Below are positions 1-64,000 of a stretch of 64,000 bases of DNA, in pieces (positions within the stretch are counted from its first letter, which is position 1; each line of letters begins with the position of its first letter). The DNA is taken from positions 134,383 through 198,382 of the forward strand of contig JBIQKJ010000004.1 of NCBI GenBank assembly GCA_044506615.1, written 5' to 3'. The notes beneath the pieces were generated by a model. It did no database searches. It was given only the letters and a program-made list of their open reading frames with translations, and was not told the origin of the DNA. The position numbers and the translations under genes are program-made. This DNA is from Chloroflexota bacterium (GTDB lineage: Bacteria; Chloroflexota; Limnocylindria; Limnocylindrales; CSP1-4).

Positions 1-280
1 AGTGACCGACGACATGCGCCGCCTCGAGGCCCAGCGCGTCCATGAGCCCGAGCGCGTCCGCCCCGAAGCCGCGCGTCGAGTACCGGTCGCGACCGGCCGG
101 CGTGTTGCCGGTGCCGCGGTGGTCGAACGTGAGGACGGCGTGGTGCTCAGCCAGGCGCTCGACGAGCGCCGGATACCAGGTGGCGCCGGGATAGCCCGTG
201 CCGGCCACGAGGACGAGCGGCGTTCCGGAGCCGGTGAGCTCGTAGGCGATCGATGTGTCGTTGACGACGATGGTGGGCAT
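1..280 (-). CDS. alpha/beta-fold hydrolase (N-terminal part only; the gene runs off the left edge)
   Basis: Reverse translation from ATG (280-278) reads MPTIVVNDTSIAYELTGSGTPLVLVAGTGYPGATWYPALVERLAEHHAVLTFDHRGTGNTPAGRDRYSTRGFGADALGLMDALGLEAAHVVGH. This is the typical N-terminal strand/loop pattern of alpha/beta hydrolases. The start overlaps the stop of the upstream MFS gene (TGATG). Confidence 0.65.
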   Translation of the reverse strand, partial: MPTIVVNDTSIAYELTGSGTPLVLVAGTGYPGATWYPALVERLAEHHAVLTFDHRGTGNTPAGRDRYSTRGFGADALGLMDALGLEAAHVVGH

Positions 281-1611
281 CAGACCTCCTGGATGGCGCC
301 GGGTTCGGGGCGCGGCGATTCGCCCATCCCGGCAAGGAGCCGGCGGGCGACGAGCGCGAGCACGAGATAGACCGACAGGAACGCGAGCGGCAGGATGCGG
401 AACATGGCGTCGAGGCCGACGGCGCTCGCTGTCAGACCGCCGAGGAGCGGACCGACCATCTTCCCGACGTCGAGGCCACCGGTCATCAGCGCCGCGGCCG
501 CGCCGGCCTGGCGGGGCGGCGTCGCCTCCATCGCGGTCGCGCTCGTGGTGACCCGCAGCAGGCCGCGACTGACCCCGTTGAGCGCGAACAGCGGGAGCAA
601 CGCCAGGTAGCCGCCGCCGGACGGGATCAACGCCAGCGTGCCGGCCGACAGCACGAGCAGCGGCACATGGAGGCGGGACGCGCGAACGTGGCCCATCAGC
701 CAGCCCGCGCCGAACCGGGTCACGGCCGACACGCCGGAGCGGATGCTCGAGAGCGTGCCGATCTCCGCGACGGTCAGCCCGATCGCGAGGCCGAGCAGCG
801 GGAAGAACGTCTGGAGCAGGCCGTTCATCACGTTCACGTAGACCGCGACGACGGCCGCGATCCAGACCGGCCACGGGACCGCCCCGAGCCGCCCCGTCAC
901 GCTCCTCCGCAGGCTGGGCGCGGCGATGCTGGTGGACGGTCCGGGCCCCGTGGCGCCCGTGGGCTGCGGGTCATCCGCCGCGGTCGGCGGCAGGCGGAGT
1001 GCGATGAGCGACGCGGCCACGACCGGGATGACCGCGAGCGTCAGCATCGCGGCCGGCACGCCGATCAGCTCGGCGAGCACGCCGCCGACCGTCGTCGCCA
1101 TCGCCATCGCCGCGCCCTGGAACCCGATGTACCAGCCCATCGCGACCGCCGGCGAGATGCCGCGCGGCGTGCGCAGGATGACGAGCGCGAGCAGCGCGGT
1201 CGTCGCGACGCCCCAGCCGAAGCCGTCGACCGCCATGAGCAGCGTGAACAGCCGCGCGTCGTCGACCCATGGAACGGGCAGGTAGGCGAGCGTGCTGGCC
1301 AGCCCGGCGACCACGATGAGCACCCGCGCCCGATCCGCTCGAAAGAGGGTGCCGGCGACGCCGCGCGAGAGCAGGCTCGTAAGGGAGAAGGCGAAGATGA
1401 TGAGCCCGATCTGGGACGGTCCGATCCCCCGGTCGTGCAGGTTGATCGGCACGAGAAACCGGAGCGCGCCCTCGGCGAGCTCGAACAGCATCGTCGCGAA
1501 GTAGATGCCGGCCAGCGGGTTGCGCGGGTCGAGCGGATTCCGGGGCGGCCCGTCCGGGCGATCGGCGATGGAATCGGCTCCGGAGGTTCGACGCCACCGG
1601 AGCCGTGCCAC
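280..1611 (-). CDS. MFS transporter
   Basis: 443-aa ORF with about 12 hydrophobic segments split by a central Pro/Ala-rich loop and GC-rich third codon positions. GTG start lies 9 nt after the stop of the bicupin gene. Confidence 0.8.
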   Translation of the reverse strand: MARLRWRRTSGADSIADRPDGPPRNPLDPRNPLAGIYFATMLFELAEGALRFLVPINLHDRGIGPSQIGLIIFAFSLTSLLSRGVAGTLFRADRARVLIVVAGLASTLAYLPVPWVDDARLFTLLMAVDGFGWGVATTALLALVILRTPRGISPAVAMGWYIGFQGAAMAMATTVGGVLAELIGVPAAMLTLAVIPVVAASLIALRLPPTAADDPQPTGATGPGPSTSIAAPSLRRSVTGRLGAVPWPVWIAAVVAVYVNVMNGLLQTFFPLLGLAIGLTVAEIGTLSSIRSGVSAVTRFGAGWLMGHVRASRLHVPLLVLSAGTLALIPSGGGYLALLPLFALNGVSRGLLRVTTSATAMEATPPRQAGAAAALMTGGLDVGKMVGPLLGGLTASAVGLDAMFRILPLAFLSVYLVLALVARRLLAGMGESPRPEPGAIQEV

Positions 1612-1620
1612 GTCCTGGCC

Positions 1621-2697
1621 TCAGCCCTCCCGTGCGCCGGCGAAGGCCGCACGGTCGGCCTCGAGGACGTTCGGCCATCGGTCGGGGAAGCGGCCGTCGA
1701 GCGAGGTGTTGCCCTTCACGCCGAGCGCGCGCTCGATGAACGTGTTCTGGACCCGCAGGTAACGGACCGGCTCGTCGCCGACCTGGTCGTGCCGGCGCGT
1801 CGTGTTGAACGGCACCGACAGCAGGTCGCCGGCGGTCCACTCGACCGTGGCCTCGCGGCCGTCGTCGGAGCGGATCGTCGTCCGACCCGATCCCTGGAGG
1901 ATCAGCATCGCCTCTTCGGCCAACGGCCGGTGCTCGCGGACGTGGCCGCCGACCGCGATCTCGAGGAGCGCGTGGTCGATCGTCCGGTGGCCGCCCATCG
2001 AGAAGCGGGCGATCCCCACCCCCTCGCCGGCGTCCGGGTACGGCTCGACCGGCTCGCGCACCACGTCCGGGATGTGGTTGACCTTGACCTTGCCGTAGTT
2101 GCCCGGCTCCCGCCGGGTCCAGTAGTCGGGCTCGTCGTCGTACCGATCGTGGAACCGGAAATCGTTCTGGTAGACGAACTCGCGGCTGTGGAAGATCTTG
2201 CGCAGGAAGCGGGTGTTCTTGAACGCGAGCTGGAGGGCCGGCTCGGTTGCGCTCGCGTTGTAGTGCTTGTGCCAGGCGTTCGAGGGGATCGTCACGACGT
2301 CCCCGGCCTTCCAGTCGATGCGCTGGTCCGGCTTGTCGTCGCCCTGGCGCAGCTCGCTCCAGCCAGCCCCCGAGACGATGTAGAACGTCGCCTCGTCGAG
2401 ATGGCGGTGCCCCTGCTTCTCGCCGCCGGGCGGAACCTCGCTCAGGTGGATGCCCAGGGTCGTGTTCCCGGCAAGGCCGTCGAACGCCGCAGCGTGCGGG
2501 ACCGGCCCGTCGGCGCCGTTGGCCCGGTTCCGCCGCTTCGGGCGGGGCATCAGGGGGAAGGTGGGAATCCCGCGGGCGATGACGCCCTCGACCATGAGGA
2601 ACTGGCGCGCCTCGTCGAAGTAGAGGCTGCCGCCCCCCGGCCCGGTCTCGCCGGGTGCGTCCGGCGCGACCGCGTTCGACGTTCCCTGCTCGGTCAC
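1621..2697 (-). CDS. bicupin protein, gentisate-1,2-dioxygenase-like
   Basis: 358 aa. The N-terminal cupin has both motifs intact (GEKQGHRHLDEATFYIVSGAG and GDVVTIPSNAWHKHYN). The second cupin is degenerate (GGHVREHRPLAEEAMLILQGSG). GGAGGAG lies upstream of the GTG start. Confidence 0.7.
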   Translation of the reverse strand: MTEQGTSNAVAPDAPGETGPGGGSLYFDEARQFLMVEGVIARGIPTFPLMPRPKRRNRANGADGPVPHAAAFDGLAGNTTLGIHLSEVPPGGEKQGHRHLDEATFYIVSGAGWSELRQGDDKPDQRIDWKAGDVVTIPSNAWHKHYNASATEPALQLAFKNTRFLRKIFHSREFVYQNDFRFHDRYDDEPDYWTRREPGNYGKVKVNHIPDVVREPVEPYPDAGEGVGIARFSMGGHRTIDHALLEIAVGGHVREHRPLAEEAMLILQGSGRTTIRSDDGREATVEWTAGDLLSVPFNTTRRHDQVGDEPVRYLRVQNTFIERALGVKGNTSLDGRFPDRWPNVLEADRAAFAGAREG

Positions 2698-2701
2698 CGG
2701 G

Positions 2702-3220
2702 CTACTCCTCCCCGGCCGGGCTGTCGGGATGGCGCTCGATCTGGTGGAGACCCATCGCCTTCACGGTGAACGTGTCCTGAATGGCCAGGTAGCGCGCGGT
2801 CTCGGTCTCCGAGTCGTTGAAGTGCTGGTGCCACGCCCACAGCGGGATCCCGATGAGGTCGCCCTCCTCCCAGTCGATCCGCTGGAGCTCCTCGCCGTCG
2901 TAGCCCATGATCGTGTGGCCGGTGCCCTTGACGATGTACAGCACGGCCTCGGTCGTGTGCCGGTGGTTGACCGAGGCCTTGCCCGGCGGCAGCTCCGACA
3001 GGTGTGGCTGCAGGCGGATGGCGCCCGACAGGCGATAGAAGCGGGCCTTGGTGCCGCGGTACTCACGCGCGACGAGCTCGGTCGTCTTCAGGTTCTTGAC
3101 GATCGTGGCCTCGACCGGCGGGTGCTTCTTGTTCCACTGCTCCCGCTGGGTCATCTCGGTGATCGCCGTGCCGCTGAGCGGCTGCTCCTCGTGGGCGATC
3201 AGCTTGTTCGCGTCGGCCAC
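2702..3220 (-). CDS. single-domain cupin protein (paralogue of the N-terminal cupin of the adjacent bicupin)
   Basis: Cupin motifs GKASVNHRHTTEAVLYIVKGTG and GDLIGIPLWAWHQHFN. The six-frame ORF extends to 3298, but its first about 26 codons use AT-rich third positions atypical for this genome. GTG at 3220 is preceded by GAGGAGGAA, so that start is preferred. Confidence 0.65.
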   Translation of the reverse strand: MADANKLIAHEEQPLSGTAITEMTQREQWNKKHPPVEATIVKNLKTTELVAREYRGTKARFYRLSGAIRLQPHLSELPPGKASVNHRHTTEAVLYIVKGTGHTIMGYDGEELQRIDWEEGDLIGIPLWAWHQHFNDSETETARYLAIQDTFTVKAMGLHQIERHPDSPAGEE

Positions 3221-3353
3221 CGGTTCCTCCTCGGTCGTGTGCACACTCGGACGTTCAAGGGAGACAATACCAGAGAAAATGTAGCCATCATCATCCACCG
3301 ACCGCTATGATGGCAGCCGGCCCCGACCACCGTACCGCCGATCGAGGACGCCC

Positions 3354-4229
3354 GTGATCCCGCGCTTTGCGCTCGCCCGCCCCGACACGTTGCAGGACGC
3401 CTTCGAAGCGTTCGATGCCGCCGGCGGCGACGCTGCCTGGTTCGCTGGGGGGACCGAGCTGCTCCAGGTCATGAAGATGGGCTTCGCCCAGTTCGACACG
3501 CTCATCGACCTGAAGCGGATCCCCGACCTCCATGGCATCGCCGCCGACGCCGACGGCTGGCTCGTGATCGGCGCGGCCACCACCCACCGGGAGATCGAGC
3601 GCTCCCCGCTCGTGGCGCAGCGCGCAGCGGGCCTCGCCGCATTGGCCTCGCGCGTCGCGAACGTGCGCGTTCGCAACACGGGCACGCTCGGGGGCAACCT
3701 CGCGTTCGCGGAGCCGCACTCGGATCCCGCGACGTTCCTGCTCGCATGTGGCGCCACCATCCGTCTCGCCGGGCCGCGCGGCACGCGCGAGCTGCCGATC
3801 GGCGAGTTCGTCCTCGGGCCGCTGTTCACCGCGCGCGAGCCCGACGAGATCGTCGTCTCGGTCCGGATCCCGCCGGCCGCGTCGGGCGAGGGCCGGGGGT
3901 ACGACAAGATCGCCTTCTTCGAGCGGCCTGCGGCCTCGGTCGCCGCACGTCTCATCGTGGAGGGCGGGGCGGTCACGGCCGCGACGGTCGCGGTCGGCTC
4001 GCTGACCGAGGTGCCGACGCTCGTGCCCGCGGCGGCGGAGCGCCTCGTCGGCGCGGCCGCGGAGGAAGGATCCATCACCGCATCGCTGACCGCGGCCGCG
4101 GAGACGTTCGAAACCCTCGAGATCGTGCCCGACCTCAACGGGTCGGTCGACTACAAGCGCCACCTCGCGACGCTGCTGCTGGGCAACGCGACGCGGGCCG
4201 CGCTCCGGGAGGCCCTCGCGCATGGCTGA
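3354..4229 (+). CDS. molybdenum hydroxylase FAD-binding (medium, CoxM/XdhB-like) subunit
   Basis: 291 aa with AGGTELL and TLGGNLA motifs typical of the FAD-binding subunit of the xanthine dehydrogenase/CO dehydrogenase family. Overlaps the next gene by 8 nt. Confidence 0.85.
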   Translation: MIPRFALARPDTLQDAFEAFDAAGGDAAWFAGGTELLQVMKMGFAQFDTLIDLKRIPDLHGIAADADGWLVIGAATTHREIERSPLVAQRAAGLAALASRVANVRVRNTGTLGGNLAFAEPHSDPATFLLACGATIRLAGPRGTRELPIGEFVLGPLFTAREPDEIVVSVRIPPAASGEGRGYDKIAFFERPAASVAARLIVEGGAVTAATVAVGSLTEVPTLVPAAAERLVGAAAEEGSITASLTAAAETFETLEIVPDLNGSVDYKRHLATLLLGNATRAALREALAHG

Positions 4230-4710
4230 CGCAGTCGGGATCGAGCTTGCGGTCAACGGCGTCGCCCGGCGGCTCGACATTGAGCCGCGCGAGACGCTGG
4301 CGGAGGTGCTCCGGGCCCGTCTCGGGCTCACCGGCACCAAGATCTCGTGCGACGCCCAGGTGTGCGGGGCATGCACGGTCCTCGTCGACGGCCTGGCGGT
4401 CAGTGCCTGCACCTATCTCGCGGTCGATGCCGACGGCCGGGCCGTGCGGACCGTCGAGGGGCTCGCCGCCGGCGGTGCGCTGAGCCCGCTGCAACAGGCG
4501 TTCATCGACAAGGCGGCGTTCCAGTGCGGCTTCTGCACCGCCGGGATGCTGATGACCGCGACCGCGCTGCTGGAGGACGACCCGCGCCCGACACGAGAGG
4601 CCGTCATCCACGGTCTCGAGGGCAATCTGTGTCGGTGTACGGGCTACGTCTCGATCGTCGACGCGGTCCTTGCGGCAGCCGGCGTCGAGCCCGAGGAGGG
4701 GGCGGCATGA
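4222..4710 (+). CDS. molybdenum hydroxylase [2Fe-2S] small (CoxS/XdhC-type iron-sulfur) subunit
   Basis: 162 aa carrying both 2Fe-2S motifs (CDAQVCGACTVLVDG...SC and QCGFCTAGMLM...CRCTGY). Confidence 0.9.
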   Translation: MADAVGIELAVNGVARRLDIEPRETLAEVLRARLGLTGTKISCDAQVCGACTVLVDGLAVSACTYLAVDADGRAVRTVEGLAAGGALSPLQQAFIDKAAFQCGFCTAGMLMTATALLEDDPRPTREAVIHGLEGNLCRCTGYVSIVDAVLAAAGVEPEEGAA

Positions 4711-7016
4711 GACGGGTCACGACGCGACCCACCCCGCCCGAGCCGATCGGTCTGTCGGTTCCCCGTCGCGACGGGCTGGCCAAGGTCACCGGGACCGCAC
4801 GGTTCACGGTCGACATCGACCTGCCCGGCATGGCCCACGCCAAGGTGCTTCGGAGCCCCTATCCCCACGCGCGGATCCGCTCGATCGACACGAGCGCCGC
4901 ACAGGCCCACCCGGGCGTCGTGGCCGTCGTCACCGCCGACGACCTGACCGACGTCCACCTCGTCTACGGGCACGCGGTCGCCGACCATCCGCTCATCGCC
5001 GTCGAGAAGGTGCGGTTCGCGGGCGAACCGGTGGTGGGCGTCGTCGCCGACGACGCGGTGACGGCCGAGGAGGCGCTCCGCCTCGTCAGCGTGGACTACG
5101 AGCCGCTGCCGTTCGTCACGACCGTCGAGGAGGCGCTCGGCGAGGACGCGCCGATCATCCACGAGAAGCCCGGCGAGCAGCGACCGCATCGCGGTTTCGA
5201 AGAGGACATCACCCGGACCCACCAGAACGTCTGCTCGCACTCGCGCCAGGCCTGGGGCGATGTCGAGGGTGCGCTCGCGACGGCGGATCTCGTCGTCGAG
5301 GGCGAGTATCGCTACCCGATGTGCTACGCGTACGCGATGGAGCCGTACACCGCGGTTGCGCGCTGGGACGAGTCCGGGCTCAGCGTCTGGTCGTCGGCCC
5401 AACACCCGTACATGGTCCGCGAGGACCTCGCCCACTGCTTCGGCTTGCCGCTGTCGGCGGTGCGCGTGATCGTCCCGTACGTCGGCGGCGGCTACGGCAG
5501 CAAGTCCTATACGAAGATCGAGCCGCTGACCGCGGCCCTGGCGCTCCGCGCGGGCCGGCCGGTCCGGCTCGCGCTGACGGTCGAGGAGGCGATCCTCACG
5601 ACCCGTGGCGACGCGGCGACGATCCGTCTCCGGACGGGCTTCGATCGGGACGGCCGGATCGTCGGTCGCCAGGCGAACGTCCTGCTGAACACCGGCGGGT
5701 ATGCGGAGAACTCCCCGCTCGTCGCGCGCAAGGCGGCCAACCGCCTCGGGGGGCCGTACCGGATCCCTGCGCTCGAGGTCAACTGCTCGGCTGTCTACAC
5801 CAACACGGCGCCGGCGTCGTCGTTCCGTGGCTTCGGCGCGCCCCAGGTCACGCTTGCCGCCGAATCGCAGATCGACGAGGCAGCGCAGCGCCTCGGGCTG
5901 GACCCCCTGGAGATCCGCCGACGGAACGTGCTCGCGCCGCGCGAGCGGCCGTGGCCGCGCGTGCGCGGGATCGACGCGGACCTCGCCGCCGATCTCGACC
6001 TCGTCGCGGAGGAGCTCGACTGGGACGCGCCGCTCGAGCCGGGACGCGGCAAGGCCGTCTGCATCTCGGCGTCCGACGCCGGCTCGGAGCCGATGACGAC
6101 CGCGGTCCTGCGTGTGCACTCGGATGGTTCGGTTACGGTCCTGTGCGGGAGCACCGAGATGGGTCAGGGCTCGTCGACCGTCCTGGCCCAGATGGCGGCC
6201 GGCGAGATGGGCGTCCCGATGGAGCGCGTCCACCTCCTCCAGAGCGACACCGCGGCCGTCACGTACGACCGCTCGACGGGTGCCAGCCGGACGACGACGC
6301 TGATGGGCCTCGCCATCCAGGCAGCCGCCCAGGACGCGCGGGCCCAACTCGTCCAGTGGGCGCAGGAGTCGCTCGCGCCGGACGGGCCGACGGTCCGCGA
6401 GGAGCACGCTGGCGTTCGGATCGGCGACGCGTTCCACGACTGGGGCGCGATCGTCCGCGGGTGGTTCGGCGGAAGCGCCGGCGAGGTCGTCGGACGCGGG
6501 TACATCCGGCGCGCCGGGATCACCGAGGAGATGCCGCCCTTCTGGGAGATCGGCTGCGTCGGAGTCGACCTGAGCGTCGACGAGTCGACCGGTGAGATCC
6601 GGATCCACCGCCTCGTGACCGTGGGCGATGTCGGCAACGCGGTCAATCCACAGCTGGTCGAGTCCCAGGACATCGGCGCGGCCATGATGGGGCTCGGCAT
6701 GGCGACGCGCGAGGAGCTCGTCTACCAGGACGGCAACCTGATCAACGGCAACCTCTTCGACTATCGCGTCCCTCGCACGATCGACCTGCCCGACTGGCGA
6801 TCGATCATCGCGGAGCGCGGCGACGGCGTTGGGCTGTACGGCGCAAAGGGGGGCGGCGAAGGCTCGCTCAACCCGGTCGCCGCGGCCATTGCCAATGCCG
6901 TGTACCGCGCGGCGGGCATCCGGCTCCGCGAGGCGCCGTTCACGCCGGAGCGGGTCTGGCACGCGATCCAGGAGCGCGACCGGGAGCGCATGGCGGCGGG
7001 TGGCCCCGACGCCTGA
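4707..7016 (+). CDS. molybdopterin-binding large subunit, xanthine dehydrogenase/aldehyde oxidase family
   Basis: 769 aa starting at the ATG in an ATGA overlap with the small subunit. Motifs GGGYGSKS, FRGFGAPQ and GAKGGGEGS (catalytic Glu region) are present. The CO-dehydrogenase VAYRCSFR active-site loop was not seen, so this is a generic hydroxylase rather than a CODH. Confidence 0.9.
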   Translation: MRRVTTRPTPPEPIGLSVPRRDGLAKVTGTARFTVDIDLPGMAHAKVLRSPYPHARIRSIDTSAAQAHPGVVAVVTADDLTDVHLVYGHAVADHPLIAVEKVRFAGEPVVGVVADDAVTAEEALRLVSVDYEPLPFVTTVEEALGEDAPIIHEKPGEQRPHRGFEEDITRTHQNVCSHSRQAWGDVEGALATADLVVEGEYRYPMCYAYAMEPYTAVARWDESGLSVWSSAQHPYMVREDLAHCFGLPLSAVRVIVPYVGGGYGSKSYTKIEPLTAALALRAGRPVRLALTVEEAILTTRGDAATIRLRTGFDRDGRIVGRQANVLLNTGGYAENSPLVARKAANRLGGPYRIPALEVNCSAVYTNTAPASSFRGFGAPQVTLAAESQIDEAAQRLGLDPLEIRRRNVLAPRERPWPRVRGIDADLAADLDLVAEELDWDAPLEPGRGKAVCISASDAGSEPMTTAVLRVHSDGSVTVLCGSTEMGQGSSTVLAQMAAGEMGVPMERVHLLQSDTAAVTYDRSTGASRTTTLMGLAIQAAAQDARAQLVQWAQESLAPDGPTVREEHAGVRIGDAFHDWGAIVRGWFGGSAGEVVGRGYIRRAGITEEMPPFWEIGCVGVDLSVDESTGEIRIHRLVTVGDVGNAVNPQLVESQDIGAAMMGLGMATREELVYQDGNLINGNLFDYRVPRTIDLPDWRSIIAERGDGVGLYGAKGGGEGSLNPVAAAIANAVYRAAGIRLREAPFTPERVWHAIQERDRERMAAGGPDA

Positions 7017-7470
7017 GGCGCGCCTGGCGGAGCTCGGGCTGCGCCTGCCGGTCCTGTCGCCGGCGCGCGGCCACTACGTCCGGGCGCGACGCTACGGCAA
7101 CCTGCTGTATCTCGCCGGTCACGGCCCGGCCCCCGACGCCGACGGCACCCGCCCGACGGGCCGCGTCGGCGGGGAGTTCACGGTCGACGAGGGCTACGGG
7201 CTCGCCCGGCGCTCGGGGCTCGCGCTGCTGGCGACGCTGTCCGCCGAGCTGGGCACGCTCGAGCGGGTCCGGGCCGTCCTGCGCGTCTTCGGGATGGTGG
7301 CCGTCGCCCCGGACTTCGACGCGACCCCGGCCGTGATCGACGGCTGCTCCGACCTGCTCGTGGACGTGTTCGGCGAGGACGTCGGACGCCATGCCCGATC
7401 GGCGGTCGGCGTCGCCGCGTTGCCCTACGGGCTCCCGGTCGAGATCGAGGCGGTCGTCGCGGTCGAGTAG
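7000..7470 (+). CDS. RidA/YjgF/L-PSP family protein
   Basis: C-terminal 156 aa of ORF 6829..7470 (ARGHYVRARRYGNLLYLAGHGP...ARSAVGVAALPYGLPVEIEAVV). GTG at 7000 overlaps the end of the large subunit by 17 nt. The start is uncertain. Confidence 0.65.
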   Translation: MAPTPEARLAELGLRLPVLSPARGHYVRARRYGNLLYLAGHGPAPDADGTRPTGRVGGEFTVDEGYGLARRSGLALLATLSAELGTLERVRAVLRVFGMVAVAPDFDATPAVIDGCSDLLVDVFGEDVGRHARSAVGVAALPYGLPVEIEAVVAVE

Positions 7471-7474
7471 CCGA

Positions 7475-9004
7475 TCAGACCGCGGCGGGCGCTCCGGCCC
7501 GCGACGCCGCGATCGCCCTGGCCGCGATCTCGCCGACGAGGATCGCGGCGAGGTTCGTGTTGGCGTGCGGCACGGTCGGGAGCACCGATGCGTCCGCCAC
7601 GCGCAGCCCGTCGATCCCGTGCACGCGCAGCTCGGGGTCCACGACGGCGCTCGAGTCACCCGCCGGTCCGATGCGGCACGTCCCCACCCCGTGGTGGTAC
7701 GTCTCGTACGTGGTGCGCACGTGTTCGGCGAGATCGTCGCCCTCGGCCGGCGTCAGCCGCTCCCCGTAGAACGCGGCAAGCGCGGGGTGGTCGGTGAGCC
7801 GATCGACGAACCCGATCCCGCCGACGAGGGCCTCGACGTCCGCGGGGTCGGCGAGCAGTGCGGTGTCGATCCGGGGCAGCTCGTCGGGATCGGCGGAGGC
7901 GAGCGTGACGCGGCCGCGCGAGCGCTGCTCGAGCAGGTGGAGCGAGACCGGGAGCAGCGGGGCCATGCCGGTCATCCGGATGCTCGGCCGGAGGAAGACG
8001 TGCAGGTCGGGCGTCGCGACATCGTCCCGGCTTCGAGCGATGAGCCGGACCTTGGGGATGACGTAGTCCTCGCGCAGCTCACCGGTTCCCGCGTAGGTCA
8101 CGTAGACCACCGCGTGGTCCTGGAGGTTCTCGCCGACGCCCGGCAGATCGTGCACGACGGAGATCCCCAGCCGGGCGAGCTCCGCGGGACGACCGATCCC
8201 CGAGAGCTCGAGCAGCTGCGGCGAGTGGTAGGCGCCGGCGGCGAGCACGACGTCGCCGGCGGCGATCTCGCGTGGTCCGTCGGGGGACGCCAGCTCGACG
8301 CCGGTCGCCCGGCGCCCGTCGAGGACGACCCGGCGGACCGTGGTGTCGGCGACGATGTCGAGATTGGGGCGATTGCGAGCGGGATCCAGGTAGGCCACGG
8401 CGGTCGACTGCCGCACGCCGTCGCGGATGTTGTAGGGCGACGCGCACACGCCGTACGGCTCGGGGACGTTCAGGTCGGGGCAGCGCGGGATCCCGAGATC
8501 GTCCGCCGCTTCCAGCAACGCCCGGACCGGCGGGTCGGCCGGATCGTCGAGCTTCCAGGCCCGCTCGAGGACGAGCGGGCCGTCGGCTCCGTGGATGGGG
8601 CTGTCGGCGAAGTCCGCGTCGCTCTCGACCGCGCGCATGAGCGGGAGCAGCGCCTCGTACGTCCAGGCGGGACCGCCGTACGCCGCCCAGGCGTCGAAGT
8701 CGACCTGCATCGGGCGGACCACGACGCAGTTGTTCACCGCCGAGCCGCCGCCGAGGATCCGGCCCGACAACAGCGGGAACGTCGAGCCGTCGGCGCGCTC
8801 GACGTCGTACATGCGGACGTAGTCGCTGCCGAGCACGAGCTCGCCCTGCCGCTTGGGGTTCGCGACGATGTCCGGAACCGGCTGCGGATCCGGCCCGGCC
8901 TCGACGAGCAGCACGGTGCGCGCAGGGTCCTCGCTGGCGCGCGCCGCAACGACGCATCCGGCCGTGCCGCCGCCCACGACGATGAGGTCGTAGCGGTCCC
9001 TCAT
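7475..9004 (-). CDS. GMC-family FAD oxidoreductase (choline dehydrogenase-like)
   Basis: 509 aa from MRDRYDLIVVGGGTAGCVVAARASEDP (Rossmann GxGxxG). The C-terminal GMC signature region is HHGVGTCRIG...VADASVLP. The upstream 136 codons of the six-frame ORF are Arg/Gly/Pro junk. ATGA overlap with the CoxG gene. Confidence 0.85.
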   Translation of the reverse strand: MRDRYDLIVVGGGTAGCVVAARASEDPARTVLLVEAGPDPQPVPDIVANPKRQGELVLGSDYVRMYDVERADGSTFPLLSGRILGGGSAVNNCVVVRPMQVDFDAWAAYGGPAWTYEALLPLMRAVESDADFADSPIHGADGPLVLERAWKLDDPADPPVRALLEAADDLGIPRCPDLNVPEPYGVCASPYNIRDGVRQSTAVAYLDPARNRPNLDIVADTTVRRVVLDGRRATGVELASPDGPREIAAGDVVLAAGAYHSPQLLELSGIGRPAELARLGISVVHDLPGVGENLQDHAVVYVTYAGTGELREDYVIPKVRLIARSRDDVATPDLHVFLRPSIRMTGMAPLLPVSLHLLEQRSRGRVTLASADPDELPRIDTALLADPADVEALVGGIGFVDRLTDHPALAAFYGERLTPAEGDDLAEHVRTTYETYHHGVGTCRIGPAGDSSAVVDPELRVHGIDGLRVADASVLPTVPHANTNLAAILVGEIAARAIAASRAGAPAAV

Positions 9005-9459
9005 CCCGGCGACTCCGCCTCGAGGTTCGTCCGGAGGCAGCGGGTGACCTGGCCGATCATGACCCCGGCGGTGGCGCGGAGGACCATCTCGCCGAGGATC
9101 GCAATCCGCCCGTGGACCTTGAGGTTCGCGTCGTAGTCGAGGCGGGTCGACCGTGCCCCGCCGGCCGCGAGCGTCACGAGGACATCCGCCTCCAGCCGGC
9201 TCTTCGTTACCGAGTCCGTCCCCTCGACGCGGACGGTCAGGCGCTCGGCCGGCACCTGGTCCGTCAGGACCGCCGTGAACGTGAACTGGCCCTCGATCGG
9301 GCCGACCGACGCCGTCACGGCCCCCTCGAACGTCCGGTCGTCGACCTTCCGGACGCCCTCGACCCCCGGGATGCACGAGGCGAGACTCGTGGGATCCACG
9401 ACGACCGCCCACACGGCCGCTGCCGGCGCGGCGATCTCGATCTGATCGCGGAACTTCAT
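9001..9459 (-). CDS. CoxG / SRPBCC-family protein (carbon monoxide dehydrogenase subunit G-like)
   Basis: 152 aa, MKFRDQIEIAAPAAAVWAVVVDPTSLASCIPGVE..., the typical CoxG N-terminus. Translationally coupled to the GMC oxidoreductase. Confidence 0.75.
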   Translation of the reverse strand: MKFRDQIEIAAPAAAVWAVVVDPTSLASCIPGVEGVRKVDDRTFEGAVTASVGPIEGQFTFTAVLTDQVPAERLTVRVEGTDSVTKSRLEADVLVTLAAGGARSTRLDYDANLKVHGRIAILGEMVLRATAGVMIGQVTRCLRTNLEAESPG

Positions 9460-9624
9460 CGGTTTGTGTACAAGAGGCGCTTCAGTGGATACATCTTACT
9501 CACTGTAGCGCGGGTCGCACCCGGCCGCACGTCTCCTGAGGGACGGCGCGCTGTCCCGTGATATGCATACAATCCGGTTCATGTTGGACACCATTCGGGC
9601 CGCGTCCGTGCGAGGAGCGACCTC

Positions 9625-10335
9625 GTGACCGAACCGCGCATCTGGGACGCGTATCTCACCGAGCGCGACCGGGCGTACACCGCGGCCCACCCGACCCGCC
9701 GGAAGGGCGCCGGCACGCGGCCGTGCCTGCTGCTCCTGGACCTGTACCGGGGCGCCTTCGGCGACTTCCCCGAGCCACTGCTCGAGGCCGTGCGCAGCTG
9801 GCCGGCGAGCTGCGGTGAGGCAGGCTGGGAGGCACTGCCGTCGATCCGGCAGGTCCTCGACGCTGCCCGCGCGGCGGGCATCCCCGTGATCCACTCGACG
9901 GGGCTCGGCGACGTCCCCGCGTGGGGGCAGGGAAATCCGCGCAACCCGGGCTCCGGTGGGCCCGCGGACGAGGCCACGTTGGATCGGCAGCGCCGCAAGT
10001 ACGAGATCATCGATGAGGTCGCCCCGCTGGACGGCGAGCTCGTGGTCCGGAAGGCGGCGCCGAGCGCCTTTTGGGGCACGCCCCTGCCGGGGCTCCTGGT
10101 CGGCCTCGGGATCGACACGCTGGTGGTCGTCGGGGAGACAACGAGCGGATGCGTTCGTGCGACGGTGGTCGACGGGCGGAGCCACCGCTACAGGATCATG
10201 ATCCCGGAGCCGTGCGTGTTCGACCGGACGGAGGCAAGCCACGCGCTGAGCCTCTACGACATGGACCAGAAGTACGCCGACGTCGTCCCGTTGCAGGCGG
10301 TCCTGGACTACCTCGCGGGGTTCCGCCCGGCCTGA
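9625..10335 (+). CDS. isochorismatase-family cysteine hydrolase (amidase-type)
   Basis: 236 aa with catalytic triad context LLLLDLY (Asp), VRKAAPSAF (Lys) and GETTSGCVRATV (Cys). GTG start. Confidence 0.8.
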   Translation: MTEPRIWDAYLTERDRAYTAAHPTRRKGAGTRPCLLLLDLYRGAFGDFPEPLLEAVRSWPASCGEAGWEALPSIRQVLDAARAAGIPVIHSTGLGDVPAWGQGNPRNPGSGGPADEATLDRQRRKYEIIDEVAPLDGELVVRKAAPSAFWGTPLPGLLVGLGIDTLVVVGETTSGCVRATVVDGRSHRYRIMIPEPCVFDRTEASHALSLYDMDQKYADVVPLQAVLDYLAGFRPA

Positions 10336-10961
10336 CGCCCGGCGGCGTCCCGCGTCCAGCCAGCCCGGGCGGCATCCCACCGGCCGACGACACGCACCGC
10401 GTCCGGGCCCTCGATCGCGGCCTGTCGACGCCGCCGCGAGACGACGGTCTCGCGCCAGCCGGGCGGCACGAGCCGCGGCGCGAGGTCGGCCAGCGGGGCG
10501 AGGACGAACAGCCGTTCCCCGGCGTCGCGATGCGGCACCTCGAGGAGTCGGGCGGCCTTCGCAGGATCGGCGTCGGCGTCGAGCGACCGCGCCTCGGGGG
10601 CCCGCTCGACCGAGATCCGCGCCCGGCCGAACACGAGCAGGTCGAGGTCGAGCTCGCGCGGTCCCCAGCGTCGTCGCTTGCGGCGGCCGAACTCGCGCTC
10701 GAGGCGCTTCAGCTCCCCGAGCAGGGCCAGGGCGCCGGTCTCCGGATCGGGGCCGCGCGGGACGTCGAGCGCCACGACCGCGTTGTGGAAGTCCGGCTGA
10801 TCCGTGACGCCGACGGGGGCCGTCGCGTAGAGCCGCGACACGCCCCGGAGCCCCACCCCCGGAAGCGACGCGAGGGCCCGCACCGCTTCCGCGAGCGTCG
10901 CGCGTGCGTCCCCGACGTTGGCGCCGAGACCGATGTAGGCGCGAACCCGTCGCTGGGGCAC
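10308..10961 (-). CDS. folK: 2-amino-4-hydroxy-6-hydroxymethyldihydropteridine diphosphokinase (HPPK)
   Basis: C-terminal 217 aa of ORF 10308..12026: VRAYIGLGANVGD...RLYATAPVG..QPDFHNAVVAL...GPRELDLDLL...PHRDAGERLFVLAPLADL. GTG at 10961 is preceded by GGAGGAGGAG. The 3' end overlaps the convergent isochorismatase gene by 28 nt. Confidence 0.8.
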   Translation of the reverse strand: MPQRRVRAYIGLGANVGDARATLAEAVRALASLPGVGLRGVSRLYATAPVGVTDQPDFHNAVVALDVPRGPDPETGALALLGELKRLEREFGRRKRRRWGPRELDLDLLVFGRARISVERAPEARSLDADADPAKAARLLEVPHRDAGERLFVLAPLADLAPRLVPPGWRETVVSRRRRQAAIEGPDAVRVVGRWDAARAGWTRDAAGRQAGRNPAR

Positions 10962-10994
10962 GGCTCCTCCTCCGTCCGAGGCTAGACTCGGCTG

Positions 10995-12077
10995 ATGGAC
11001 CCCGTCGCGACCTGGATCCTGCACGCGGAGCCCGGCACGACCGCCGGCCCGATCGAACGGTGGGTCGCGGCCGCGCGTCGGGCGATCGCGGACCGGCACC
11101 GCGACGGGTTCCTCGCCGCCGGCGCGGCATCGGCGACGGTGATTGCCGGTCCGCCCGACGATACACCGTTCGGCGCCCGGCTCCGGCGGCTCGTCGAGCG
11201 CGAGCGGCCAGCCGGCGTGATCGTGCTGGGTTCCGGCGCGGTGCCGCTGGCCTCGGCGGCGGATCGGCGTGCGCTCGTTGCCGCGGCAGCGTCCGCCGCG
11301 CCGATCGCACTCGCCAACAACCGGTACTCCGCCGACGTCGTCGCGATCCCCTGCGCGGAGCGGCTGACCGCCTTGCCAGACCTTCCGTCCGACAACGTGC
11401 TCCCGCGCTGGCTCGCGGAGATCGGCGGGTACGAGGTCCGGGACCTGGGCCGCCGGTGGCGCCTCGCGCTCGACGTCGACGGACCACTGGATCTCCTGCT
11501 GCTCGGGCGTGCCCCGGACGACGGCGACGGCGACGGCGACACCGACGTTTCGCGCGCGCGCGCGAATCTTCGTAGCGTGGCTGCGGTCGCCCGCGATCCG
11601 CGGGCGGAGCTGCTCGTGGCAGGGCGGACGTCCGGGGGCACGCTTGGATGGCTCGAGCGCGGGGTCGCCGCACGGGTCCGCGTCCTCGTCGAAGAGCGCG
11701 GCCTTCGGGCGTCCTCGCCACTCGCCTGGGGCGGTGAGCCGAGCAGGCTCCGCGTCCGACCGCCGCGCTCGGTGCTGGGCGCCCTGCTCGATCGCGACGG
11801 CCCCGGCGCGGTCGGCGCCCGGCTCGCCGAGCTGGCCGATGCGGCCGTCGTCGACACGCGGGTCCTGCTCGCCCACCGGTTCGGGCCGTCGGAGCGCGAC
11901 TGGCCCAGCCCCGAGGATCGTTTCGCGTCCGACCTGCTCCTCGCCGACCGCGTCGCGAATCCATGGCTCCGAGCGCTCACCGAGTCCGCGGCCTCGGCGC
12001 CGATCCCCGTGGTCCTCGGCGGGCACACGCTCGTCGGACCGGGGCTGCGCCTGCTCGGGAGCCGGCGATGGAGCTGA
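10995..12077 (+). CDS. hypothetical protein (360 aa), translationally coupled to the DUF185 methyltransferase
   Basis: GC3-rich ORF with normal amino-acid composition and no motif I can name. A TAGACT hexamer (10983-10988) sits 6 nt before the ATG, which suggests a leaderless transcript. The 3' end overlaps the next gene by 10 nt. Confidence 0.5.
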   Translation: MDPVATWILHAEPGTTAGPIERWVAAARRAIADRHRDGFLAAGAASATVIAGPPDDTPFGARLRRLVERERPAGVIVLGSGAVPLASAADRRALVAAAASAAPIALANNRYSADVVAIPCAERLTALPDLPSDNVLPRWLAEIGGYEVRDLGRRWRLALDVDGPLDLLLLGRAPDDGDGDGDTDVSRARANLRSVAAVARDPRAELLVAGRTSGGTLGWLERGVAARVRVLVEERGLRASSPLAWGGEPSRLRVRPPRSVLGALLDRDGPGAVGARLAELADAAVVDTRVLLAHRFGPSERDWPSPEDRFASDLLLADRVANPWLRALTESAASAPIPVVLGGHTLVGPGLRLLGSRRWS

Positions 12078-13261
12078 GCGCCGGCTTCCGGCGGGAGCCG
12101 GCCGTCGATCTCGAGGCCGTCGGCGAGGACGAGGGGCTCGCCGCGCGCATCCGCGCCGAGATCGACCGGGGCGGGCCCATGACCTTCGCGCGCTTCATGG
12201 AGCTCGCGCTGTACGACCCTGACGGCGGCTACTACCGAGCCGAGGCGTCGCGGCCCGGCCGCGCGGGGGACTTCCTCACGGCCCCCGAGACCCACCCGAT
12301 CTTCGGTGCCGTGCTCGCCGGTCAGCTGGCCGAGGCCTGGGACGTCCTCGGGCGTCCGGATCCGTTCGCGATCCGCGAGCACGGGGCCGGAGCCGGGGCG
12401 CTCGCGGAATCCGTGCTCCGCACGCTCGCCGCGGAAGCGCCCCCGGTGCTGGCGGCCGTTCGCTACGAGCCCGTCGAGGTCGATCCCCGGCGCATCGCGC
12501 AGCTCACCGATCGCCTGACCGCCGCCGGGCTGGAGCGGCACCTGGCCCAGCCGCAGGAGGAGCCGGTCACCGGCGTCGTGCTCGGCAACGAGGTCCTCGA
12601 TGCGCTGCCCGTCCACCGCGTCGGGGTCCGGGAAGGTCGGCTGCTCGAGCGCTACGTCGGGGTCGAGGGGACGGCGTTCGTCGACGTGTGGGGCGAGCCG
12701 TCGTCACCGGCGCTCGCGACCCGGCTGGCCGCTGAAGGCGTCTCGCTCGCCGAGGGCCAGTCGGCGGAGATCGGCCTCGCGCTGGACCCATGGGTGGCGG
12801 AGGCCGCCGGCGGCCTGGGCCGGGGACTCATGCTGCTCGTCGATTACGGCGCCCCGGCCGGCGAGCTGTACGACCCGGCCCGCCGGCCGCACGGGACGCT
12901 CCGCGCCTACCTTCGACACCGGGTGCACGACGATGTCTACCGCCACGTCGGCCGGCAGGACCTCACCGCACACGTGGACCTGACGGCGCTCGACGAGGCG
13001 GCGCGAGCCGCGGGTCTCGAGCCGGTCGGCGCGACGACGCAGGCCGAGTTCCTGGTCGGGGGCGGTCTCGAGCGACGACTCCAGGCGGTTCGCGACGACC
13101 CCGCGACGTCGCTTCGCGACTACGTCGAGCTTCGCTCCGCGGTCATGCGGCTCATCGACCCGGCCGCGACCGGCGGGTTCCGCGTGCTGGCCTACGGTCG
13201 CGGCTGGCCGGCGGGCGTCGCGCTGTCGGGGTTCGCCTTCCGCGGGCCGAGACGGCGCTGA
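12068..13261 (+). CDS. SAM-dependent methyltransferase, DUF185 / MidA / NDUFAF7 family
   Basis: 397 aa from MELSAGFRREP. The segments PMTFARFMELALYDPDGGYY...GDFLTAPE..PIFG...EHGAGAG...GNEVLDALPVH...YGR are characteristic of the COG1565/NDUFAF7 family. Confidence 0.75.
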   Translation: MELSAGFRREPAVDLEAVGEDEGLAARIRAEIDRGGPMTFARFMELALYDPDGGYYRAEASRPGRAGDFLTAPETHPIFGAVLAGQLAEAWDVLGRPDPFAIREHGAGAGALAESVLRTLAAEAPPVLAAVRYEPVEVDPRRIAQLTDRLTAAGLERHLAQPQEEPVTGVVLGNEVLDALPVHRVGVREGRLLERYVGVEGTAFVDVWGEPSSPALATRLAAEGVSLAEGQSAEIGLALDPWVAEAAGGLGRGLMLLVDYGAPAGELYDPARRPHGTLRAYLRHRVHDDVYRHVGRQDLTAHVDLTALDEAARAAGLEPVGATTQAEFLVGGGLERRLQAVRDDPATSLRDYVELRSAVMRLIDPAATGGFRVLAYGRGWPAGVALSGFAFRGPRRR

Positions 13262-13499
13262 CCCGTCCCGGACCCCACCGCACCGGTTCGGACCGCACTA
13301 CGGCGAACGCCCTATTGCCCGCGGGTCGCCCGATCGGCGACGCTCGGACGCGGTCCGGGGACCACCCGGGAGGGGAGCGGCGACGGACCTGCACGCGCGC
13401 TCGACGTTTCCGCTTCCCTCCCGGCACCACGCTCCCGTCGGCCCGGACTCGCGCCGGCCGGCGGATGCCGCGGGGCGGACCGCCTCCGTGCAGCACCGC

Positions 13500-13508
13500 T
13501 GCTAGAAT
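13500..13508 (+). promoter_or_regulatory. candidate extended -10 promoter element (TGCTAGAAT) for the nuo operon
   Basis: TGnTAnnnT match about 90-105 nt upstream of nuoA, in a 335-nt intergenic region. No good -35 element. The inverted repeat CCGTGG(13511-16)/CCACGG(13529-34) follows immediately. Confidence 0.3.
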
Positions 13509-13595
13509 GACCGTGGTTCGTGGCTGCCCCACGGCGGGGTTCTCCTGCCACGCGAACGGGTCCCCGATCCCGACGACAATCGACGGCGGGAGCGA

Positions 13596-13970
13596 GTGCC
13601 CACAGGAGTTCGGTTGGAAGCGATCTGGTACATCCTGGGCTTCGCCTTCGCCGGCGTGTCCTTCGTGTTCCTCACGATCGGCGCGGCGTGGCTCGTGTCC
13701 CACCGGACGCGCGGTGACGAGCACAAGGGCCTTCCCTACGAGTCCGGCATCGACACCTACGGCGACACCCACGGACGCTTCGGTCTCTCCTTCTACATCT
13801 ACGCGCTGCTCTTCGTCGCGTTCGACATCGAGGTGGTCTTCCTGTTCGTCTGGGCCCTCACGTTCGACGACCTGCTGCTCGGCGGGTTCATCAGCATGGC
13901 GATCTTCGTGATCGTGCTGCTCGTCGGCCTCGCCTACGCCGTCCGGAAGGGGGCGCTGACGTGGCATTGA
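13596..13970 (+). CDS. nuoA: NADH-quinone oxidoreductase subunit A
   Basis: Three TM segments plus the conserved PYESGI...F...FY..ALLFV.FD.E..FL motif. An alternative TTG start at 13614 has AGGAG 5 nt upstream. Confidence 0.9.
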
Positions 13971-14668
13971 ATCCGGACGGCGCGCCCGAGACCGCGGGCG
14001 GCATCGTCGTGGCCGAGCCGGCCGACCTGACCGAGCCGCTCATCGTCCCCAACACCCTCTGGCAGTCGCCCCACCCGAACGCGTACGCCAACGCGCTGGG
14101 CCCGGCCAACGACCACCTGCGCGAGCTCGAGGAACACGGGGTCGGGCGGCGCGACGACGCCCGCTGGGGCGGCCCGCTCGAGGTCATCCCCACCAAGGCC
14201 GACTACGTCCTCGACCTGATCCGGATGAACTCGCTCTGGCCGCTGCTGTCGGGCCTAGCCTGCTGCGCGATCGAGATGATGTCGTCCGCGACGTCGAAGA
14301 ACGACATCGACCGCTTCGGCCACTTCCCGTTCCGCGCCTCGCCCCGCCAGGCGGACGTGCTGATCGTCGCGGGCACGCTGACGACCAAGATGGCCGGCCC
14401 GCTCATCCGGCTCTGGGAGCAGATGCCCGAGCCGAAATGGTGCGTGGCGATGGGCGACTGCACGTGCTCGGGCGGTCGCTACAAGCGGAGCTACTCGACG
14501 ATCGAGGGCATCGACCGGGTCATGCCGGTCGACGTCTACGTCCCCGGCTGCCCGCCCCGTCCGGAAGGGCTGATCTTCGCGATGATGAAGCTCCAGCAGC
14601 TCGTCAAGCAGCGCCGCGGCCACTGGCCCGAGCGGATGATCGGGCCGAACGTCCCGGAGGGCGTCTGA
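13961..14668 (+). CDS. nuoB: NADH-quinone oxidoreductase subunit B (N2 cluster)
   Basis: [17 protein letters not shown] and VPGCPPRPE cysteine motifs, with an approximately 60-aa N-terminal extension. GTG overlaps the nuoA stop by 10 nt. Confidence 0.9.
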
Positions 14669-14670
14669 CC

Positions 14671-15240
14671 GTGGATCGCCGCTTCAAGGCGCGCCTGGAG
14701 GCGCGCTTCGGTGACCAGTTGCTCGGACCGGTCCGGCAGCGCCACGATCAGACCGAGATCCGGATCGGGCCCGGCGACGTCGTGCCCGTCCTGACGACGC
14801 TCCATGACGACCCCGAGCTCCGGTTCGAGTTCCTCGCCGACCTGTGCGGCGTCGACACGGGCGACGCGATGCAGGCCGTCTACCACCTCTGGAGCGACGT
14901 GACGCCCGACTGGCTCCGCGTCATCGTCGACGGGCTGTCCCGCGAGGACCCGCGCGTGCCCTCGCTGACCTTCCTGTGGAAGGGCGCCGAGTGGATGGAG
15001 CGCGAGGCGTACGACATGTTCGGGATCATCTTCGAGGGCAACCGCGACCTGCGGCGCATCTACATGCCGCCCGACTACTCGAGCTTCCCCCTCCGCAAGG
15101 ACTTCTACCTCGCCGACGACGCGGCCCGCTCCCCGGGCGCCGGCATCCGACACATGGAGCAGACCCATCTCCCGGTGAACACGCCGTCGGCGGCGATCCG
15201 CCGCACGCCGGCCGCTCGCCAGCTGCCGCCAAGCCGATGA
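14671..15240 (+). CDS. nuoC: NADH-quinone oxidoreductase subunit C
   Basis: 189 aa from GTG at 14671. Conserved WKGAEWMEREAYDMFGIIFEGN..LRRI segment. Confidence 0.85.
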   Translation: MDRRFKARLEARFGDQLLGPVRQRHDQTEIRIGPGDVVPVLTTLHDDPELRFEFLADLCGVDTGDAMQAVYHLWSDVTPDWLRVIVDGLSREDPRVPSLTFLWKGAEWMEREAYDMFGIIFEGNRDLRRIYMPPDYSSFPLRKDFYLADDAARSPGAGIRHMEQTHLPVNTPSAAIRRTPAARQLPPSR

Positions 15241-16457
15241 CGACGACGACCCCGCGTCCTTCCGCCGACGACCCCCGCGTCCTGCTCGAGCAGGAGGTCG
15301 GGGTGTTCGAGCCGGTCCCGCCGTACCCGCCCCGCACCGAGCGGGAGGCCGAGTTCTACACGCTCGGCGACGGCCAGATGTTCATCAACATGGGTCCGCA
15401 GCACCCGTCGACCCACGGCGTGCTCCGGGTCGTGCTGAAGATCGAGGGCGAGAACGTCGTCGACCTCGACCCCGTGCTCGGCTACCTCCACCGGGGCGTC
15501 GAGAAGCTGTGCGAGAACTCGGACTACCACCAGGTCATCAGCCAGGTCGACCCGCTCGAGTACGTCAGCGCCCTGTTCAACGAGTGGGGCGCCGTCGCCT
15601 CGTTCGAGAAGCTGCTCGACGTCCAGGTCCCGCGCCGCGCCGAGTACATCCGCGTCCTGTCGTCCGAGCTCAACCGGGTCGCGAGCCACGCCCTGTTCAT
15701 GGGCTGGATGGCGCTCGACCTCGGCGGGCTGACGCCGATCCTGTGGTCGTTCATCGAGCGCGACGAGATCGTCGAGATGCTCGCGTCGCTCACCGGCCAG
15801 CGGATGCTCTTCAACTACTTCCGGATCGGCGGCGTCAACGGCGATCTCAACCACGACTTCATGAGCAGGCTCGGGGACTGGATGAGCCGGGCGACCGAGC
15901 AGATCGAGGCCAACGCCGGGCTGCTCAACGAGAACGAGATCTTCGTCCGTCGCATGCGGGGTCTCGGCACGATCGACACGAAGACCGCGCTCCGCATGTG
16001 CTTCACCGGACCGAACCTGCGGGCGACCGGTGTGCCGTTCGACGTCCGCCGGGCACACCCGTACTCGGTCTACCCCGAGCTCGACTTCGACATCCCCACT
16101 CGGAGCGAAGGCGACTGCCTCGCGCGCTACCTGCTGCGCGTCGACGAGATCAAGCAGAGCCTCCGGATCATCGACCAGTGCCTCCACGAGATGCCCGACG
16201 GGCCGATCATGGCCAAGCTCCCGCGCCTGCTGCGCCCGCGCCCGGGCCGCGCCTACAGCGCCGTCGAGTCGCCGCGCGGCCAGTACGCGACGTACGTCGT
16301 CTCGGACGGCACCGACCAGCCGTACCGCATGCGCATCCACGACCCGTCGTTCATCCACCTGCAGTCGGTCGGGCTGCTCATGGAGGGGCAGCTGATCGCC
16401 GACACCATGGCGATCATGGCGAGCCTCGATCCCATCATGGGCGGGGTCGACAAGTGA
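15237..16457 (+). CDS. nuoD: NADH-quinone oxidoreductase subunit D
   Basis: 406 aa with an ATGA overlap to nuoC. NMGPQHPSTHGVLRVVL, GYLHRGVEKL and the C-terminal DPIMGGVDK. Confidence 0.9.
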   Translation: MTTTTPRPSADDPRVLLEQEVGVFEPVPPYPPRTEREAEFYTLGDGQMFINMGPQHPSTHGVLRVVLKIEGENVVDLDPVLGYLHRGVEKLCENSDYHQVISQVDPLEYVSALFNEWGAVASFEKLLDVQVPRRAEYIRVLSSELNRVASHALFMGWMALDLGGLTPILWSFIERDEIVEMLASLTGQRMLFNYFRIGGVNGDLNHDFMSRLGDWMSRATEQIEANAGLLNENEIFVRRMRGLGTIDTKTALRMCFTGPNLRATGVPFDVRRAHPYSVYPELDFDIPTRSEGDCLARYLLRVDEIKQSLRIIDQCLHEMPDGPIMAKLPRLLRPRPGRAYSAVESPRGQYATYVVSDGTDQPYRMRIHDPSFIHLQSVGLLMEGQLIADTMAIMASLDPIMGGVDK

Positions 16458-16632
16458 TCGTGGCACGACCTCCGGCGTGTCGCAGGACGGCCGATCGCTG
16501 CGTTGCCCGCTCCGCTGCTCGCTCACGCACGCCGCAGTGCGCTCGCTTCGCTGCTCGCGGGCGCCTTGCGCTCGGCTCGTCCGGCGACACGCAAGGCGGT
16601 TCGGCGCGGCCTGATCTTCGGGTGGTGACGGC
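16458..16632 (+). other. 175-nt structured non-coding spacer inside the nuo operon, at the position where nuoE-F-G normally sit
   Basis: No plausible ORF. A 9-bp inverted repeat CGCCTTGCG(16562-70)/CGCAAGGCG(16590-98), a GCCCGC...GCGGGC pair flanking 16507-16560, and a repeated CGCTGCTCGC motif. Confidence 0.5.
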
Positions 16633-18003
16633 ATGACGGTCATCGGGCGCTCCTGGAACCGGCTGACGCTGCCCGGGAAGATCGTCTTCACGGCCGTTCC
16701 GATCCTGCTCGCGCTGACGGTCGGGCTCATCGCCGCGGTCGCGATCCTCGGCGGACCGGCGCTCGACCTGCTCGCCGCGAACCTGCCGATCGTCCGGTTC
16801 GTCGTGGCCGCGACGGTCATCCTGCTGATGACCGTGCCGACGGCGTTCCTGATCATCTACATGGAGATGAAGATCATCGCGCTGATGAACCTCCGGATCG
16901 GCCCGGACCGGGTCGGCCCGTGGGGCTCGCTGCTGTCGGTGGTCCACGGCCTCAAGGTCCTCATGAAGGAGGACTTCACGCCGACCGGCGCGGACGCGCT
17001 CGTCTTCACCTGGGCGCCGGTCGTGGTGTACCTGACGAGCGTGATGACGCTGCTCGTGATCCCCTTCGGACCCGGGCTGGTCGGACAGCACTTCGACCTC
17101 GGCCTGCTGTACTTCTTCGCGATCAGCGGCCTGTCGGTCGTGGGCCTGCTGATGGGCGGCTGGGCGAGCTTCAACAAGTACTCGCTGCTCGGCGGCCTGC
17201 GCTCGGCCGCCCAGGTCGTGAGCTACGAGATCCCGCTCGTGCTGTCGGTCGTCGGCATCATCATGATCGCCGGGACGATGGACCTCGACGTGATCGTCCG
17301 CAACCAGGCCGGCTGGTTCACCGACTGGTACATCTGGCAGCAGCCGCTCGGCGCACTGATCTTCTTCATTGCCGCGACCGCCGAGGCGAACCGCACGCCG
17401 TTCGACCTCACGGAGGCCGACTCGGAGATCGTGGCCGGCTTCGCCACCGAGTACTCCGGCATGCGCTTCGGCTTCTTCTTCTTCGCCGAGTACGTCAACG
17501 TCTTCATCATCTCGGCGCTCACGGTCACGCTCTTCTTCGGCGGCTGGAACGCGCCGTTCGCGTGGCCGGAGGCCTGGGCGATCAACCTGTCGCTCGATCC
17601 GGGCTCGCTCGGGATCGGCCTGCTGCTGCTCGTCCTCGTGGCGCCCGTCGTCCTGACCCTGATCTTCGCGATCCCGTTCTGGCTGGCCAGCTCGCGGGTG
17701 AAGGGTTGGCAGGCGCTGGTCGCGGGGTTCGTGCTCGCCAACCTGTTCATCGTCGGCGCGATCATCGGCGCCGGCTGGATCGGGTTCGAGTGGGTCGCCG
17801 GGGTCGTCTGGTTTATGCTCAAGACGTACCTGTTCGTGTTCACGTTCGTCTGGATGCGCGGAACCCTGCCCCGGGTGCGCATCGATCAGCTGATGAACTT
17901 CGCCTGGAAGTGGTTGATGGAGCTGGCGTTCCTCAACATCTTCATCACGGCGGCCGCGATCATCGTCATCAAGACCCTGAACCCCGAGGCACTGCCGCGA
18001 TGA
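16633..18003 (+). CDS. nuoH: NADH-quinone oxidoreductase subunit H
   Basis: 456 aa, multi-TM. Conserved MEMKIIALMNLRIGPDRVGPWG, LMKED, EANRTPFDL.EADSEIVAGF.TEYSGMRF and MRGTLPRVRIDQLM. Confidence 0.9.
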   Translation: MTVIGRSWNRLTLPGKIVFTAVPILLALTVGLIAAVAILGGPALDLLAANLPIVRFVVAATVILLMTVPTAFLIIYMEMKIIALMNLRIGPDRVGPWGSLLSVVHGLKVLMKEDFTPTGADALVFTWAPVVVYLTSVMTLLVIPFGPGLVGQHFDLGLLYFFAISGLSVVGLLMGGWASFNKYSLLGGLRSAAQVVSYEIPLVLSVVGIIMIAGTMDLDVIVRNQAGWFTDWYIWQQPLGALIFFIAATAEANRTPFDLTEADSEIVAGFATEYSGMRFGFFFFAEYVNVFIISALTVTLFFGGWNAPFAWPEAWAINLSLDPGSLGIGLLLLVLVAPVVLTLIFAIPFWLASSRVKGWQALVAGFVLANLFIVGAIIGAGWIGFEWVAGVVWFMLKTYLFVFTFVWMRGTLPRVRIDQLMNFAWKWLMELAFLNIFITAAAIIVIKTLNPEALPR

Positions 18004-18680
18004 GCTTCATCCCCGGGCTCGGGATCGTGAAGGGAATGGGTGTCACCCTTCGCCGGTTCTTCGAGCCCAAGGCCACGATCAAGTACCCCGAGGAGCGGGC
18101 CGACGTCGCGCCGCGCTTCCGCGGCCGCCTCCAGCTGCTCTACGACGAGTGGGGCACGCTCAAGTGCGAGACCTGCTTCCAGTGTGCGCAGGCCTGCCCC
18201 ATCGAGTGCATCGACATGGGCGGGATCGACACCCGCGGTCGCTACCACGTCCATTGGGGCCCGCCCGAGACGTACGACGAGCGGCGCGAGGAGTCCGCGC
18301 TGCGCCGGTCGGGGCGACCCGTGCCCGATCCGAAGTTCACCCACTTCCAGCCCGTCGACCTGGCGGCGGTCGACGCGGTCCTCGAGGACTACGACCACGA
18401 TCCGAAGGCGCTCCTCCCGATCCTCGAGGGCGTCCAGGCCGCCTACGGCTACCTCCCGGTCGCGGCGATCAAGCGGATCAGCCAGAAGACCGGCGCCTGG
18501 TACGCCTACATCTACGGGACCGCGTCCTACTACAAGCACCTCCGGTTCGAGCCGGCGATGGACGAGACCCAGGCGGCGGCGATGGACGCGCTGCGGCCGA
18601 ACGAGGCGTCCTACCTGGCCGCATTCGACGCCGCGCTGCGGACCGGCGGCGCGGGCTCCGGCTCGCAGGCTCGAGCGTAA
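18000..18680 (+). CDS. chimeric subunit: N-terminal half of NuoI (one 4Fe-4S motif) fused to a NuoE-like N-terminal helical domain that has no cysteines
   Basis: 226 aa with an ATGA overlap to nuoH. Residues about 1-75 (IKYPEERADVAPRFRGRLQL...KCETCFQCAQACPIEC) match the NuoI N-half. Residues about 110-170 (DPKALLPILEGVQAAYGYLPVAAIKRISQKTGAWYAYIYGTASYYKHLRFEP) match the NuoE N-terminal domain. There are no further Cys residues. Confidence 0.75.
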   Translation: MSFIPGLGIVKGMGVTLRRFFEPKATIKYPEERADVAPRFRGRLQLLYDEWGTLKCETCFQCAQACPIECIDMGGIDTRGRYHVHWGPPETYDERREESALRRSGRPVPDPKFTHFQPVDLAAVDAVLEDYDHDPKALLPILEGVQAAYGYLPVAAIKRISQKTGAWYAYIYGTASYYKHLRFEPAMDETQAAAMDALRPNEASYLAAFDAALRTGGAGSGSQARA

Positions 18681-18685
18681 CCGGG

Positions 18686-20008
18686 ATGCAGCGGCTCTCG
18701 ACGCCGGCCGATTGGCCGACGATCCTCCTCGCTCGCGCCGACGCCCCCGATCCGACCGATCTCGACGCCGCGGCCCGCGCCGGCGCGTTCGAGGGGCTGC
18801 GCATCGCCGTGCGCGACCTCGGGCCGACCGGCGTGATCGCGACCGTCGGGGCGTCCGGGCTCCGCGGGCGCGGCGGTGCCGGGTTCCCGGCCGCCGACAA
18901 GTGGCGTGCCGCGACCGCGGTCGAGGCGCCGCGCCGCTACGTCGTCGCCAACGGCTACGAGGCCGATCCCGCCGCATTCACCGACCGCACCCTGCTCGCC
19001 CGCGACCCGTTCGCTGTCGTGGAGGGGACGCTCATCGCCGCCTACGCCGTCGGTGCGGCCGAGGCATTCATCGCGGTTCGTGCCGGCGAGACCGAGATCG
19101 TGCGCGGCCTCGAGGCCGCGATCGCGGCGGCGGAGGAGGCCGGCTTCGCCGGACCCGACGTCCTCGGCTCCGGCCACGACATCGATGTCCACGTCCGCCC
19201 GGTGCAGGGCGCCTACATGCTCGGCGAGGAGACCGTCCTGCTCAAGGCGCTCGAGGGCCGACGCGGCCAGCCCGAGCAGCGCCCGCCGTACCCGGCCACG
19301 CGCGGCCTCTTCGACATGCCGACGGTCGTCCAGAACGTCCAGACCCTCGCGCTCGTCCCGTGGATCGTGCGCCACGGCGCACCCGCGTTCGCCGGGATCG
19401 GCGCACCCGGGAGCCCGGGCACGGCCCTCGTCCAGGTCCGGACCGGGGCCGGCGAGGGCATCGCGGAGGTTCCGCTCGGGACGCCGCTGCGCGACCTGCT
19501 CGGGCTCGCCGGGCCGCTCCCCACGAGCCCCGCGCTCAAGGCGATGCTGATCGGCGGCCCGTCGGGCGGCCTGCTCCCGGCGGACCTGCTCGACACGCCG
19601 TACGACTTCCGCGCGCTGCGCGACGCCGGGGCCCATGTCGGCTCGGGATCGATCGTGGTCGCCGACGAGCGCGCCTGCGTTGTCGACCTGGCCCGGCTGC
19701 TGACCCGCTTCTGCTCGAACGAAGCCTGTGGCAAGAGCATCCCGTGCCGCATCGGCACCCGCCGCCTGGTCGAGATCGCCGACCGGATGGCCGAGGGGAC
19801 GCCCCGCCGGAACGACCTGACGACCCTGGCCGACCTGTCCGCCGACATCGTCGGCTCGGGCCTGTGCGACCACGAGCGCCTGACGACGCTCCCGCTCGAG
19901 AGCGGGATGCGATACTTCAGGTCCGAGCTCGACGATCACCTCCTCCGCAGCTCCTGTCCTGCCGGCGTCTGTCACCCGATCGCGGTGACGGCCGGTGCGG
20001 CCCACTAG
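18686..20008 (+). CDS. nuoF: NADH-quinone oxidoreductase subunit F-like (FMN/NADH-binding)
   Basis: 440 aa. GLRGRGGAGFPAADKW, ANGYEADP, GAYMLGEETVLLKALEG, and an N3-region EACGKSIPCRIG...GLCDHE in which the second Cys of the canonical CxxCxxC is Ser. Confidence 0.85.
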   Translation: MQRLSTPADWPTILLARADAPDPTDLDAAARAGAFEGLRIAVRDLGPTGVIATVGASGLRGRGGAGFPAADKWRAATAVEAPRRYVVANGYEADPAAFTDRTLLARDPFAVVEGTLIAAYAVGAAEAFIAVRAGETEIVRGLEAAIAAAEEAGFAGPDVLGSGHDIDVHVRPVQGAYMLGEETVLLKALEGRRGQPEQRPPYPATRGLFDMPTVVQNVQTLALVPWIVRHGAPAFAGIGAPGSPGTALVQVRTGAGEGIAEVPLGTPLRDLLGLAGPLPTSPALKAMLIGGPSGGLLPADLLDTPYDFRALRDAGAHVGSGSIVVADERACVVDLARLLTRFCSNEACGKSIPCRIGTRRLVEIADRMAEGTPRRNDLTTLADLSADIVGSGLCDHERLTTLPLESGMRYFRSELDDHLLRSSCPAGVCHPIAVTAGAAH

Positions 20009-20016
20009 CGAGACCC

Positions 20017-22662
20017 ATGGCCGACCTGATCACGCGCCCCGAGACCACAGCACCAGAGCGAACCCCCGCCGCCACGCCGGAGGCACTGGCCGAGCGCCTG
20101 CTCGAGACGCAGTCGCCGCAGCGACCGCAATCGACGCCGCGGATCCGGATCGAGGTCGACGGCCGGGTCATCGAGGGCTCCGAGGGCCAGACGATCCTCG
20201 AGGTCTGCCGCGACAACGGGATCGAGATCCCGACCCTGTGCTACGAGCCGAAGCTCGAGGGCTTCGGGGCGTGCCGGATGTGCGTCGTCGACGTCGAGGG
20301 CGAGGAGCACCCGCCGATCAGCTGCTCGCGCACCGCCGAGGGCGGCATGAAGGTCCAGACCCAGACCGAGGAGATCCGTCGGATGCGGCGGACGAACCTC
20401 GAGCTGATCTTCAGCGACCACAACGCCTACTGCCTGCCGCCCTGCCAGAACAAGTGCCCGAGCCACATCGACATCCCGGGCTTCCTCAAGGCGAACGCCG
20501 AGGCGGACTGGCGCGAGGGCGCCCGGATCTTCAAGCGGACGATCCCCTTCCCGTCGATCCTCGGCCGCGTCTGCCCGGCACCGTGCGAGGAGCACTGCCG
20601 CCGCGACGAGGTCGACGAGGCGATCGCGATCCGGGACAGCCACCGCTACCACGGCGACCAGGTCCTGCGCCAGATGCTCGACGAGGGCATCGATCCGCCG
20701 ATCCCGTTCGAGCGCAAGCCCGCGACCGGCCGCAAGGCGGCGGTCATCGGGTCCGGCCCGGCCGGAATGAGCGCCGCCTACTACCTGCTGCTCAACGGCC
20801 ACGACGTGACGGTCTTCGAGCGCGACCCGGCGCCCGGCGGCATGCTCCGCTACGGCATCCCGCAGTACCGGCTGCCGAAGGTCGAGGTGCTCGAGGCGGA
20901 GTACGAGTCGGTCACCCGGCTCGGCGGCAAGATCGTCTGCAACGCCGAGCTCGGCAAGGACTACACGCTCGACGACCTGACGAACCAGGGCTTCGGCGCG
21001 GTGGTCGTCGCGATCGGCTGCTACGACACGAACAAGCTCGGGATCCCGGGCGAGGACGCGGCCGAGGTGCTCGACGGCCTGGAGTACCTGCGGACCGCCA
21101 CGCTCGGCCTTCCCTACCCGGATCACGTCGGCAAGCGGGTGGTCGTCATCGGCGGCGGGTTCACGTCGATGGACTGCGTCCGCACGTCGGTCCGCCAGGG
21201 CGCGACCGAGGTCACGCTCGTCTACCGGCGTGACATGAAGGACATGCCCGCCGCCAACGAGGTCCACGAGGCCATCGAGGAGGGCGTGACCGCCATCTTC
21301 CAGGCCGGGCCTGTCCGGGTCATCACCGACGACGCCGGCACGGTGACCGGGGTCGAGTTCATCCGCATGCGCCTCGGCGAGCCGGACGCCTCCGGCCGTC
21401 GCCGCCCGGAGCCCGCTCCCGGGACCGAGTTCACGATCCCGTGCGACCGCGTGCTCCTCGCGATCGGGCAGGGCCCCGACCTGTCGTGGGTGGGACCCGG
21501 CTCGGAGGGCGTCACTGCGACCCGCAACCGCCGCCTCCAGGCCGACGCGGTCACGTTCGAGACCGGCCGCCCCGGTGTCTTCGGGACCGGCGACGTGCGG
21601 GTCGGAGCGGCGACGGTCGTCCAGGCGATCGCCGAGGGCCGCCGTGCGGCGTACGCGGTCGACGCCTACCTGCGCGGACAGGACCTCGCCGCGATCCGGA
21701 CGCGCCAGACGCTGGCCGAGCCGCAGCCCGAGTTCCTCTCGATCGTCCCGTTCACGAGCGAGGTCAAGGAGCCGCGCTACCGGCTCACCTCGATGGACGC
21801 CGACGTCCGGAACAAGAGCTACGTCGAGTACGAGCTGCCGTACACGCGCGAGGAGGCGGTCGCCGAGTCGACCCGCTGCCTCCAGTGCACGTGCGAGGCG
21901 ATCGGGTTCTGCGATCTCCGACGGCTCGGCATCGAGTACGGGACGACGCTCCAGACGCTCGAGCCGCAGTACCACGACGGCGCCGGCTATCGGAGCGTGA
22001 CCGAGAACCGGTTCACCGGCGTCAACCACGACTACATCCGCGACGACAGCCACGCGTTCATCCTGCGCGAGCCGTCGCGCTGCATCGACTGCGGCCGCTG
22101 CGCGAACGTCTGCGCCGAGGTCGTCGGCGCCGCCTGCTACGACTTCATGCGGATCGGCTTCGACACGCTCGTGACGACCCCGCTCGACATGAGCCTCAAC
22201 GACACGCCGTGCGTGTCCTGCGGCCGGTGCGCGGAGACCTGTCCGACCGGCGCGCTCATGCCGAAGCCGCGCGTGCTCCAGAAGTACGAGGTCGACGAGA
22301 GCCGCTGCATCCTGTGCGGGATCTGCGTCGATGCGTGCCCCTACGACGCGCTCCGCGACGGCGCCGACATCGAGCTCGCGAGCACCAGCCGCGAGCAGCC
22401 GATGATCGACCTCATCGCGCTCTCGGCGATCAACCGCGAGACCGAGGTCACGTACATCCGCCGTGAGGCCGACTGGGCGACGCGCGCCGCCGCCGAGGGC
22501 CGGCTCATCGACGCGGGCCGGATGCTGCCGGTCCTGCCGGCGGGCGTGACCGGCGTCGCGACCGGCAACGGGCACGGCGGCAACGGGCACGGCGGCAACG
22601 GGCACGGCGGCAACGGGCACGGCCACGCCGGGGGTGGCTCGGCCCACGCCCACCAGAAGTAG
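20017..22662 (+). CDS. chimeric subunit: NuoG-type [2Fe-2S]/His-Cys3 N-terminus, GltD-like FAD/NAD(P)H oxidoreductase, NuoG-type 4Fe-4S motifs, C-terminal half of NuoI, and a (GNGHG)4 His-rich tail
   Basis: 881 aa. Motifs in order: [17 protein letters not shown]...ISC; [15 protein letters not shown]; [13 protein letters not shown]; [48 protein letters not shown] and [13 protein letters not shown] (two Rossmann sites, GltD-like); [11 protein letters not shown] and [16 protein letters not shown]; [24 protein letters not shown]...DIELAS (NuoI second motif). No molybdopterin-like C-terminal NuoG domain. Confidence 0.75.
22564..22623 (+). repeat. perfect 15-bp tandem repeat x4 (GGCAACGGGCACGGC) encoding (GNGHG)4 at the C-terminus of the NuoG/GltD chimera
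   Basis: Four identical head-to-tail copies read directly from the sequence, in frame, followed by [12 protein letters not shown]-stop. Confidence 0.95.
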
Positions 22663-22673
22663 CGGCGCTCGAC

Positions 22674-23264
22674 GTGCGGACGCTGATCCCGATCCTCATC
22701 GCCCTCGCGATCCTCGGCGCCGTCACCGGCGTCGCGGTGCTGATGCTGGTCCTGCTCGGGCAGGACTGGCCCGACGTCCTGCTGTGGCTGTTCGCCGCGG
22801 TGATGCTCGGGTCGGCGCTGCTGGTCGTGACGATGCGCGACATCATCCGCTGCGGCCTGGCGATGATCGTGTCGTTCGGCGCGCTCGCCGGGATCTACGC
22901 GCTGCTCGGCGCGCCGCTCCTCGCGGCCACCCAGGTCATCGTCTACATCGGCGCGATCAGCGTGCTGATCCTGTTCGCGATCATGCTCACGCAGACGAAG
23001 GATGCGCCCCGCGTGCTCGTGTTCCAGACCCAGGTCGCGGGCGCGGCCGTGGCGTCGATCCTCGTGGCGGTCATCATCGCGCTCGCCGTGACCGCCACCG
23101 ACTGGCCCACCGCGGCCATCGGGGAGTGGCTCGAGACGTCGGTGCTGTCGAGCGTGCTCTTCAACGAGAACCTGCTGCCGTTCGAGGTCGTCGGCGTGCT
23201 GCTGCTCGCGGCCGTGGTCGGCGGCGTCTTCATTGCGAAGCGCGAGCCGGGAGGGCCGGCGTGA
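22674..23264 (+). CDS. nuoJ: NADH-quinone oxidoreductase subunit J
   Basis: 196 aa, 5 TM segments. [22 protein letters not shown] and the position between the G-like gene and nuoK. Confidence 0.85.
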
Positions 23265-23587
23265 GCCAGTCGCTCGACACGTACCTCGTGCTGTCCGGCG
23301 TGCTGTTCGCGATCGGCACGTTCGGCTTCCTCGCCCGCCGGAACGCGATCAGCATGCTCATGTCGATCGAGCTCATGCTCAACGCGGTCAACCTCGCGAT
23401 CGTTGCGTTCGCGGCGTTCGGGGCGTTCGGCGGCAGCGACGCTGACATCGCCCGTGGTTCGGTGATCGCGCTGATGGTCATCGCGGTCGCCGCGGCGGAG
23501 GCGACCGTCGGGCTCGCGATCGTCATCGCCATCTACCGCAACCGCCGGACGCCGCTGGTCGACGAATACGACGCGATGAGCCAATGA
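23261..23587 (+). CDS. nuoK: NADH-quinone oxidoreductase subunit K
   Basis: 108 aa with a GTGA overlap. [35 protein letters not shown]...[12 protein letters not shown]. Confidence 0.9.
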
Positions 23588-25596
23588 CCGACCTGCCCTG
23601 GGGGACCTTGATCCCGCTCATCCTCGGGCTGCCGATCGCGGGCTTCGCGATCACCGCAGCGATCGGGCGTCGGCTGGGCAAGGCCGCGCACTGGATCCCC
23701 GTCCTCGCGGTCGTCGGCGCGTGGGTCATCTCGATGCTCGCGGCCTACGCGGTGCTGACCGGCGCGGCGCCGGTGCTCGAGGGGACCGACGAGGCGCACG
23801 GCTTCGCGGTCCACCTGTTCGAGTGGATCCCGGCCGGCACGTTCTCGGTCGACGTCGGCTTCCTCGTGGACTCCTTGACCGCCTGCCTGCTGATCGTCGT
23901 CACGACGATCGGCCTGCTGGTCCACATCTACTCGATCGGGTACATGGGCCACGACCCGGGGTACTGGCGCTTCTTCGCCTACCTCAACCTGTTCATGTTC
24001 TCGATGCTGCTGCTGGTCCTCGCGGACAGCTGGCTCGTGGTGTTCGTGGCCTGGGAGCTCGTCGGCCTCTCGAGCTACCTGCTCATCGGCTTCTGGTACC
24101 GCAAGAACTCGGCCGCCCTGGCGAGCAAGAAGGCCTTCCTCGTCAACCGCGTCGGTGACGTCGGGTTCGCGCTGGGGATCATGGCGATCTTCGCGAACAC
24201 GCTCGCCATGGGCGACCCGACCCTCGACATCCGCCACTCGATCGAGCTGCTGACCGCAGAGGGCGCCGAGCTGCTCGTGCCGCTCCCGATCGTCGCGCTG
24301 CTGCTGTTCGCCGGCGCGATGGGCAAGAGCGCGCAGTTCCCGCTCCACGTGTGGCTGCCCGACGCCATGGAGGGCCCGACCCCGGTGTCGGCGCTCATCC
24401 ACGCCGCGACGATGGTCAACGCCGGCGTCTACCTCGTCGCCCGTGCCAACTACCTGTTCGCCCATTCGGCCGAGGCGATGGTGATCGTGGCCTCGATCGG
24501 CATCTTCACCGCGATCCTCGCGGCGTCGATCGCGTTCACCCAGACCGACATCAAGCGCGTGCTCGCCTACTCGACGCTGAGCCAGCTCGGCTACATGTTC
24601 GCGGCGCTCGGTGTCGGCGCCTTCACCGCGGCGATCTTCCACCTCATGACCCACGGCTTCTTCAAGGGGCTGCTGTTCCTCGGCTCGGGCTCGGTGATCC
24701 ATGCCGTCCACGAGGAGCAGGACATGCGCCGGATGGGTGGGCTCCGCCGGAAGATCCCGATCACCTACTGGACGATGCTGATCGGCTCGGTGGCGATCGC
24801 CGGCATCCCGCCGCTCGCGGGGTTCTTCTCGAAGGACGAGATCCTCGGCGAGGCCTTCAAGCTCGGGTTCCAATGGGTCTGGGCGATCGGGATCATCGTC
24901 GCGATCATGACCGCGTTCTACATGTTCCGGCTCGTCGGCCTGACGTTCTGGGGCGACTTCCGCGGCCCGCGCGAGGTGTGGGACCGGATCCACGAGTCGC
25001 CCGCCGTGATGACCGTGCCGCTGATCCTGCTCGCGATCCCGTCGGCATTCATCGGGCTCGCGCTCGGGCTGCCGCTCGGCGACAGCGTCATCCACCACTG
25101 GCTGGCACCGATCTTCGACGAGGGTGTGCACCACATCGAGGAGCTGCGCGGGGTCGAGGTCCCCGTCTACAACCTGCTCGGGATCGACGGCTTCCTGATC
25201 GGCGCCAGCGTGGCCGTTGCCGTCGCGGGCATCCTGGCGGCGTGGCGCTTCTTCGGCGTCGAGCTCGACGGGCTTCGCCGGCGCGGCAACCCGGAGGCGG
25301 TTCGCGCCTGGACCGCGCGCCTGCCGTTCCTCTATCGCGGATCCCTCAACAAGTGGTGGTTCGATGACCTCAACCACCTGCTGTTCATCGTGATCGGCGG
25401 CCGCGTGGCGGCCTTCCTGTGGTGGTTCGACCGGGTCGTCGTCGACGGCACCGTGAACGGGGTCGGCAACCTCACGGTGGGTGCCGGCCGCGGGCTCCGT
25501 CACGTCCAGACCGGGCGCGTCCAGAACTACGCGCTCGGCATCGCGTTCGGGCTGATCGTCATGGCCGGCTCGTACCTCATCCTGGCAGGCCGATGA
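23584..25596 (+). CDS. nuoL: NADH-quinone oxidoreductase subunit L
   Basis: 670 aa antiporter-like subunit. [47 protein letters not shown], and a C-terminal lateral-helix region. Confidence 0.9.
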
Positions 25597-27248
25597 CCAT
25601 CGACGTCGCCTCGATCCCGATCCTCTCGATCGTCACGTTCCTGCCGCTGGTCGGGGCAGTCGTGCTGGCGCTCCTGCCGGCGAGCGCGGCGCGGCCGGTG
25701 GCGCTCGTCACGGCGCTCTTGACGTGGGCCGTCTCGCTGATCCTGCTCGTCGGCTACGCCCCGACCTCGCCGGGCTTCCAGTTCGAGGAGGAGATCGGCT
25801 GGATCCCGCTGTTCGGGATCGAGTACAAGCTCGGGATGGACGGCCTGTCGGCCGCGCTCGTCGTGCTGACGACGACGCTGACGTGGATCTCGATCCTCGC
25901 CAGCTGGCACCCGATCCAGCACCGGATCAAGGAGTACATGGTCTCGTTCCTCGTGCTCGAGGTCGGGATGATCGGCGTGTTCCTCGCGGCCGACCTGTTC
26001 CTGTTCTACATCTTCTGGGAGGTCGTCCTCGTCCCGATGTACCTGATCATCGGGATCTGGGGCGGCGCCAACCGGATCTACGCGACGATCAAGTTCGTCC
26101 TCTACACGCTCGTCGGGTCGCTGCTGATGCTCGTCGCGATCCTCGCGACCGCGTTCACCTACCAGTCGACGACCGGGTCGTGGGAGAACGCCTTCGACTT
26201 CGAGACGCTGCGCGCGTTCGCGCTGACCGGCGGCGGCTTCCCGCCGGAGCTCCAGATCGGCGCCTTCCTCGCGTTCTTCCTCGCGTTCGCGATCAAGGTC
26301 CCGATGTTCCCGTTCCACACCTGGCTGCCCGACGCGCACACCGAGGCGCCGACGGCCGGCTCGGTGATCCTGGCGGGGGTGATGCTCAAGCTCGGCGGGT
26401 ACGGCCTGCTGCGCTTCGCGCTCCCGCTCTACCCGGACGCGGCGCACACGTTCGCGCCGGTGATCATCGTGCTGTCGCTGATCGGGATCATCTACGGGGC
26501 GATCGTGGCGCTCGTCCAGCCCGACCTGAAGAAGCTCGTCGCGTACTCGTCGGTCAGCCACATGGCGTTCGTGACGCTCGGGATCTTCGTGTTCACGGAG
26601 CAGGGCATCCAGGGCGCGGTGCTCCAGATGATCAACCACGGCCTGATCACCGGCGGCCTGTTCCTCATGGTCGGCGTGATCTACGAGCGGACCCACGACC
26701 GAACGATCGCGAAGATGGGCGGGCTCGCGGCGCGCGTCCCCGTCTGGGTGGCGGTCTTCGGGTTCTTCTGCTTCGCCTCGGCCGGGCTGCCGGGCCTGTC
26801 CGGCTTCGTCGGCGAGTTCCTCACGCTCGTCGGCGCGTTCGTGGCCAACCCGTGGATCGCGGTCGTGGCCGCGTTCGTCATGGTCCTCGCCGCCGCCTAC
26901 CTGCTGTGGATGTTCCAGCGGATCGCGTTCGGCGAGGTCTCGGCCTTCCTCCAGGGTCTCGGCCACCACCTCACCGACATGACGCCGACCGAGATCCTGA
27001 CGCTCGCCCCGCTCGCCGCACTGGTGGTCGCGTTCGGCATCTTCCCGGGCCTCGTCCTCGACCTGTTCCCCGGCGCAGTGGCCGATACGCTCGAAAGCGC
27101 CGAGGCGGGCAGCGCGATCGCCGTGCCGACCGAGCTCGTGCTCGGGCTGATCGGGCTGCTCGTCGCCGGGATCCTTGCCCGCATCGTGTACGTGGCCCTC
27201 CTCGAGCGGTCGCCGTCGCTCGAGCCCGACGCGGGAGCCGCCCGATGA
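25593..27248 (+). CDS. nuoM: NADH-quinone oxidoreductase subunit M
   Basis: 551 aa with an ATGA overlap. FYIFWEVVLVPMYLIIGIWGG, KVPMFPFHTWLPDAHTEAPTAGSVILAGVMLKLGGYG. Confidence 0.9.
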   Translation: MTIDVASIPILSIVTFLPLVGAVVLALLPASAARPVALVTALLTWAVSLILLVGYAPTSPGFQFEEEIGWIPLFGIEYKLGMDGLSAALVVLTTTLTWISILASWHPIQHRIKEYMVSFLVLEVGMIGVFLAADLFLFYIFWEVVLVPMYLIIGIWGGANRIYATIKFVLYTLVGSLLMLVAILATAFTYQSTTGSWENAFDFETLRAFALTGGGFPPELQIGAFLAFFLAFAIKVPMFPFHTWLPDAHTEAPTAGSVILAGVMLKLGGYGLLRFALPLYPDAAHTFAPVIIVLSLIGIIYGAIVALVQPDLKKLVAYSSVSHMAFVTLGIFVFTEQGIQGAVLQMINHGLITGGLFLMVGVIYERTHDRTIAKMGGLAARVPVWVAVFGFFCFASAGLPGLSGFVGEFLTLVGAFVANPWIAVVAAFVMVLAAAYLLWMFQRIAFGEVSAFLQGLGHHLTDMTPTEILTLAPLAALVVAFGIFPGLVLDLFPGAVADTLESAEAGSAIAVPTELVLGLIGLLVAGILARIVYVALLERSPSLEPDAGAAR

Positions 27249-28732
27249 CCGCCGACGACCTCGTCACGACGGCGCCGTTCATCGCGGCGGTGCTGACCGC
27301 GATCGCGGTCCTCGTCGTCGACCTCGCGGTACCGAACCGCACGAAGCTCGCCGTTGCGACGTCGATGGTGGGTCTCGCGATCGCCGCCGCGCTCGTCGTG
27401 CTCATCGGCGTCGACCGGCCCCCGGCGTTCGGAGGCGCCTACGTCGCCGACGCGTTGACCGCGTTCCTCCAGCTCCTGCTGATCGCGATCGTCGCGATGA
27501 GCATCCTGTTCGGGCCCGACTACCTGCGCCCGCGCAACCTGCCGGTCGCCGAGTTCGCGACGGTCCTCATCTTCGCGCTGACCGGCGCGATGCTGATCTC
27601 GGCGTCGGGCGACCTCCTGATCCTGTTCATCGCGCTCGAGCTGATGGTGCTGCCGGGCTACCTGCTCGCGGGCTACCACAAGACCGACGCCTACTCGACC
27701 GAGGGCGCGATCAAGTACTTCCTGCTCGGCTCGTTCAGCTCTGCGATCTTCCTGTTCGGGCTCGCGTTCGTGTGGGGCATGACCGGGACGACGAGCATCG
27801 CCGGCGTCGCCGAGCGCCTCCAGGAGATTGTCGCGGGGACCGCGCTCCTCCAGCCCGGCCTGGCGCTCGGCCTCGCGCTGATGACGACCGGCGTGGCCTT
27901 CAAGATCGCGGCGGTCCCGTTCCACTACTGGACCCCGGACGCCTACCAGGGCTCGCCGACCCCCGTCACGGCGTACCTGTCGACCGGCCCGAAGATCGGC
28001 GGCTTCGCGCTGATCCTGCGCCTGTTCGTCGACGGGCTGTGGCCGCTCGCCGACTGGTGGCTGCCCGTCGTCATCGTCCTCGCCGCGATCACGATGACGC
28101 TCGGCAACCTCGTTGCGCTGACCCAGGACAACGTCAAGCGGATGCTCGCCTACAGCTCGATCGCCCACACCGGGTACATGCTCGTCGGGCTCGCGGCGTT
28201 CGGGGCCGGGCGGCTCAGCGGCCTCGAGGGGCTGCTGTTCTACGGAGCGGCGTACGCGTTCATGAACCTCGGCGCGTTCGCGGTCGTCGCGGCGCTCCAG
28301 AAGCGGGCCGGCGTCACCTCGCAGCTGACCACCTTCGCCGGTCTCGGGCGGCGCGAGCCGGTGCTCGGCGCGATCATGCTGCTGTTCCTGCTGTCGCTGA
28401 CCGGGATCCCGCCGCTGGCCGGCTTCTGGGCCAAGGTCTACATCATCATCGCCGCGGTCGAGGAGGGCGGCTGGCTGACGTTCCTCGCGGTGCTGACCGT
28501 GCTCAACGCCGCCGCGGCCGCCTTCTACTACCTGCGGGTCGCCGTGTACATGTACATGCGGGACCCGGCGAGCGAGGCGCCGGCCCAGCGCCACGGCTGG
28601 CTGCTGTGGGGCGGCCTCGCGGCCGCGACCGCGTTGACGATCCTGTTCGGCGTCCTGCCGAACTCCCTCCTCGACGCGGTGAAGGTCGCCGTCGAGAACC
28701 TGTCGAGCGTCGGCGCCCAGGCGCTCCGCTAG
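27245..28732 (+). CDS. nuoN: NADH-quinone oxidoreductase subunit N
   Basis: 495 aa with an ATGA overlap. ELMVLPGYLLAGY, FKIAAVPFHYWTPDAYQGSPTPVTAYLS. Confidence 0.9.
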   Translation: MTADDLVTTAPFIAAVLTAIAVLVVDLAVPNRTKLAVATSMVGLAIAAALVVLIGVDRPPAFGGAYVADALTAFLQLLLIAIVAMSILFGPDYLRPRNLPVAEFATVLIFALTGAMLISASGDLLILFIALELMVLPGYLLAGYHKTDAYSTEGAIKYFLLGSFSSAIFLFGLAFVWGMTGTTSIAGVAERLQEIVAGTALLQPGLALGLALMTTGVAFKIAAVPFHYWTPDAYQGSPTPVTAYLSTGPKIGGFALILRLFVDGLWPLADWWLPVVIVLAAITMTLGNLVALTQDNVKRMLAYSSIAHTGYMLVGLAAFGAGRLSGLEGLLFYGAAYAFMNLGAFAVVAALQKRAGVTSQLTTFAGLGRREPVLGAIMLLFLLSLTGIPPLAGFWAKVYIIIAAVEEGGWLTFLAVLTVLNAAAAAFYYLRVAVYMYMRDPASEAPAQRHGWLLWGGLAAATALTILFGVLPNSLLDAVKVAVENLSSVGAQALR

Positions 28733-28853
28733 GCCGTTCCGCAACAGACGCCGGACGCCGCTAAGGGGTCTTCGCGAGCCTGACACGCTCCCGAGAGGGG
28801 CAGACCACGCGCTGCATCCGGCCCGGCCGGGCCGCCCGCGGTACCCTGAAGGG

Positions 28854-30497
28854 GTGATCACCGCACCACCACCGGGACGCCTCACCGACATCCTGCCGCC
28901 CGGGGCGCGGCTCTTCGTTGCCTCGAATCGGGGCCCGATCACGTTCGACTGCCCGCCGCCCTCGCGCACGCCGGACGATCTCACGGCCTCGCGCGGCTCG
29001 GGCGGGCTCGTCACCGCGCTCGCGGAGCTCGGACGCCACGCGCCGATCACGTGGGTCGCCGCGGCGACGACGGTCGGGGACCGGATGGCGAGCGCGGAGC
29101 TGCGCCGCGCCGACCGACCGCTCGAGGCGATCCCGTCGCGCCGTCGGGCGCTCGCCCGGCGCGTCCGGAGCCTCGTCGAGGAGACGCTGCCCGGCCAGGA
29201 CCTCCGCCTCGACTACGTCGACATCCCCACGGACGTCTACAGCGCGTACTACGAGGTCGTGGCGAATCCGTTCCTGTGGTTCCTGCAGCACCAGATGTAC
29301 GGCCTCCCGTACGGCCCGATCGTCGACCGACCGCTGCTCGACGCCTGGCGCACCGGCTATCGCCCGGCGAACCACGCGCTGGCCGATGCCGTGGTCGACG
29401 CGACCGAGGGAGTCGAGCGCCCGGTCGTGCTCCTCCAGGACTACCACCTGTACCTCGCCGCGCCACGCATCCGCGAGCGCCGGCCCGACGCGACGATCCT
29501 CCACTTCAACCACATCCCATGGCCGCCGGCGAGCATCTGGCAGATGCTGCCCCAGGGGATCCGCCGCGCCATCTGCGAGGGGCTGCTGGCCTGCGACATC
29601 GTCGGGCTGCAGACCGATCGCTACGCCGGGCACTTCCTGGACACCGTGGCGAGCTTCGTGCGCGACGCACGGGTCGACCGCGACGGCCGGACCATCCGCT
29701 GGCACGACCGGAGGATCCGCGTCGCCACCTATCCGATCGCCCTCGACCCGGACGGCCTGCTCCGGTTCGCCCGCTCGCCGGGGGTCGCCGAGCGGGTCGA
29801 GCGGCTGGAGCAGCGCCTCGCGCGCGCCGACAACCCGCTCGTGATCGTGCGGGCGGACCGCATCGAGCCGTCGAAGAACGCCCTGCGCGGCTTCCTCGCC
29901 TTCGAGGATCTGCTCGACCGCCGGCCGGAGCTCCGCTCGAAGGTCCGCTTCGTCGCGGTCCAGGCGCCGACCCGGACGACGATCCCGGAGTACGCCGAGT
30001 ACGCGGCCGCCGTCCGGGAGGTCGTCGCCCGGGTCAACGGCCTCGCGGAGCCGGACGACCAGCCGATCTGGATCTACGACGGCTCCGACTACGCGATGGC
30101 GATCGCGGCGCTCCGCCGCGCCGATGTCGTGCTCGTCAATCCGATCGTTGACGGCATGAACCTCGTCGCCAAGGAGGCGGTCCTCGTCGGAGAGCGGCTC
30201 CCGGTGCTCGTGCTCTCGGAGACGGCCGGCGCGGCCGAGCAGCTCGCCGCGGACGCGCTCTCGATCGCGCCGGCCGACGTGGCCGGGACCGCCGATCAGC
30301 TCGAGCGCGCGCTGGCGATGGACGTCGAGGAGCGTCGCGCCCGGCTGCGACGGCTGCGGGCCGCCGTCCGCGAGCAGGATCTCGACTGGTGGCTGCGCCG
30401 CCAGCTGCGCGACGTCGCGGCGATCCGGCGGGGCGTGGCCCCGCCGTCGCGCCGCCTGCGCGACACCGTCCGGCGCGTCGAGGCCGAGCCGGCCTAG
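28854..30497 (+). CDS. otsA: alpha,alpha-trehalose-phosphate synthase (GT20)
   Basis: 547 aa. VASNRGP, SGGLVTAL, LLQDYHLYLAAPRIR, LHFNHIPWP, VRADRIEPSKN, and the C-terminal VNPIVDGMNLVAKE. Confidence 0.85.
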   Translation: MITAPPPGRLTDILPPGARLFVASNRGPITFDCPPPSRTPDDLTASRGSGGLVTALAELGRHAPITWVAAATTVGDRMASAELRRADRPLEAIPSRRRALARRVRSLVEETLPGQDLRLDYVDIPTDVYSAYYEVVANPFLWFLQHQMYGLPYGPIVDRPLLDAWRTGYRPANHALADAVVDATEGVERPVVLLQDYHLYLAAPRIRERRPDATILHFNHIPWPPASIWQMLPQGIRRAICEGLLACDIVGLQTDRYAGHFLDTVASFVRDARVDRDGRTIRWHDRRIRVATYPIALDPDGLLRFARSPGVAERVERLEQRLARADNPLVIVRADRIEPSKNALRGFLAFEDLLDRRPELRSKVRFVAVQAPTRTTIPEYAEYAAAVREVVARVNGLAEPDDQPIWIYDGSDYAMAIAALRRADVVLVNPIVDGMNLVAKEAVLVGERLPVLVLSETAGAAEQLAADALSIAPADVAGTADQLERALAMDVEERRARLRRLRAAVREQDLDWWLRRQLRDVAAIRRGVAPPSRRLRDTVRRVEAEPA

Positions 30498-31417
30498 CCG
30501 GGGGATCCTCGAGGAGGGCTGCCCGGACCCTCCCGCTCGAGCAGGGCCGCGATCCGTGCCAGGACCCGGGCCGCGGCGGCCGGATCGGGCAGCTCGGCGT
30601 CGGCGCTCTCACGAACGTCCGGCGGCGTCTCGATGGGCGCCCGGACCGCCAGCGACAGCCCGGCCAACCGGCCCGCGGCACGCGCCTCGGCCACGACGCG
30701 GAAGGCCTCCGCGTCGCTGCGGTCGTCCCCCATCACGAGGACCGCGTCCGGGCGCTCGCGCTCGAGCAGCCGCGCGACCGTCGTGCCCTTGGCGCCCGCG
30801 CCGGACGGCCGGAACTCGATCACCTTCCGGCCGGGGAACGCCACCAGGCCGTGGTCGCCCACCTCGTCCTCGACCGCCTCGATCGCGGTCAGGAGCGCCG
30901 CGCGAGCCGCCTCGGCGTCCGGGGCCTGGCGGAAGTGGAAGGCGACGGTCGGCCCCTTGTCCTCGACGAAGAGCCAGTCCGGCTTGCCCATGCGCCGGGC
31001 GACGGCCGTGCCGAGCGCCGTCGCCCCGGGCACGTAGGCCTCGAGCGCCGGGTCGACCGCGACCCGCAGGCGCTCGGCGCGGCCGCCGCGCGGCAGCACG
31101 CCGGCTTCGATGCCGTGGTTGCCGTGGTACGCCAGCCCACCGACCCGGACGCGCCCGGCGACGTCGCCGGCGGTCCGCCCGGAGAGCACGACGATCGCGA
31201 GGCGATCCGGCCGGGCTTCCGCGAGTCGCGCGAGCCGGCGCAGCGCGCGGCGCGCCACCGGGAGAATCCGGGCGCCCATCGGCTCGAGGACGATCGGGGA
31301 GAGGGTGCCGTCGAAGTCGGAGACGACCAGGAGCCGGCCGCCGGCCGACACGAGATCGGAGACGAGCCGGTCGACGGTCGGATCGAGTCCCGGTGCTCCC
31401 CTCGCTCGAACCGTCAC
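30494..31417 (-). CDS. otsB: trehalose-phosphatase (HAD family)
   Basis: 307 aa from the GTG in a GTGA overlap. LLVVSDFDGTLSPIV (HAD motif I), VLSGR, KGT, and MGDDRSDAEAF (motif IV). Confidence 0.8.
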   Translation of the reverse strand: MTVRARGAPGLDPTVDRLVSDLVSAGGRLLVVSDFDGTLSPIVLEPMGARILPVARRALRRLARLAEARPDRLAIVVLSGRTAGDVAGRVRVGGLAYHGNHGIEAGVLPRGGRAERLRVAVDPALEAYVPGATALGTAVARRMGKPDWLFVEDKGPTVAFHFRQAPDAEAARAALLTAIEAVEDEVGDHGLVAFPGRKVIEFRPSGAGAKGTTVARLLERERPDAVLVMGDDRSDAEAFRVVAEARAAGRLAGLSLAVRAPIETPPDVRESADAELPDPAAAARVLARIAALLEREGPGSPPRGSPG

Positions 31418-31725
31418 GGCCCCGCGGCGACGGCCACGCCGACCGGCGCCGGGCCATTGCCGGGACCGTCGCCCGGATCGTCGTCGCGGCTCGCCTCGTC
31501 GCCACCGACGAACTCGCTGGGCGACGCCGCCGGAGCGCTCGGCTCGGTGCTGGGGGCCGCGCTCGGGCCGGGCGAGGGCGGCGGCGTCAGCACGATCGTC
31601 GGAGCCGGCGTCGGGCTGACGGTCGCGAGCGGCTCGGGCGCGAGGACATAGATGCCGCCGAGCAGCAGGACCGCGACCACGATCCCCGCCAGCAGCCCCG
31701 CGACGATTGCCAGGCGCGACCACAT
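31414..31725 (-). CDS. small membrane-anchored Pro/Ala/Ser/Thr-rich protein
   Basis: 103 aa with one N-terminal TM (LAIVAGLLAGIVVAVLLLGGIYVL), then a low-complexity P/T/S/A tract and an acidic tail. The stop overlaps the otsB start. Coding status is supported mainly by this coupling. Confidence 0.45.
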   Translation of the reverse strand: MWSRLAIVAGLLAGIVVAVLLLGGIYVLAPEPLATVSPTPAPTIVLTPPPSPGPSAAPSTEPSAPAASPSEFVGGDEASRDDDPGDGPGNGPAPVGVAVAAGP

Positions 31726-31793
31726 GGGCCGGAGGGTACCAGTACGGCCGGCCCACGGCGCCTCGCCGGCGTCGGCGGTACGATGCCCGACCG

Positions 31794-32516
31794 ATGGAGC
31801 CCCACGACGAGCGCCTCCGTGACCGGATCGTCCCCGCGCTGCTGACAGCGCTCGGGGTGACGTTCCTCGGCGCCGGCCTGCTCACGTGGACCGTTCCCGC
31901 CGAGGCCGGACCGCCCGTCCCGGCGACCGACCCACCGACCGTGGGCGGCGCCACCGCGACCCCGATCGCGCCCGCGATCACGCTCCCGCCGCTCGGCACG
32001 CCGGACCCGAGCGCCTCGCCGTCCGACGATGCGTTCGTCGTGGAGCCGTCCGACACGCGAGTCGCGACGCGGGTCCGGATCGCGGCGCTCGACATCGACC
32101 TGCCGGTGATCCGTCCCCGGGGCGGCAGCGACGCGTATCCGCTGTGCGACGTCGCGATGTACATCCAGGAGCTCGGCCAGCCGGGCAACGGCCGAGCGAC
32201 CTACCTCTACGCCCACGCCCGCGAGGGCATGTTCCTCCCGCTGCTCGAGACGCGGCCGCGCCGGCAGATCGGCTCGATCGTCGAGGTCTGGACGAACGAC
32301 GACCTGCGCTTCCTGTACGAGATCCGGGAGGTGCGCCGCGACCAGCGCGACCTCGACGACGCGATCGCGGCCGACACCGAGGAGCTCTGGCTCCAGACCT
32401 CGGAAGGTCCGCGCGGGACGCCGGGCAAGACCCAGGTGATCGCCTCGTTCCTGTCGGTCGAGCGGGCGGATCACGCCGAGGCGAACCCTCGGGCACGGCC
32501 GGTCGAGTGCGGGTGA
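31794..32516 (+). CDS. sortase-fold protein with Ser at the catalytic Cys position
   Basis: About 240 aa from MEPHDERL. It has an N-terminal TM, a Pro-rich linker and then a sortase-like core: RVRIAALDIDLPVI, GQPGNGRATYLYAHAREGMF, IVEVWTNDDLRFLYEI, ELWLQTSEGP (expected L.TC.P). Confidence 0.5.
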   Translation: MEPHDERLRDRIVPALLTALGVTFLGAGLLTWTVPAEAGPPVPATDPPTVGGATATPIAPAITLPPLGTPDPSASPSDDAFVVEPSDTRVATRVRIAALDIDLPVIRPRGGSDAYPLCDVAMYIQELGQPGNGRATYLYAHAREGMFLPLLETRPRRQIGSIVEVWTNDDLRFLYEIREVRRDQRDLDDAIAADTEELWLQTSEGPRGTPGKTQVIASFLSVERADHAEANPRARPVECG

Positions 32517-32547
32517 TCGGCGACCGAACGCTGCCGCGCCGCCGCCC

Positions 32548-33597
32548 CTAGATCCAGTCGATCCGGCGCAGCACGAGGACCGCGGCCACCGCCGCCGCGA
32601 GCGTGCCGCCGGTCACGAGCCAGAACCCGCCGCCTTCGCCGCCGGCAAGCGCCGCCGACGCCTCGCTCATGCCGAAGATGCCCGCGATCGCGCCGATCCC
32701 CGCGAGGATCACGGTCACGCCGGTCAGTCGCTTCATGATCACCGACAGGTTGTTGTTGACCTGGGTGAGGTACACGTCGAGCGTGGACGCGGCGAGCTCG
32801 CGGTAGTTGTCGAGCTCGTCGGTGAGCCGGATCGCGTGGTCGTACACGTCCCGGAAGTACACCAGCTCGCCGGGATCGATCTGGGGGATGTCGCGGTTCG
32901 TGAGCTGGTTGAACACCTCGCGCATCGGGCTCGTCGAGCGGCGGACCTCGTGGAGCTCGCGCTTGAGCGCGAAGAGCCGCTCGAGGACGTCCGGGCTCGA
33001 GCGCCGGACGATGTCGTCCTGGATCGCATCGAGCGCGTCGCCGAGCTGATCGGCAAACGGGAACGACGCGTCGACGATGTCGTCGCACAGCGCCCAGAGG
33101 AGATGATCGGGACCGCGCCCGAGGATCGCGGGAAGCCCGCCGCGCAGGTGGTGGACCTCGGTCGGGTCCCATGCCCGGTCGTGGACGGTCAGCAGGAAGC
33201 CCCGCCCGAGGACGAGGTCGATCTCGGTCGAGCGGACGTGCCCGTCGAAGTCCAGCCGGAAGAGGACGACGTGGACGAACCCGTTCGTCAGCTCGAGCTT
33301 CGGTCGCTGGTTGCCTTCGAGCACGTCCTCGACGATCAGCGGGTGGAGCCCGAGGGCGGCCCCCGCCGCCGTGACCTGCGCGGCCGATGGCGACGCGAGA
33401 TCGAGCCAGACCGCAGGCGCCGGACCCGCCAGCAGCTCGCCGATCCGGCGGAGCGCACCGTCCCCCTCCGCCTCGCGGGTGGCCCCGCCGTCGAGCCACG
33501 CCAGACGGACCGATCCCTCCCCCGGCGACGTCGGGACGCGGTGACGGCGGCCGGCGGGCCGCTTCGCATGATCAGAGCGCGACGCCGACCTCTCCAT
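32548..33597 (-). CDS. corA: CorA-family divalent cation transporter (GMS variant of the GMN motif)
   Basis: 349 aa from ATG at 33597. Cytoplasmic domain plus two C-terminal TMs, with IAGIFGMSEA where canonical CorA has YGMNF. The start overlaps the end of the upstream MFS gene by 26 nt. Confidence 0.75.
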   Translation of the reverse strand: MERSASRSDHAKRPAGRRHRVPTSPGEGSVRLAWLDGGATREAEGDGALRRIGELLAGPAPAVWLDLASPSAAQVTAAGAALGLHPLIVEDVLEGNQRPKLELTNGFVHVVLFRLDFDGHVRSTEIDLVLGRGFLLTVHDRAWDPTEVHHLRGGLPAILGRGPDHLLWALCDDIVDASFPFADQLGDALDAIQDDIVRRSSPDVLERLFALKRELHEVRRSTSPMREVFNQLTNRDIPQIDPGELVYFRDVYDHAIRLTDELDNYRELAASTLDVYLTQVNNNLSVIMKRLTGVTVILAGIGAIAGIFGMSEASAALAGGEGGGFWLVTGGTLAAAVAAVLVLRRIDWI

Positions 33598-35209
33598 CCT
33601 CCACCTCGACAGCTCGCCGCTGGCCTCCGCGGCTCGGACCGCTCGACAGCGCGAGCCCGGGCGGGATCGCGACGATCGTGAGGCCTGCCGCGACGACGAA
33701 CAGGCCGACCATGATCGCGGCCGCCTCGCGCGATGCCCAGTCCTCGAGCGCCTCGACGACGAACGGATCGCGCAGCGGCCGGTCCCGGAGCGCCTCCGGG
33801 AGGACCTCACGGTACGCCTCCGGTGTCGCGTAGATCTGCTGGGACAGCCGGTCGATCGTCGTGGAGCCGTAGGCCGTCAGGATCGCGAGCCCGATCGCCA
33901 TGCCGATCATGCGCGCGACCGTCACGACCGCCGACGCGACACCGAAGGCGCGGCGGCCGGCGGCCTCCACGGCCGCAGTCGACCGTGGCGTGACGGTCAA
34001 CCCGAACCCCAGCCCGTAGACACCGAGACCCGCCGCCACGGCCTCGATGGAGATGCCGCTGTCCCACCGGGACATCGCGAGCAGCCCCCCGACGCTCAGC
34101 GCGAGCCCGATCAGCGTCACGAGCCGGAGCGACAGCACTCGGACGGCGAAGCCAGAGACGAGCGCACCGATTGCTGTCGCGCCGGCGAGCGAGCCGAGCG
34201 CCAGCCGCTGCTCGTCGGGGCCGCCGTAGAGGACCCGGTCGACGAACACCGCCCCACCGATGATCGCGGTGGCGAACGCATAGCCGGTCAGCAGCGACAC
34301 GAGCGCCGCCGAGCTGAACGAGACGCTCCGGAACAGCCGCACATCGAGGAACGGGTGATCGGCCCGCAGGTCGCGAGCGACCGTGAGCAGCGTCGCGATG
34401 ACGGCCACCAGGAACAGGCCGAGCGTGAGCGTCGCGGGCTCGACGCCGGGGAGTGCGACCTCGGTCGAGCCGATCAGCGTCAGGCCGACGAGCGCCGTGC
34501 CGAGCGCGAGCGTGAACAGGGCCGCCCCGGGAAGGTCCACGCGGCCCGGCCGGTGCGGGGTCTCCCATCCGCTCGACGCCGCCCAACCGAGCACGAGCGC
34601 CGCGATCCCGATCGGGACGTTCACGTAGAAGACCCAGCGCCAGGCGGGTGCGATGACGCCGCCGAGCCCCTCGTCGAGCCCGAGGCGGACCACGGCTGCC
34701 TCCGGGTGCAGCCCACCGAGGATCGCCGCGCCGGCGAACGGCCCGGCCGCCATGCCGAGGAACGTCAGCGCCCCGATGACGCCGAGCGCGCGGGGCCGAT
34801 CGTGCCCCTCGAACAGGTGGGACGCGGCGGCCGTGGCGACCGGGACGAGGACCCCGCCGCCGGCCGCCTGGACCAGCCGCGCGGCAATCAGGCCGTCGAG
34901 GTCCCCGGCAGCGCCCGCCAGCAGCGACCCGACGATGAACACCGCGAGCGCCCCGAGGAACAGCCGGCGCGCTCCCCACAGGTCGGCGAGCCGGCCCGCG
35001 AGCGGCATCGTCACGACGTACACGAGCAGGTACCCGTTGACGATCCAGCTCGCCTTGCGCAGCTCGATCCAGGCCGTCCCGCCGGTCGGGCTGACCAGGT
35101 CGACCAGGATCGACGGCAGCGCCACGGCCGTGATCATCAGCTCCAGGCCGGCCAGGAAGACGCCGGTCCCGAACACGACGAGGAGCACGAGCGCCGAACC
35201 GCGGGCCAT
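33572..35209 (-). CDS. MFS transporter, 14-TM drug:H+ antiporter (DHA2/EmrB-like)
   Basis: 545 aa from MARGSALVLL. LELMITAVALPSI, GRLADLWGARR (motif A-like), and about 14 hydrophobic segments. Confidence 0.8.
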   Translation of the reverse strand: MARGSALVLLVVFGTGVFLAGLELMITAVALPSILVDLVSPTGGTAWIELRKASWIVNGYLLVYVVTMPLAGRLADLWGARRLFLGALAVFIVGSLLAGAAGDLDGLIAARLVQAAGGGVLVPVATAAASHLFEGHDRPRALGVIGALTFLGMAAGPFAGAAILGGLHPEAAVVRLGLDEGLGGVIAPAWRWVFYVNVPIGIAALVLGWAASSGWETPHRPGRVDLPGAALFTLALGTALVGLTLIGSTEVALPGVEPATLTLGLFLVAVIATLLTVARDLRADHPFLDVRLFRSVSFSSAALVSLLTGYAFATAIIGGAVFVDRVLYGGPDEQRLALGSLAGATAIGALVSGFAVRVLSLRLVTLIGLALSVGGLLAMSRWDSGISIEAVAAGLGVYGLGFGLTVTPRSTAAVEAAGRRAFGVASAVVTVARMIGMAIGLAILTAYGSTTIDRLSQQIYATPEAYREVLPEALRDRPLRDPFVVEALEDWASREAAAIMVGLFVVAAGLTIVAIPPGLALSSGPSRGGQRRAVEVEDGEVGVAL

Positions 35210-35347
35210 CCCGCGGAGTGTACCGGCGCGCCGCCGATCGGCCCGTCCAGAACGGACCCGATGGCCGTGGCGTGAGCGACCCACCGGACCTCACGCTCAC
35301 GATCGGGCGTCCCGGCGCCGGCACGGCCGGCTCGGAGGATGCGGCAC

Positions 35348-36292
35348 ATGACGCTGGTGATCGACGACCTCGCGAAGCGCTTCGGGCAGGTCCAGGCGCT
35401 CGACGGCGTGACGTTCCAGGTGCGCCCGGGCCAGGTGTTCGGGTTCCTCGGCGCCAACGGCGCCGGCAAGACGACGACGATGCGGATCGTGCTCGGATTC
35501 CTCGAGCCCGACCGCGGCTCGGTGACCTGGCGCGACCGACCGGCCGCGTCGTGGCCGCGGGTGACGTGGGGCTACATGCCCGAGGAGCGCGGCCTGTACG
35601 GCCGGATGCCGGTGCTCGAGCAGCTCGTGTACTTCGCGTCGCTGTACGGGGTGCCGCGAGCGAAGGCCCGGCGGGATGCGCTCGACTGGCTCGCCCGCTT
35701 CCGGATCGCCGAGTACGCCGACCGCCGGGCGGAGAGTCTCTCGAAGGGCAACCAGCAGAAGGTCCAGTACATCGCGACGGTCCTGCACGACCCGGACGTG
35801 CTGCTCATGGACGAGCCGTTCTCCGGGCTCGACCCGGTCAACGTCGCCCTCCTGAAGGCCGCCTTCCTCGAGATGCGCGACCGCGGCAAGACCCTCGTGT
35901 TCAGCACGCACCAGCTCGAGCAGGCGGAGGAGCTGTGCGACGGCGTGGCGATCATCGACCGCGGCCGGATCGTGACCGCCGGTCCGACCCGGGACGTCAA
36001 GCGCTCGACCGGCCACCAGGTGGTCCGCGTCGCGACGGCCGGGAATGGCGATCTCGCCTGGCTGCGCTCGCTGCCGCAGGTGACGGTCACCCGAGCTGGC
36101 CGGGACTACACCGAGCTCCACGTCGACGACGGCGCCGACCCGCAGTCGGTGCTGCGGGCGGCGATCGAGCGGGGCGAGGTGCTGCGGTTCGAGGTCGCCG
36201 ACCCGTCGCTCGAGGAGGTCTTCGTCGAGCGGGTCGGTGCGCTCGACGCCGACGAGCGCACGCTGGCGGCGGCACGGGAGGATCGGTCATGA
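35348..36292 (+). CDS. ABC transporter ATP-binding protein (ABC-2/NatA-like)
   Basis: Walker A GANGAGKTT, signature LSKGNQQKV, Walker B LLMDEPFSGLD. ATG at 35348 lies 9 nt after GGAGG (35334-38). An in-frame ATG at 35339 is too close to that SD. Confidence 0.85.
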   Translation: MTLVIDDLAKRFGQVQALDGVTFQVRPGQVFGFLGANGAGKTTTMRIVLGFLEPDRGSVTWRDRPAASWPRVTWGYMPEERGLYGRMPVLEQLVYFASLYGVPRAKARRDALDWLARFRIAEYADRRAESLSKGNQQKVQYIATVLHDPDVLLMDEPFSGLDPVNVALLKAAFLEMRDRGKTLVFSTHQLEQAEELCDGVAIIDRGRIVTAGPTRDVKRSTGHQVVRVATAGNGDLAWLRSLPQVTVTRAGRDYTELHVDDGADPQSVLRAAIERGEVLRFEVADPSLEEVFVERVGALDADERTLAAAREDRS

Positions 36293-37611
36293 CCACGTGG
36301 CACAACATCGTGTCGGTCGCACGCCGCGAGCTGCTCGTCCGGATCCGCACCCGAAGCTACATCGCCGGCACGCTCCTGCTCGTTGCCGGGGTGCTCGCGA
36401 TCGCGCTGCTCCCCGTGATCGTGCGCGTGGTCGAGGGCGTGAGCACCAACCGCATCGCGGTGGTCGCCCCGAGCCCGACCATCGGCGAGCGGGCCTCGAT
36501 GACGATCACGAGCCTGCTCAACACGTCGGTCGTCGGGACCGCGGATCCCGAGACGCCGGACTTCGTCGTGACGATCGTCCCCGACCTCGACGAGGCGCGC
36601 TCGGGCGTGCTCGACGGCACGTACGGCGCCGTGCTCGGGATCGAGCGCACCGCCGGGGACGAGCTGTCGTTCACGCTCTACACGAACGAGTCCGCGACGG
36701 GTCGCACGGCCGGCCTCATCCAGCAGGGTGCGAACGCGATCGCGATCGGCGACCGGCTCGACCGCCTGGGGGTGGCGCCCGGCGAGCAGGCGACGCTCTT
36801 CACGCCGGCCGAGTTCGGCGTCCGGTGGCCCGACCCTGCCCGGACCGACCGCATCTCGACCACGACCGCCGGCACGATCAGCCAGGACATGCTCGGCTTC
36901 GGCATGACGATCCTGATCTTCATGATCATCCTCATGTACGGCAACTGGATCGCGATGAGCGTGGTCGAGGAGAAGTCCTCGCGCGTCATGGAGGTGGTGC
37001 TCAACGCCGCGACGCCGTTCCAGCTGCTGACCGGCAAGGTCCTCGGCGTCGGCGCGGCCGCGTTCCTCCAGTACGCGGCGATCGTCGGCGCGGGCCTGAT
37101 CGCGGTCGTCGGCCAGGGCGCGGTCGCCTCGCTGGTGCTCGACGATCCGGCGGCGGTCGTGGCTGTCCCCAACGGGCTGACGCCGGGCCTCCTGCTGCTC
37201 TTCGGCGTCTACGGCGTGCTCGGGTTCCTGCTGTACGCCTCGCTGTTCGCCGCAGCCGGGTCCCTCGTGAGCCGGCTCGAGGACGTCAACGCGGCCGTGA
37301 TGCCGCTCACGCTTGCCTCGACCGGGGGCTACCTGGTCGGCGTGTATGCCGCGATGGGGCTGCTCGACATCCGATCGGGCTGGATCGGGGCGCTGACCCA
37401 GGTGCCGTTCCTGAGCCCGTTCATGATCCTGGGCCGGATCACGACCGGCGTCGCCGAGCCATGGGAGATCGTCCTGTCGATCGTGCTCCTCGCGGCAGCC
37501 GTCGCGGCCGCGCTGTGGGTCGCCGCTCGGATCTACCGCGCGGGCGTGCTGCTGTACGGGCAGCGGCCCGGGATCCGGGCGGTCTTCCGGCTCGTCCGGG
37601 CGGGTATCTGA
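36289..37611 (+). CDS. ABC-2 family transporter permease (NatB-like, with a large extracytoplasmic loop)
   Basis: 440 aa with an ATGA overlap to the ATPase. One N-terminal TM, an approximately 170-aa loop, then 5 TM segments. Confidence 0.75.
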   Translation: MTTWHNIVSVARRELLVRIRTRSYIAGTLLLVAGVLAIALLPVIVRVVEGVSTNRIAVVAPSPTIGERASMTITSLLNTSVVGTADPETPDFVVTIVPDLDEARSGVLDGTYGAVLGIERTAGDELSFTLYTNESATGRTAGLIQQGANAIAIGDRLDRLGVAPGEQATLFTPAEFGVRWPDPARTDRISTTTAGTISQDMLGFGMTILIFMIILMYGNWIAMSVVEEKSSRVMEVVLNAATPFQLLTGKVLGVGAAAFLQYAAIVGAGLIAVVGQGAVASLVLDDPAAVVAVPNGLTPGLLLLFGVYGVLGFLLYASLFAAAGSLVSRLEDVNAAVMPLTLASTGGYLVGVYAAMGLLDIRSGWIGALTQVPFLSPFMILGRITTGVAEPWEIVLSIVLLAAAVAAALWVAARIYRAGVLLYGQRPGIRAVFRLVRAGI

Positions 37612-37724
37612 GGGTCGATCGCGAACCCGTCGGTCACGCCGAAGCGGGTCACGTACGACCCGGGTTCCGTCGCCTACGCGCCCCGTGCGTGGTATCCGCC
37701 CGCCAGAGGCGGGTTCCGGTCACC

Positions 37725-37741
37725 TACGCACGGCGTGCGTA
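37725..37741. promoter_or_regulatory. perfect 17-bp palindrome TACGCACGGCGTGCGTA within a pair of about 31-bp imperfect direct repeats
   Basis: Read directly from the sequence. The repeat units CGGGTTCCG-TCGCCTACGCGCCCCGTGCGT (about 37660-37690) and CGGGTTCCGGTCACCTACGCACGGCGTGCGT (about 37710-37740) lie in a 330-nt non-coding gap. Confidence 0.4.
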
Positions 37742-37906
37742 CTTGGCGCCGATCCACGCTCGACGCCGGGGCGAGGGTCGCCGAACCCGTGGATAGCACG
37801 CGCCCCACGCGTAGGTGCGAGAAAGACGGCGGCCGAGAAAGGGCGGCGCCCCGGCCGGCGCCACGGTCCCGGTGCAGACGTGGTGGGCGCACGAACCCCA
37901 GGGGGC

Positions 37907-37936
37907 TTGACGACCCGTTTCGCATCAATGTAGGTT
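37907..37936 (+). promoter_or_regulatory. candidate sigma-A type promoter for the ArsR/PI operon (-35 TTGACG, 18-nt spacer, -10 TAGGTT)
   Basis: The only AT-richer patch in the gap (cttgacgacccgtttcgcatcaatgtaggttgatataaacc). The predicted TSS is around 37943-37950, next to TTG 37951 and ATG 37954. Confidence 0.4.
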
Positions 37937-38036
37937 GATATAAACCGCCGTTGATGCGACGGCGCGGCATGCCCCACGCACCAGCACACCAGAGGCACAC
38001 ACCCTGTCCCCCTCCCCCGCCCGCGTCCGCAGCACG

Positions 38037-38387
38037 ATCGCCACGATCGTCGATCAGCCCGACGAGCTTCGGGCGCTCCGCGCGTTCCACAAGACGCTCG
38101 CCGACGTCAACCGCCTGCGGATCGTCCAGCGGCTCGCCGGCGGCGACGCCAGCGTGACCGAGCTCATCGACCACGTCGGGCTGAGCCAGCCGCTCGTCAG
38201 CTGGCATGTCGGCAAGCTGCGCGACGCCGGTGTCGTCGAGACGACGCGGATCGGCCGCGAGACCGTGTGCCGCCTCAACACCGACGCCTTTGCCGAGTTC
38301 GCCGCCCGGGAGCGCGCGGTCCTCGGACTCGATGCCCAGCGGCCGAACCCGCTCGCTCGACCCGCGACCGACCGGGCCGCCTCGTGA
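38037..38387 (+). CDS. ArsR/SmtB-family winged-helix transcriptional regulator (start codon unresolved)
   Basis: The in-frame translation ...IVDQPDELRALRAFHKTLADVNRLRIVQRLAGGDASVTELIDHVGLSQPLVSWHVGKLRDAGVVETTRIGRETVCRLN is a complete ArsR HTH. The frame is open from 37944 but has no ATG/GTG/TTG before GTG 38154, which lies inside the HTH. See the corresponding finding. Confidence 0.6.
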   Translation: MATIVDQPDELRALRAFHKTLADVNRLRIVQRLAGGDASVTELIDHVGLSQPLVSWHVGKLRDAGVVETTRIGRETVCRLNTDAFAEFAARERAVLGLDAQRPNPLARPATDRAAS

Positions 38388-39016
38388 CCGGCTCGCTGGT
38401 GACCCCCGAGTTCCGCAGCCGCGTCCGCGGTCTGGCCGTGCCGGTCGCCACCGCGCTCGGCCGGCTCGGGCTGACCCCGAACGCGCTGACCGTCATCGGC
38501 TTCCTCGGCACGTGCGCGGCCGCCGCAGCGGCTGCGACCCAGGCCTGGGCCCTCGCCGGCGTCCTCGTGATCGCCTTCGGGATCTTCGACCTCTTCGACG
38601 GGGCGCTCGCACGCGCCACCGGCCGGGCGACGCGCTTCGGCGCCTTCCTCGACTCGACGCTCGACCGCACCGGCGAGAGCCTCGTCCTCGCCGGCGTGGC
38701 CGTCGGGTGCGCGGCGAGCGGCTTCCTCGAGGGCACGCTCCTCGCGGGGACCGCTGCCACGTTCGCGTCCGGCGTCACGTACACCCGCGCGAAGGCCGAA
38801 TCGATCGGTCTCCACGGCGAGGTCGGCGTCGCGCCGCGACCCGAGCGGCTCGTCATCCTGGCGGCCGGGCTCGTCCTCGCCGGCGCGCTGGCCGCCGACA
38901 CCGGCGCCACCGCGCTCGCGATCGCGCTCGGGCTCATCACCATCCTCTCAGCCATCACGGTCCTCCAGCGGATCGTCCACGTGAAACACCAACTCGGACA
39001 GGAACAGCAGGGTTAG
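38384..39016 (+). CDS. pgsA: CDP-alcohol phosphatidyltransferase, phosphatidylinositol-phosphate synthase-like
   Basis: 210 aa with a GTGA overlap to the ArsR gene. The motif [27 protein letters not shown] matches D(x)2DG(x)2AR...G(x)3D(x)3D. Its position directly upstream of ino1 supports inositol-1-P as substrate. Confidence 0.8.
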
Positions 39017-39035
39017 CAGGAGCGACGGAGAGCAC

Positions 39036-40301
39036 ATGGCAGGCAACGGCAAGAACGGCAGCAGCGCCAACGGCAGCACGCCGAGCAACACCTGGGCGGG
39101 CAGCGCCCGACGCAAGGACGGCAAGATCCGCGTCGCGATCGTCGGCGTCGGCAATTGCGCGAGCAGCCTCGTCCAGGGCCGCTACTACTACGAAGACGCG
39201 AAGGAGACCGACTTCGTCCCGGGTCTCATGCACGTCAACCTCGGCGGCTACCACGTCCGCGACATCGAGTTCGTGGCAGCCTTCGACGTCGACAAGAACA
39301 AGGTCGGCAAGGACCTGTCCGAGGCGATCTACACGAAGCCGAACAACACGTACGTCTTCCAGCAGGTCCCGAACCTCGGCGTGAAGGTCGAGCGCGGCAT
39401 GACCCACGACGGGCTCGGCAAGTACCTCAGCCAGATCATCGAGAAGGCCCCGGGCCCGACCGCCGACGTCGTCGGCATCCTCAAGGAGCGCGAGGTCGAC
39501 GTGATGGTCTCGTACCTCCCGGTCGGCTCCGAGGAGGCGACCAAGTGGTACGTCGAGCAGGCCCTCAAGGCCGGCGTCGGGTTCATCAACGCCATCCCGG
39601 TGTTCATCGGCCGCGAGCCCTATTGGCAGCGCCGCTTCGCCGAGGAAGGCCTGCCGATCATCGGTGACGACATCAAGAGCCAGGTCGGCGCCACGATCAG
39701 CCACCGCGTGCTGACCCGCCTGTTCATGGACCGCGGCGTCCGGCTCGATCGGACCTACCAGCTCAACTTCGGCGGCAACACGGACTTCCTCAACATGCTC
39801 GAGCGCGAACGCCTCGAGTCGAAGAAGATCTCGAAGACCAACGCCGTCACCTCGATGCTCGATTACGAGCTCGAGGACGACGACGTCCACGTCGGGCCGT
39901 CGGACCACGTGCCGTGGCTCCAGGACCGCAAGTGGTGCTACATCCGGATGGAGGGCACGACCTACGGTGACGTGCCGCTCAATGCGGAGCTCAAGCTCGA
40001 GGTCTGGGACAGTCCGAACAGCGCGGGCGTCATCACCGACGCGATCCGCTGCCTCAAGCTCGGTCTCGACCGGGGCCTGAGCGGCACGCTCGTCGCGCCG
40101 TCGAGCTACTTCATGAAGAGCCCCCCGCAGCAGATCCACGACGACATCGCGTTCAACCGCGTCGAGGCGTTCATCCGCGGCGAGGACACCGAGACGCTCG
40201 TCGGCACCGAAGCGCCCCAGAAGCGGCAGCTCCGGAAGCTGGCCTCGACGAAGGCCAGCCCCGAGCAGGTCGCGACCCGGACGACGGCCGCCGCGAAGTG
40301 A
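39036..40301 (+). CDS. ino1: myo-inositol-1-phosphate synthase
   Basis: 421 aa. [16 protein letters not shown] (NAD site), [38 protein letters not shown]. These match the bacterial/archaeal MIPS pattern. Confidence 0.9.
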
Positions 40302-41341
40302 CGTCGCGCGAACGCGAGCTCGAGGCGCCCCACCGGCGCCTCGAGCCGGGCCCGCGCATCCTCGAGAAGACGGCCGTCCTCGGCTACCGTGCCGCGGAGG
40401 CCGTCCTCGGATTCCTGCCGCCGGGTCCGCCGCGCTGGATCCTGGGACGCCTCGCGCAGGCCTCGTACCTGCTCTGGCCGACGAAGCGGCGCTGGTCGAA
40501 CCGGAACTTCGGGCACGTGCTCGGCCTGCCCCCGAGCGACCCGCGGGTGCGCCGGCTCGCGCTTCGCGCGTACGCCGAGTACGGCCGCTACCTGACCGAG
40601 CTGCTGCGTCTGCCGTCGCGCGACGCGGCCGAGATCGACCGACTGGCCGGCGACCTCGACGCCGACGAGGTCATGCGCCTGCTTCGGTCCTCGCCGGGCG
40701 GGCTGATCCTGGCCGCCGCGCACGTCGGCAACAACGAGGCCGTGGCTGCGTCGATTGCCCGGCACGGGCTCCCGATCAGCGTCGTCGCCGACGACTCCTC
40801 GTTCCCCGAGCTGTTCGAGCACCTCCGCCGGCAGCGCGAGGGGTGGGGGATCAGCGTCATCGCGTGGCGCAACCTGCGCGGGATCTTCGGCGTCCTCCGA
40901 CGCAAGGAGATGCTTGCGCTGCTCGTCGACTGGGGGTACCGGTCGGACGGGATCCCGGTCCAGCTGTTCGGCGCGTGGACGGCGCTGCCCGCCGGCCCGG
41001 CCACGCTTGCGGCGAAGACGGGTGCGCACATCCTGTCGATCCAGATGGGCAGGCGGCCGGACGGCACCTTCGGCGTGACCTGGCGCGAGCCGGTCGTCGT
41101 CGCATCCAGCGACCCGGCTGAGCTCCAGCGGGCGACCCAGCAGCTCGCCGACGAGCTGGCCGACACGATCCGCCGCGCGCCCGAGCAGTGGTACAGCTTC
41201 AAGCCGATGTGGCCGTCCTCCCCCGATGAGGCCGCCGACCTCGAGCGCCGGGCGCGGATCATGCAGTCGGGTCGACCGGATCCCGGTCCGGACCGGCGAC
41301 GCCGACGCGATCCGGCCGAGCTGGCGGTCGAGGGCGCATGA
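40298..41341 (+). CDS. lysophospholipid/PIM acyltransferase (LpxL/HtrB/PatA family)
   Basis: 347 aa with a GTGA overlap. The family pattern includes AAHVGNNE (HxxxxD/E-like region), LVDWGY and the C-terminal [12 protein letters not shown]. Confidence 0.7.
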
Positions 41342-42330
41342 CCCGCGCGCGGGGAACCGTCGGGCAGCGGATCCGGGCGTGGCTGGTCGCGCTCGTGTCG
41401 GCGCTCGTCGTGCGCCTGCCCGAGGGTCCGCTCACCCGCCTCGCCGAGCTCGGCGGGGAGCTGTGGTATCGGCTCGCATCGGCCCGCGCAGCGCAGGCCC
41501 GGCGCAACCTCCGGCGCGTGGCACGCAGCCTCGCCCACCGCGATCTCGGCTCGCCGCTCGTGCGCGCCGCCGCGACCGACGACCGTGCGCTGGAGCGGCT
41601 CGTCCGCGCCGCCTTCCGCCACAACGCCCGCTACTACCTCGAGGTGGCGCGCGTCCCCGCGCTCCGCGACCGGGACATCGACCAGCGCGTCCTGATCGAG
41701 ACGCCCGACACGGTCGCGGCAGCGTTCGAGAACGACCGCGCCGTGATCTTCGTCGGGCTCCACTTCGGCGCCATCGAGCTCCCGGCGCGCTTCCTCGCCG
41801 CCCGCGTCGGGCAGGCGGTCGCTCCCATGGAGACGATCGGCGACCCGGCCCTCCAGGCGTGGTTCGTCCGCACCCGGGGCGCAAGCGGGATCCGGATCGT
41901 CGGGCTCCGCGAGGCTCGCCGGGAGCTCCTCGCCTCGCTGCGAAACGGCGTCTCGGTCGGGATCGTCGGCGACCGCGATCTGACCGGCGGCGGGCTGCCC
42001 GTGCCGCTGTTCGGCGCGCCGGCGGACGTGCCGCTCGGCCCGGCGATGCTCGCCGTCGAGAGCGGCGCGCCGGTGTTCGTGGCCGGGGTCCGCCGAGCCG
42101 GCGTGGGCCGGTACCGCGGGCGCCTCGAGCCCGTCGCCGTCCCGGCGGACGGCACCCGCCGCGAGCGGGTCGTGGCGACCACGCGGGCGATCGCCGCGGC
42201 GTTCGAGCGGATCATCGCCGATGCGCCCGAGCAATGGTGGGCGGTCTTCTTCCCGATCTGGCCGGACCTGGAGGCGGCCGAGGCCACGCCCGCGCCCCGG
42301 GCGACGGTCGCCGGAGAGCACGGCCGATGA
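41338..42330 (+). CDS. second LpxL/HtrB-family acyltransferase (paralogue)
   Basis: 330 aa with an ATGA overlap. GLHFGAIE, IVGDRDL and the C-terminal PEQWWAVFFPIWP parallel the preceding gene. Confidence 0.7.
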   Translation: MTRARGTVGQRIRAWLVALVSALVVRLPEGPLTRLAELGGELWYRLASARAAQARRNLRRVARSLAHRDLGSPLVRAAATDDRALERLVRAAFRHNARYYLEVARVPALRDRDIDQRVLIETPDTVAAAFENDRAVIFVGLHFGAIELPARFLAARVGQAVAPMETIGDPALQAWFVRTRGASGIRIVGLREARRELLASLRNGVSVGIVGDRDLTGGGLPVPLFGAPADVPLGPAMLAVESGAPVFVAGVRRAGVGRYRGRLEPVAVPADGTRRERVVATTRAIAAAFERIIADAPEQWWAVFFPIWPDLEAAEATPAPRATVAGEHGR

Positions 42331-43196
42331 CGCAGGGGACCCCCGCCACGACCGCGACGAGCACGGCCACGCCGACCGGCAAGGCAGACCTCCATCTGCA
42401 CACGCTGGCCTCGGACGGGACGGTCGGCGTCGGGGCGATCCTGGACCATGTCGAGCGGACCGACCTCGACGTCATCGCGATCACCGACCACGACCGGATC
42501 GACGCCGCGCTCGTCGGACGCCGCATGGCGGCCGATCGCGGGCTGCGCGTCGAGGTCGTCGTCGGCGAGGAGGTCACGACGCTGGGCGGCCACCTGCTGG
42601 CCCTGTGGGTCGATCGGCGCATTCGACCGCTGCGCACGCTGAGCGCGACGATCGCCGAGATCCACGACGCCGGGGGGATCGCGATCCCGGCTCACCCGCT
42701 GGTCCCGTACCCGTTGTGCGCGCAGGGCTGGGTCCTCCGCGGCCTCCTCGACCGCTCGGATCCGCGCTTCCGGCCGGACGCCCTCGAGACGTTCAACCCG
42801 ACGATGCTCGGTCGCCCCTGGCACACGCGGGTCGTGCGCTTCGCGGAACAGCACGGTCTCGCGATGGTCGGCAACAGCGACGCGCACGCGCTCCCTGCGA
42901 TCGCTGCGGGCTGGACGGAGTTCCCCGGCACGACCGCCGCCGAGCTGCGGCGGGCCATCGAGTCCGGCGCGACGCGGCATCGCGGCTCGTTCCACGGCTC
43001 GGCCGGGCAGCTCCGAACGTTCGGGCAGCAGCTCCGCAAGTACGGCCGCGACGCCCGCGCCGAGCTCGCGGGACGAGTCCGGCGCGACGGCACGGGCCGC
43101 GATCTCGGCTATCCCGGCGGACACCTCCGCCCGGTCCGCGAGCACGGCGGCGGCCTCGAGCCGGGCCGGGACGAGGAGCGGGAGGGGGCGCGATGA
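42327..43196 (+). CDS. PHP-domain metal-dependent phosphoesterase
   Basis: 289 aa with an ATGA overlap. ADLHLHTLASDGT, IAITDHD, IPAHP and GNSDAHA form a histidine/aspartate pattern typical of the PHP (polymerase and histidinol phosphatase) superfamily. Confidence 0.75.
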   Translation: MTQGTPATTATSTATPTGKADLHLHTLASDGTVGVGAILDHVERTDLDVIAITDHDRIDAALVGRRMAADRGLRVEVVVGEEVTTLGGHLLALWVDRRIRPLRTLSATIAEIHDAGGIAIPAHPLVPYPLCAQGWVLRGLLDRSDPRFRPDALETFNPTMLGRPWHTRVVRFAEQHGLAMVGNSDAHALPAIAAGWTEFPGTTAAELRRAIESGATRHRGSFHGSAGQLRTFGQQLRKYGRDARAELAGRVRRDGTGRDLGYPGGHLRPVREHGGGLEPGRDEEREGAR

Positions 43197-44515
43197 AGAT
43201 CGGTCTCGTCTGCCCGTACATCTACCCCGAGTCGGGCGGCGTCGCCCAGCACGTCGGGTACCTCTACGACAACCTGCGGCTGCGCGGCCACGACGTGCGC
43301 ATCATCACGGCCTCGCACGGCCCGCAGCGGGCATCCGAGGGCGACGTGATCCGGCTCGGCGTCGGGTTCTCCGTGCCGACCAACGGCTCGGTGGGGACGC
43401 TGACGTTCTCGCCGCGCTACCTGTCCCAGATCCGGGACATGCTCGAGCGCGAGCGGTTCGACCTGCTCCACTTCCACGAGCCGTTCGTGCCGTTCCTGTC
43501 GCTCTTCCTGCTGCGCGAATCGCGCAGCGTCAACGTCGCCACGTTCCACGCCTACGCCGGCTTCTCGCCCTCCTACGAGTTCGGCCGGCGCTTCCTCGGC
43601 GGGTACGCTCGGCGGCTCCACGGACGCATCGCGGTCTCGGCCGCCGCGCGCCACTTCATCGACCGCTTCTTCCCGGGCGACTACAAGGTCATTCCGAACG
43701 GGGTCGACGTCGACCGGTTCCAGCGGGCCGTGCCGCTCGCGAAGTGGCAGGACGGGACGAAGAACCTGCTGTTCGTCGGGCGCCACGAGCCGCGCAAGGG
43801 ACTGCTCGACCTCCTCAAGGCGTACCGGATCCTGCGCAAGACCGGCTGCGACTGCCGGCTGCTCGTCGTCGGGAGCGGGCCGCAGGAGCGCGAGGCCCGG
43901 CGATACGTCGCCACCCGCCGCCTCAGCGGCGTGGAGTTCCTCGGGCGCGTGAGCGACAGCGAGAAGGCCCAGCTGTTCCGGACCGCCGACGTCTTCGTGT
44001 CACCGGCGACCGGCGGTGAGTCGTTCGGCATCGTCCTGCTCGAGGCGATGGCCGCCGGCGCGCCGATCGTCGCGTCCGACATCCACGGCTACAAGGGCGT
44101 CGTCCGTCGCGGGCGCGAAGGTCTGCTGGTGCCGCCCCGCCAGCCGAAGCCGTTGGCCGCGGCCATGGCGAAGCTTCTCGGCGACGACGACCTCCGCGCG
44201 CGGATGAGCGAGAGCGGCACCGAGCGGGCGGCCGAGTTCAGCTGGCCGCGGATCACCGAGCGGGTCGAGGCCTACTACGGATTCGTCATTCGCCGGCTGG
44301 CGGCCGCGGACGCGCTCCCGCCCGGGTTCACCGCCGAGGTGCCGCCCAAGCCGGCGTCCCCCGAGCAGCTGCGGCTCATCGACGCCGCGGCGCTGCGGGC
44401 GACCGAGCCCGGGGGCCCAGCCGGCAGGACCGAGCCGGTGCCGCCCGCGACCGACGGCTCGGGGCCGGTCGACCCGGTCCGGGATCTGACCCGAACCTCC
44501 TCCGACGACCGCTGA
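43193..44515 (+). CDS. pimA: GT4 glycosyltransferase, phosphatidylinositol alpha-mannosyltransferase-like
   Basis: 440 aa with an ATGA overlap. MKIGLVCPYIYPESGGVAQHV, GRHEPRKG, and ESFGIVLLEAMAAGAPIV (E(x)7E). It has an approximately 70-aa Pro-rich C-terminal tail. The pimA assignment rests on context with pgsA and the acyltransferases. Confidence 0.75.
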   Translation: MKIGLVCPYIYPESGGVAQHVGYLYDNLRLRGHDVRIITASHGPQRASEGDVIRLGVGFSVPTNGSVGTLTFSPRYLSQIRDMLERERFDLLHFHEPFVPFLSLFLLRESRSVNVATFHAYAGFSPSYEFGRRFLGGYARRLHGRIAVSAAARHFIDRFFPGDYKVIPNGVDVDRFQRAVPLAKWQDGTKNLLFVGRHEPRKGLLDLLKAYRILRKTGCDCRLLVVGSGPQEREARRYVATRRLSGVEFLGRVSDSEKAQLFRTADVFVSPATGGESFGIVLLEAMAAGAPIVASDIHGYKGVVRRGREGLLVPPRQPKPLAAAMAKLLGDDDLRARMSESGTERAAEFSWPRITERVEAYYGFVIRRLAAADALPPGFTAEVPPKPASPEQLRLIDAAALRATEPGGPAGRTEPVPPATDGSGPVDPVRDLTRTSSDDR

Positions 44516-44516
44516 T

Positions 44517-44557
44517 CCCCGGCGCGGGACCGACCCGGCGTCGGCGCGGCCCGGGGG
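44517..44557. terminator. GC-rich hairpin between convergent genes (candidate bidirectional terminator, no U-tract)
   Basis: CCCCGG(44517-22)...CCGGGG(44551-56) outer stem, CGCG/CGCG inner stem, and a CCGAC-loop-GTCGG core. It occupies the whole 42-nt gap between pimA and the giant GT-C gene. Confidence 0.3.
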
Positions 44558-47500
44558 TCAGCCGGGCGCGGGCCCGGCGCTGCCGACCGTGGCATCGATG
44601 CCTCGCTCGCCGGCCGCCCGCTCCGCCTCGACGATCCGCCAGGACCATGCCGAGTAGGCCACGACGAGACAGGTGATCGCCACCGCCGCGAGCAGGAGCG
44701 CGAGCATCGGCGTGAACAGCGGCGTGACCGCGTTGCGCTCCGCGGTGTTCACCGGGAAGTCGAAGTAGTAGAGGTACGTGGGCAGCAGGCCCTGGTACGC
44801 GTTGACCACCGCCGACGGCAGCCGCAGCCCCGAGATGTTCGGGTAGAACGCGACGAACGTGGCGACGACCGCCACGAGCAGCCCGCCGACGAACCGGCGC
44901 GGATCCCGCGCCCGCAGCACCTGCAGCGCGAGCCAGCCGAGCGGGACCGCGACGACCAGCGCGATCGGCTCGACCGGGACGTTCTCGAGCCGCAGCAGCT
45001 CGCCGTCGCCGACGAGCGCGACTCCGAGCATCGCGACCGCGACGATCGCGGCGGTCACACCGAGGCGAAGGAGCGAGCCGGTCGGCGACCCGTCCCGGCC
45101 GCGCCCCCCGAGCAGCAGCACCTCGCGGATGAGGAACAGCCCCCCGAGCACGAGCACGGCCGCGAGCAGCGCGGTCCGGGCGGTCAGCACGAAGCTCGGG
45201 ATGAGCTCGGGGCAGGCCGGTCCGGGTTCCACGCCGACCGCCCAGCACAGCGGCCGCGACAGCAGGTGCAGTACGGCCGGCGCGACGATGGCCGCCGCAG
45301 CAGCGGCCTTGGCGAGAAGCCACGTCCGGCGCGACGGACCGTGCCACAGCTCGGCGACGAAGTAGGCGAGGGCGAGGATCACGAACGGCAGCGCCGTGTA
45401 GTAGTGGTACTGGAACGCCGCCCGGTCGATCCTGGCCCACGGCACCCATTGCGCCGCAAAGCCGATCGCGATCAGCGCGAGCGCGAGGCTGCGTCGCCGA
45501 TACGCCTGCCACGCCACGAACGCGAGCGCCGGCACCCCGATCCACCAGATCACGAGGTTGCCCGCGTCGTAGATCGACGCCGCGGTACCGGTGTCGAAGC
45601 TCTCCTGGTAGAACCAGACCGGCTTCAGGTTGAACGGCCACGCCCACCACGGCGAGGACGCCGCGTGCTCGGCGGTGAGCTGGTCGTGGTAGCGGTACAT
45701 CTGGGCGGTCAGGTCGGCCAGCGTCTGGCCGGTGTGGCCGGCCGGGAAGCCGGCGATGATTCGGTGGTTCTCGATGGCCGCCCATGGCAGGTACGACGCG
45801 ACGTAGATCGCGAGGGGGATCACGACGAGCGAGATCGCGGCCCACACGAGCGGCAGCCCGAGGAGCCAGCCCGGTCGCAGCCAGGCGGTCGGTGGCGCCG
45901 CCGGCGGATCGAGCAGCCGCACCGGGTCGTCGGGGGCCGGCACGCGTGCGAGCGGCCCGAAGCCGGCCCGGCCGGCCACGACGAACAGCCCGTACACGAC
46001 CGGCGCGAGGATCGCGAGCACGAGCGCCACCTCCAGCGGCGTCACCTCCAGCGGCCCGACCGCGACGGGCTGGGTCTCCCGCCCGAGCGCGAGGGCGCCG
46101 AAGAAGACGACGACCGCTCCCGCCGCGGGCGCGAGCACCGCGAAACGGAACTCGTCGGTGGACCAGGCGATGGGGTGCGTGACGGTCACGACCACGGCGA
46201 CGAGCGTGAGCGCGACCATCAGCAGCAGGAACGGCACGTTCCCGAAGCCGGCCTGCCCCTCGGGGACGCTCATCGCCATGTAGCCGAGGACGACCGTGAT
46301 CCCGACGAGACCGGCGATCGCGACGATCCGCCCGAGCGCGCTCCGCACGAGCAGCAGGAGCGCGATCGCCCCGATCGAGTAGGCGGCGATCCACTTCGTC
46401 GCGAGCGCCAGCCCGAGGAACATGCCGACGATCGGGAGCAGGACCCAGAAGGCCCAGCGCCCTCGCCAGCGTTCCGTCCAGAGCAGCGCGAACACGACGT
46501 AGGCGGCAACGAGGCACAGGCCGAGCACCGCGTCGATCATGCCGATCCGCGAATGGGCGAAGAGCATCCCGTCGAGCAGCGCGAACGCGCCGGCAAGGAC
46601 CGCGACGTCGCGGCGCCGGAAGAGGATCCGTGCGAGGAGGTAGAGCAGCCCCGCCATCAGGGCCCCGGCGACGACCCCCGGCAGCCGCCAGGCGAACGGG
46701 TTGCCGCCGATCTCGACGGTCGCGACCGACCCGGCCTCGTCCCCGGCAAAGGCGAGGAGCTGTTGGCGGTCGCTCTGCGGGCGCTCCGATGCGATGTCCC
46801 AGGCGAGCGCCGAGGGCTCGAAGGGCAGCACGGCGTCGGCGTAGGGCGCGTTGGCGTGCGGCTCGATCACGTAGACCGTCCAGCCGGCGCCGTCCTGGGT
46901 GCGCCCGAGCACGTGGACCATCTCGGTCGCGTCGTTGAACGCGATCCGGGTGCCGGGTCCGGGCAGGAAGTTCGTGCTGGCGATCTCCGGCGACGTCGCC
47001 TCGTCGCCCCCGAGCGAGACGACCGTGAACGAGGGATCGTCGGGCGGGCCGGTCGTCGCGTACAGCTGGTCGCTGTCGACGTGCACGCGGGTCAGGCCGT
47101 GGGCTCCTCCGGCGATGTCCAGCCGGGCCACCTCGGCGGCGCCGGCGACCTCGAGGAACACGATCCCGTCCGTGCCCGCGACCGCGATCCTGGCCAGGTC
47201 GGCGACCTCGATCCCCGGCAGCTCGCCGGCCGCGATTGCTTCGTCGATGTCGGTGCGCGCCGCATCGTCGGGGATCCCGGTGATGACGGTGCTCGCCTCG
47301 CCCAGCGCGAGCCGCTCCTCGTAGTCCGCCGCGTCGCCGCCGAGGATCTCGACCAGTCGCTGGGCGGCGGCGGCCGGATCGGGGACGTCGCCCGGCGTCG
47401 ACACGACCGCGGGTCCGGTCCCGGCCTCGGCGAGGTCTGCCAGGCCGGCCACGGAGGCCGACGCGAGGACCTCTCCGCTGTCGCGGTCGAGGATCGCGAG

Positions 47501-49957
47501 CTCGTCGCCGGACGCGGCCACGAGCGTCGTCCCGTCCCCGGTGGCGAGGAGGTGATCGACCGGTTGCCAGGTCGCGACGAGGAACGGCTCGAGCGGCGCG
47601 CCGCCGTCCGCCGCCGCGAGGTCGACGCCGTACAGGTCGCCGTCGGCCGTCCCGACGAACAGCTGCCGGAGCTCGTCGTCGAGCGTGAGCGCGCGCGGCT
47701 GCGCGACGTCGAGCGTGGCGATCAGGTCGCGCGACGCCAGGTCGTAGACGCGCAGCCCGTCGTCGGCGGCGACGTACAGGCGGTCGCCGACCTCCTGCCC
47801 GCTGCCGAACGGGTCGGTTCGTCGGGGCTCGACGAGCGCGTCGAAGACCGGCGAGCCGACGGCGCTCGTGGCGCTGACCCGGTTGTCCCCGAGCAGCGCG
47901 ATCCCGCCGGCCAGCACGTACTTGCCGAGGTGCGGGTGCGTCCACTCGTAGATGTCCTGCGATTCGCCGTAGCGCCAGACCTGGAGGAACTCCGCCGCGG
48001 TCTGGACGTGGTGCACCTCGTCGAAGTGGAAATGCGGCGGCTCGCCGAGCCGGAACGTGCGGAGGACGAGCGTGGCGACCACGAGCACGATGAGCAGCCA
48101 GACGTCGAGCCGGTCGATGCGACCGCCACCCTCACGCCTGAGCAGGAGGCTCCGGTCCGCCCGGATCGAGGGACCTGCCAGCCGGTCGAGGCGATCGTCG
48201 GCCGTCCGCCGCCGCGCGGCGAGCGGATCGACCGCCGCCGGGAGCGGATCGAGCGCCGGGCCCTCCGCCGCGCCGGGGCGCATCGTCGTGGGCGACGCCG
48301 GCTCGTCGTCGGGAGGCGGGGCGGTTGTCAGGCGCATCTCCGGCGGGGCGACCACCGCAGGGCGGTGCGGCGCGGCCTCGTGGCCCGGAGACGCGTCGCC
48401 GGGGGCCGCGGGCGCGTCCTCGGACAGCGGCTCCCGCGCGCCGGCCTCGGCAATCTCGTCCGCGAGGCGCTCGCGGCTGTCGGCGCGGAGCTGGGCGAGG
48501 CCCCAGGCGAACGCCACGAGATGGACCATCGCCACGATCGTCACGCCCGGCGCCGAGCGCAGGGCCTGCCCGATGCCCAGCCAGTCGACGACGCCGACCG
48601 CGCTGTGATCGAAGAGCGTCGTGAGGACCACGTACAGGTTCGCGAACGTCGCCGCCGACAGGACGACGTAGGCGAGCCGCCAGCGGATCGAGACCGCGGC
48701 GAGGATCGCGCCGAGCGCGAAGAACGGGAACATGTAGCGCTCGTGCACGCGGGTCGGGACGACGAAGAACGCCATCGCGAGCAGCGCGAGACCGACGAGC
48801 AGCGTCGCCCGGTCGGGCGAACGGGCGACGAGCCACAGCACGAGCGCGATCGACGCGAGCAGCAGCGTCGTGCCGACGAGCACCGCGGGAATGGGACCGA
48901 ACGTGACCGTGCCGGTGCTGCACCGGTCGCCGCCGCTGTCGTTCGGCGCGACGTTCGGGGTGTCGCAGATCCAGTACCCGTCGGCGGCCAGGCTGTAGCC
49001 GAGGTCCCCGGGGATCAGCGCCCACGGGTTGTAGGCGTTGACGGTCGTGTACGGATAGCCGCCGGCGGCCACGCCGACCTGCTCGAGCAGCCCCGAGCGA
49101 ATGAACGGCGCCTCGGGCGACGGCTCCACCACCGACAGCCCGAACGGCGCCGCGAGCACGACCGCGGTCACGAACCCCGCCAGCGCCGTCGTCAGGATGC
49201 GGACCGGTCGGTCGGTTCGGCGCTCCCAGGCACGGAACCGCTCCCCGGCGCCCGCGCCGGGAGGGGTGGCCGGGCGCTCGGGCGGCGGATCGTCGCCGTA
49301 GGCACCGCGCGGCCACAGCGCGCGGCGGATCGTGACGACGGCCACGAGCGGTACGAGGATCCCGAGCTGCGGCTTGATGATCGCCGCGGCCACGGTCAGG
49401 ACCGCCGCGCGCTCCGGCCGGTCGCGCCACAGCTCGCGCAGCGCGAGCAGGAGGAACACCGCCCCGAACGCGTCGACCTGGCCCCACACGGCGCTGTCGA
49501 ACCAGGTGACCGGATTGAGCACGACGAGGGCGGCGCCGAGGAGCGCGACTCCCTGGCGCGCGCCGAGCTCGCGAGCCATCGACCAGACCAGCCAGCCGAG
49601 GGCCGCGTCGGCGAGGATCGCGGGCAGCTTGACGAGGTCGCCGATGCCCCCGATCGCGCTCCCGACGACGCCGACCAGCCACAGCACGTAGAGGTAGCCC
49701 GGCGTGTAGTCGGCGAAGGCGACCCGATCGTAGAAGCCGTACGGCCCGCCGGCCGCCAGCTCGGCCGCCCACGCCCGGAACGAGACGACGTCGGTGATGA
49801 ACCCGGAGCCGGGCAGCAGGACGTATGCAATGATGAATCGGAGGGCGAGCCCGATCGCGAGCACGACCGCGACCGCGGCGACGGCCCCTGGGATCCCGGC
49901 AGACCGTGACGACGTTCGCGCGCTTCGCTCGGTCCCACCCCTGGCGGGGCCAGTCAC
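44558..49957 (-). CDS. 1799-aa polytopic membrane protein fusing two GT-C glycosyltransferase modules: an N-terminal GT-C domain (family not assignable by eye) and a GT39 protein-O-mannosyltransferase-like domain carrying a beta-propeller-like insert of about 390 aa
   Basis: Lower 1799 codons of ORF 44558..51748, with GTG at 49957. Module 1 (about aa 1-495): FADYTPGYLYVLW, KLPAILADA, WGQVD. A Pro/Ala linker follows (about aa 495-610). Module 2: FHFDEVHHVQTAAEFL, EWTHPHLGKYVLAGG, then repeats such as LYVAADDGLRVYDLASRDLIATLDV and LFVGTADGDLYGVDL, then AWRLPGVVAGALMAGLLYLLARILF, HSRIGMIDA, and the C-terminal SSPWWAWPFNLKPVWFYQ (PMT C-terminal 4-TM region). No stop codon separates the modules. 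Confidence 0.7.
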   Translation of the reverse strand: MTGPARGGTERSARTSSRSAGIPGAVAAVAVVLAIGLALRFIIAYVLLPGSGFITDVVSFRAWAAELAAGGPYGFYDRVAFADYTPGYLYVLWLVGVVGSAIGGIGDLVKLPAILADAALGWLVWSMARELGARQGVALLGAALVVLNPVTWFDSAVWGQVDAFGAVFLLLALRELWRDRPERAAVLTVAAAIIKPQLGILVPLVAVVTIRRALWPRGAYGDDPPPERPATPPGAGAGERFRAWERRTDRPVRILTTALAGFVTAVVLAAPFGLSVVEPSPEAPFIRSGLLEQVGVAAGGYPYTTVNAYNPWALIPGDLGYSLAADGYWICDTPNVAPNDSGGDRCSTGTVTFGPIPAVLVGTTLLLASIALVLWLVARSPDRATLLVGLALLAMAFFVVPTRVHERYMFPFFALGAILAAVSIRWRLAYVVLSAATFANLYVVLTTLFDHSAVGVVDWLGIGQALRSAPGVTIVAMVHLVAFAWGLAQLRADSRERLADEIAEAGAREPLSEDAPAAPGDASPGHEAAPHRPAVVAPPEMRLTTAPPPDDEPASPTTMRPGAAEGPALDPLPAAVDPLAARRRTADDRLDRLAGPSIRADRSLLLRREGGGRIDRLDVWLLIVLVVATLVLRTFRLGEPPHFHFDEVHHVQTAAEFLQVWRYGESQDIYEWTHPHLGKYVLAGGIALLGDNRVSATSAVGSPVFDALVEPRRTDPFGSGQEVGDRLYVAADDGLRVYDLASRDLIATLDVAQPRALTLDDELRQLFVGTADGDLYGVDLAAADGGAPLEPFLVATWQPVDHLLATGDGTTLVAASGDELAILDRDSGEVLASASVAGLADLAEAGTGPAVVSTPGDVPDPAAAAQRLVEILGGDAADYEERLALGEASTVITGIPDDAARTDIDEAIAAGELPGIEVADLARIAVAGTDGIVFLEVAGAAEVARLDIAGGAHGLTRVHVDSDQLYATTGPPDDPSFTVVSLGGDEATSPEIASTNFLPGPGTRIAFNDATEMVHVLGRTQDGAGWTVYVIEPHANAPYADAVLPFEPSALAWDIASERPQSDRQQLLAFAGDEAGSVATVEIGGNPFAWRLPGVVAGALMAGLLYLLARILFRRRDVAVLAGAFALLDGMLFAHSRIGMIDAVLGLCLVAAYVVFALLWTERWRGRWAFWVLLPIVGMFLGLALATKWIAAYSIGAIALLLLVRSALGRIVAIAGLVGITVVLGYMAMSVPEGQAGFGNVPFLLLMVALTLVAVVVTVTHPIAWSTDEFRFAVLAPAAGAVVVFFGALALGRETQPVAVGPLEVTPLEVALVLAILAPVVYGLFVVAGRAGFGPLARVPAPDDPVRLLDPPAAPPTAWLRPGWLLGLPLVWAAISLVVIPLAIYVASYLPWAAIENHRIIAGFPAGHTGQTLADLTAQMYRYHDQLTAEHAASSPWWAWPFNLKPVWFYQESFDTGTAASIYDAGNLVIWWIGVPALAFVAWQAYRRRSLALALIAIGFAAQWVPWARIDRAAFQYHYYTALPFVILALAYFVAELWHGPSRRTWLLAKAAAAAAIVAPAVLHLLSRPLCWAVGVEPGPACPELIPSFVLTARTALLAAVLVLGGLFLIREVLLLGGRGRDGSPTGSLLRLGVTAAIVAVAMLGVALVGDGELLRLENVPVEPIALVVAVPLGWLALQVLRARDPRRFVGGLLVAVVATFVAFYPNISGLRLPSAVVNAYQGLLPTYLYYFDFPVNTAERNAVTPLFTPMLALLLAAVAITCLVVAYSAWSWRIVEAERAAGERGIDATVGSAGPAPG

Positions 49958-49981
49958 CTGGGGAACGGCTCCTGCACGAGC

Positions 49982-51445
49982 GTGAAGGTGGATCGGAGCG
50001 TAGCACAGGGTCGGGCGCACGACGCCCGGTCGACCGAACGGACGGACGCGCACGGAGCGGCCTGGATCGCGGCCGCGATCGGCGTCGGTTTCATGGTGCT
50101 CGCCCTCGCGATCTACTCGCGGACGTTGGTCGAGCGGCCGTACGACCACTTCGTCTGGCAGGCGGCGGCCTACCTCGAGGGGCAGGTCGCGATCCGCTAC
50201 CCGACGCCGGACAACTGGTACTTCCAGGACGTGCTGCCGGTCGAGACCGCCGACGGTGTCGAACGGGGGCTCATCCCGTTCCCGCCATTGCCGGCGCTCC
50301 TGCTGCTGCCGTTCGTGGCGCTCCACGGCCTCGCCACCGACGACCAGCTGCTGTTCGTGGTGCTCGGTGCGGTCGACGTCGGGCTCTGCTGGTGGATGCT
50401 CGGGCGGCTCCGGATCCGCCCGGCGATCCGGATCGCGACGACCGGGTTCTTCGCCTTCGGCACCGTCTTCTGGTATACCGCGCAGCTCGCGACCACCTGG
50501 TACCAGGCGCACGTCGTCGCGGTCGGGCTCGCGATGCTCGCGATCGGCGTCGCGCTGGGCGGTGACCGCGCCGCCGCCGAGCCCGAGGTGGACGCGACGG
50601 AACCCCGCGACGCGCTCGCCGCGATCGCCCGTGACCGCCTCGCGGTCGACCCGCGCCAGTTCGCCGCCGGACTGCTCTTCGGGCTGGCCTGCACGGCCCG
50701 CCTGACGGTCGTGTTCGCGGCGCCGTTCTTCATGCTCGTCGGGAGCGGCGGCTCGTGGTGGCGGCGCAGCTGGTCGGCGGGGCTCGGTGCCGCGATCCCG
50801 GTCGGCGCGCTCGTCGCGTACAACCTCGCCACGACCGGGCACGTCTTCCACCCGGCGTACGAGGTGCTCTACGCGCTCGAGGCCACCTTCTACCCGACGC
50901 TCGGGTACAACCTCGACTGGGGCATCGAGGACCCGCGCTACATCCCGCAGAACCTCGGGATCATGCTGTTCTCGGCGCCGGACCTCCTTCCCGCAGCGGT
51001 CCCGGACTCGCTCGCGGTCGACCCGGTCCCGTACTGCACGGAGCCCGGCGCGGTGCGCGGGCTCTTCGACGCCACCTGCCCCCTCGCCGTGCCCCGCGAC
51101 GTCGGCATGAGCGTGCTGCTGACCTCGCCCGCCTATCTGCTCGTGCTGCCGGCGCTCCTCGGCCATCGCGGCAGCCGGCTCGCCGCCGGCGCGTTCGTCG
51201 CGGTCCTGCTCGTGGCGCTCGTGAACCTCATGCACTTCAGCCAGGGCTGGGTCCAGTTCGGCTACCGGTTCAGCAACGACTTCGCGCCGTGGGCACTGCT
51301 GCTGGTCGCGCTCGGGGCGGAACGGCTGGCGGCACGCGATCGCGGCGGCCCCGGTCCGGGACTGGCGCTCGTCGCGACGCTCGTGCTGGCCTCGGTCCTC
51401 GTGAACACCTGGGGCGTCGTGTGGGGCAACCTGCTCGGATGGTGA
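49982..51445 (+). CDS. GT-C fold glycosyltransferase (ArnT/PMT_2-like polytopic membrane protein)
   Basis: 487 aa with 10 or more TM segments. It has an early periplasmic-loop acidic motif region (YFQDVLPVE...PFPPLPALLLLPF). It is divergent from the giant gene, with only 24 nt between the starts, so the start is uncertain (GTG at 49982 or 49988). Confidence 0.6.
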   Translation: MKVDRSVAQGRAHDARSTERTDAHGAAWIAAAIGVGFMVLALAIYSRTLVERPYDHFVWQAAAYLEGQVAIRYPTPDNWYFQDVLPVETADGVERGLIPFPPLPALLLLPFVALHGLATDDQLLFVVLGAVDVGLCWWMLGRLRIRPAIRIATTGFFAFGTVFWYTAQLATTWYQAHVVAVGLAMLAIGVALGGDRAAAEPEVDATEPRDALAAIARDRLAVDPRQFAAGLLFGLACTARLTVVFAAPFFMLVGSGGSWWRRSWSAGLGAAIPVGALVAYNLATTGHVFHPAYEVLYALEATFYPTLGYNLDWGIEDPRYIPQNLGIMLFSAPDLLPAAVPDSLAVDPVPYCTEPGAVRGLFDATCPLAVPRDVGMSVLLTSPAYLLVLPALLGHRGSRLAAGAFVAVLLVALVNLMHFSQGWVQFGYRFSNDFAPWALLLVALGAERLAARDRGGPGPGLALVATLVLASVLVNTWGVVWGNLLGW

Positions 51446-52995
51446 GCCCTCCACGCTGGGTCGCGCCCGTCGCCGTCGGCCTCGCGGCGTTCGTGCTGGC
51501 TCGCTGGACGCTGCTCCCCGGGGTCGCCTTCTGGGACACCGCGGAGCTGCAGGCCGTCGCACCGCTGATGGGAACCGCGCATCCGACCGGCTTCCCGACA
51601 TACGTCGTGCTCGGCTGGCTGGCCTCCGTCGTGCTCCAGCCGTTCGGTGAGCCGGCGTTCCGGATGAACCTGTTCTCCGCGCTGTCGGTTGCGGTCGCGG
51701 CCGCCGTGACGGTCGACCTCGTCCGGGCCCTGACGGGGTCCCGTGCAATCGGCATCGCCGCCGGGCTGGGGCTCGCCGTCACCCCGGTGGTCTGGGACAA
51801 CGCCACCCACGCCGAGGCCCACACGCTGCACCTCGCGCTGGTCGCGATCCTCCTGCGGCTCCTTGTCGGATGGGAGGACCGCCGGCGCGCCGCTGACCCG
51901 GACGCCCGTGCCGGCGCCGATCGCTGGCTGGCGGCGGCGGCGGTCGTGTTCGGCCTGTCGCTCGGCAACCACTCGCTGACGCTGCTGCTGGCGGTTCCCG
52001 TCGGCCTGTTCGTCCTCGCGGTCGAGCCCGGCATCGTCGGCCGGCCGCGGTTCATCGCGGCCTGCGCGGCGGCGCTCGCGGCCACGGTCGTGCTGGTGTA
52101 CCTCGAGCTCCCGCTGCGGGCCGGGCCGTTCCGGGCCCCGCTGGTCTACGGTCGACCCGAGACCTGGGACGGCTTCTGGTACATCGTGCTCGCGGAGCAG
52201 TTCCGCGGCAGCCTCAGCGCGCCGTTCGCCGACATGGCCGGCAAGGTGGCCGCGCTCGTCGACCGAAGCGTCGGAGCGTTCGGCCCACTGACGCCGCTCG
52301 TGCCGCTCGGGCTCGCGGCGACGGTCGTGGTCCGGCCGCGGTACGCGCTCCTCACCGGTCTCGGGGCGCTCATCACGGTCTTCTTCGCCGCGTCCTACGA
52401 CAACGCCGCGATCGAGCGGTACGACCTGGGGCCGATCCTGTTCGCCTGGACGTGGCTCGCGATCCTCGCCGCGTCGGCGGCCGGCCTTCTCGCCCGGGCG
52501 TGGCGCGGCGGCATCCGCCGGGAGGAGCCGCGGGGTCAGTGGCGGCCGGCGCTCCCCGCCGGCGGGGTGGCGCGGGTGCTCGTCGCGACGCTGCTCGTGC
52601 TGGCGGTCCTGCCCGGCGTGCCGCGGACGTTCGAGCGCGTGGATGCGAGCGGCGACCGCCTTGCCGAGCGCTGGCTCGACGACGTCGACGCGGCGCTCGA
52701 GCCGAACGCGGTCGTCGTGAGCTGGTGGAGCTTCTCGACTCCGCTATGGTACGCGCAGCACGTCGAGGGCCGGCGACCGGACATCGAGATCATCGACGAT
52801 CGAACCCGTCTCGATCGCGACCTCGGGTCGGTCGCGGACGTGATCAACGCGCACCTCGGCGCGCGGCCCGTCTACGTGATCCGCCCGGCGAACGAGCTGG
52901 CGGCGCTCGAGGAGGACTACGTCATCGAGTCGATCCATGTCGGCATGCCGGACCCGCTCGCCCGGGTGCTCGCACGACGCGAGGCCGGCTCATGA
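51442..52995 (+). CDS. DUF2723 / TMEM260-like GT-C glycosyltransferase
   Basis: 517 aa with a GTGA overlap. The N-terminal signature is GVAFWDTAELQAVAPLMGTAHPTGFPTYVVLGW. It is polytopic with a C-terminal soluble domain. Confidence 0.7.
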   Translation: MSPPRWVAPVAVGLAAFVLARWTLLPGVAFWDTAELQAVAPLMGTAHPTGFPTYVVLGWLASVVLQPFGEPAFRMNLFSALSVAVAAAVTVDLVRALTGSRAIGIAAGLGLAVTPVVWDNATHAEAHTLHLALVAILLRLLVGWEDRRRAADPDARAGADRWLAAAAVVFGLSLGNHSLTLLLAVPVGLFVLAVEPGIVGRPRFIAACAAALAATVVLVYLELPLRAGPFRAPLVYGRPETWDGFWYIVLAEQFRGSLSAPFADMAGKVAALVDRSVGAFGPLTPLVPLGLAATVVVRPRYALLTGLGALITVFFAASYDNAAIERYDLGPILFAWTWLAILAASAAGLLARAWRGGIRREEPRGQWRPALPAGGVARVLVATLLVLAVLPGVPRTFERVDASGDRLAERWLDDVDAALEPNAVVVSWWSFSTPLWYAQHVEGRRPDIEIIDDRTRLDRDLGSVADVINAHLGARPVYVIRPANELAALEEDYVIESIHVGMPDPLARVLARREAGS

Positions 52996-53759
52996 CGGCC
53001 CGGGTCCCGCGGCTGTCGTACTTCTTCCCGGCGCACAATGAGGAGGCCAACCTCGCGGCGCTCGTCGAGGAGGCCCTGGCGACGCTTCCCGGGCTGGCCG
53101 ACGCGTTCGAGATCATCGCGGTCGACGACGGCTCGAGGGACCGCACGGCGGCAATCGCCGAGGAGCTGGCCGCGGCACATCCCGGGCTCGTGCGGCTCGT
53201 CCGCCATCCCGTCAACCTCGGCTACGGCGCGGCGCTGCGCTCGGGGCTCGCGGCCTCGCGCTACGAGCTCGTGGCGTTCACGGACGGGGACCGCCAGTTC
53301 AGGGTGGAGGACGTCGGCCGGCTGCTCGAGCGGCTGGCCGCGCCCGACGCTCCCGACGTCGTCGTCGGCTTCCGCATCAAGCGCGCCGACCCGCTGATCC
53401 GGACCCTCTACGCGCGGCTGTACCGCCTCGCGAACCGGATCTTCTTCGGTCTCCGGGTCACCGACGTCGACTGCGCCTGCAAGGTGTTCCGGCGCGAGGC
53501 GCTCGACGGCATCCGGGTCGAGTCCGGCGGGGCCTTCTTCTCGGCCGAGCTCCTGATCAAGCTGCGCGCGGCCGGCCGGTCCGTCGTGGAGGTGGGCGTG
53601 CCGCACTACCCGCGGACCGCCGGGTCCCCGACGGGCGCGAAGCCGTCGGTCGTGCTCCGGGCGGTGAAGGACTTCTGGCTCACGCGCGTCCGGATGTGGG
53701 CGAACCGGCGACGGGCGCTGCGCCGCGGCGAGCCGATCCTGGGCGGCCCCGCGACCTAG
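52992..53759 (+). CDS. GT2 polyprenyl-phosphate glycosyltransferase (Ppm1/DPM1/ArnC-like)
   Basis: 255 aa with an ATGA overlap. SYFFPAHNEE, IIAVDDGSRDRT, FTDGDRQF, DVDCACKVFRR. Confidence 0.85.
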   Translation: MTARVPRLSYFFPAHNEEANLAALVEEALATLPGLADAFEIIAVDDGSRDRTAAIAEELAAAHPGLVRLVRHPVNLGYGAALRSGLAASRYELVAFTDGDRQFRVEDVGRLLERLAAPDAPDVVVGFRIKRADPLIRTLYARLYRLANRIFFGLRVTDVDCACKVFRREALDGIRVESGGAFFSAELLIKLRAAGRSVVEVGVPHYPRTAGSPTGAKPSVVLRAVKDFWLTRVRMWANRRRALRRGEPILGGPAT

Positions 53760-54307
53760 CTCTCGCGACCCTCGCCCTCGCCCGGGTCGAGGTCGAGCGA
53801 GTTGACGAAGTCGCGGAAGACGTCCAGCCGGGGGTCGACCACCCGCTCGCCGGTCGACTCGAGGGCCGAGCCGGGCTCGCCGTCGTCGCCGAGCCCGCCG
53901 TCCGCGCCGAGGCCCGCCTGGTCCAGCACGTCGAGCGCCGCGTAGACCCGGACGCTCGTCCGGACCGCCAGCGCGAGCGCGTCCGAGGGACGCGAGTCGA
54001 CCTCGACCACCCGACCGTCGAGCTCGAGGAAGATCCGGGCGTGGAACGTCTCCTCGGCGAGCTCCGAGATGACGACGCGGTCGACGTTGGCACCGAGCCC
54101 CTCGAGCGCTGCGACGAACAGATCGTGGGTGAGCGGGCGCTCCGGGGCGAGACCCTGGAGCCGCATCGCGATCGCGCTGGCCTCCCACGGACCGATCCAG
54201 ATCGGCAGGTAGCGCTCGCGCTCCTTCTCCTTGAGGATCACGACGTGGCGGTTGGAGAGCATGTGTACGCGCACGCTCTCGACGACCATCTCGACCAGCT
54301 CCGCCAT
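53756..54307 (-). CDS. bifunctional nuclease family protein (BFN/DUF151)
   Basis: 183 aa from MAELVEMVVESVRVHMLSNRHVVILKEKERERYLPIWIG..EA.AI....G...ERPLTHDL...SRPSDALALAVR, with an acidic C-terminal tail. Confidence 0.75.
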   Translation of the reverse strand: MAELVEMVVESVRVHMLSNRHVVILKEKERERYLPIWIGPWEASAIAMRLQGLAPERPLTHDLFVAALEGLGANVDRVVISELAEETFHARIFLELDGRVVEVDSRPSDALALAVRTSVRVYAALDVLDQAGLGADGGLGDDGEPGSALESTGERVVDPRLDVFRDFVNSLDLDPGEGEGRES

Positions 54308-54314
54308 GGCGCGA

Positions 54315-55022
54315 TTATCCCACGGGATGCGGTCCGGACGGCCCTGCCCGCCCGCCCGCGAGCAGCCGGATCGCGAGCGCGCCCGCGACGAAGCCGCCGA
54401 TGTGCGCGAAGAACGCCACGCCGCCCGTCGTCTCCGCACCGAGCGACGCCAGGCCGTCGAACAGCTGGAGGACGAACCAGAAGCCCAGCACGAGCACCGC
54501 CGGCACGTCGATCAGCTGGTAGAAGAAGCCGAGGAACACGAGCGTCGTGATGCGGGCCCGCGGGAACAGCACGAGATACCCGCCCAGGGTCGCGGCGATG
54601 GCCCCGGACGCGCCGACCATCGGAACCGTCGATTCGGGCGCCACGGCGATCTGGGCGAGCGCCGCGAGGACCCCGCCGGCGAGGTAGAACAGCAGGAACG
54701 TGACGCGCCCGAGCCGATCCTCGATGTTGTTCCCGAAGATCCACAGGTAGAGCAGGTTGCCGAGCAGGTGGATGACGCCACCGTGCAGGAACTGGCTCGT
54801 GACGAGCGTGGCGGTCTCCTGGGACAGCACCCCACCGGCACGCCACGCAGCGAGGACGTCGGCCGGCACGACACCCCATTCCCGGACGAACGGCTCCAGC
54901 GACGGCCGGGCGGTGGCGTCGAGGCCCAGCTCGTAGGCGAACGCGACGATGCACGCGACGATCAGCCCCAGCGTGACGATCGGCGTGCGCGTGGTCGGGT
55001 TCGCGTCCCGAAGCGGGATCAC
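54315..55022 (-). CDS. rhomboid-family intramembrane serine protease
   Basis: 235 aa, 6 TM segments. HGGVIHLLGNLLYLWIFG, catalytic GASGAI, and AHIGGFVAG (His). Confidence 0.85.
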   Translation of the reverse strand: MIPLRDANPTTRTPIVTLGLIVACIVAFAYELGLDATARPSLEPFVREWGVVPADVLAAWRAGGVLSQETATLVTSQFLHGGVIHLLGNLLYLWIFGNNIEDRLGRVTFLLFYLAGGVLAALAQIAVAPESTVPMVGASGAIAATLGGYLVLFPRARITTLVFLGFFYQLIDVPAVLVLGFWFVLQLFDGLASLGAETTGGVAFFAHIGGFVAGALAIRLLAGGRAGPSGPHPVG

Positions 55023-55037
55023 CGGGCGCGGTCCGCG

Positions 55038-57302
55038 CTACGACTCGTCGTCGGGCTCGGCGGTCGGCTCCCCGGATGGCGCGCCGGACGGCGCCGGCGT
55101 GGCCGGAGCCACGTCCGGGACGGCCACGAGCGCGGCCCGGTGGATCGTGTCCCTCGTGATCCAGACGAGCGTCGGCGGCTGCCCCTCCTCGGCGGGCGGG
55201 AGGTAGTAGAAGTCCCGAACGTCCTCCCAGCCGGGCTGGCCGCCCGCGAGGCGATACTGCTCGACGAAGGTGCCCTCCAGCTTGTCGATCGCCAGGATCC
55301 GCGCGTTCCGCCGGTCATAGGCGTAGAGGTTGCCGGCCCGGCGGTCGGCGGAGCCGTCGATGAGCGTGTACTGCGGCGCCCGACGCAGGAGCTCGTCACC
55401 CGGCGTGCCCGCCTCCCAGCCCTCGCTCCGACCCGACGAGAAGCGGATGAGCCCGCCGTTCTCGATCGCGTAGATGTCGCCGTCGATGTGGAGGTTGACC
55501 ATCGTGTCGGTCCGGCGCGACGTCGGGTCGGCCAGCCACATGGTCGGCCGGGACGGGAAGCCGCTGCCGTCGCGCGCCGGCGAGTAGGCCAGGATCTGCT
55601 TCTCCGACGGATCGACGACGTACAGGTTGTAGAGGCCCTCGCTGGCGCTCCGCACGAACGTCCCCATCGCGAGGATGTCGTCGCCCCAGCCGCTCGCCCC
55701 CTGGACGCGGACGCGGGTCAACGTGCCGTCGCCCTTCTTGTTCGCGGCGCGCCACCGCCAGAGGACGTTCTTCGCGTCGAGGATCAGCAGGTCGCGCACA
55801 CCGACCGCGATGAGGCGGGGCTCGGACTGGGTGGCGCCGGCGGCCTTGCGTCCGGCCCGGAAGATCGCCTTCGCCTCGCGCGCGGCGAGATCGACCCGGT
55901 AGACGCTGCTCGACGCGCCCTCGATGACATAGGTCGCGCCGTCGGGGCCCCGCAGGATCGACCGAAGGTCGATCGGGTCGCCGTCCTCGCGCGGGTTGAA
56001 GGTGAACAGGGCTTCCGGCGCCACCGGCACGACCCGGTACAGCCGATCCAGCCCCTCGACCGCACGCTCCCGGAGCGGGTCGACGGTCGACGCGCGGACG
56101 CCGTTCTCGCGGGCCACGTCGAGCTGCTCGTAGGCTTCGGTCAGCAGCTGGAGCGCCTCCTGCGGGTCCGCCTCGACCAGGTCGATGCCCGGGCCCATCA
56201 CCTCGTTGAGATTGGTCCGGGCGATGGTCAGGGCCCGCTGCCCGGCGTCGATCGAGCTGATGGCGTCGGTCCCGGTCCCCGGCGAGGCGAAGGCCCACAC
56301 CCCGAGGCCCAGCCCGCCCAGGACGAGGATGAAGGCGAGGATCGCGACCGCCGCCCGGCGCTGGGTCTCGCGCCGGGAGGCGAGCGGCGTCACCCGGCGA
56401 TACGCCGGCTTGCGCCGCGGCATGAGCTCCTGCACGCGCCCGACGACGCGCTCGAGTGCGCCGCCGACCGACTCACGGGCGGAGCCCGCCGCCGCGCTCA
56501 CGGCGCTGCCTGCAGCCTGGACGCCGTCGGCGAGCGGAATCGGCGAGCGGTCGGGCGCCCCTGCGAGCGGCTCGGCCGGCCGGACGGGCACGAGCGTCCG
56601 CTGGCGGCTCGTCGCGTTGACCTCGGTCGCCTCGAAGGCGATCGCGCCGTCGCTGCCGCTCCCGTCGGCAGCCACGAAGCGGTGGTGGAGGTGCTCCATC
56701 GCGGACTGCGGATGGAGCGTCAGCATGGCGTCCTTCAGCTCGTCGACCCCGAGCTTGGCCACGACGTTCGGCGAGATCAGCACGAGCGAATCGCCGACCG
56801 AGATCTCACCGCGCCACACGTCGGGCTCGAGCTCCCCGGAGGGCAGGCCCCGCTCGCGGTGCGGGTCGGGCAGCGTCGAGAGGCGCGCCTGCCGGATGAG
56901 GTAGGCCTCGGCAGGTCCGACGGTCGCGACGTACATCTCGTTGCCGCGGACGACGGCCACACCGACCCCGATCGGCCCGTTGCCGCCCTGGCTCTTCAGC
57001 CCCAGCCGGTCGCCCTGGTGCGACAGCCGCTTGTTGGCGGTCGCGATCGCCTTCTGCAGGCAGACCCGGATCCCGGCGGACTCGTCGTAGTAGTACTCGT
57101 TGCGGATCGTCTCGGCCGTCATCCGCGTCGCCTCGAGCGCGTGCCGGGTGCTGACCCGCGAGGTCACCAGCAGGTACAGGTGCCCCTTCGAGCGCGCGAC
57201 GGATCCGACGCTCGGCTCGACCACGACGAGCGTGTCGGGCGAGTCTGGGAGGCGGTCGTGCTCGGCGACGAGGCCGAGCTTCATGTGCAATCGGACGGCC
57301 AT
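55038..57302 (-). CDS. membrane protein with a cytoplasmic PP2C-like (apparently metal-site-deficient) domain, one TM, and an extracytoplasmic beta-propeller-like domain
   Basis: 754 aa (ATG at 57302; alternative ATG at 57284). The PP2C-like spacing reads HLYLLVTS / GVGVAVVRGNEMYVATVGPAEAYLI / GDSLVLISPNV / DGAIAFEATE, but the usual DG.GG, GDSR and SDG acidic ligands are replaced. TM: AAVAILAFILVLGGLGLGVWAF. The C-terminal repeats include YVIEGASSSVYRVDL, LYNLYVVDPSEKQILAY and IYAIENGGLIRF. Confidence 0.55.
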   Translation of the reverse strand: MAVRLHMKLGLVAEHDRLPDSPDTLVVVEPSVGSVARSKGHLYLLVTSRVSTRHALEATRMTAETIRNEYYYDESAGIRVCLQKAIATANKRLSHQGDRLGLKSQGGNGPIGVGVAVVRGNEMYVATVGPAEAYLIRQARLSTLPDPHRERGLPSGELEPDVWRGEISVGDSLVLISPNVVAKLGVDELKDAMLTLHPQSAMEHLHHRFVAADGSGSDGAIAFEATEVNATSRQRTLVPVRPAEPLAGAPDRSPIPLADGVQAAGSAVSAAAGSARESVGGALERVVGRVQELMPRRKPAYRRVTPLASRRETQRRAAVAILAFILVLGGLGLGVWAFASPGTGTDAISSIDAGQRALTIARTNLNEVMGPGIDLVEADPQEALQLLTEAYEQLDVARENGVRASTVDPLRERAVEGLDRLYRVVPVAPEALFTFNPREDGDPIDLRSILRGPDGATYVIEGASSSVYRVDLAAREAKAIFRAGRKAAGATQSEPRLIAVGVRDLLILDAKNVLWRWRAANKKGDGTLTRVRVQGASGWGDDILAMGTFVRSASEGLYNLYVVDPSEKQILAYSPARDGSGFPSRPTMWLADPTSRRTDTMVNLHIDGDIYAIENGGLIRFSSGRSEGWEAGTPGDELLRRAPQYTLIDGSADRRAGNLYAYDRRNARILAIDKLEGTFVEQYRLAGGQPGWEDVRDFYYLPPAEEGQPPTLVWITRDTIHRAALVAVPDVAPATPAPSGAPSGEPTAEPDDES

Positions 57303-57412
57303 GCGGTCTCGTATCGGCGGTCGCCTGTCACGGTCGGCGACCAGGGCGGCGAGCGGCGGAATCCCGGTTCGATCGAGGTCGCTCGCTCCGAGATGGCTGG
57401 CAGGTGCCGGGA

Positions 57413-57742
57413 TTATACGCGGGGCGGGTTGCGCCGGACGCGGATCCGAAGCTCGCGCACCCCGACGCCGCCGGGTGCCGCGGCAAAGGCCGCGAGCAGC
57501 TCGGTCGAGCGCAGCCGGAGCTCCTGGGCGACGATCGGCGCGTCGGTCTCGACGTCGAGCGCGAAGCCTTCGATGCCCACCACCCGACACGCGCCGCTGG
57601 CCGCCGGGACGCGCTCCTCGACGAGTGCCTCGAACGTGGCAATCGCTCGGGACAGCCGGAGCTCGTCCTCGAGCCCGAGCGCCCGCGCGGTCTCCGGCAT
57701 GAGGTCGCCGATGCGGACCATCGGCCGTCGCCGCGAGCTCAC
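57413..57742 (-). CDS. dciA: DUF721 protein (DciA-type helicase-loader family), conserved downstream of recF
   Basis: 109 aa with a GTGA overlap to the recF stop. The pattern GDLMPETARALGLEDELRLSRAIATFEALV...VVGIEGFALDVETDAPIVAQELRLRSTELL matches DUF721, and the recF-DUF721 synteny is typical of Actinobacteria. Confidence 0.65.
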   Translation of the reverse strand: MSSRRRPMVRIGDLMPETARALGLEDELRLSRAIATFEALVEERVPAASGACRVVGIEGFALDVETDAPIVAQELRLRSTELLAAFAAAPGGVGVRELRIRVRRNPPRV

Positions 57743-58896
57743 GGGGCACCGATCCCGGGGACGACCTCGGGCCCCGGCAGGAGCGCGGCGCCGGCCGGGC
57801 CGGCCACCACCTGCCAGGGGCGGGCGATCGCGAGCAGCTCGGGGTCGAGGTCGTCGAGCGTGGTCGTCGTGACGAACGACTGGGGGAGCGCGGCGATCCG
57901 GCGCACGAGGTGCGATCGGCGTTCCGGATCGAGCTCCGAGAAGACGTCGTCGAGCAGCAGGAGCGGCGGCCGGCCGTCGAGCGCGGTGAGCAGATCGAGC
58001 TCGGCCAGCTTGAATGCGAGGATCGCGGTCCGCTGCTGGCCGCGCGAGGCGAACGCCGCCAGGTCGCGGCCACCCATCTCGAACACGATGTCGTCGCGGT
58101 GGGGACCGATGAGCGTCGAGCCGTTCCAGACCTCCTTGTCCGCGGTCTCGACCAGCCGCCGTGCCAGCGCGTCGCGCGGCGACTCGCCGGGGAGTGCCGG
58201 CGCGTTCGTGGCATAGCGGATGTGCAGAGCCCCGGCGGCGGCCTCGTCGGGGGCAATCTCCGCGTGCGCCTCGGCCAGCGGACCCGCGAGGGCCTCGAGC
58301 AGGCGCAGGCGTTCGTCGACGAGCGCCGCCGCAGCATGGAGGAACGATGCATCCCAGAAACGGAGCTCGTCGCGCGTCGCGGCCTCCTCGCGGATCGCCC
58401 GGAGCAGACTGTTGCGCTGCTGGAGGATGCGCCCGTAGGTCGTCAGCGTGTCGCCGTAGACCGGGGAGCGGCTCGTGGCGAGCTGGTCGACGGCCGCGCG
58501 ACGGAGCGAGGGGGAGCCGGCGACGAGCAGCATCTCCTCCGGGGCGAAGACCACGATGCGCAGGACGCGGGCCAGGCCGGACGCGCGCCGGCCGACGCCG
58601 TTGACGCGGATCCGCTTGCGTCCGCCGGTGCCCGTCGCACCGGTTCGGGTCACGGCCACCTCGACCACCTCCCGACCGACCGCTCCCTCGATGCGGGCGA
58701 GGTCGGTGCCCCAGCGGATGAGCTCGCCATCCGCGGTCGTCCGGTGGGACCGTCCCCAGGCAAGCATGACGACGGCTTCGAGCAGGCTCGTCTTGCCGGC
58801 CGCGTTGGGACCCCAGATCAGCTGCGGGCCGCCACCCACCGTGGTGTCGAGGGTGGCGTATCCCCGGAAGTCGAGGAGGCGGATGGACTCGAGCAG
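57739..58896 (-). CDS. recF: DNA replication and repair protein RecF (probable non-canonical CTG start)
   Basis: Walker A GPNAAGKTSLLEA, signature LASRGQQRT, Walker B LLLLDDVFSELD. The conserved N-terminal strand LLESIRLLDFRGYATLDTTV lies upstream of the first canonical start (GTG 58839). CTG at 58896 is preceded by GGGGAG with a 6-nt spacer. Confidence 0.85.
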   Translation of the reverse strand: MLESIRLLDFRGYATLDTTVGGGPQLIWGPNAAGKTSLLEAVVMLAWGRSHRTTADGELIRWGTDLARIEGAVGREVVEVAVTRTGATGTGGRKRIRVNGVGRRASGLARVLRIVVFAPEEMLLVAGSPSLRRAAVDQLATSRSPVYGDTLTTYGRILQQRNSLLRAIREEAATRDELRFWDASFLHAAAALVDERLRLLEALAGPLAEAHAEIAPDEAAAGALHIRYATNAPALPGESPRDALARRLVETADKEVWNGSTLIGPHRDDIVFEMGGRDLAAFASRGQQRTAILAFKLAELDLLTALDGRPPLLLLDDVFSELDPERRSHLVRRIAALPQSFVTTTTLDDLDPELLAIARPWQVVAGPAGAALLPGPEVVPGIGAP

Positions 58897-58920
58897 GACC
58901 GACTCCCCGTCTGCGTGCCC

Positions 58921-60039
58921 CTAGGAGGTCGTCCGAACCGGCATGACGACGTGGACGTAGCGCTCGTCGCCGACCGGCTTGAACACGCCGGGCGACAGCG
59001 GTCCGTTGAGCTCGAGCGCGAACTGGTCCGCGTCGACGTTCGTCAGCACGTCGGCCAGGTAGCGGGCGTTGAAGGCGATCGTGGTGCCGTCGCCGTCGAC
59101 CGCCGCCTCGACCGCGCCGACGTGGTCGCCGACCTCGGCGTTCGCGCTGACCGTGATCCCGGTGTCGCTGTCCCCGCCGATCTGCAGCTTCACGATGTTC
59201 GCGGACTCGTGGGCGATGAGCGCGGCCGGGCGGACCGCGCGCAGCAGCTCCTCGCGGTCGAGCACCGCGCGCGTCGTGTGCGACTGCGGCATGACCTGCT
59301 GGTAGTTCGGGAACTGGCCGTCGATCAGCCTGCTGACGAGGTCCACGCCCTCGAGGTGGAACAGGACCTGGTTGCGACCGCCGGCCAGGATGACGTCGAC
59401 GGGATCGTCGCTGTCGGTCAGGATCCGGGCGAGCTCGTTGAGCGCGCGCGCGGGGATGACCACGCTCGTCTCGGGGACGGCGTCGAGGACGGGGATCGTG
59501 CGGACCGCGATCCGGTAGTTGTCGGCGGCGGCGAGCGTCAGCTGGTCGCCCTCGAAGCGGGCGAGGACCCCGGTCAGGATCGGGCGGGCCTCGTCGCTGG
59601 CCGCGGCGAACGTCGTCTCGGCCAGGGCCCGGCGCAGGACGTTCTGCGCGATCCGCGTCGTCGGCCGCTCGCCGGCGGTCTGGATCGCCGGGAACTCGTC
59701 GGCGTCGATGCCCTTGATGTGGGTCTCGAACCGGCCGGAGCGGAGGTTCAGGATGTCGCCGGCCTGGAGGTCCAGGTCGACCCGCTCGCCGGCGGGCAGC
59801 GAGCCGACGAGATCGGTCAGCAGCCGGGCCGGAACGGTCGTCGCGCCGTCGGTCTCGATCTTGCCCGGCACCCAGTACGTGATCCCGATCTCGAGGTTGG
59901 TCGCGGTCAGCTTGAGCCCCGCGTCCTCGGTCTTGAGGAGCACGTTGGCGAGCACCGGGAGCGTGCTGCGTGTGCTGACGGCGCGGCTCACGACCGACAG
60001 CCCGCGGGCCAGGTTCTCCTGCATGACCGAGAGTTTCAC
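58921..60039 (-). CDS. dnaN: DNA polymerase III beta sliding clamp
   Basis: 372 aa. MKLSVMQENLARGLSVVSRAVSTRSTLPVLANVLL...C-terminal YVHVVMPVRT. Position between dnaA and recF. Confidence 0.95.
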   Translation of the reverse strand: MKLSVMQENLARGLSVVSRAVSTRSTLPVLANVLLKTEDAGLKLTATNLEIGITYWVPGKIETDGATTVPARLLTDLVGSLPAGERVDLDLQAGDILNLRSGRFETHIKGIDADEFPAIQTAGERPTTRIAQNVLRRALAETTFAAASDEARPILTGVLARFEGDQLTLAAADNYRIAVRTIPVLDAVPETSVVIPARALNELARILTDSDDPVDVILAGGRNQVLFHLEGVDLVSRLIDGQFPNYQQVMPQSHTTRAVLDREELLRAVRPAALIAHESANIVKLQIGGDSDTGITVSANAEVGDHVGAVEAAVDGDGTTIAFNARYLADVLTNVDADQFALELNGPLSPGVFKPVGDERYVHVVMPVRTTS

Positions 60040-60507
60040 GTCGGGTTCACTCCACGCTTCGCGGGACGGGACGGACGGCGCTCGCGGGCGGCCGGGTCGG
60101 GGGGTGTTCGGACGGGATCCGGCCGGCGCCGATTCGTTGGTGGGTATCTTCTCTCTATCTTCTCACCCCGTCATCACCGTCATCATGGTGTGGATCGCGT
60201 GGATGCCGAGCGAGCGCCGTGCACGACGGGACGGTGGACGACCGCCCGCCGTCCGTGGATGACGCCGGGGACAGCGGGGAGCGTGTCGGGGAGTCGGTGT
60301 GGGCAGGCCCGGCGCGCCCGGTTGCGACGCGTGGAAGGGCCGTCGCCTCGTGCACCGGGCCCGGCCGGCGCTCCACGCCGGGACGGTGGACCTGTCCACA
60401 ATGCGGGATGGTTTTCCACGGATTCCCGGTGGTTATCCACACCTGCAGGGATCGGGCGGACCGGGATCGGGCGGATTCGAGGCGCGTGACAGGCCCACCC
60501 CCGGCCG
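60040..60507. promoter_or_regulatory. oriC candidate (dnaA-dnaN intergenic region with a DnaA-box cluster and a short AT-richer element)
   Basis: A perfect TTATCCACA at 60433-41. Variants: CTGTCCACA 60392-400, TTTTCCACG 60412-20, and on the other strand TGTGGATCG 60189-97, GCGTGGATG 60197-205 and CCGTGGATG 60253-61. The AT-richer stretch is tatcttctctctatcttctc (60145-64). A direct repeat GGATCGGGCGGA x2 lies at 60449-60 and 60464-75. Confidence 0.75.
60433..60441 (+). promoter_or_regulatory. consensus DnaA box TTATCCACA
   Basis: Exact match to the canonical 9-mer, read directly from the sequence. Confidence 0.85.
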
Positions 60508-61866
60508 TCAGTCGGAGTAGATCAGCTCCCGAACCGCGGCGATCTCGCGCCGCAGCTCGTCGTTCGAGGCGATCTCCCGGTTGATCTTGTCGCACGCGTG
60601 GAGGACCGTCGAGTGGTCCCGGCCACCCAGCTCGGCGCCGATCCGAAGGAGCGACACGTCGGTCTCCTCGCGCATGAGGAACATCGCGATCTGGCGCGGG
60701 ACGACGATCGCCTTGTCGCGCTTCTGGCCCTGGAGCGCGTCGAGCGGGACGCTGTAGTAGTCCGACACCGCCTTGGCGATCCGCTCGGGGGTGACCTGGC
60801 GCTTCTTCGGGTTGTACAGGACGTTCGACAGCACGGCCTGGGCAAGCTCGATGCTGATCGGCATGGCGCCCATGGAGGCGTAGGCCACGATCCGGTTGAG
60901 CGCCCCCTCGAGCTCGCGGATGTTGCTGACGACCTTGCGCGCGATGAACTCGATCACGTCCGACGTGATCGGCACACCGCCCTCCTCGGCCTTCGCGCGG
61001 AGGATCGCGATGCGGGTCTCGAGGTCGGGCGCGGTGAGGTCGGCGATGAGTCCCCACTCGAAGCGGCTGCGCAGGCGCTCCTCGAGCGTGAGGATCGCCT
61101 TCGGCGGCCGGTCGGACGAGAGCACGATCTGCTTGCCCTCGTCGTGGATCGCGTTGAACGTGTGGAAGAACTCCTCCTGGGTCCGCTCCTTGTCGGCGAT
61201 GAACTGGATGTCGTCGATCAGGAGGAGGTCGATCCGCCGGTAGCGTGCGCGGAACTCGTCGATCTTGCCCTGCTGGATCGACGTGATGAACTCGTTCGTG
61301 AACTTCTCGCTGGTCGCGTACACGACCCGCTTGCGCGGGAACTTGGCGACGACCTGGTTGCCGATCGCGTGCATCAGGTGGGTCTTGCCCAGACCGACGC
61401 CGCCGTACAGGAACAGCGGGTTGTAGGCGTGCCCCGGCCGCTCCGCGACCGACAGGCTCGCCGCGTGGGCGAGCCGGTTGGCCGACCCGACGATGAACGT
61501 CGAGAAGGTGTAGCGCGGGTTGAGGTTCGTCGCGCCGCCCTCGCCGCCGACTCGGGTCGGCTCGAGCCGGACCTGCGGTGCCGGGGCCGGCCGCGCGGCG
61601 TCCTCGCCGTTCGTCTCGGGCGCCGCCGTGACGATGAACTCGACCTGGACGCTGTAGCCGACGATGCGGGCGAGCGTCTGGCTGATCAGCGATCGATAGC
61701 GCGTCTCGAGCCAGTCCTTGGCGAAGCCGTTCGGGACGCCGATGCGGAACCGCTGGTCGTCGACGTCGACGAGCTGCGTCTCCTTGAGCCACGTCTCGTA
61801 GTTGGCGGGCGAGAGCGAGACCTGGAGCTCACCGAGCGCCGCGCGCCATACCTGCTTCGCGTCCAT
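60508..61866 (-). CDS. dnaA: chromosomal replication initiator protein DnaA
   Basis: 452 aa. MDAKQVWRAALGELQ, Walker A GGVGLGKTHLMHAIG, LLIDDIQF, and the C-terminal DNA-binding domain ...GGRDHSTVLHACDKI. Confidence 0.97.
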   Translation of the reverse strand: MDAKQVWRAALGELQVSLSPANYETWLKETQLVDVDDQRFRIGVPNGFAKDWLETRYRSLISQTLARIVGYSVQVEFIVTAAPETNGEDAARPAPAPQVRLEPTRVGGEGGATNLNPRYTFSTFIVGSANRLAHAASLSVAERPGHAYNPLFLYGGVGLGKTHLMHAIGNQVVAKFPRKRVVYATSEKFTNEFITSIQQGKIDEFRARYRRIDLLLIDDIQFIADKERTQEEFFHTFNAIHDEGKQIVLSSDRPPKAILTLEERLRSRFEWGLIADLTAPDLETRIAILRAKAEEGGVPITSDVIEFIARKVVSNIRELEGALNRIVAYASMGAMPISIELAQAVLSNVLYNPKKRQVTPERIAKAVSDYYSVPLDALQGQKRDKAIVVPRQIAMFLMREETDVSLLRIGAELGGRDHSTVLHACDKINREIASNDELRREIAAVRELIYSD

Positions 61867-62218
61867 TCGTCGTGTTTCGACCTTGACTCAGCGCATTGAT
61901 TGACCGGGTGGGTAAACGCCGACCACGGACGCGGAGACGGGGACCGGTGCCAAGACCTGTTCGCGCTCCCGGCGGACCGGGAGTGACGGCTCCGGGAGTC
62001 CCGTCCGAGGGCCTCCGAAGGGGCGACTCTCAGGCGTCCCGGCGCCGAGGGCCCGGTGAGGATAGCACCGCGTCCGTGGCCGTCGCAAGGCGATTCTGGT
62101 ATACCCCCCTGGAGTATCCGATCGCGCGATCCAGAACGGTCGGGCGAAGCCCTCGCGCGCGCCCGAATCGAATGGTGGGCGAGCCACCGGTCGGCCCTGC
62201 GGCGCCGGGCGGACGTGT

Positions 62219-62248
62219 TTGACACCCCTCTCGGGGCCGTCATATCAT
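62219..62248 (+). promoter_or_regulatory. candidate rpmH promoter (-35 TTGACA, 18-nt spacer, -10 TATCAT)
   Basis: TTGACA at 62219-24 and TATCAT at 62243-48, about 115 nt upstream of the rpmH ATG. GGAGAGGA (62341-48) serves as the SD. Confidence 0.45.
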
Positions 62249-62363
62249 CCGCCGGACGACGACGCGCCGTGCGCTTCCGTGCGCCAGGCGCGTCTGCGTG
62301 CCTCTACGGGGTTTGGAGCGACAAGTCCCCGAGGGCGGATGGAGAGGATCCCGGACAGTTCCG

Positions 62364-62501
62364 ATGACCAAGCAGACGTATCAGCCGAAGAAGCGCCATC
62401 GCGCCAAGGAGCACGGCTTCCGGGCCCGGATGAAGACGACGCCGGGCCGGCGTGTGCTCGCCGCACGGCGCGCTCGCGGCCGCAAGCGGCTGACGGTCTG
62501 A
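62364..62501 (+). CDS. rpmH: 50S ribosomal protein L34
   Basis: [45 protein letters not shown], 45 aa, the canonical L34 sequence. Confidence 0.95.
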
Positions 62502-62533
62502 CCGGGGGTCGCGGCACACACACGCCGCGGCTC

Positions 62534-62872
62534 GTGATGCTCTCCCGCCCGCAGGAGTTCGCGGCGTTCCAGGGCGCCGGGACCAGCCGGTCCCACCCCC
62601 TGCTCACCGCTCGCTTCGTGCGGAACGACCTGGGGACGACGAGGTTCGGGTTCGCAACCGGCCGAAAGCTCGGCTCGGCGGTGATCCGGAACCGCGTCCG
62701 ACGACGACTCCGCGAGGCGCTCAGGGTGATGGCGCCCTCGTTCCAGCCCGGCTGGGACGTCCTCATCATCGCCCGGCCCGCGATCGTCGAGGCCGACCAC
62801 GACGCACTGGTCGGGGCATTGCGCCGGACGCTCGTCCGGGGCGGGGTACTCGGAGGACCCACGGCCGCGTGA
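62534..62872 (+). CDS. rnpA: ribonuclease P protein component
   Basis: About 112 aa. [25 protein letters not shown] (RNR motif) and the position after rpmH. The start is GTG 62534 or ATG 62537. Confidence 0.8.
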
Positions 62873-63075
62873 AGCGACTCGGGATCGGCCTGATCAAGCT
62901 CTACCGGATCGTCTTCGCCTGGCTGCCGCCGAGCTGCCGGTTCGAGCCGACCTGCTCCCACTACACGGAGCAGGCGATCGAGAAGTACGGCCTGGTCAAA
63001 GGCAGCTGGCTCGGTGCGAAGCGCATCGCCCGCTGCCATCCATGGAACCCGGGCGGGTATGACCCGGTCCGCTAA
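62869..63075 (+). CDS. yidD: membrane protein insertion efficiency factor YidD
   Basis: 68 aa with a GTGA overlap. [34 protein letters not shown]...[13 protein letters not shown]. Confidence 0.9.
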
Positions 63076-63090
63076 CGAGGCACGCACCGC

Positions 63091-64000
63091 GTGACACTTT
63101 CCCGGCCCCCGCGGGCATGGCTCGGGCCCGCCCTCCTCATCCTCGCGAGCGTCGTCCTCGTCGTCGGCTGCGCTCCGGGGGCGACCGTGGATTCGTCGGG
63201 CAACACGGTCACGCCGACGCCCCACCCCCCGTTGCAGCCGGCCTCCCCCGGCGCGGATCCGGTCAGCCTGCTGGCGTGGCTCTTCACGCCGATCTTCCAG
63301 GCGCTGTTCATCATCCTGGCCGGCGTCTACCAGGTCCTCGAGAACCTGTCCGTACCGGCCGCGATCCTGTGGGCCATCGTGGTCCTGACGATCATCGTGC
63401 GGGCGGCGCTCATCCCGCTCTTCCGGAAGCAGCTCGTCTCGACGCGCCGGATGCAGCTGCTCCAGCCGGAGCTGCGCGAGGTCCAGAAGCGCTACAAGGG
63501 CGACCGGGTGAAGGCGCAGCAGGCGCAGCAGGAGCTCATGCGCGAGCGCGGCGTCAACCCGCTGGCCGGCTGCCTCCCGCTCCTCCTCCAGCTGCCCTTG
63601 CTGCTGATCATGTACTCGGTCATCCAGAACGGCCTCACCAACCAGGACCCGCGGGCGATGCTCGAGGTGTTCGGCGTCCAGCTCGTGAACCTCGAGTGCG
63701 TCAACATCCCGCCGGGCGGCACGGCGCCGGATCCGGCGCTCGGCCCGTGCATCGACCCGATCGCCCCCCTGCTCGGCGACGTGAGCAAGCCGCAGGTGCT
63801 CTTCGACTGGTACCTCGTGCCTGGTTTCGGGATCAGCGTCCTCGCCGTGATCTCCGCCGTGCTCCAGCTCGTCCAGTCGCGGATGATGCTGCCCCCGGCG
63901 GACGAGTCGGCCGGGAGCGATCCGAACGCGCGGATGCAGCGCCAGATGATGCTGTTCCTGCCGCTCATCTCGGTCGTGTACGGCGGCTTCCTGCCGGCCG
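63091..64000 (+). CDS. yidC: membrane protein insertase YidC (5' part; runs off the right edge), lipoprotein-type signal
   Basis: My own translation from GTG 63091 gives VTLSRPPRAWLGPALLILASVVLVVGCAPG... (lipobox VVGC), then ILWAIVVLTIIVRAALIPLFRKQLVSTRRMQLLQPELREVQKRYKGD...RGVNPLAGCLPLLLQLPLLLIMY. It is absent from the ORF track because no stop lies within the window. Confidence 0.85.
   Translation, partial: MTLSRPPRAWLGPALLILASVVLVVGCAPGATVDSSGNTVTPTPHPPLQPASPGADPVSLLAWLFTPIFQALFIILAGVYQVLENLSVPAAILWAIVVLTIIVRAALIPLFRKQLVSTRRMQLLQPELREVQKRYKGDRVKAQQAQQELMRERGVNPLAGCLPLLLQLPLLLIMYSVIQNGLTNQDPRAMLEVFGVQLVNLECVNIPPGGTAPDPALGPCIDPIAPLLGDVSKPQVLFDWYLVPGFGISVLAVISAVLQLVQSRMMLPPADESAGSDPNARMQRQMMLFLPLISVVYGGFLPA

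Follow-up and report, generated by a model that had tools for sequence, protein, structure and literature searches.

According to a preprint of July 2026, purification of M. smegmatis Pmt also brings down a GT87-like and a beta-propeller protein (bioRxiv 10.64898/2026.07.15.738315). The mycobacterial complex described there consists of Pmt (Rv1002c, GT39), Rv0051 (GT87-like), Rv3212 (a periplasmic beta-propeller) and Rv1209 (a small, DivIVA-like bridging subunit), with the eight-bladed propeller placed above the DE site by AlphaFold3 and the GT87-like partner (ML2687c/Rv0051) said to be non-catalytic, yet needed for full Pmt function; GT87-GT39 translational fusions in Paenibacillus (UniProt V9WAU2) are reported as well (bioRxiv 10.64898/2026.07.15.738315). 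In 2025 it was still an open question if PMTs of bacteria depend on a dimer partner and what takes the place of the MIR domain of eukaryotes (PMC12331936); for mycobacteria both points were answered by interaction predictions and one pull-down (bioRxiv 10.64898/2026.07.15.738315). As to the GT87 family, PimE is a polyprenyl-phosphate-mannose-dependent alpha-1,2-mannosyltransferase with the essential residues D58, Y62, K195 and H322, and the paper on its structure assigns GT87 to GT-C_A and names PIG-U (entry 7WLD) as a structural relative (PMC12041525). PimE and other GT87 enzymes lengthen O-mannose in actinobacteria (PMC12757957).

The window analysed here, a stretch of 64,000 nucleotides from a Chloroflexota bacterium of the class Limnocylindria, contains one minus-strand gene in which a GT87-like module, a PMT-like module and a predicted propeller are joined. 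The gene, its parts and the flanking operons are as follows.

44558..49957, minus strand: whole gene, 1799 codons and a stop codon, beginning with GTG at 49957
48473..49957, minus strand: module 1 (aa 1-495), a polytopic, GT87-like GT-C module (Pfam, Foldseek, conservation)
48158..48472, minus strand: linker (aa 496-600), rich in Ala, Pro, Asp, Glu and Arg
47888..48157, minus strand: N-terminal part of the PMT module (aa 601-690), with TM1, DE motif and juxtamembrane helices (IYEWTHPHLGKY)
46703..47887, minus strand: insert (aa 691-1085, about 395 aa), a predicted extracytoplasmic beta-propeller (AF2, Foldseek)
45233..46702, minus strand: PMT core resumed from TM2 (aa 1086-1575; Pfam, Pmt4 alignment)
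44561..45232, minus strand: C-terminal extension (aa 1576-1799), with 5-6 further TM helices predicted (hydropathy, invariant columns)
49982..53759, plus strand: divergent operon encoding a 487-aa polytopic protein (probably GT-C), a 518-aa TMEM260-like/PMT_2 GT-C and a 255-aa GT2 (Pfam, NCBIfam)
38384..44515, plus strand: convergent operon of six genes (Pfam)

The product, a membrane protein of 1799 residues, is real and conserved among uncultured Chloroflexota, and a protein identical to it is present in public collections (P0001). An ORF check of the window showed that the minus-strand frame runs uninterrupted from 49957 to 44558 for 1799 codons and then meets a stop; between about 49950 and 44558 the frame has a GC3 of 0.90-0.99, and the GTG start agrees with the conserved N-terminus of the homologues (consensus MTGP..GG.ERGT). 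Upstream of about 50100 the codon position of high G+C moves to the pattern expected of the divergent plus-strand gene, and with this change in the GC3 pattern an extension of the ORF up to 51748 was rejected as an artefact of the 73% G+C. A 1547-aa ORF on the opposite strand (45266..49909) was rejected as a spurious high-G+C artefact.

On balance we think that the gene probably encodes a bacterial protein O-mannosylation complex, or holoenzyme, in a single chain. In the mechanism that we propose, the neighbouring GT2 would load mannose onto polyprenyl phosphate at the cytoplasmic face, and the lipid would then be flipped; the 255-aa GT2 resembles polyprenyl-phosphate-sugar synthases (Pfam, NCBIfam), a likeness that supports such a supply of donor. 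The PMT module would pass mannose to Ser/Thr of exported proteins, and the propeller would cover the active site and pick or hold the acceptor, a role akin to that proposed for the separate mycobacterial Rv3212 and for eukaryotic MIR domains. The GT87-like module would pack on the PMT module to form a pseudo-heterodimer comparable to Pmt1-Pmt2 or Pmt-Rv0051, and would probably add further mannose, as PimE (GT87) does on mycobacterial O-mannosyl chains. Fusion would force fixed stoichiometry and proximity on these parts.

The PMT-like module is recognisable on both sides of the insert. The original prediction had placed a catalytic-type DE motif in the first external loop, and D646-E647 are indeed encoded there by GACGAG at 48022-48017 of the minus strand, with FDEV645-648 aligning with VVFDEVHF of yeast Pmt4. 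We counted residue conservation over 81 sequences from species whose proteins are only 46-59% identical overall: D646 is conserved in 81/81 and E647 in 80/81, and the N-terminal part of the module has a mean pairwise identity of 76%. The Pfam PMT profile (PF02366) matches two stretches, one on each side of the insert (42-43.6 bits versus 22.7), the second of which (aa 1085-1204) corresponds to profile positions 80-198 and is matched by PMT_2 too. TM2 of the resumed core aligns with residues 140-251 of yeast Pmt4. Further downstream, PMT_4TMC (PF16192) is found at aa 1413-1573 (61-63 bits, cut-off 32.4), and both PMT and PMT_4TMC were matched in all 11 family members searched. The score with the NCBIfam Pmt equivalog NF058602 (48.6 bits, cut-off 800) lies below orthologue level. 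Judged by these profile matches, the PMT module is a distant relative within the superfamily, with extra predicted TM helices: by hydropathy, the PMT part including the 224-aa extension has about 17-19 TM segments, compared with a canonical 11-TM core, the TM regions of the structural model being of low confidence. No MIR domain was matched by Pfam in the window protein at E up to 10, its one soluble domain being the propeller in loop 1.

The extension at the C-terminus had been overlooked in the original prediction. It carries the conserved motifs EPI, YPN and YQG.LPT.LY.F.FP, matches no known family (a DUF4229 match is below threshold) and is kept in a homologue from a related clade in which the gene is split (P0171, see below).

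The insert had been described as a soluble, propeller-like domain at about nt 47890-46720 made of strand repeats, a stretch that corresponds to aa 690-1080 and in which repeat-like strand motifs are present. In an AlphaFold2 model built from an 11-sequence alignment (mean pLDDT 58.7), the insert is all-beta and is the only confident part (pLDDT 75-90), the TM parts reaching 30-70; the sequences in this alignment and in the 14-sequence alignment used for module 1 are 55-80% identical. A Foldseek search of the insert against the PDB returned 801 matches at E<1e-3, with target-normalised TM-scores of up to 0.75, and the best 50 of these were mostly beta-propellers, including WD40, YncE and BamB, in keeping with the fold that had been predicted. 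From about 32 strands we estimate 7-8 blades, with a helical sub-insert at aa ~851-915 (47407-47213) inside the propeller. The Pfam model PQQ_2/BamB gave a weak match in the insert of 4/11 members, and the insert is very acidic (73 D/E versus 21 K/R). When its profile was compared with 1.84 billion representative proteins, 912 matches were obtained at E<1e-3; nearly all of the best 150 (to 1e-33) were family members, fragments or architectural variants, and among these 150 were two long repeat proteins, one of them from Flagellimonas. Because the insert lies in external loop 1, between the juxtamembrane helices and TM2, the propeller must lie on the outer face of the membrane, beside the PMT active site, and from this connectivity it would sit over the DE site. 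The anatomy originally proposed, with four parts and with the insert followed by the PMT core and a 4-TM region, was right on every point.

Module 1 carries the motifs D56, D83-YTPGY, WGQxD162, K195-PQ and TRVH405-ERY; the motifs quoted in the original prediction were all found, ADYTPGYLYVLW at aa 82-93, WGQVD at 158-162 and, in the PMT module, FDEVHH at 645-650. The Pfam GT87 profile (PF09594) matches aa 84-205 at 26.0 bits, which is marginal relative to the cut-off of 25, and matches 12/14 family members at E<0.01 (best E 7.7e-7); the Alg6_Alg8 model weakly matches aa 358-439, the stretch containing H405. The AlphaFold2 model of this module, from the 14-sequence alignment, is poor (mean pLDDT 56.5, TM parts of low confidence at 30-70), and its best Foldseek match was GPI mannosyltransferase I (9wno, E 1e-4, TM 0.44/0.52), with PIG-U, OST/STT3, PglB and Pmt4 lower in the list. 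The PIG-U entry is 7WLD, the one named as a relative of PimE. The GT87 matches across the family and the fold matches to GPI mannosyltransferase I and PIG-U show that module 1 does match a family of glycosyltransferases. Searches against PDB chain sequences at E up to 10 gave no matches, either with the 14-sequence profile of module 1 or with its 702-aa split-clade homologue, and the proposed correspondence of D56, K195 and H405 to residues of PimE is drawn from motif order and spacing.

Of the 81 sequences, 80-81 share each of the residues D56, F60, D83, D154, D162, K195, H405 and E406, and the candidate polar residues are kept in the split-clade homologue too. The GT87-like module is probably active, given this conservation of the candidate Asp, Lys and His, and, as it keeps candidates for the catalytic Asp, the phosphate-binding Lys and the His, it probably adds further mannose. 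Less probably by a good margin, in our estimate, module 1 is a non-catalytic scaffold, similar to Pmt2 or Rv0051, whose job would be to stabilise the PMT module or to bring in the acceptor; the protein would then have one active site. Mycobacterial ML2687c/Rv0051 sets the example for such an arrangement, being described as devoid of catalytic residues, yet required for full Pmt function, and the marginal GT87 score points the same way; the near-invariance of D56, D83, D154, D162, K195, H405 and E406, extending to the split clade, argues against it, conservation of polar residues in membrane-surface loops being a prediction of an active site and not proof of catalysis.

The nature of the acceptor raises a second alternative. 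As the gene lies between a PI/PimA-like operon and a GT-C/GT2 operon, a role in glycolipid or lipoglycan synthesis is a live rival to single-chain protein O-mannosylation, one that we nevertheless hold to be unlikely. One or both GT-C modules would then act on PI-anchored mannolipids (PIM- or lipomannan-like) made by the flanking operon, and not on proteins; module 1 would be PimE-like and extend a flipped PI-mannoside with polyprenyl-phosphate-mannose, while extension or handling of that glycolipid would also involve the propeller and the PMT-like module. The convergent operon encodes a CDP-alcohol phosphatidyltransferase (PI/PIP-synthase-like), an inositol-1-phosphate synthase, a PHP phosphoesterase, a PimA-like GT4 and two PatA/HtrB-type acyltransferases. 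Among the 48 loci with full flanks, five of its six genes (inositol-1-phosphate synthase, the PatA-type pair, PHP phosphoesterase and GT4) were present every time and the sixth, PI-synthase-like, was present in 42, a set that parallels early PIM synthesis in Actinobacteria, and the genes occur in the same order in a sister-clade locus (L082). On the other flank, the divergent operon, whose synteny was seen in about 60 of 80 loci, adds two more GT-C genes and a GT2. Both flanking operons, the PI/PimA-like and the polyprenyl-phosphate-sugar one, had been missed in the original prediction, and they bear on the substrate. No DivIVA-like gene was noticed in the locus.

The conserved synteny with the PI/PimA-like operon suits a lipid acceptor equally well, GT87 includes the lipid mannosyltransferase PimE (PMC12041525), and the PMT module scores far under the cut-off of the Pmt equivalog. 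On the other hand, the protein still has the DE motif and the 4TMC region specific to PMTs, its large beta-propeller on the acceptor side has a parallel in the mycobacterial complex, which is directed at proteins, and a gene neighbourhood indicates a common pathway or donor, not the identity of the acceptor. To our knowledge, moreover, every characterised GT39 enzyme glycosylates Ser/Thr of proteins.

The fusion itself is widespread. The 120 homologues listed all have the full length (1639-1862 aa, 54-70% identity), and a relative is encoded in the genomes of at least 592 species, their labels being almost all Chloroflexota or Candidatus Limnocylindrales. In 80/80 loci, each from a different species, one frame is open for at least 1700 codons, and in 75 of these the motifs of module 1 and of the PMT module lie in the same frame, spaced 503-586 aa. 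The family members all come from uncultured MAGs. The linker, probably disordered and cytoplasmic, has a mean pairwise identity of 31%, compared with 68-76% in the modules, and ranges in length from 67 to 129 aa, in frame in every case. Across 48470-48115, where continuity of the frame had been singled out for validation, GC3 is 0.91-0.94 in the frame of both flanking modules, with no hidden stop or frameshift. Together with the 1799 open codons and the 80 related loci, this continuity of GC3 confirms the single uninterrupted frame.

In the sister-clade locus, which shares the synteny, module 1 is a separate 702-aa gene that overlaps by 11 nt with a 1439-aa gene for the PMT-plus-propeller half, and homologues of module 1 standing alone were found on long contigs. 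Module 1 and the PMT-plus-propeller half are thus separable partners. That two ordinary genes were merged in the window by a linker stop or frameshift missed in sequencing or assembly is refuted for practical purposes: the linker, low in complexity and rich in G+C, is the likeliest place for an error and a related clade truly has two genes, but in one frame GC3 never drops below 0.91 across the linker and the fusion recurs in all 80 loci, from different species and assemblies, and in all 120 listed homologues.

Literature searches on glycosyltransferases, O-mannosyltransferases and beta-propeller fusions of Limnocylindria or Chloroflexi found no description of this protein family. The combination of its parts does have precedent: the view of the fusion as an unusual machine needs correcting, as the preprint reports both the mycobacterial complex of Pmt, GT87-like and beta-propeller proteins and the GT87-GT39 fusions of Paenibacillus. 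By this comparison the protein is less a machine of a new kind than the mycobacterial complex in one-chain form. The accompanying idea of a processive or substrate-channelling enzyme stands as one of two readings, the mycobacterial GT87-like partner being reportedly non-catalytic. A more elaborate form of the O-mannosylation reading, to which we give tentative and rather doubtful credence, is that of a complete, self-contained machine with two working GT-C active sites and an acceptor-selecting propeller, in which initiation would fall to the PMT module and elongation to the GT87-like module, with a pool of polyprenyl-phosphate-mannose shared with the adjacent PIM pathway. If it were true, the actinobacterial Pmt complex and its link to PIM/lipomannan would descend from an older envelope module shared within the Terrabacteria, and the fused form would be the simplest object for solving the structure of the complex.

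With GT39, a GT87-like partner and a propeller fused in hundreds of Chloroflexota species, the family provides independent evolutionary support of the 'Rosetta stone' type, and one polypeptide offers a target for solving the structure of the whole assembly. Residues D56, K195 and H405, set against D646 and E647, give a clear mutational handle on a catalytic role of the partner. From the invariant genes on the flanks, for inositol phosphate, PI, acyltransfer, a PimA-like GT4 and polyprenyl-phosphate-sugar, it seems that these uncultured bacteria, abundant in soil and freshwater, make envelope glycoconjugates based on mannose, of a kind linked until now chiefly to Actinobacteria. Literature searches found no report of protein O-mannosylation or of PIM-type glycolipids in Chloroflexota (class Limnocylindria).

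Among described enzymes, PimE resembles module 1 in its candidate residues, D56 (shortly after TM1), F60, K195 and H405 (in a VHERY motif) being similar in order and spacing to D58, Y62, K195 and H322 of PimE, whose catalytic Asp is at the tip of JM1; module 1 matches, marginally, the Pfam model of GT87, the family of PimE, and both have PIG-U as a structural neighbour. The periplasmic loop at aa 280-352 is longer in module 1, which also has a Phe in place of Tyr62, four residues after the Asp. The eukaryotic PMT1-PMT2 and PMT4 dimers (GT39; 6P25, 9E61, 9I5K) share with the window protein the GT-C fold, the DE motif in loop 1, PMT_4TMC, a soluble domain (luminal in eukaryotes) near the active site and, on the proposed packing, two GT-C units side by side. 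In these dimers, however, the partner is a second GT39, the subunits are unfused and the soluble domain is a MIR beta-trefoil in loop 5, in contrast to the propeller in loop 1 of the window protein. Paenibacillus V9WAU2, compared by the description in the preprint, likewise unites GT87-family and GT39 modules in one polypeptide. The mycobacterial Pmt complex has all three kinds of part: its GT39 enzyme carries a DE motif, its GT-C partner is of the GT87 type, and a propeller of about 400 aa lies on the outer face next to the active site. There the parts are separate, Rv3212 being a membrane-anchored propeller of its own that resembles the insert in fold and position only, whereas here they form one chain with the propeller within external loop 1. 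Rv0051 reportedly has no catalytic residues, whereas module 1 keeps conserved candidates, and the window protein differs further in its extra C-terminal TM bundle and in its phylum, Chloroflexota. The association of GT39 with a GT87-like partner is thus found in cis in the window protein and as adjacent, overlapping genes in the sister-clade locus.

At a G+C content of 73%, as in the window, long open frames are cheap, so the length of the giant gene's ORF alone is not evidence: the mechanical ORF extends 597 codons upstream of 49957, as far as 51748, and a 1547-aa ORF lies on the opposite strand. The evidence for the frame is codon-position composition, with a GC3 of 0.90–0.99 and a GC2 of ~0.5 in each 300-nt window from ~49950 to 44558, and a change upstream of ~50100 to the pattern of the divergent plus-strand gene. 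The homologues' conserved N-terminus (MTGP..GG.ERGT) agrees with a start at 49957. The locus is laid out as follows:

44558–49957, minus strand: giant gene, 1799 open codons from a GTG at 49957
44561–45232, minus strand: its C-terminal extension (aa 1576–1799), 5–6 further TM helices
38384–44515, plus strand: convergent operon of six genes, assigned by Pfam
49982–53759, plus strand: divergent operon of three genes, encoding two GT-C-type proteins and a GT2
57413–61866, minus strand: dnaA (60508–61866), dnaN, recF and a DciA-family gene

The original prediction had raised the possibility that an error in the Pro/Ala linker joins two ordinary genes. The frame is continuous through this stretch (48470–48115; GC3 0.91–0.94), and at 80 out of 80 related loci, each from another species, the matching strand has a single uninterrupted frame of 1700 codons or more; in 75 of them the module-1 and PMT motifs share that frame, 503–586 residues apart. 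With the 120 best homologues measuring 1639–1862 aa, a hidden stop or frameshift and an assembly artefact are both rejected. These 120, all full length, show 54–70% identity and in most cases cover ~99% of the query; they head 1374 matches at E<1e-5 in a search of 5.8 billion proteins, and when each GTDB species was scanned through one genome, at least 592 species had a relative. The best 80 species matches align to residues 1 to ~1790 and are nearly all MAGs labelled Chloroflexota, ‘uncultured Chloroflexia’ or Candidatus Limnocylindrales, a few of them probably mis-binned. The linker (aa 496–600) is the sole poorly conserved part (mean pairwise identity of 31%, compared to 68–76% for the modules) and varies between 67 and 129 aa, giving it the look of a flexible tether.

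All motifs and coordinates quoted in the original prediction were recovered, including GACGAG at 48022–48017, the codons of the DE motif D646-E647, and its reading of a fusion with a PMT module split by a beta-rich insert proved correct by Pfam, alignment to yeast Pmt4 and modelling of the insert. Pfam PMT matches the module as two pieces, one on each side of the insert, and PMT_2 and PMT_4TMC (aa 1413–1573) score above threshold. In a profile search of PDB sequences, FDEV aligned with VVFDEVHF of Pmt4 and the stretch after the insert aligned with Pmt4 from TM2 onwards, ~46 residues of Pmt4 between these alignments corresponding to ~438 in the window protein; this places the insertion point in external loop 1, between the juxtamembrane helices (IYEWTHPHLGKY...) and TM2. 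Among 81 sequences from different species, just 46–59% identical overall, D646 is kept in 81 and E647 in 80. At the end of the PMT core is a conserved pair, Cys1571/Cys1582, just upstream of the C-terminal extension, which carries near-invariant motifs (EPI, YPN, YQG.LPT.LY.F.FP) and matched no known family, DUF4229 being sub-threshold only.

AlphaFold2 modelled the insert (aa ~691–1085) as all-beta (pLDDT 75–90), with a small helical sub-insert and ~32 strands, a number that suggests 7–8 propeller blades. Foldseek returned 801 PDB matches at E<1e-3, with target-normalised TM-scores of up to 0.75, and the best 50 are mostly beta-propellers (WD40 proteins, YncE, BamB); weak PQQ_2/BamB Pfam matches were seen in 4 of 11 members. 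The insert is strongly acidic (73 D/E vs 21 K/R) and, at 52% identity, less conserved than the modules, except for a near-invariant stretch, WTVYVxEPHxNAxYAD, close to its C-terminal end. A profile search of the PDB matched the helical sub-insert (47213–47407, minus strand; aa ~845–940) to residues 73–165 of 4ovd_A (E 9e-5), which is PBP-like and has ‘peptidoglycan glycosyltransferase’ as its deposited name; the similarity may come from a small alpha/beta module common to both, or from chance.

Searched against 1.84 billion representative proteins, an insert profile matched 912 relatives at E<1e-3, including proteins of 1424–1507 aa that consist of PMT + propeller without module 1. At one such locus, L082, synteny on both flanks is that of the giant gene, and a gene for a 702-aa protein overlaps that for the 1439-aa PMT + propeller protein (P0171) by 11 nt. 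The former shares 41% identity with module 1, retaining GFPND, WGQAD, TKLQLG and TRAHERY; the latter shares 38–41% identity with aa 600–1799, C-terminal extension included. Stand-alone module-1 homologues (~610–700 aa) also lie on contigs as long as 3.7 Mb and, where named, likewise belong to Limnocylindrales or Chloroflexota; the halves are thus separable partners, fused or split in evolution. In P0171 (L082:10001–14320), the sub-insert is enlarged, in the region aligned to aa ~845–900, by a long Ser/Thr/Pro-rich stretch; as such sequence is typically O-mannosylated in actinobacterial proteins, the stretch could be a self-glycosylation site.

The data establish the protein's architecture and its conservation, the fold and insertion point of the insert, the synteny and the split form. 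The best-supported reading is that the window protein is a single-chain protein O-mannosylation holoenzyme, in which mannosylation would be started by the PMT module, the propeller would be the acceptor gate and the GT87-like module an obligate partner; we infer the sugar, the acceptor, how the modules pack and catalysis by module 1. The main rival, that one or both modules serve an adjacent PI-mannolipid pathway, is alive, and draws on the invariant synteny of the giant gene with a PI/PimA-like operon. This convergent operon encodes a CDP-alcohol phosphatidyltransferase, inositol-1-phosphate synthase, two PatA/HtrB-type acyltransferases, a PHP phosphoesterase (possibly a PI-phosphate phosphatase) and a PimA-like GT4, and five of the six genes are present at all 48 loci with full flanks. 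The genes resemble those that Actinobacteria use early in phosphatidylinositol-mannoside synthesis (PgsA1, Ino1, PatA, PimA), which suggests PIM-like glycolipids in Limnocylindria.

On the other side, the start codons of the giant gene and the divergent operon are just 24 bp apart. The operon's 487-aa polytopic protein matched no Pfam family and shows a faint match to a putative glycosyltransferase family, the 518-aa protein is a TMEM260-like/PMT_2 GT-C, and the best NCBIfam matches of the 255-aa GT2 are polyprenyl-phosphate-sugar synthases; counting the two in the giant protein, this makes four GT-C modules in the locus. In animals, TMEM260 is a protein O-mannosyltransferase (PMC10214176). 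Beyond the operon follow BFN, rhomboid, a 754-aa protein, DciA, recF, dnaN and dnaA, placing the glycosylation locus beside the replication origin (oriC, probably near 62 kb). This arrangement recurs in ~60 of the 80 loci, and the position next to oriC is conserved across related loci. In 58/80 loci the 754-aa protein (55038–57302, minus strand) separates the rhomboid gene from DciA; it matched no Pfam family, with a faint PP2C-phosphatase match only. Elsewhere in the window, a complex I (NADH:quinone oxidoreductase) operon (13596–28732, plus strand) encodes in the NuoG position an 881-aa protein (20017–22662) whose Fer2_4, Fer4 and pyridine-nucleotide-disulphide oxidoreductase (GltD-like) domains are unusual for NuoG; directly 3' lies a GT20 trehalose-6-phosphate-synthase-like gene (28854–30497, plus strand).

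A second rival, compatible with the holoenzyme reading, is that module 1 is a scaffold alone, as proposed for Rv0051, a partner of mycobacterial Pmt; the conservation of module 1 makes this less likely. Among the 81 sequences, D56, F60, D83, Y84, Y88, D117, D154, W158, Q160, D162, K195, Q197, H405, E406 and Y408 are kept in 80–81. PimE has four essential residues, D58 (JM1 tip), Y62, K195 (phosphate) and H322 (PMC12041525); module 1 has, in similar order and spacing, an Asp ~10 residues past TM1, an aromatic residue four positions on, a Lys at 195 and then the His in VHERY, a suggestive but tentative correspondence. Domain searches matched the polytopic module 1 (aa 1–495) to a glycosyltransferase family: 12 of 14 members match Pfam GT87, the window protein by a narrow margin (26.0 bits vs a threshold of 25), with occasional weak matches to Alg6_Alg8, PIG-U and a Dol-P-Man mannosyltransferase family. 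Its AlphaFold2 model is poor (pLDDT 56.5, pTM 0.57), and the closest PDB structures to it are of GT-C type, GPI mannosyltransferase I with Dol-P-Man (E 1e-4) and PIG-U; the PIG-U entry among the best matches, 7WLD, is reported as a structural relative of PimE (PMC12041525). The GT87-like module of the proposed holoenzyme is probably active.

Literature searches found no paper on this family, which offers a tractable single-polypeptide target and suggests that an abundant, uncultured lineage uses mannose-based chemistry in its envelope. In a July 2026 preprint, Pmt of M. smegmatis co-purifies with three partners, homologues of Rv0051 (GT87-like, said to be without catalytic residues), Rv3212 (an eight-bladed periplasmic beta-propeller) and Rv1209 (DivIVA-like); AlphaFold3 places the propeller right over the DE site, the authors compare the propeller with eukaryotic MIR domains, and some Paenibacillus GT39 enzymes carry a fused GT87 enzyme (bioRxiv 10.64898/2026.07.15.738315). 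PimE and other GT87 enzymes are reported to elongate actinobacterial O-mannose chains (PMC12757957). The family lends independent evolutionary support to this very recent complex model: the machine, predicted to be unusual, is so in form, but maps onto the just-described mycobacterial complex, uniting three of its four component types in one chain, with the propeller in cis, within loop 1.

Follow-up and report, generated by a model that had tools for sequence, protein, structure and literature searches.

Glycosylation outside the membrane by a GT2 enzyme acting together with a GT-C glycosyltransferase is a common bacterial pathway (PMC11127046, PMC12041528). In three-component-type systems (GtrA, the GT2 enzyme GtrB, and a GtrX/GT-C enzyme; streptococcal PgfS-PgfM), which are widespread (PMC11127046), the GT2 makes a polyprenyl-phosphate monosaccharide and the GT-C enzyme transfers the sugar outside. 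The mycobacterial Pmt system comprises Ppm1, a lipid-phosphate sugar synthase without transmembrane (TM) helices, the GT39 enzyme Pmt (Rv1002c), Rv0051, Rv3212, and Rv1209. According to a 2026 preprint, Pmt co-purifies with the GT87-like Rv0051 and the propeller Rv3212, and GT39-GT87 fusions were noted in Paenibacillus (bioRxiv 10.64898/2026.07.15.738315). Ppm1 also belongs to the mycobacterial PIM/LM pathway, along with PgsA1, Ino1, PatA, PimA, PimE, and MptA/MptB. Among eukaryotic enzymes, PMT1/PMT2 dimers consist of two paired GT-C units and have a domain that caps the active site, and human TMEM260 (9rql; 707+ aa, with a C-terminal TPR domain) is a protein O-mannosyltransferase of IPT domains, of which bacteria hold only "distant homologs" (PMC10214176). 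We found no characterised bacterial member of the TMEM260 family in the literature searched.

The locus described here lies in a 64,000-nucleotide stretch of DNA (the window) from an uncultured member of the class Limnocylindria (Chloroflexota), which is not an actinobacterium. Positions 44558-53759 contain four genes, backed by a GC3 frame plot and ORF lists. The first encodes a protein of 1,799 aa with two GT-C modules (44558-49957, minus strand; hereafter the giant), whose GTG start codon at 49957 is backed by an N-terminus, MTGPA..., that is kept in its relatives. Starting back to back with it after 24 nt is a divergent plus-strand operon of three genes: H (49982..51445), encoding a 487-aa membrane protein, I (51442..52995), encoding a 517-aa TMEM260-like (DUF2723) protein, and J (52992..53759), encoding a 255-aa GT2. 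The initial annotation had proposed four GT-C modules and a polyprenyl-phosphate sugar synthase, with the last three genes joined by 4-nt overlaps. The enzyme inventory is borne out by Pfam, Foldseek, and the AlphaFold2 (AF2) models, and the overlaps were read directly from the sequence as GTGA (51442-51445, H/I) and ATGA (52992-52995, I/J); on this sequence reading, H-I-J is a translationally coupled operon.

The N-terminal module of the giant (residues 1-505; 48443..49957, minus strand) is of the GT-C_B kind (GT87/PIG-M/ALG6-like). Pfam GT87 (PF09594) is not reported when the whole giant is scanned and is matched marginally when residues 1-540 are scanned alone (26.1 bits vs. a cut-off of 25, together with a weak Alg6_Alg8 match); the giant's relatives have precomputed matches to PF09594, PF03155, or PF06728. 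The AF2 model of this module (pTM 0.81) has its nearest folds in GPI mannosyltransferase I (PIG-M, 9wno), the best Foldseek match (E 5.6e-6, TMt 0.68), and ALG6 (6snh, TMq 0.61), with further matches to PIG-U and ALG3. Across 19 genomes there is no variation at D56, D83-Y84, K110, D117, D162, or K195-P-Q197, nor in the motif PTRVHERY, so that the GT-C fold of the model comes with an Asp that is conserved in its first extracytoplasmic loop. A Pro/Ala/Glu-rich linker, recognised in the translation (residues 506-612; 48122..48442, minus strand), joins the two GT-C modules; it is little conserved and gapped in the alignment, and in the hydropathy scan it separates TM clusters.

The second GT-C module is of the PMT type and is interrupted by a large insert. 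Its first TM helix and loop 1 (residues 613-700; 47858..48121, minus strand) match the Pfam PMT profile weakly (profile positions 2-63) and carry the catalytic Asp-Glu motif HFDEV; F645-D646-E647 is invariant in all 97 of the 97 related loci compared, and D646-E647 corresponds to the Asp-Glu motif of PMT loop 1. The PMT/GT39-like GT-C core and C-terminal TM bundle follow in residues 1086-1799 and the stop codon (44558..46702, minus strand), with Pfam matches to PMT at residues 1085-1204 (E 1.1e-10, 42 bits vs. a cut-off of 22.7), to PMT_2, and to PMT_4TMC at residues 1413-1573 (E 1.1e-16, 61.4 bits vs. a cut-off of 32.4), and a PDB match to fungal Pmt4 (3e-4). Between these parts, residues 701-1085 (46703..47857, minus strand) form an extracytoplasmic beta-propeller-like insert in PMT loop 1 with a small alpha/beta subdomain. 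The insert gives weak matches from the single sequence, and a profile built from 16 orthologues matches WD40/YVTN propellers in the PDB (TBL3, 9.8e-6; UTP4, 1.9e-5; the S-layer YVTN propeller 1l0q, 3.2e-4; WDR18, 9e-4), while profile columns 256-343 match the N-terminal regions of class B PBPs (4ovd, 8.1e-6).

By kind of part, the giant looks like a one-chain match to the mycobacterial Pmt-Rv0051-Rv3212 complex. The locus shares with the mycobacterial and corynebacterial Pmt system the TM-less lipid-phosphate sugar synthase and a GT39-type enzyme carrying Asp-Glu in loop 1; likened by kind of part, both also have a GT87-like second GT-C protein and a beta-propeller on the extracytoplasmic side. 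The view that these enzymes form a different set from PimE/EmbC/Pmt of mycobacteria was thus largely mistaken, since the giant combines GT87-like, beta-propeller, and GT39/PMT parts and J is of the Ppm1 kind. Differences nevertheless exist. The three parts form a single chain here, with the propeller inserted in PMT loop 1; Rv0051 is reported to lack catalytic residues, whereas the GT87-like module of the giant keeps an invariant first-loop Asp; and in this chloroflexotal host the giant scores 48.6 bits against the NCBIfam equivalog for actinobacterial Pmt (NF058602), below its cut-off of 800. Like the PMT1/PMT2 dimers, the giant pairs two GT-C units with a domain assumed to cap the active site, but it lacks a MIR domain, and its pair consists of a GT-C_B and a GT-C_A unit rather than two PMTs. 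In contrast to the eukaryotic PMT, GPI, and ALG enzymes, its sugar carrier would be a bacterial polyprenol.

Of the two membrane proteins of the operon, I belongs to a recognised family, whereas H does not. The scan of I against Pfam gave TMEM260-like (PF11028; E 6.5e-25, 88.4 bits vs. a cut-off of 24.2) and PMT_2 (27.4 bits), and residues 10-453 align with human TMEM260 (9rql, E 2e-16) throughout the GT-C core; the first-loop D..E motif is part of this alignment, WDTAEL pairing with GDSGEL. Its identification as a DUF2723/TMEM260-like GT-C therefore stands. It differs from the human enzyme in length and in that the Pfam scan finds no C-terminal TPR family, the alignment stopping at residue 453. 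For H, the Pfam scan returned no family even at E<=10, a search of the PDB with a profile of its homologues found nothing, and phmmer retrieved 1,306 cluster representatives at E<=1e-3, the named ones all "hypothetical"; GT87 is touched by just 2 of 34 homologues. The AF2 model (pLDDT 89.7, pTM 0.90), however, has only GT-C enzymes among its top 16 Foldseek PDB matches (AglB, STT3, ArnT, Pmt4, ALG3/9/12, and PglB; TMq 0.28-0.47), and the loop-1 residue D83 is conserved in 30 and R240 in all 34 of the 34 sequences, with H177, D317, and D433 also conserved. As judged from this model, H is a membrane protein with the GT-C fold whose family is uncharacterised. Its initial description as ArnT/PMT_2-like holds at the level of the fold only; membership in the PMT_2 or ArnT family was rejected, as the sequence matches no PMT_2 or ArnT-type profile.

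J is a GT2 akin to the polyprenyl-phosphate sugar synthases DPM1/Ppm1/ArnC/GtrB and probably attaches a sugar to a lipid carrier in the membrane. It matches Pfam Glycos_transf_2 (E 1.8e-29) and, in the PDB, ArnC (1.2e-13) and the Pyrococcus furiosus DPMS (2.5e-10), and the hydropathy scan shows no TM segment. The Ppm1/DPM1-like assignment is thereby upheld in kind, although all equivalogs score below their cut-offs: the best NCBIfam models (PpgS, ArnC, PgfS, and a haloarchaeal Dol-P-hexose transferase) are far under theirs, the top score being 74.6 bits for PpgS vs. a cut-off of 370. As no specific-synthase cut-off is reached, the sugar is not assignable by equivalog, and PpgS (GalNAc), ArnC (Ara4FN), and DPMS (Man) score alike against J.

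The arrangement recurs in more than 100 loci of other genomes and is thus not due to chance. The fusion giant occurs in 40 of 41 relatives and in all three Limnocylindria families sampled, and in essentially no other Chloroflexota; in a phylum-wide sample of 121 genomes it was found in 13, namely the genome studied here, 11 others of the class, and one weak partial match outside it. Comparative genomics, which the initial annotation had suggested, shows that the divergent pair of J and the giant is conserved across the three families. Of 83 loci from two families, 74 have J divergent from the giant and nine lack it in this slot; J occupies the slot in eight of nine further loci, including seven of eight from the third family, where the pair is kept at just 35-50% protein identity while the other neighbours have changed. 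Streamlined genomes of ~1.1 Mb also retain the giant and the divergent J. H (61 of 83 loci) and I (70 of 83) vary more and, by this sequence comparison, are accessory genes that have been gained and lost among genomes.

Taken together, it is reasonably probable that the locus is a conserved Limnocylindria system that glycosylates extracytoplasmic targets with a lipid-carried sugar, and that its PMT module most probably O-glycosylates proteins, as the giant's match to the mycobacterial Pmt complex suggests. Protein O-glycosylation is our best reading of the core function; elongation of a lipoglycan is possible and less well supported. The system probably uses a polyprenyl-phosphate hexose, with mannose as the probable hexose. 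In such a scheme, J would move the hexose, most likely mannose, from a nucleotide sugar to polyprenyl phosphate at the cytoplasmic face, as inferred from its family, and a putative flippase would carry the lipid-linked sugar across the membrane. The four GT-C modules, with the giant as the constant element, would then spend this donor on the outer face. The PMT module would O-glycosylate Ser/Thr residues of exported proteins, its presumed acceptors, while the propeller, if positioned over the active site as we assume, would cap it and select clients. For the N-terminal module there are three options: it may be a partner similar to Rv0051 (Pmt2), it may itself be active as a second transferase and lengthen the glycan, or it may be a PimE/PIG-M-like enzyme that mannosylates an inositol lipid. 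H and I would be accessory enzymes that serve additional acceptors or residues.

The general idea of envelope glycosylation fed by a lipid-linked sugar, put forward in the initial annotation, fits this evidence, but the assumption that the system is self-contained is not supported. No flippase is encoded at the locus, and the 86% complete assembly has no GtrA flippase (PF04138), a family that was detected in control genomes. J-like genes occur phylum-wide (76 of 121 genomes), so J may supply the donor for general use instead of being tied to this locus. Contig C2 of the genome contains further GT-C and GT2 genes, among them an H paralogue beside a J paralogue; being the second such pair, it indicates that a GT2 with an H-type GT-C forms a recurring unit.

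A link to inositol lipids had also been proposed, and the neighbourhood gives reason to consider it. Convergent with the giant and ending 42 nt from its stop codon is a PI/PIM-type operon (38267..44515, plus strand) of pgsA, ino1, genes for two HtrB/PatA-like acyltransferases and a PHP phosphoesterase, and a GT4 gene (Pfam CDP-OH_P_transf, Inos-1-P_synth, Lip_A_acyltrans twice, PHP, and Glycos_transf_1). The cluster might therefore mainly elongate an inositol-lipid glycolipid similar to PIM or lipomannan: the GT4 and the acyltransferases would produce acylated PIMs at the inner side of the membrane, and the GT-C modules, chiefly the N-terminal one, would add mannoses from polyprenyl-phosphate mannose outside, as PimE, MptA, and MptB do in mycobacteria. 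The adjoining operon, the polyprenyl-phosphate sugar synthase, and a GT-C_B module with a first-loop Asp and marginal similarity to GT87, the family of PimE, are all shared with the mycobacterial PIM/LM pathway, although here this module is fused to a PMT and its likeness to PimE and MptA/B is one of kind. Since the best structural matches of the N-terminal module are lipid-glycan enzymes (PIG-M mannosylates a GlcN-PI lipid; the next matches, ALG6 and ALG3, act on lipid-linked glycans), a lipid acceptor suits it equally well. The operon is syntenic in nearly all loci of family f1, and a streamlined family keeps ino1 on the giant's contig, ~20 kb away. However, family f1 is the only one in which the operon abuts the cluster; the other two have their PIM genes at a distance of 5-20 kb or beyond the 20 kb examined. 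Moreover, ino1 occurs throughout the phylum (104 of 121 genomes) whereas the giant is restricted to the class (13 of 121), indicating that inositol lipids are widespread without it. The characterised members of the PMT (DE motif) and TMEM260-like families act on proteins, and the GT87-like partner of mycobacterial Pmt belongs to a protein-mannosylation complex. The adjacency noted initially is thus real in this genome, but its distribution makes an inositol-lipid pathway an unlikely main function.

Lower still is the probability that the locus is a decoration system of the GtrB/GT-C type, adding a side-chain sugar, which need not be mannose, to a polysaccharide of the cell wall, an S-layer glycan, or a teichoic-acid-like polymer, as the three-component systems of Firmicutes and Enterobacteria do. 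Such a role would fit the scores of J against ArnC, PpgS, and streptococcal PgfS as well as DPMS, the GT2 and GT-C pairs elsewhere in the genome, and the variable presence of H and I, which resembles that of serotype-type decoration genes. The logic of a GT2 supplying a GT-C enzyme is indeed the same, but the incomplete assembly yields no GtrA-type flippase, J lacks the two C-terminal TM helices of GtrB and ArnC, and four GT-C modules share one locus. The constant element across the class is a PMT-type enzyme, retained even in the 1.1-Mb genomes, which speaks for a core role and against variable decoration.

It is very improbable that the genes serve unrelated pathways and stand together merely as an origin-proximal block inherited in one lineage: family f1 is syntenic from the PIM genes via BFN, rhomboid, and PP2C-like genes towards recF-dnaN-oriC, so that much of the conservation there could be inertia, but the divergent J-giant pair persists in two more families at 35-50% identity with other neighbours changing, H-I-J appears translationally coupled, and all five modules fit one scheme of a lipid-linked donor and its users.

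Returning to protein O-glycosylation as the preferred core function, the parts can be joined in a more specific and rather doubtful interpretation, in which Limnocylindria would have an actinobacteria-like mannosylated envelope built by one TM-less polyprenyl-phosphate-mannose synthase and four GT-C modules. The giant would be a bifunctional holoenzyme whose PMT module, gated by its own propeller, places the first O-linked mannose on exported proteins, and whose N-terminal module, catalytic-looking unlike Rv0051, extends the glycan or mannosylates inositol lipids. If this is true, H would be the founder of a new GT-C family, and I would be the first member of the TMEM260 family with a function assigned in bacteria.

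At a G+C content of about 72%, the window gives crowded raw ORF lists; coding frames were picked by a third-position GC plot. The giant is encoded on the minus strand (stop at 44558, GTG start at 49957, 1,799 aa), and its start is supported by the N-terminus MTGPA... shared with its relatives. Divergent from it on the plus strand lie H (49982-51445), I (51442-52995), and J (52992-53759), for which the 4-nt overlaps proposed in the initial annotation can be read directly as GTGA (H/I) and ATGA (I/J). The giant and H begin back to back, with 24 nt between their starts (49958-49981), so that both promoters must lie inside neighbouring coding sequences or overlap; the spacing is identical in locus L004 of the same genus. 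Beyond the giant, plus-strand genes for pgsA, ino1, two HtrB/PatA-like acyltransferases, a PHP phosphoesterase, and a GT4 (the PI/PIM operon) end 42 nt from its stop codon, and the downstream side of J is occupied by minus-strand genes for a BFN-domain protein, a rhomboid protein, and a PP2C-like membrane protein.

The giant combines three parts in a single chain. Pfam PMT and PMT_4TMC matches are located at residues 1085-1204 and 1413-1573, and the first transmembrane helix and loop 1 of this PMT module are found far upstream, at residues 613-700, where they carry the motif HFDEV; a tblastn projection showed F645-D646-E647 unchanged in all 97 related loci. Loop 1 is separated from the remainder of the module by an insert of about 385 residues, whose profile (16 sequences) matches WD40/YVTN propellers in the PDB (E 1e-5 to 1e-3). 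Embedded in this propeller-like insert are ~90 residues (about 856-943; window about 47129-47392) for which a profile search gave matches to class B PBPs, in the non-catalytic N-terminal part of those proteins (4ovd, 8.1e-6; SpoVD 7rcz, 0.013; PBP1 8vbt, 0.49).

The window's giant departs from its relatives at seven of 153 sites that are ≥97% invariant, compared to 0-3 of these sites in four control orthologues. All seven (residues 649, 652, 678, 1141, 1190, 1712, and 1733; window 46500-48020 and 44760-44830) fall in the PMT module, and two of the changes, Y649H (Y in 104/104 relatives) and R652Q (R in 103/104), are immediately beside the catalytic DE motif. Such departures could mean that specificity has changed, or that constraint has been relaxed, in this genus.

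Residues 1-505 form a separate multi-transmembrane module (N-module). Scanned alone, it barely passes the Pfam GT87 cut-off (26.1 vs. 25 bits) and slightly matches Alg6_Alg8, and its profile gave no relevant match in the PDB. The folds nearest to its AlphaFold2 model (pTM 0.81) are GPI mannosyltransferase I, ALG6, PIG-U, and ALG3 of the GT-C_B group, and D56, D83, K110, D117, D162, and the motif PTRVHERY are invariant across 19 genomes. A homologue search recovered only fragments from Limnocylindria, and a scan of genome contigs only Limnocylindrales; neither brought up Rv0051 or the Paenibacillus fusion for a direct comparison with the N-module.

Of the three divergent genes, H had been annotated as an ArnT/PMT_2-like GT-C. 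The fold assignment holds, as the 16 best PDB matches of its confidently predicted structure (pLDDT 89.7, pTM 0.90) are all GT-C enzymes, but the family assignment does not, since H matches no Pfam family even at E ≤ 10. NCBIfam and phmmer against the PDB likewise returned nothing usable, nor did a 34-sequence profile against the PDB, so that only structure prediction places H among the GT-C enzymes. It represents an unnamed family (1,306 representatives of sequence clusters at E ≤ 1e-3), with a loop-1 aspartate (D83) and R240 conserved. The assignment of I as a DUF2723/TMEM260-like GT-C is confirmed by Pfam (E 6.5e-25) and by the alignment of residues 10-453 to human TMEM260 (9rql, E 2e-16), which includes the first-loop D..E motif; I lacks a TPR domain. 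J is a 255-aa GT2 protein for which a hydropathy scan gave no transmembrane segments. It is most similar to synthases of lipid-phosphate sugars (PpgS, ArnC, PgfS, a Dol-P-hexose transferase from haloarchaea, and DPMS), and because it scores near no equivalog cut-off of any of these synthases, no single sugar can be assigned to it.

In the window's own family, the gene order is nearly fixed, with pgsA-ino1-acyl-acyl-PHP-GT4 followed by the convergent giant, divergent H-I-J, and convergent BFN-(rhomboid)-PP2C-like genes. The slot that separates BFN from the giant has a modular content: among 83 loci in which it is complete, 49 contain H+I+J, 12 I+J, 8 H+J, 5 J alone, 5 I alone, and 4 H+I, corresponding to totals of 74/83 for J, 70/83 for I, and 61/83 for H. 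In the streamlined family, J is the sole survivor beside the giant, with the PIM genes on the same contig at a distance of about 20 kb. A third family of the class retains the order PP2C-like, BFN, J, and divergent giant at 35-50% identity; here I is sometimes present, H occurs in none of the loci, and the PIM genes are found either at 5-7 kb or beyond the 20 kb fetched. Together, these patterns identify the giant as the constant element, J as its usual neighbour, and H and I as accessory. Contact with the PI/PIM operon is thus family-specific: the direct adjacency to pgsA-ino1-pimA described initially applies to the window and its family but not to the other two, in which 5-20 kb or more intervene.

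By the names that its homologues and the related loci carry, the organism belongs to Candidatus Limnocylindrales/Limnocylindria (Chloroflexota). The fusion protein was found in 40 of 41 relatives and is shortened to about 1,400-1,450 aa in the streamlined family (loci L020-L023; genomes of about 1.0-1.4 Mb). Of 121 genomes sampled evenly from the phylum, 13 contain it, namely the window's own, 11 others of the class, and one outside with a weak partial match. Genome G098 of the third family has two copies (L104 and L111), only one of which is in the J-BFN-PP2C-like context. The streamlined genomes retain the shorter fusion, J, and, about 20 kb away, ino1, which suggests that the glycosylation system is not dispensable. 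The BFN and PP2C-like/propeller membrane protein genes (53756-57380, minus strand) keep their place beside J and the giant throughout the three families (loci L004-L112), including where H, I, rhomboid, and PIM genes are absent. The PP2C-like protein has a tail rich in Pro/Thr/Ser/Ala, and a functional tie of these two genes to the glycosylation genes is possible.

A second glycosylation region is located on another contig of the same genome (about 43.7-51.3, 74.9-76.4, 100.6-103.7, and 125.2-126.8 kb), where only proteins confirmed by Pfam were considered. It encodes an H paralogue (26% identity) adjoining a J-paralogous GT2, a free-standing N-module paralogue with a weak Alg6_Alg8 match, two GT-C proteins of the PMT_2 type, and a GT-C-like membrane protein whose C-terminus carries an NHL beta-propeller. 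The paralogous pair suggests that H-type enzymes and a GT2 donor synthase operate as a unit.

All five modules fit the known scheme in which a cytoplasmic GT2 places a monosaccharide on polyprenyl phosphate, which is flipped and used by GT-C enzymes at the outer face (PMC11127046, PMC12041528). No member of the GtrA flippase family was found in the window's assembly (86% complete). Among the sequencing runs screened for transcription, none was recognisable as RNA; four of unspecified type contained 48-69% of the words searched. In mycobacteria, Pmt (GT39) co-purifies with the GT87-like Rv0051, a DivIVA-like protein, and Rv3212, an eight-bladed periplasmic propeller predicted over the active site; losing these partners reproduces the pmt phenotype to a varying extent, and Paenibacillus has GT39-GT87 fusions (bioRxiv 10.64898/2026.07.15.738315). 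The Limnocylindria giant unites the same three kinds of part (GT39, GT87-like, and propeller) in one chain. We therefore interpret protein O-glycosylation as its core function: the PMT module would glycosylate proteins, the propeller would select clients, and J would act as a Ppm1-like donor synthase, with H and I probably serving other acceptors or adding further residues.

A requirement of the giant for inositol-lipid synthesis can be rejected, as ino1 is present in 104 of the 121 phylum-sample genomes vs. 13 for the giant. The view of J and the giant as an exclusive pair has to be tempered, since J is missing from the slot in 9/83 loci and J-like transmembrane-less GT2 genes occur phylum-wide (76/121 genomes). 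A role of the N-module in glycolipid synthesis stays alive: unlike Rv0051, described as apparently non-catalytic, it retains an invariant first-loop aspartate, and its nearest folds in the structure comparison act on lipid-linked glycans, one of them PI-anchored. Judging from its sequence, the N-module may still be catalytic, and glycolipid synthesis may be a second function of the giant or a rival to protein O-glycosylation.

The overall scheme and the principle of GT39-GT87 fusion, as in Paenibacillus, are already known. Of specific interest are the union of three parts in one chain, the unnamed GT-C family of H, a TMEM260-like enzyme in a bacterium, and the occurrence in an unexpected phylum; our literature search turned up no publication that deals with this locus, with O-mannosylation of proteins in Chloroflexota, or with the function of a bacterial DUF2723 protein. 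For structural work, the fused giant is useful as a natural one-chain model of the Pmt complex with several subunits that was recently proposed for mycobacteria, and two uncharacterised families, that of H (represented by >1,300 clusters) and that of TMEM260-like proteins in bacteria, gain a defined biochemical setting. With one donor gene and retention in 1.1-Mb genomes, the system is compact enough for heterologous reconstitution. Among bacteria, the O-mannosylation of proteins and the use of polyprenyl-P-mannose to make PIM/lipomannan are considered hallmarks of Actinobacteria. The locus suggests that a related system is present in this deep-branching Chloroflexota lineage, which is abundant in soil and freshwater.
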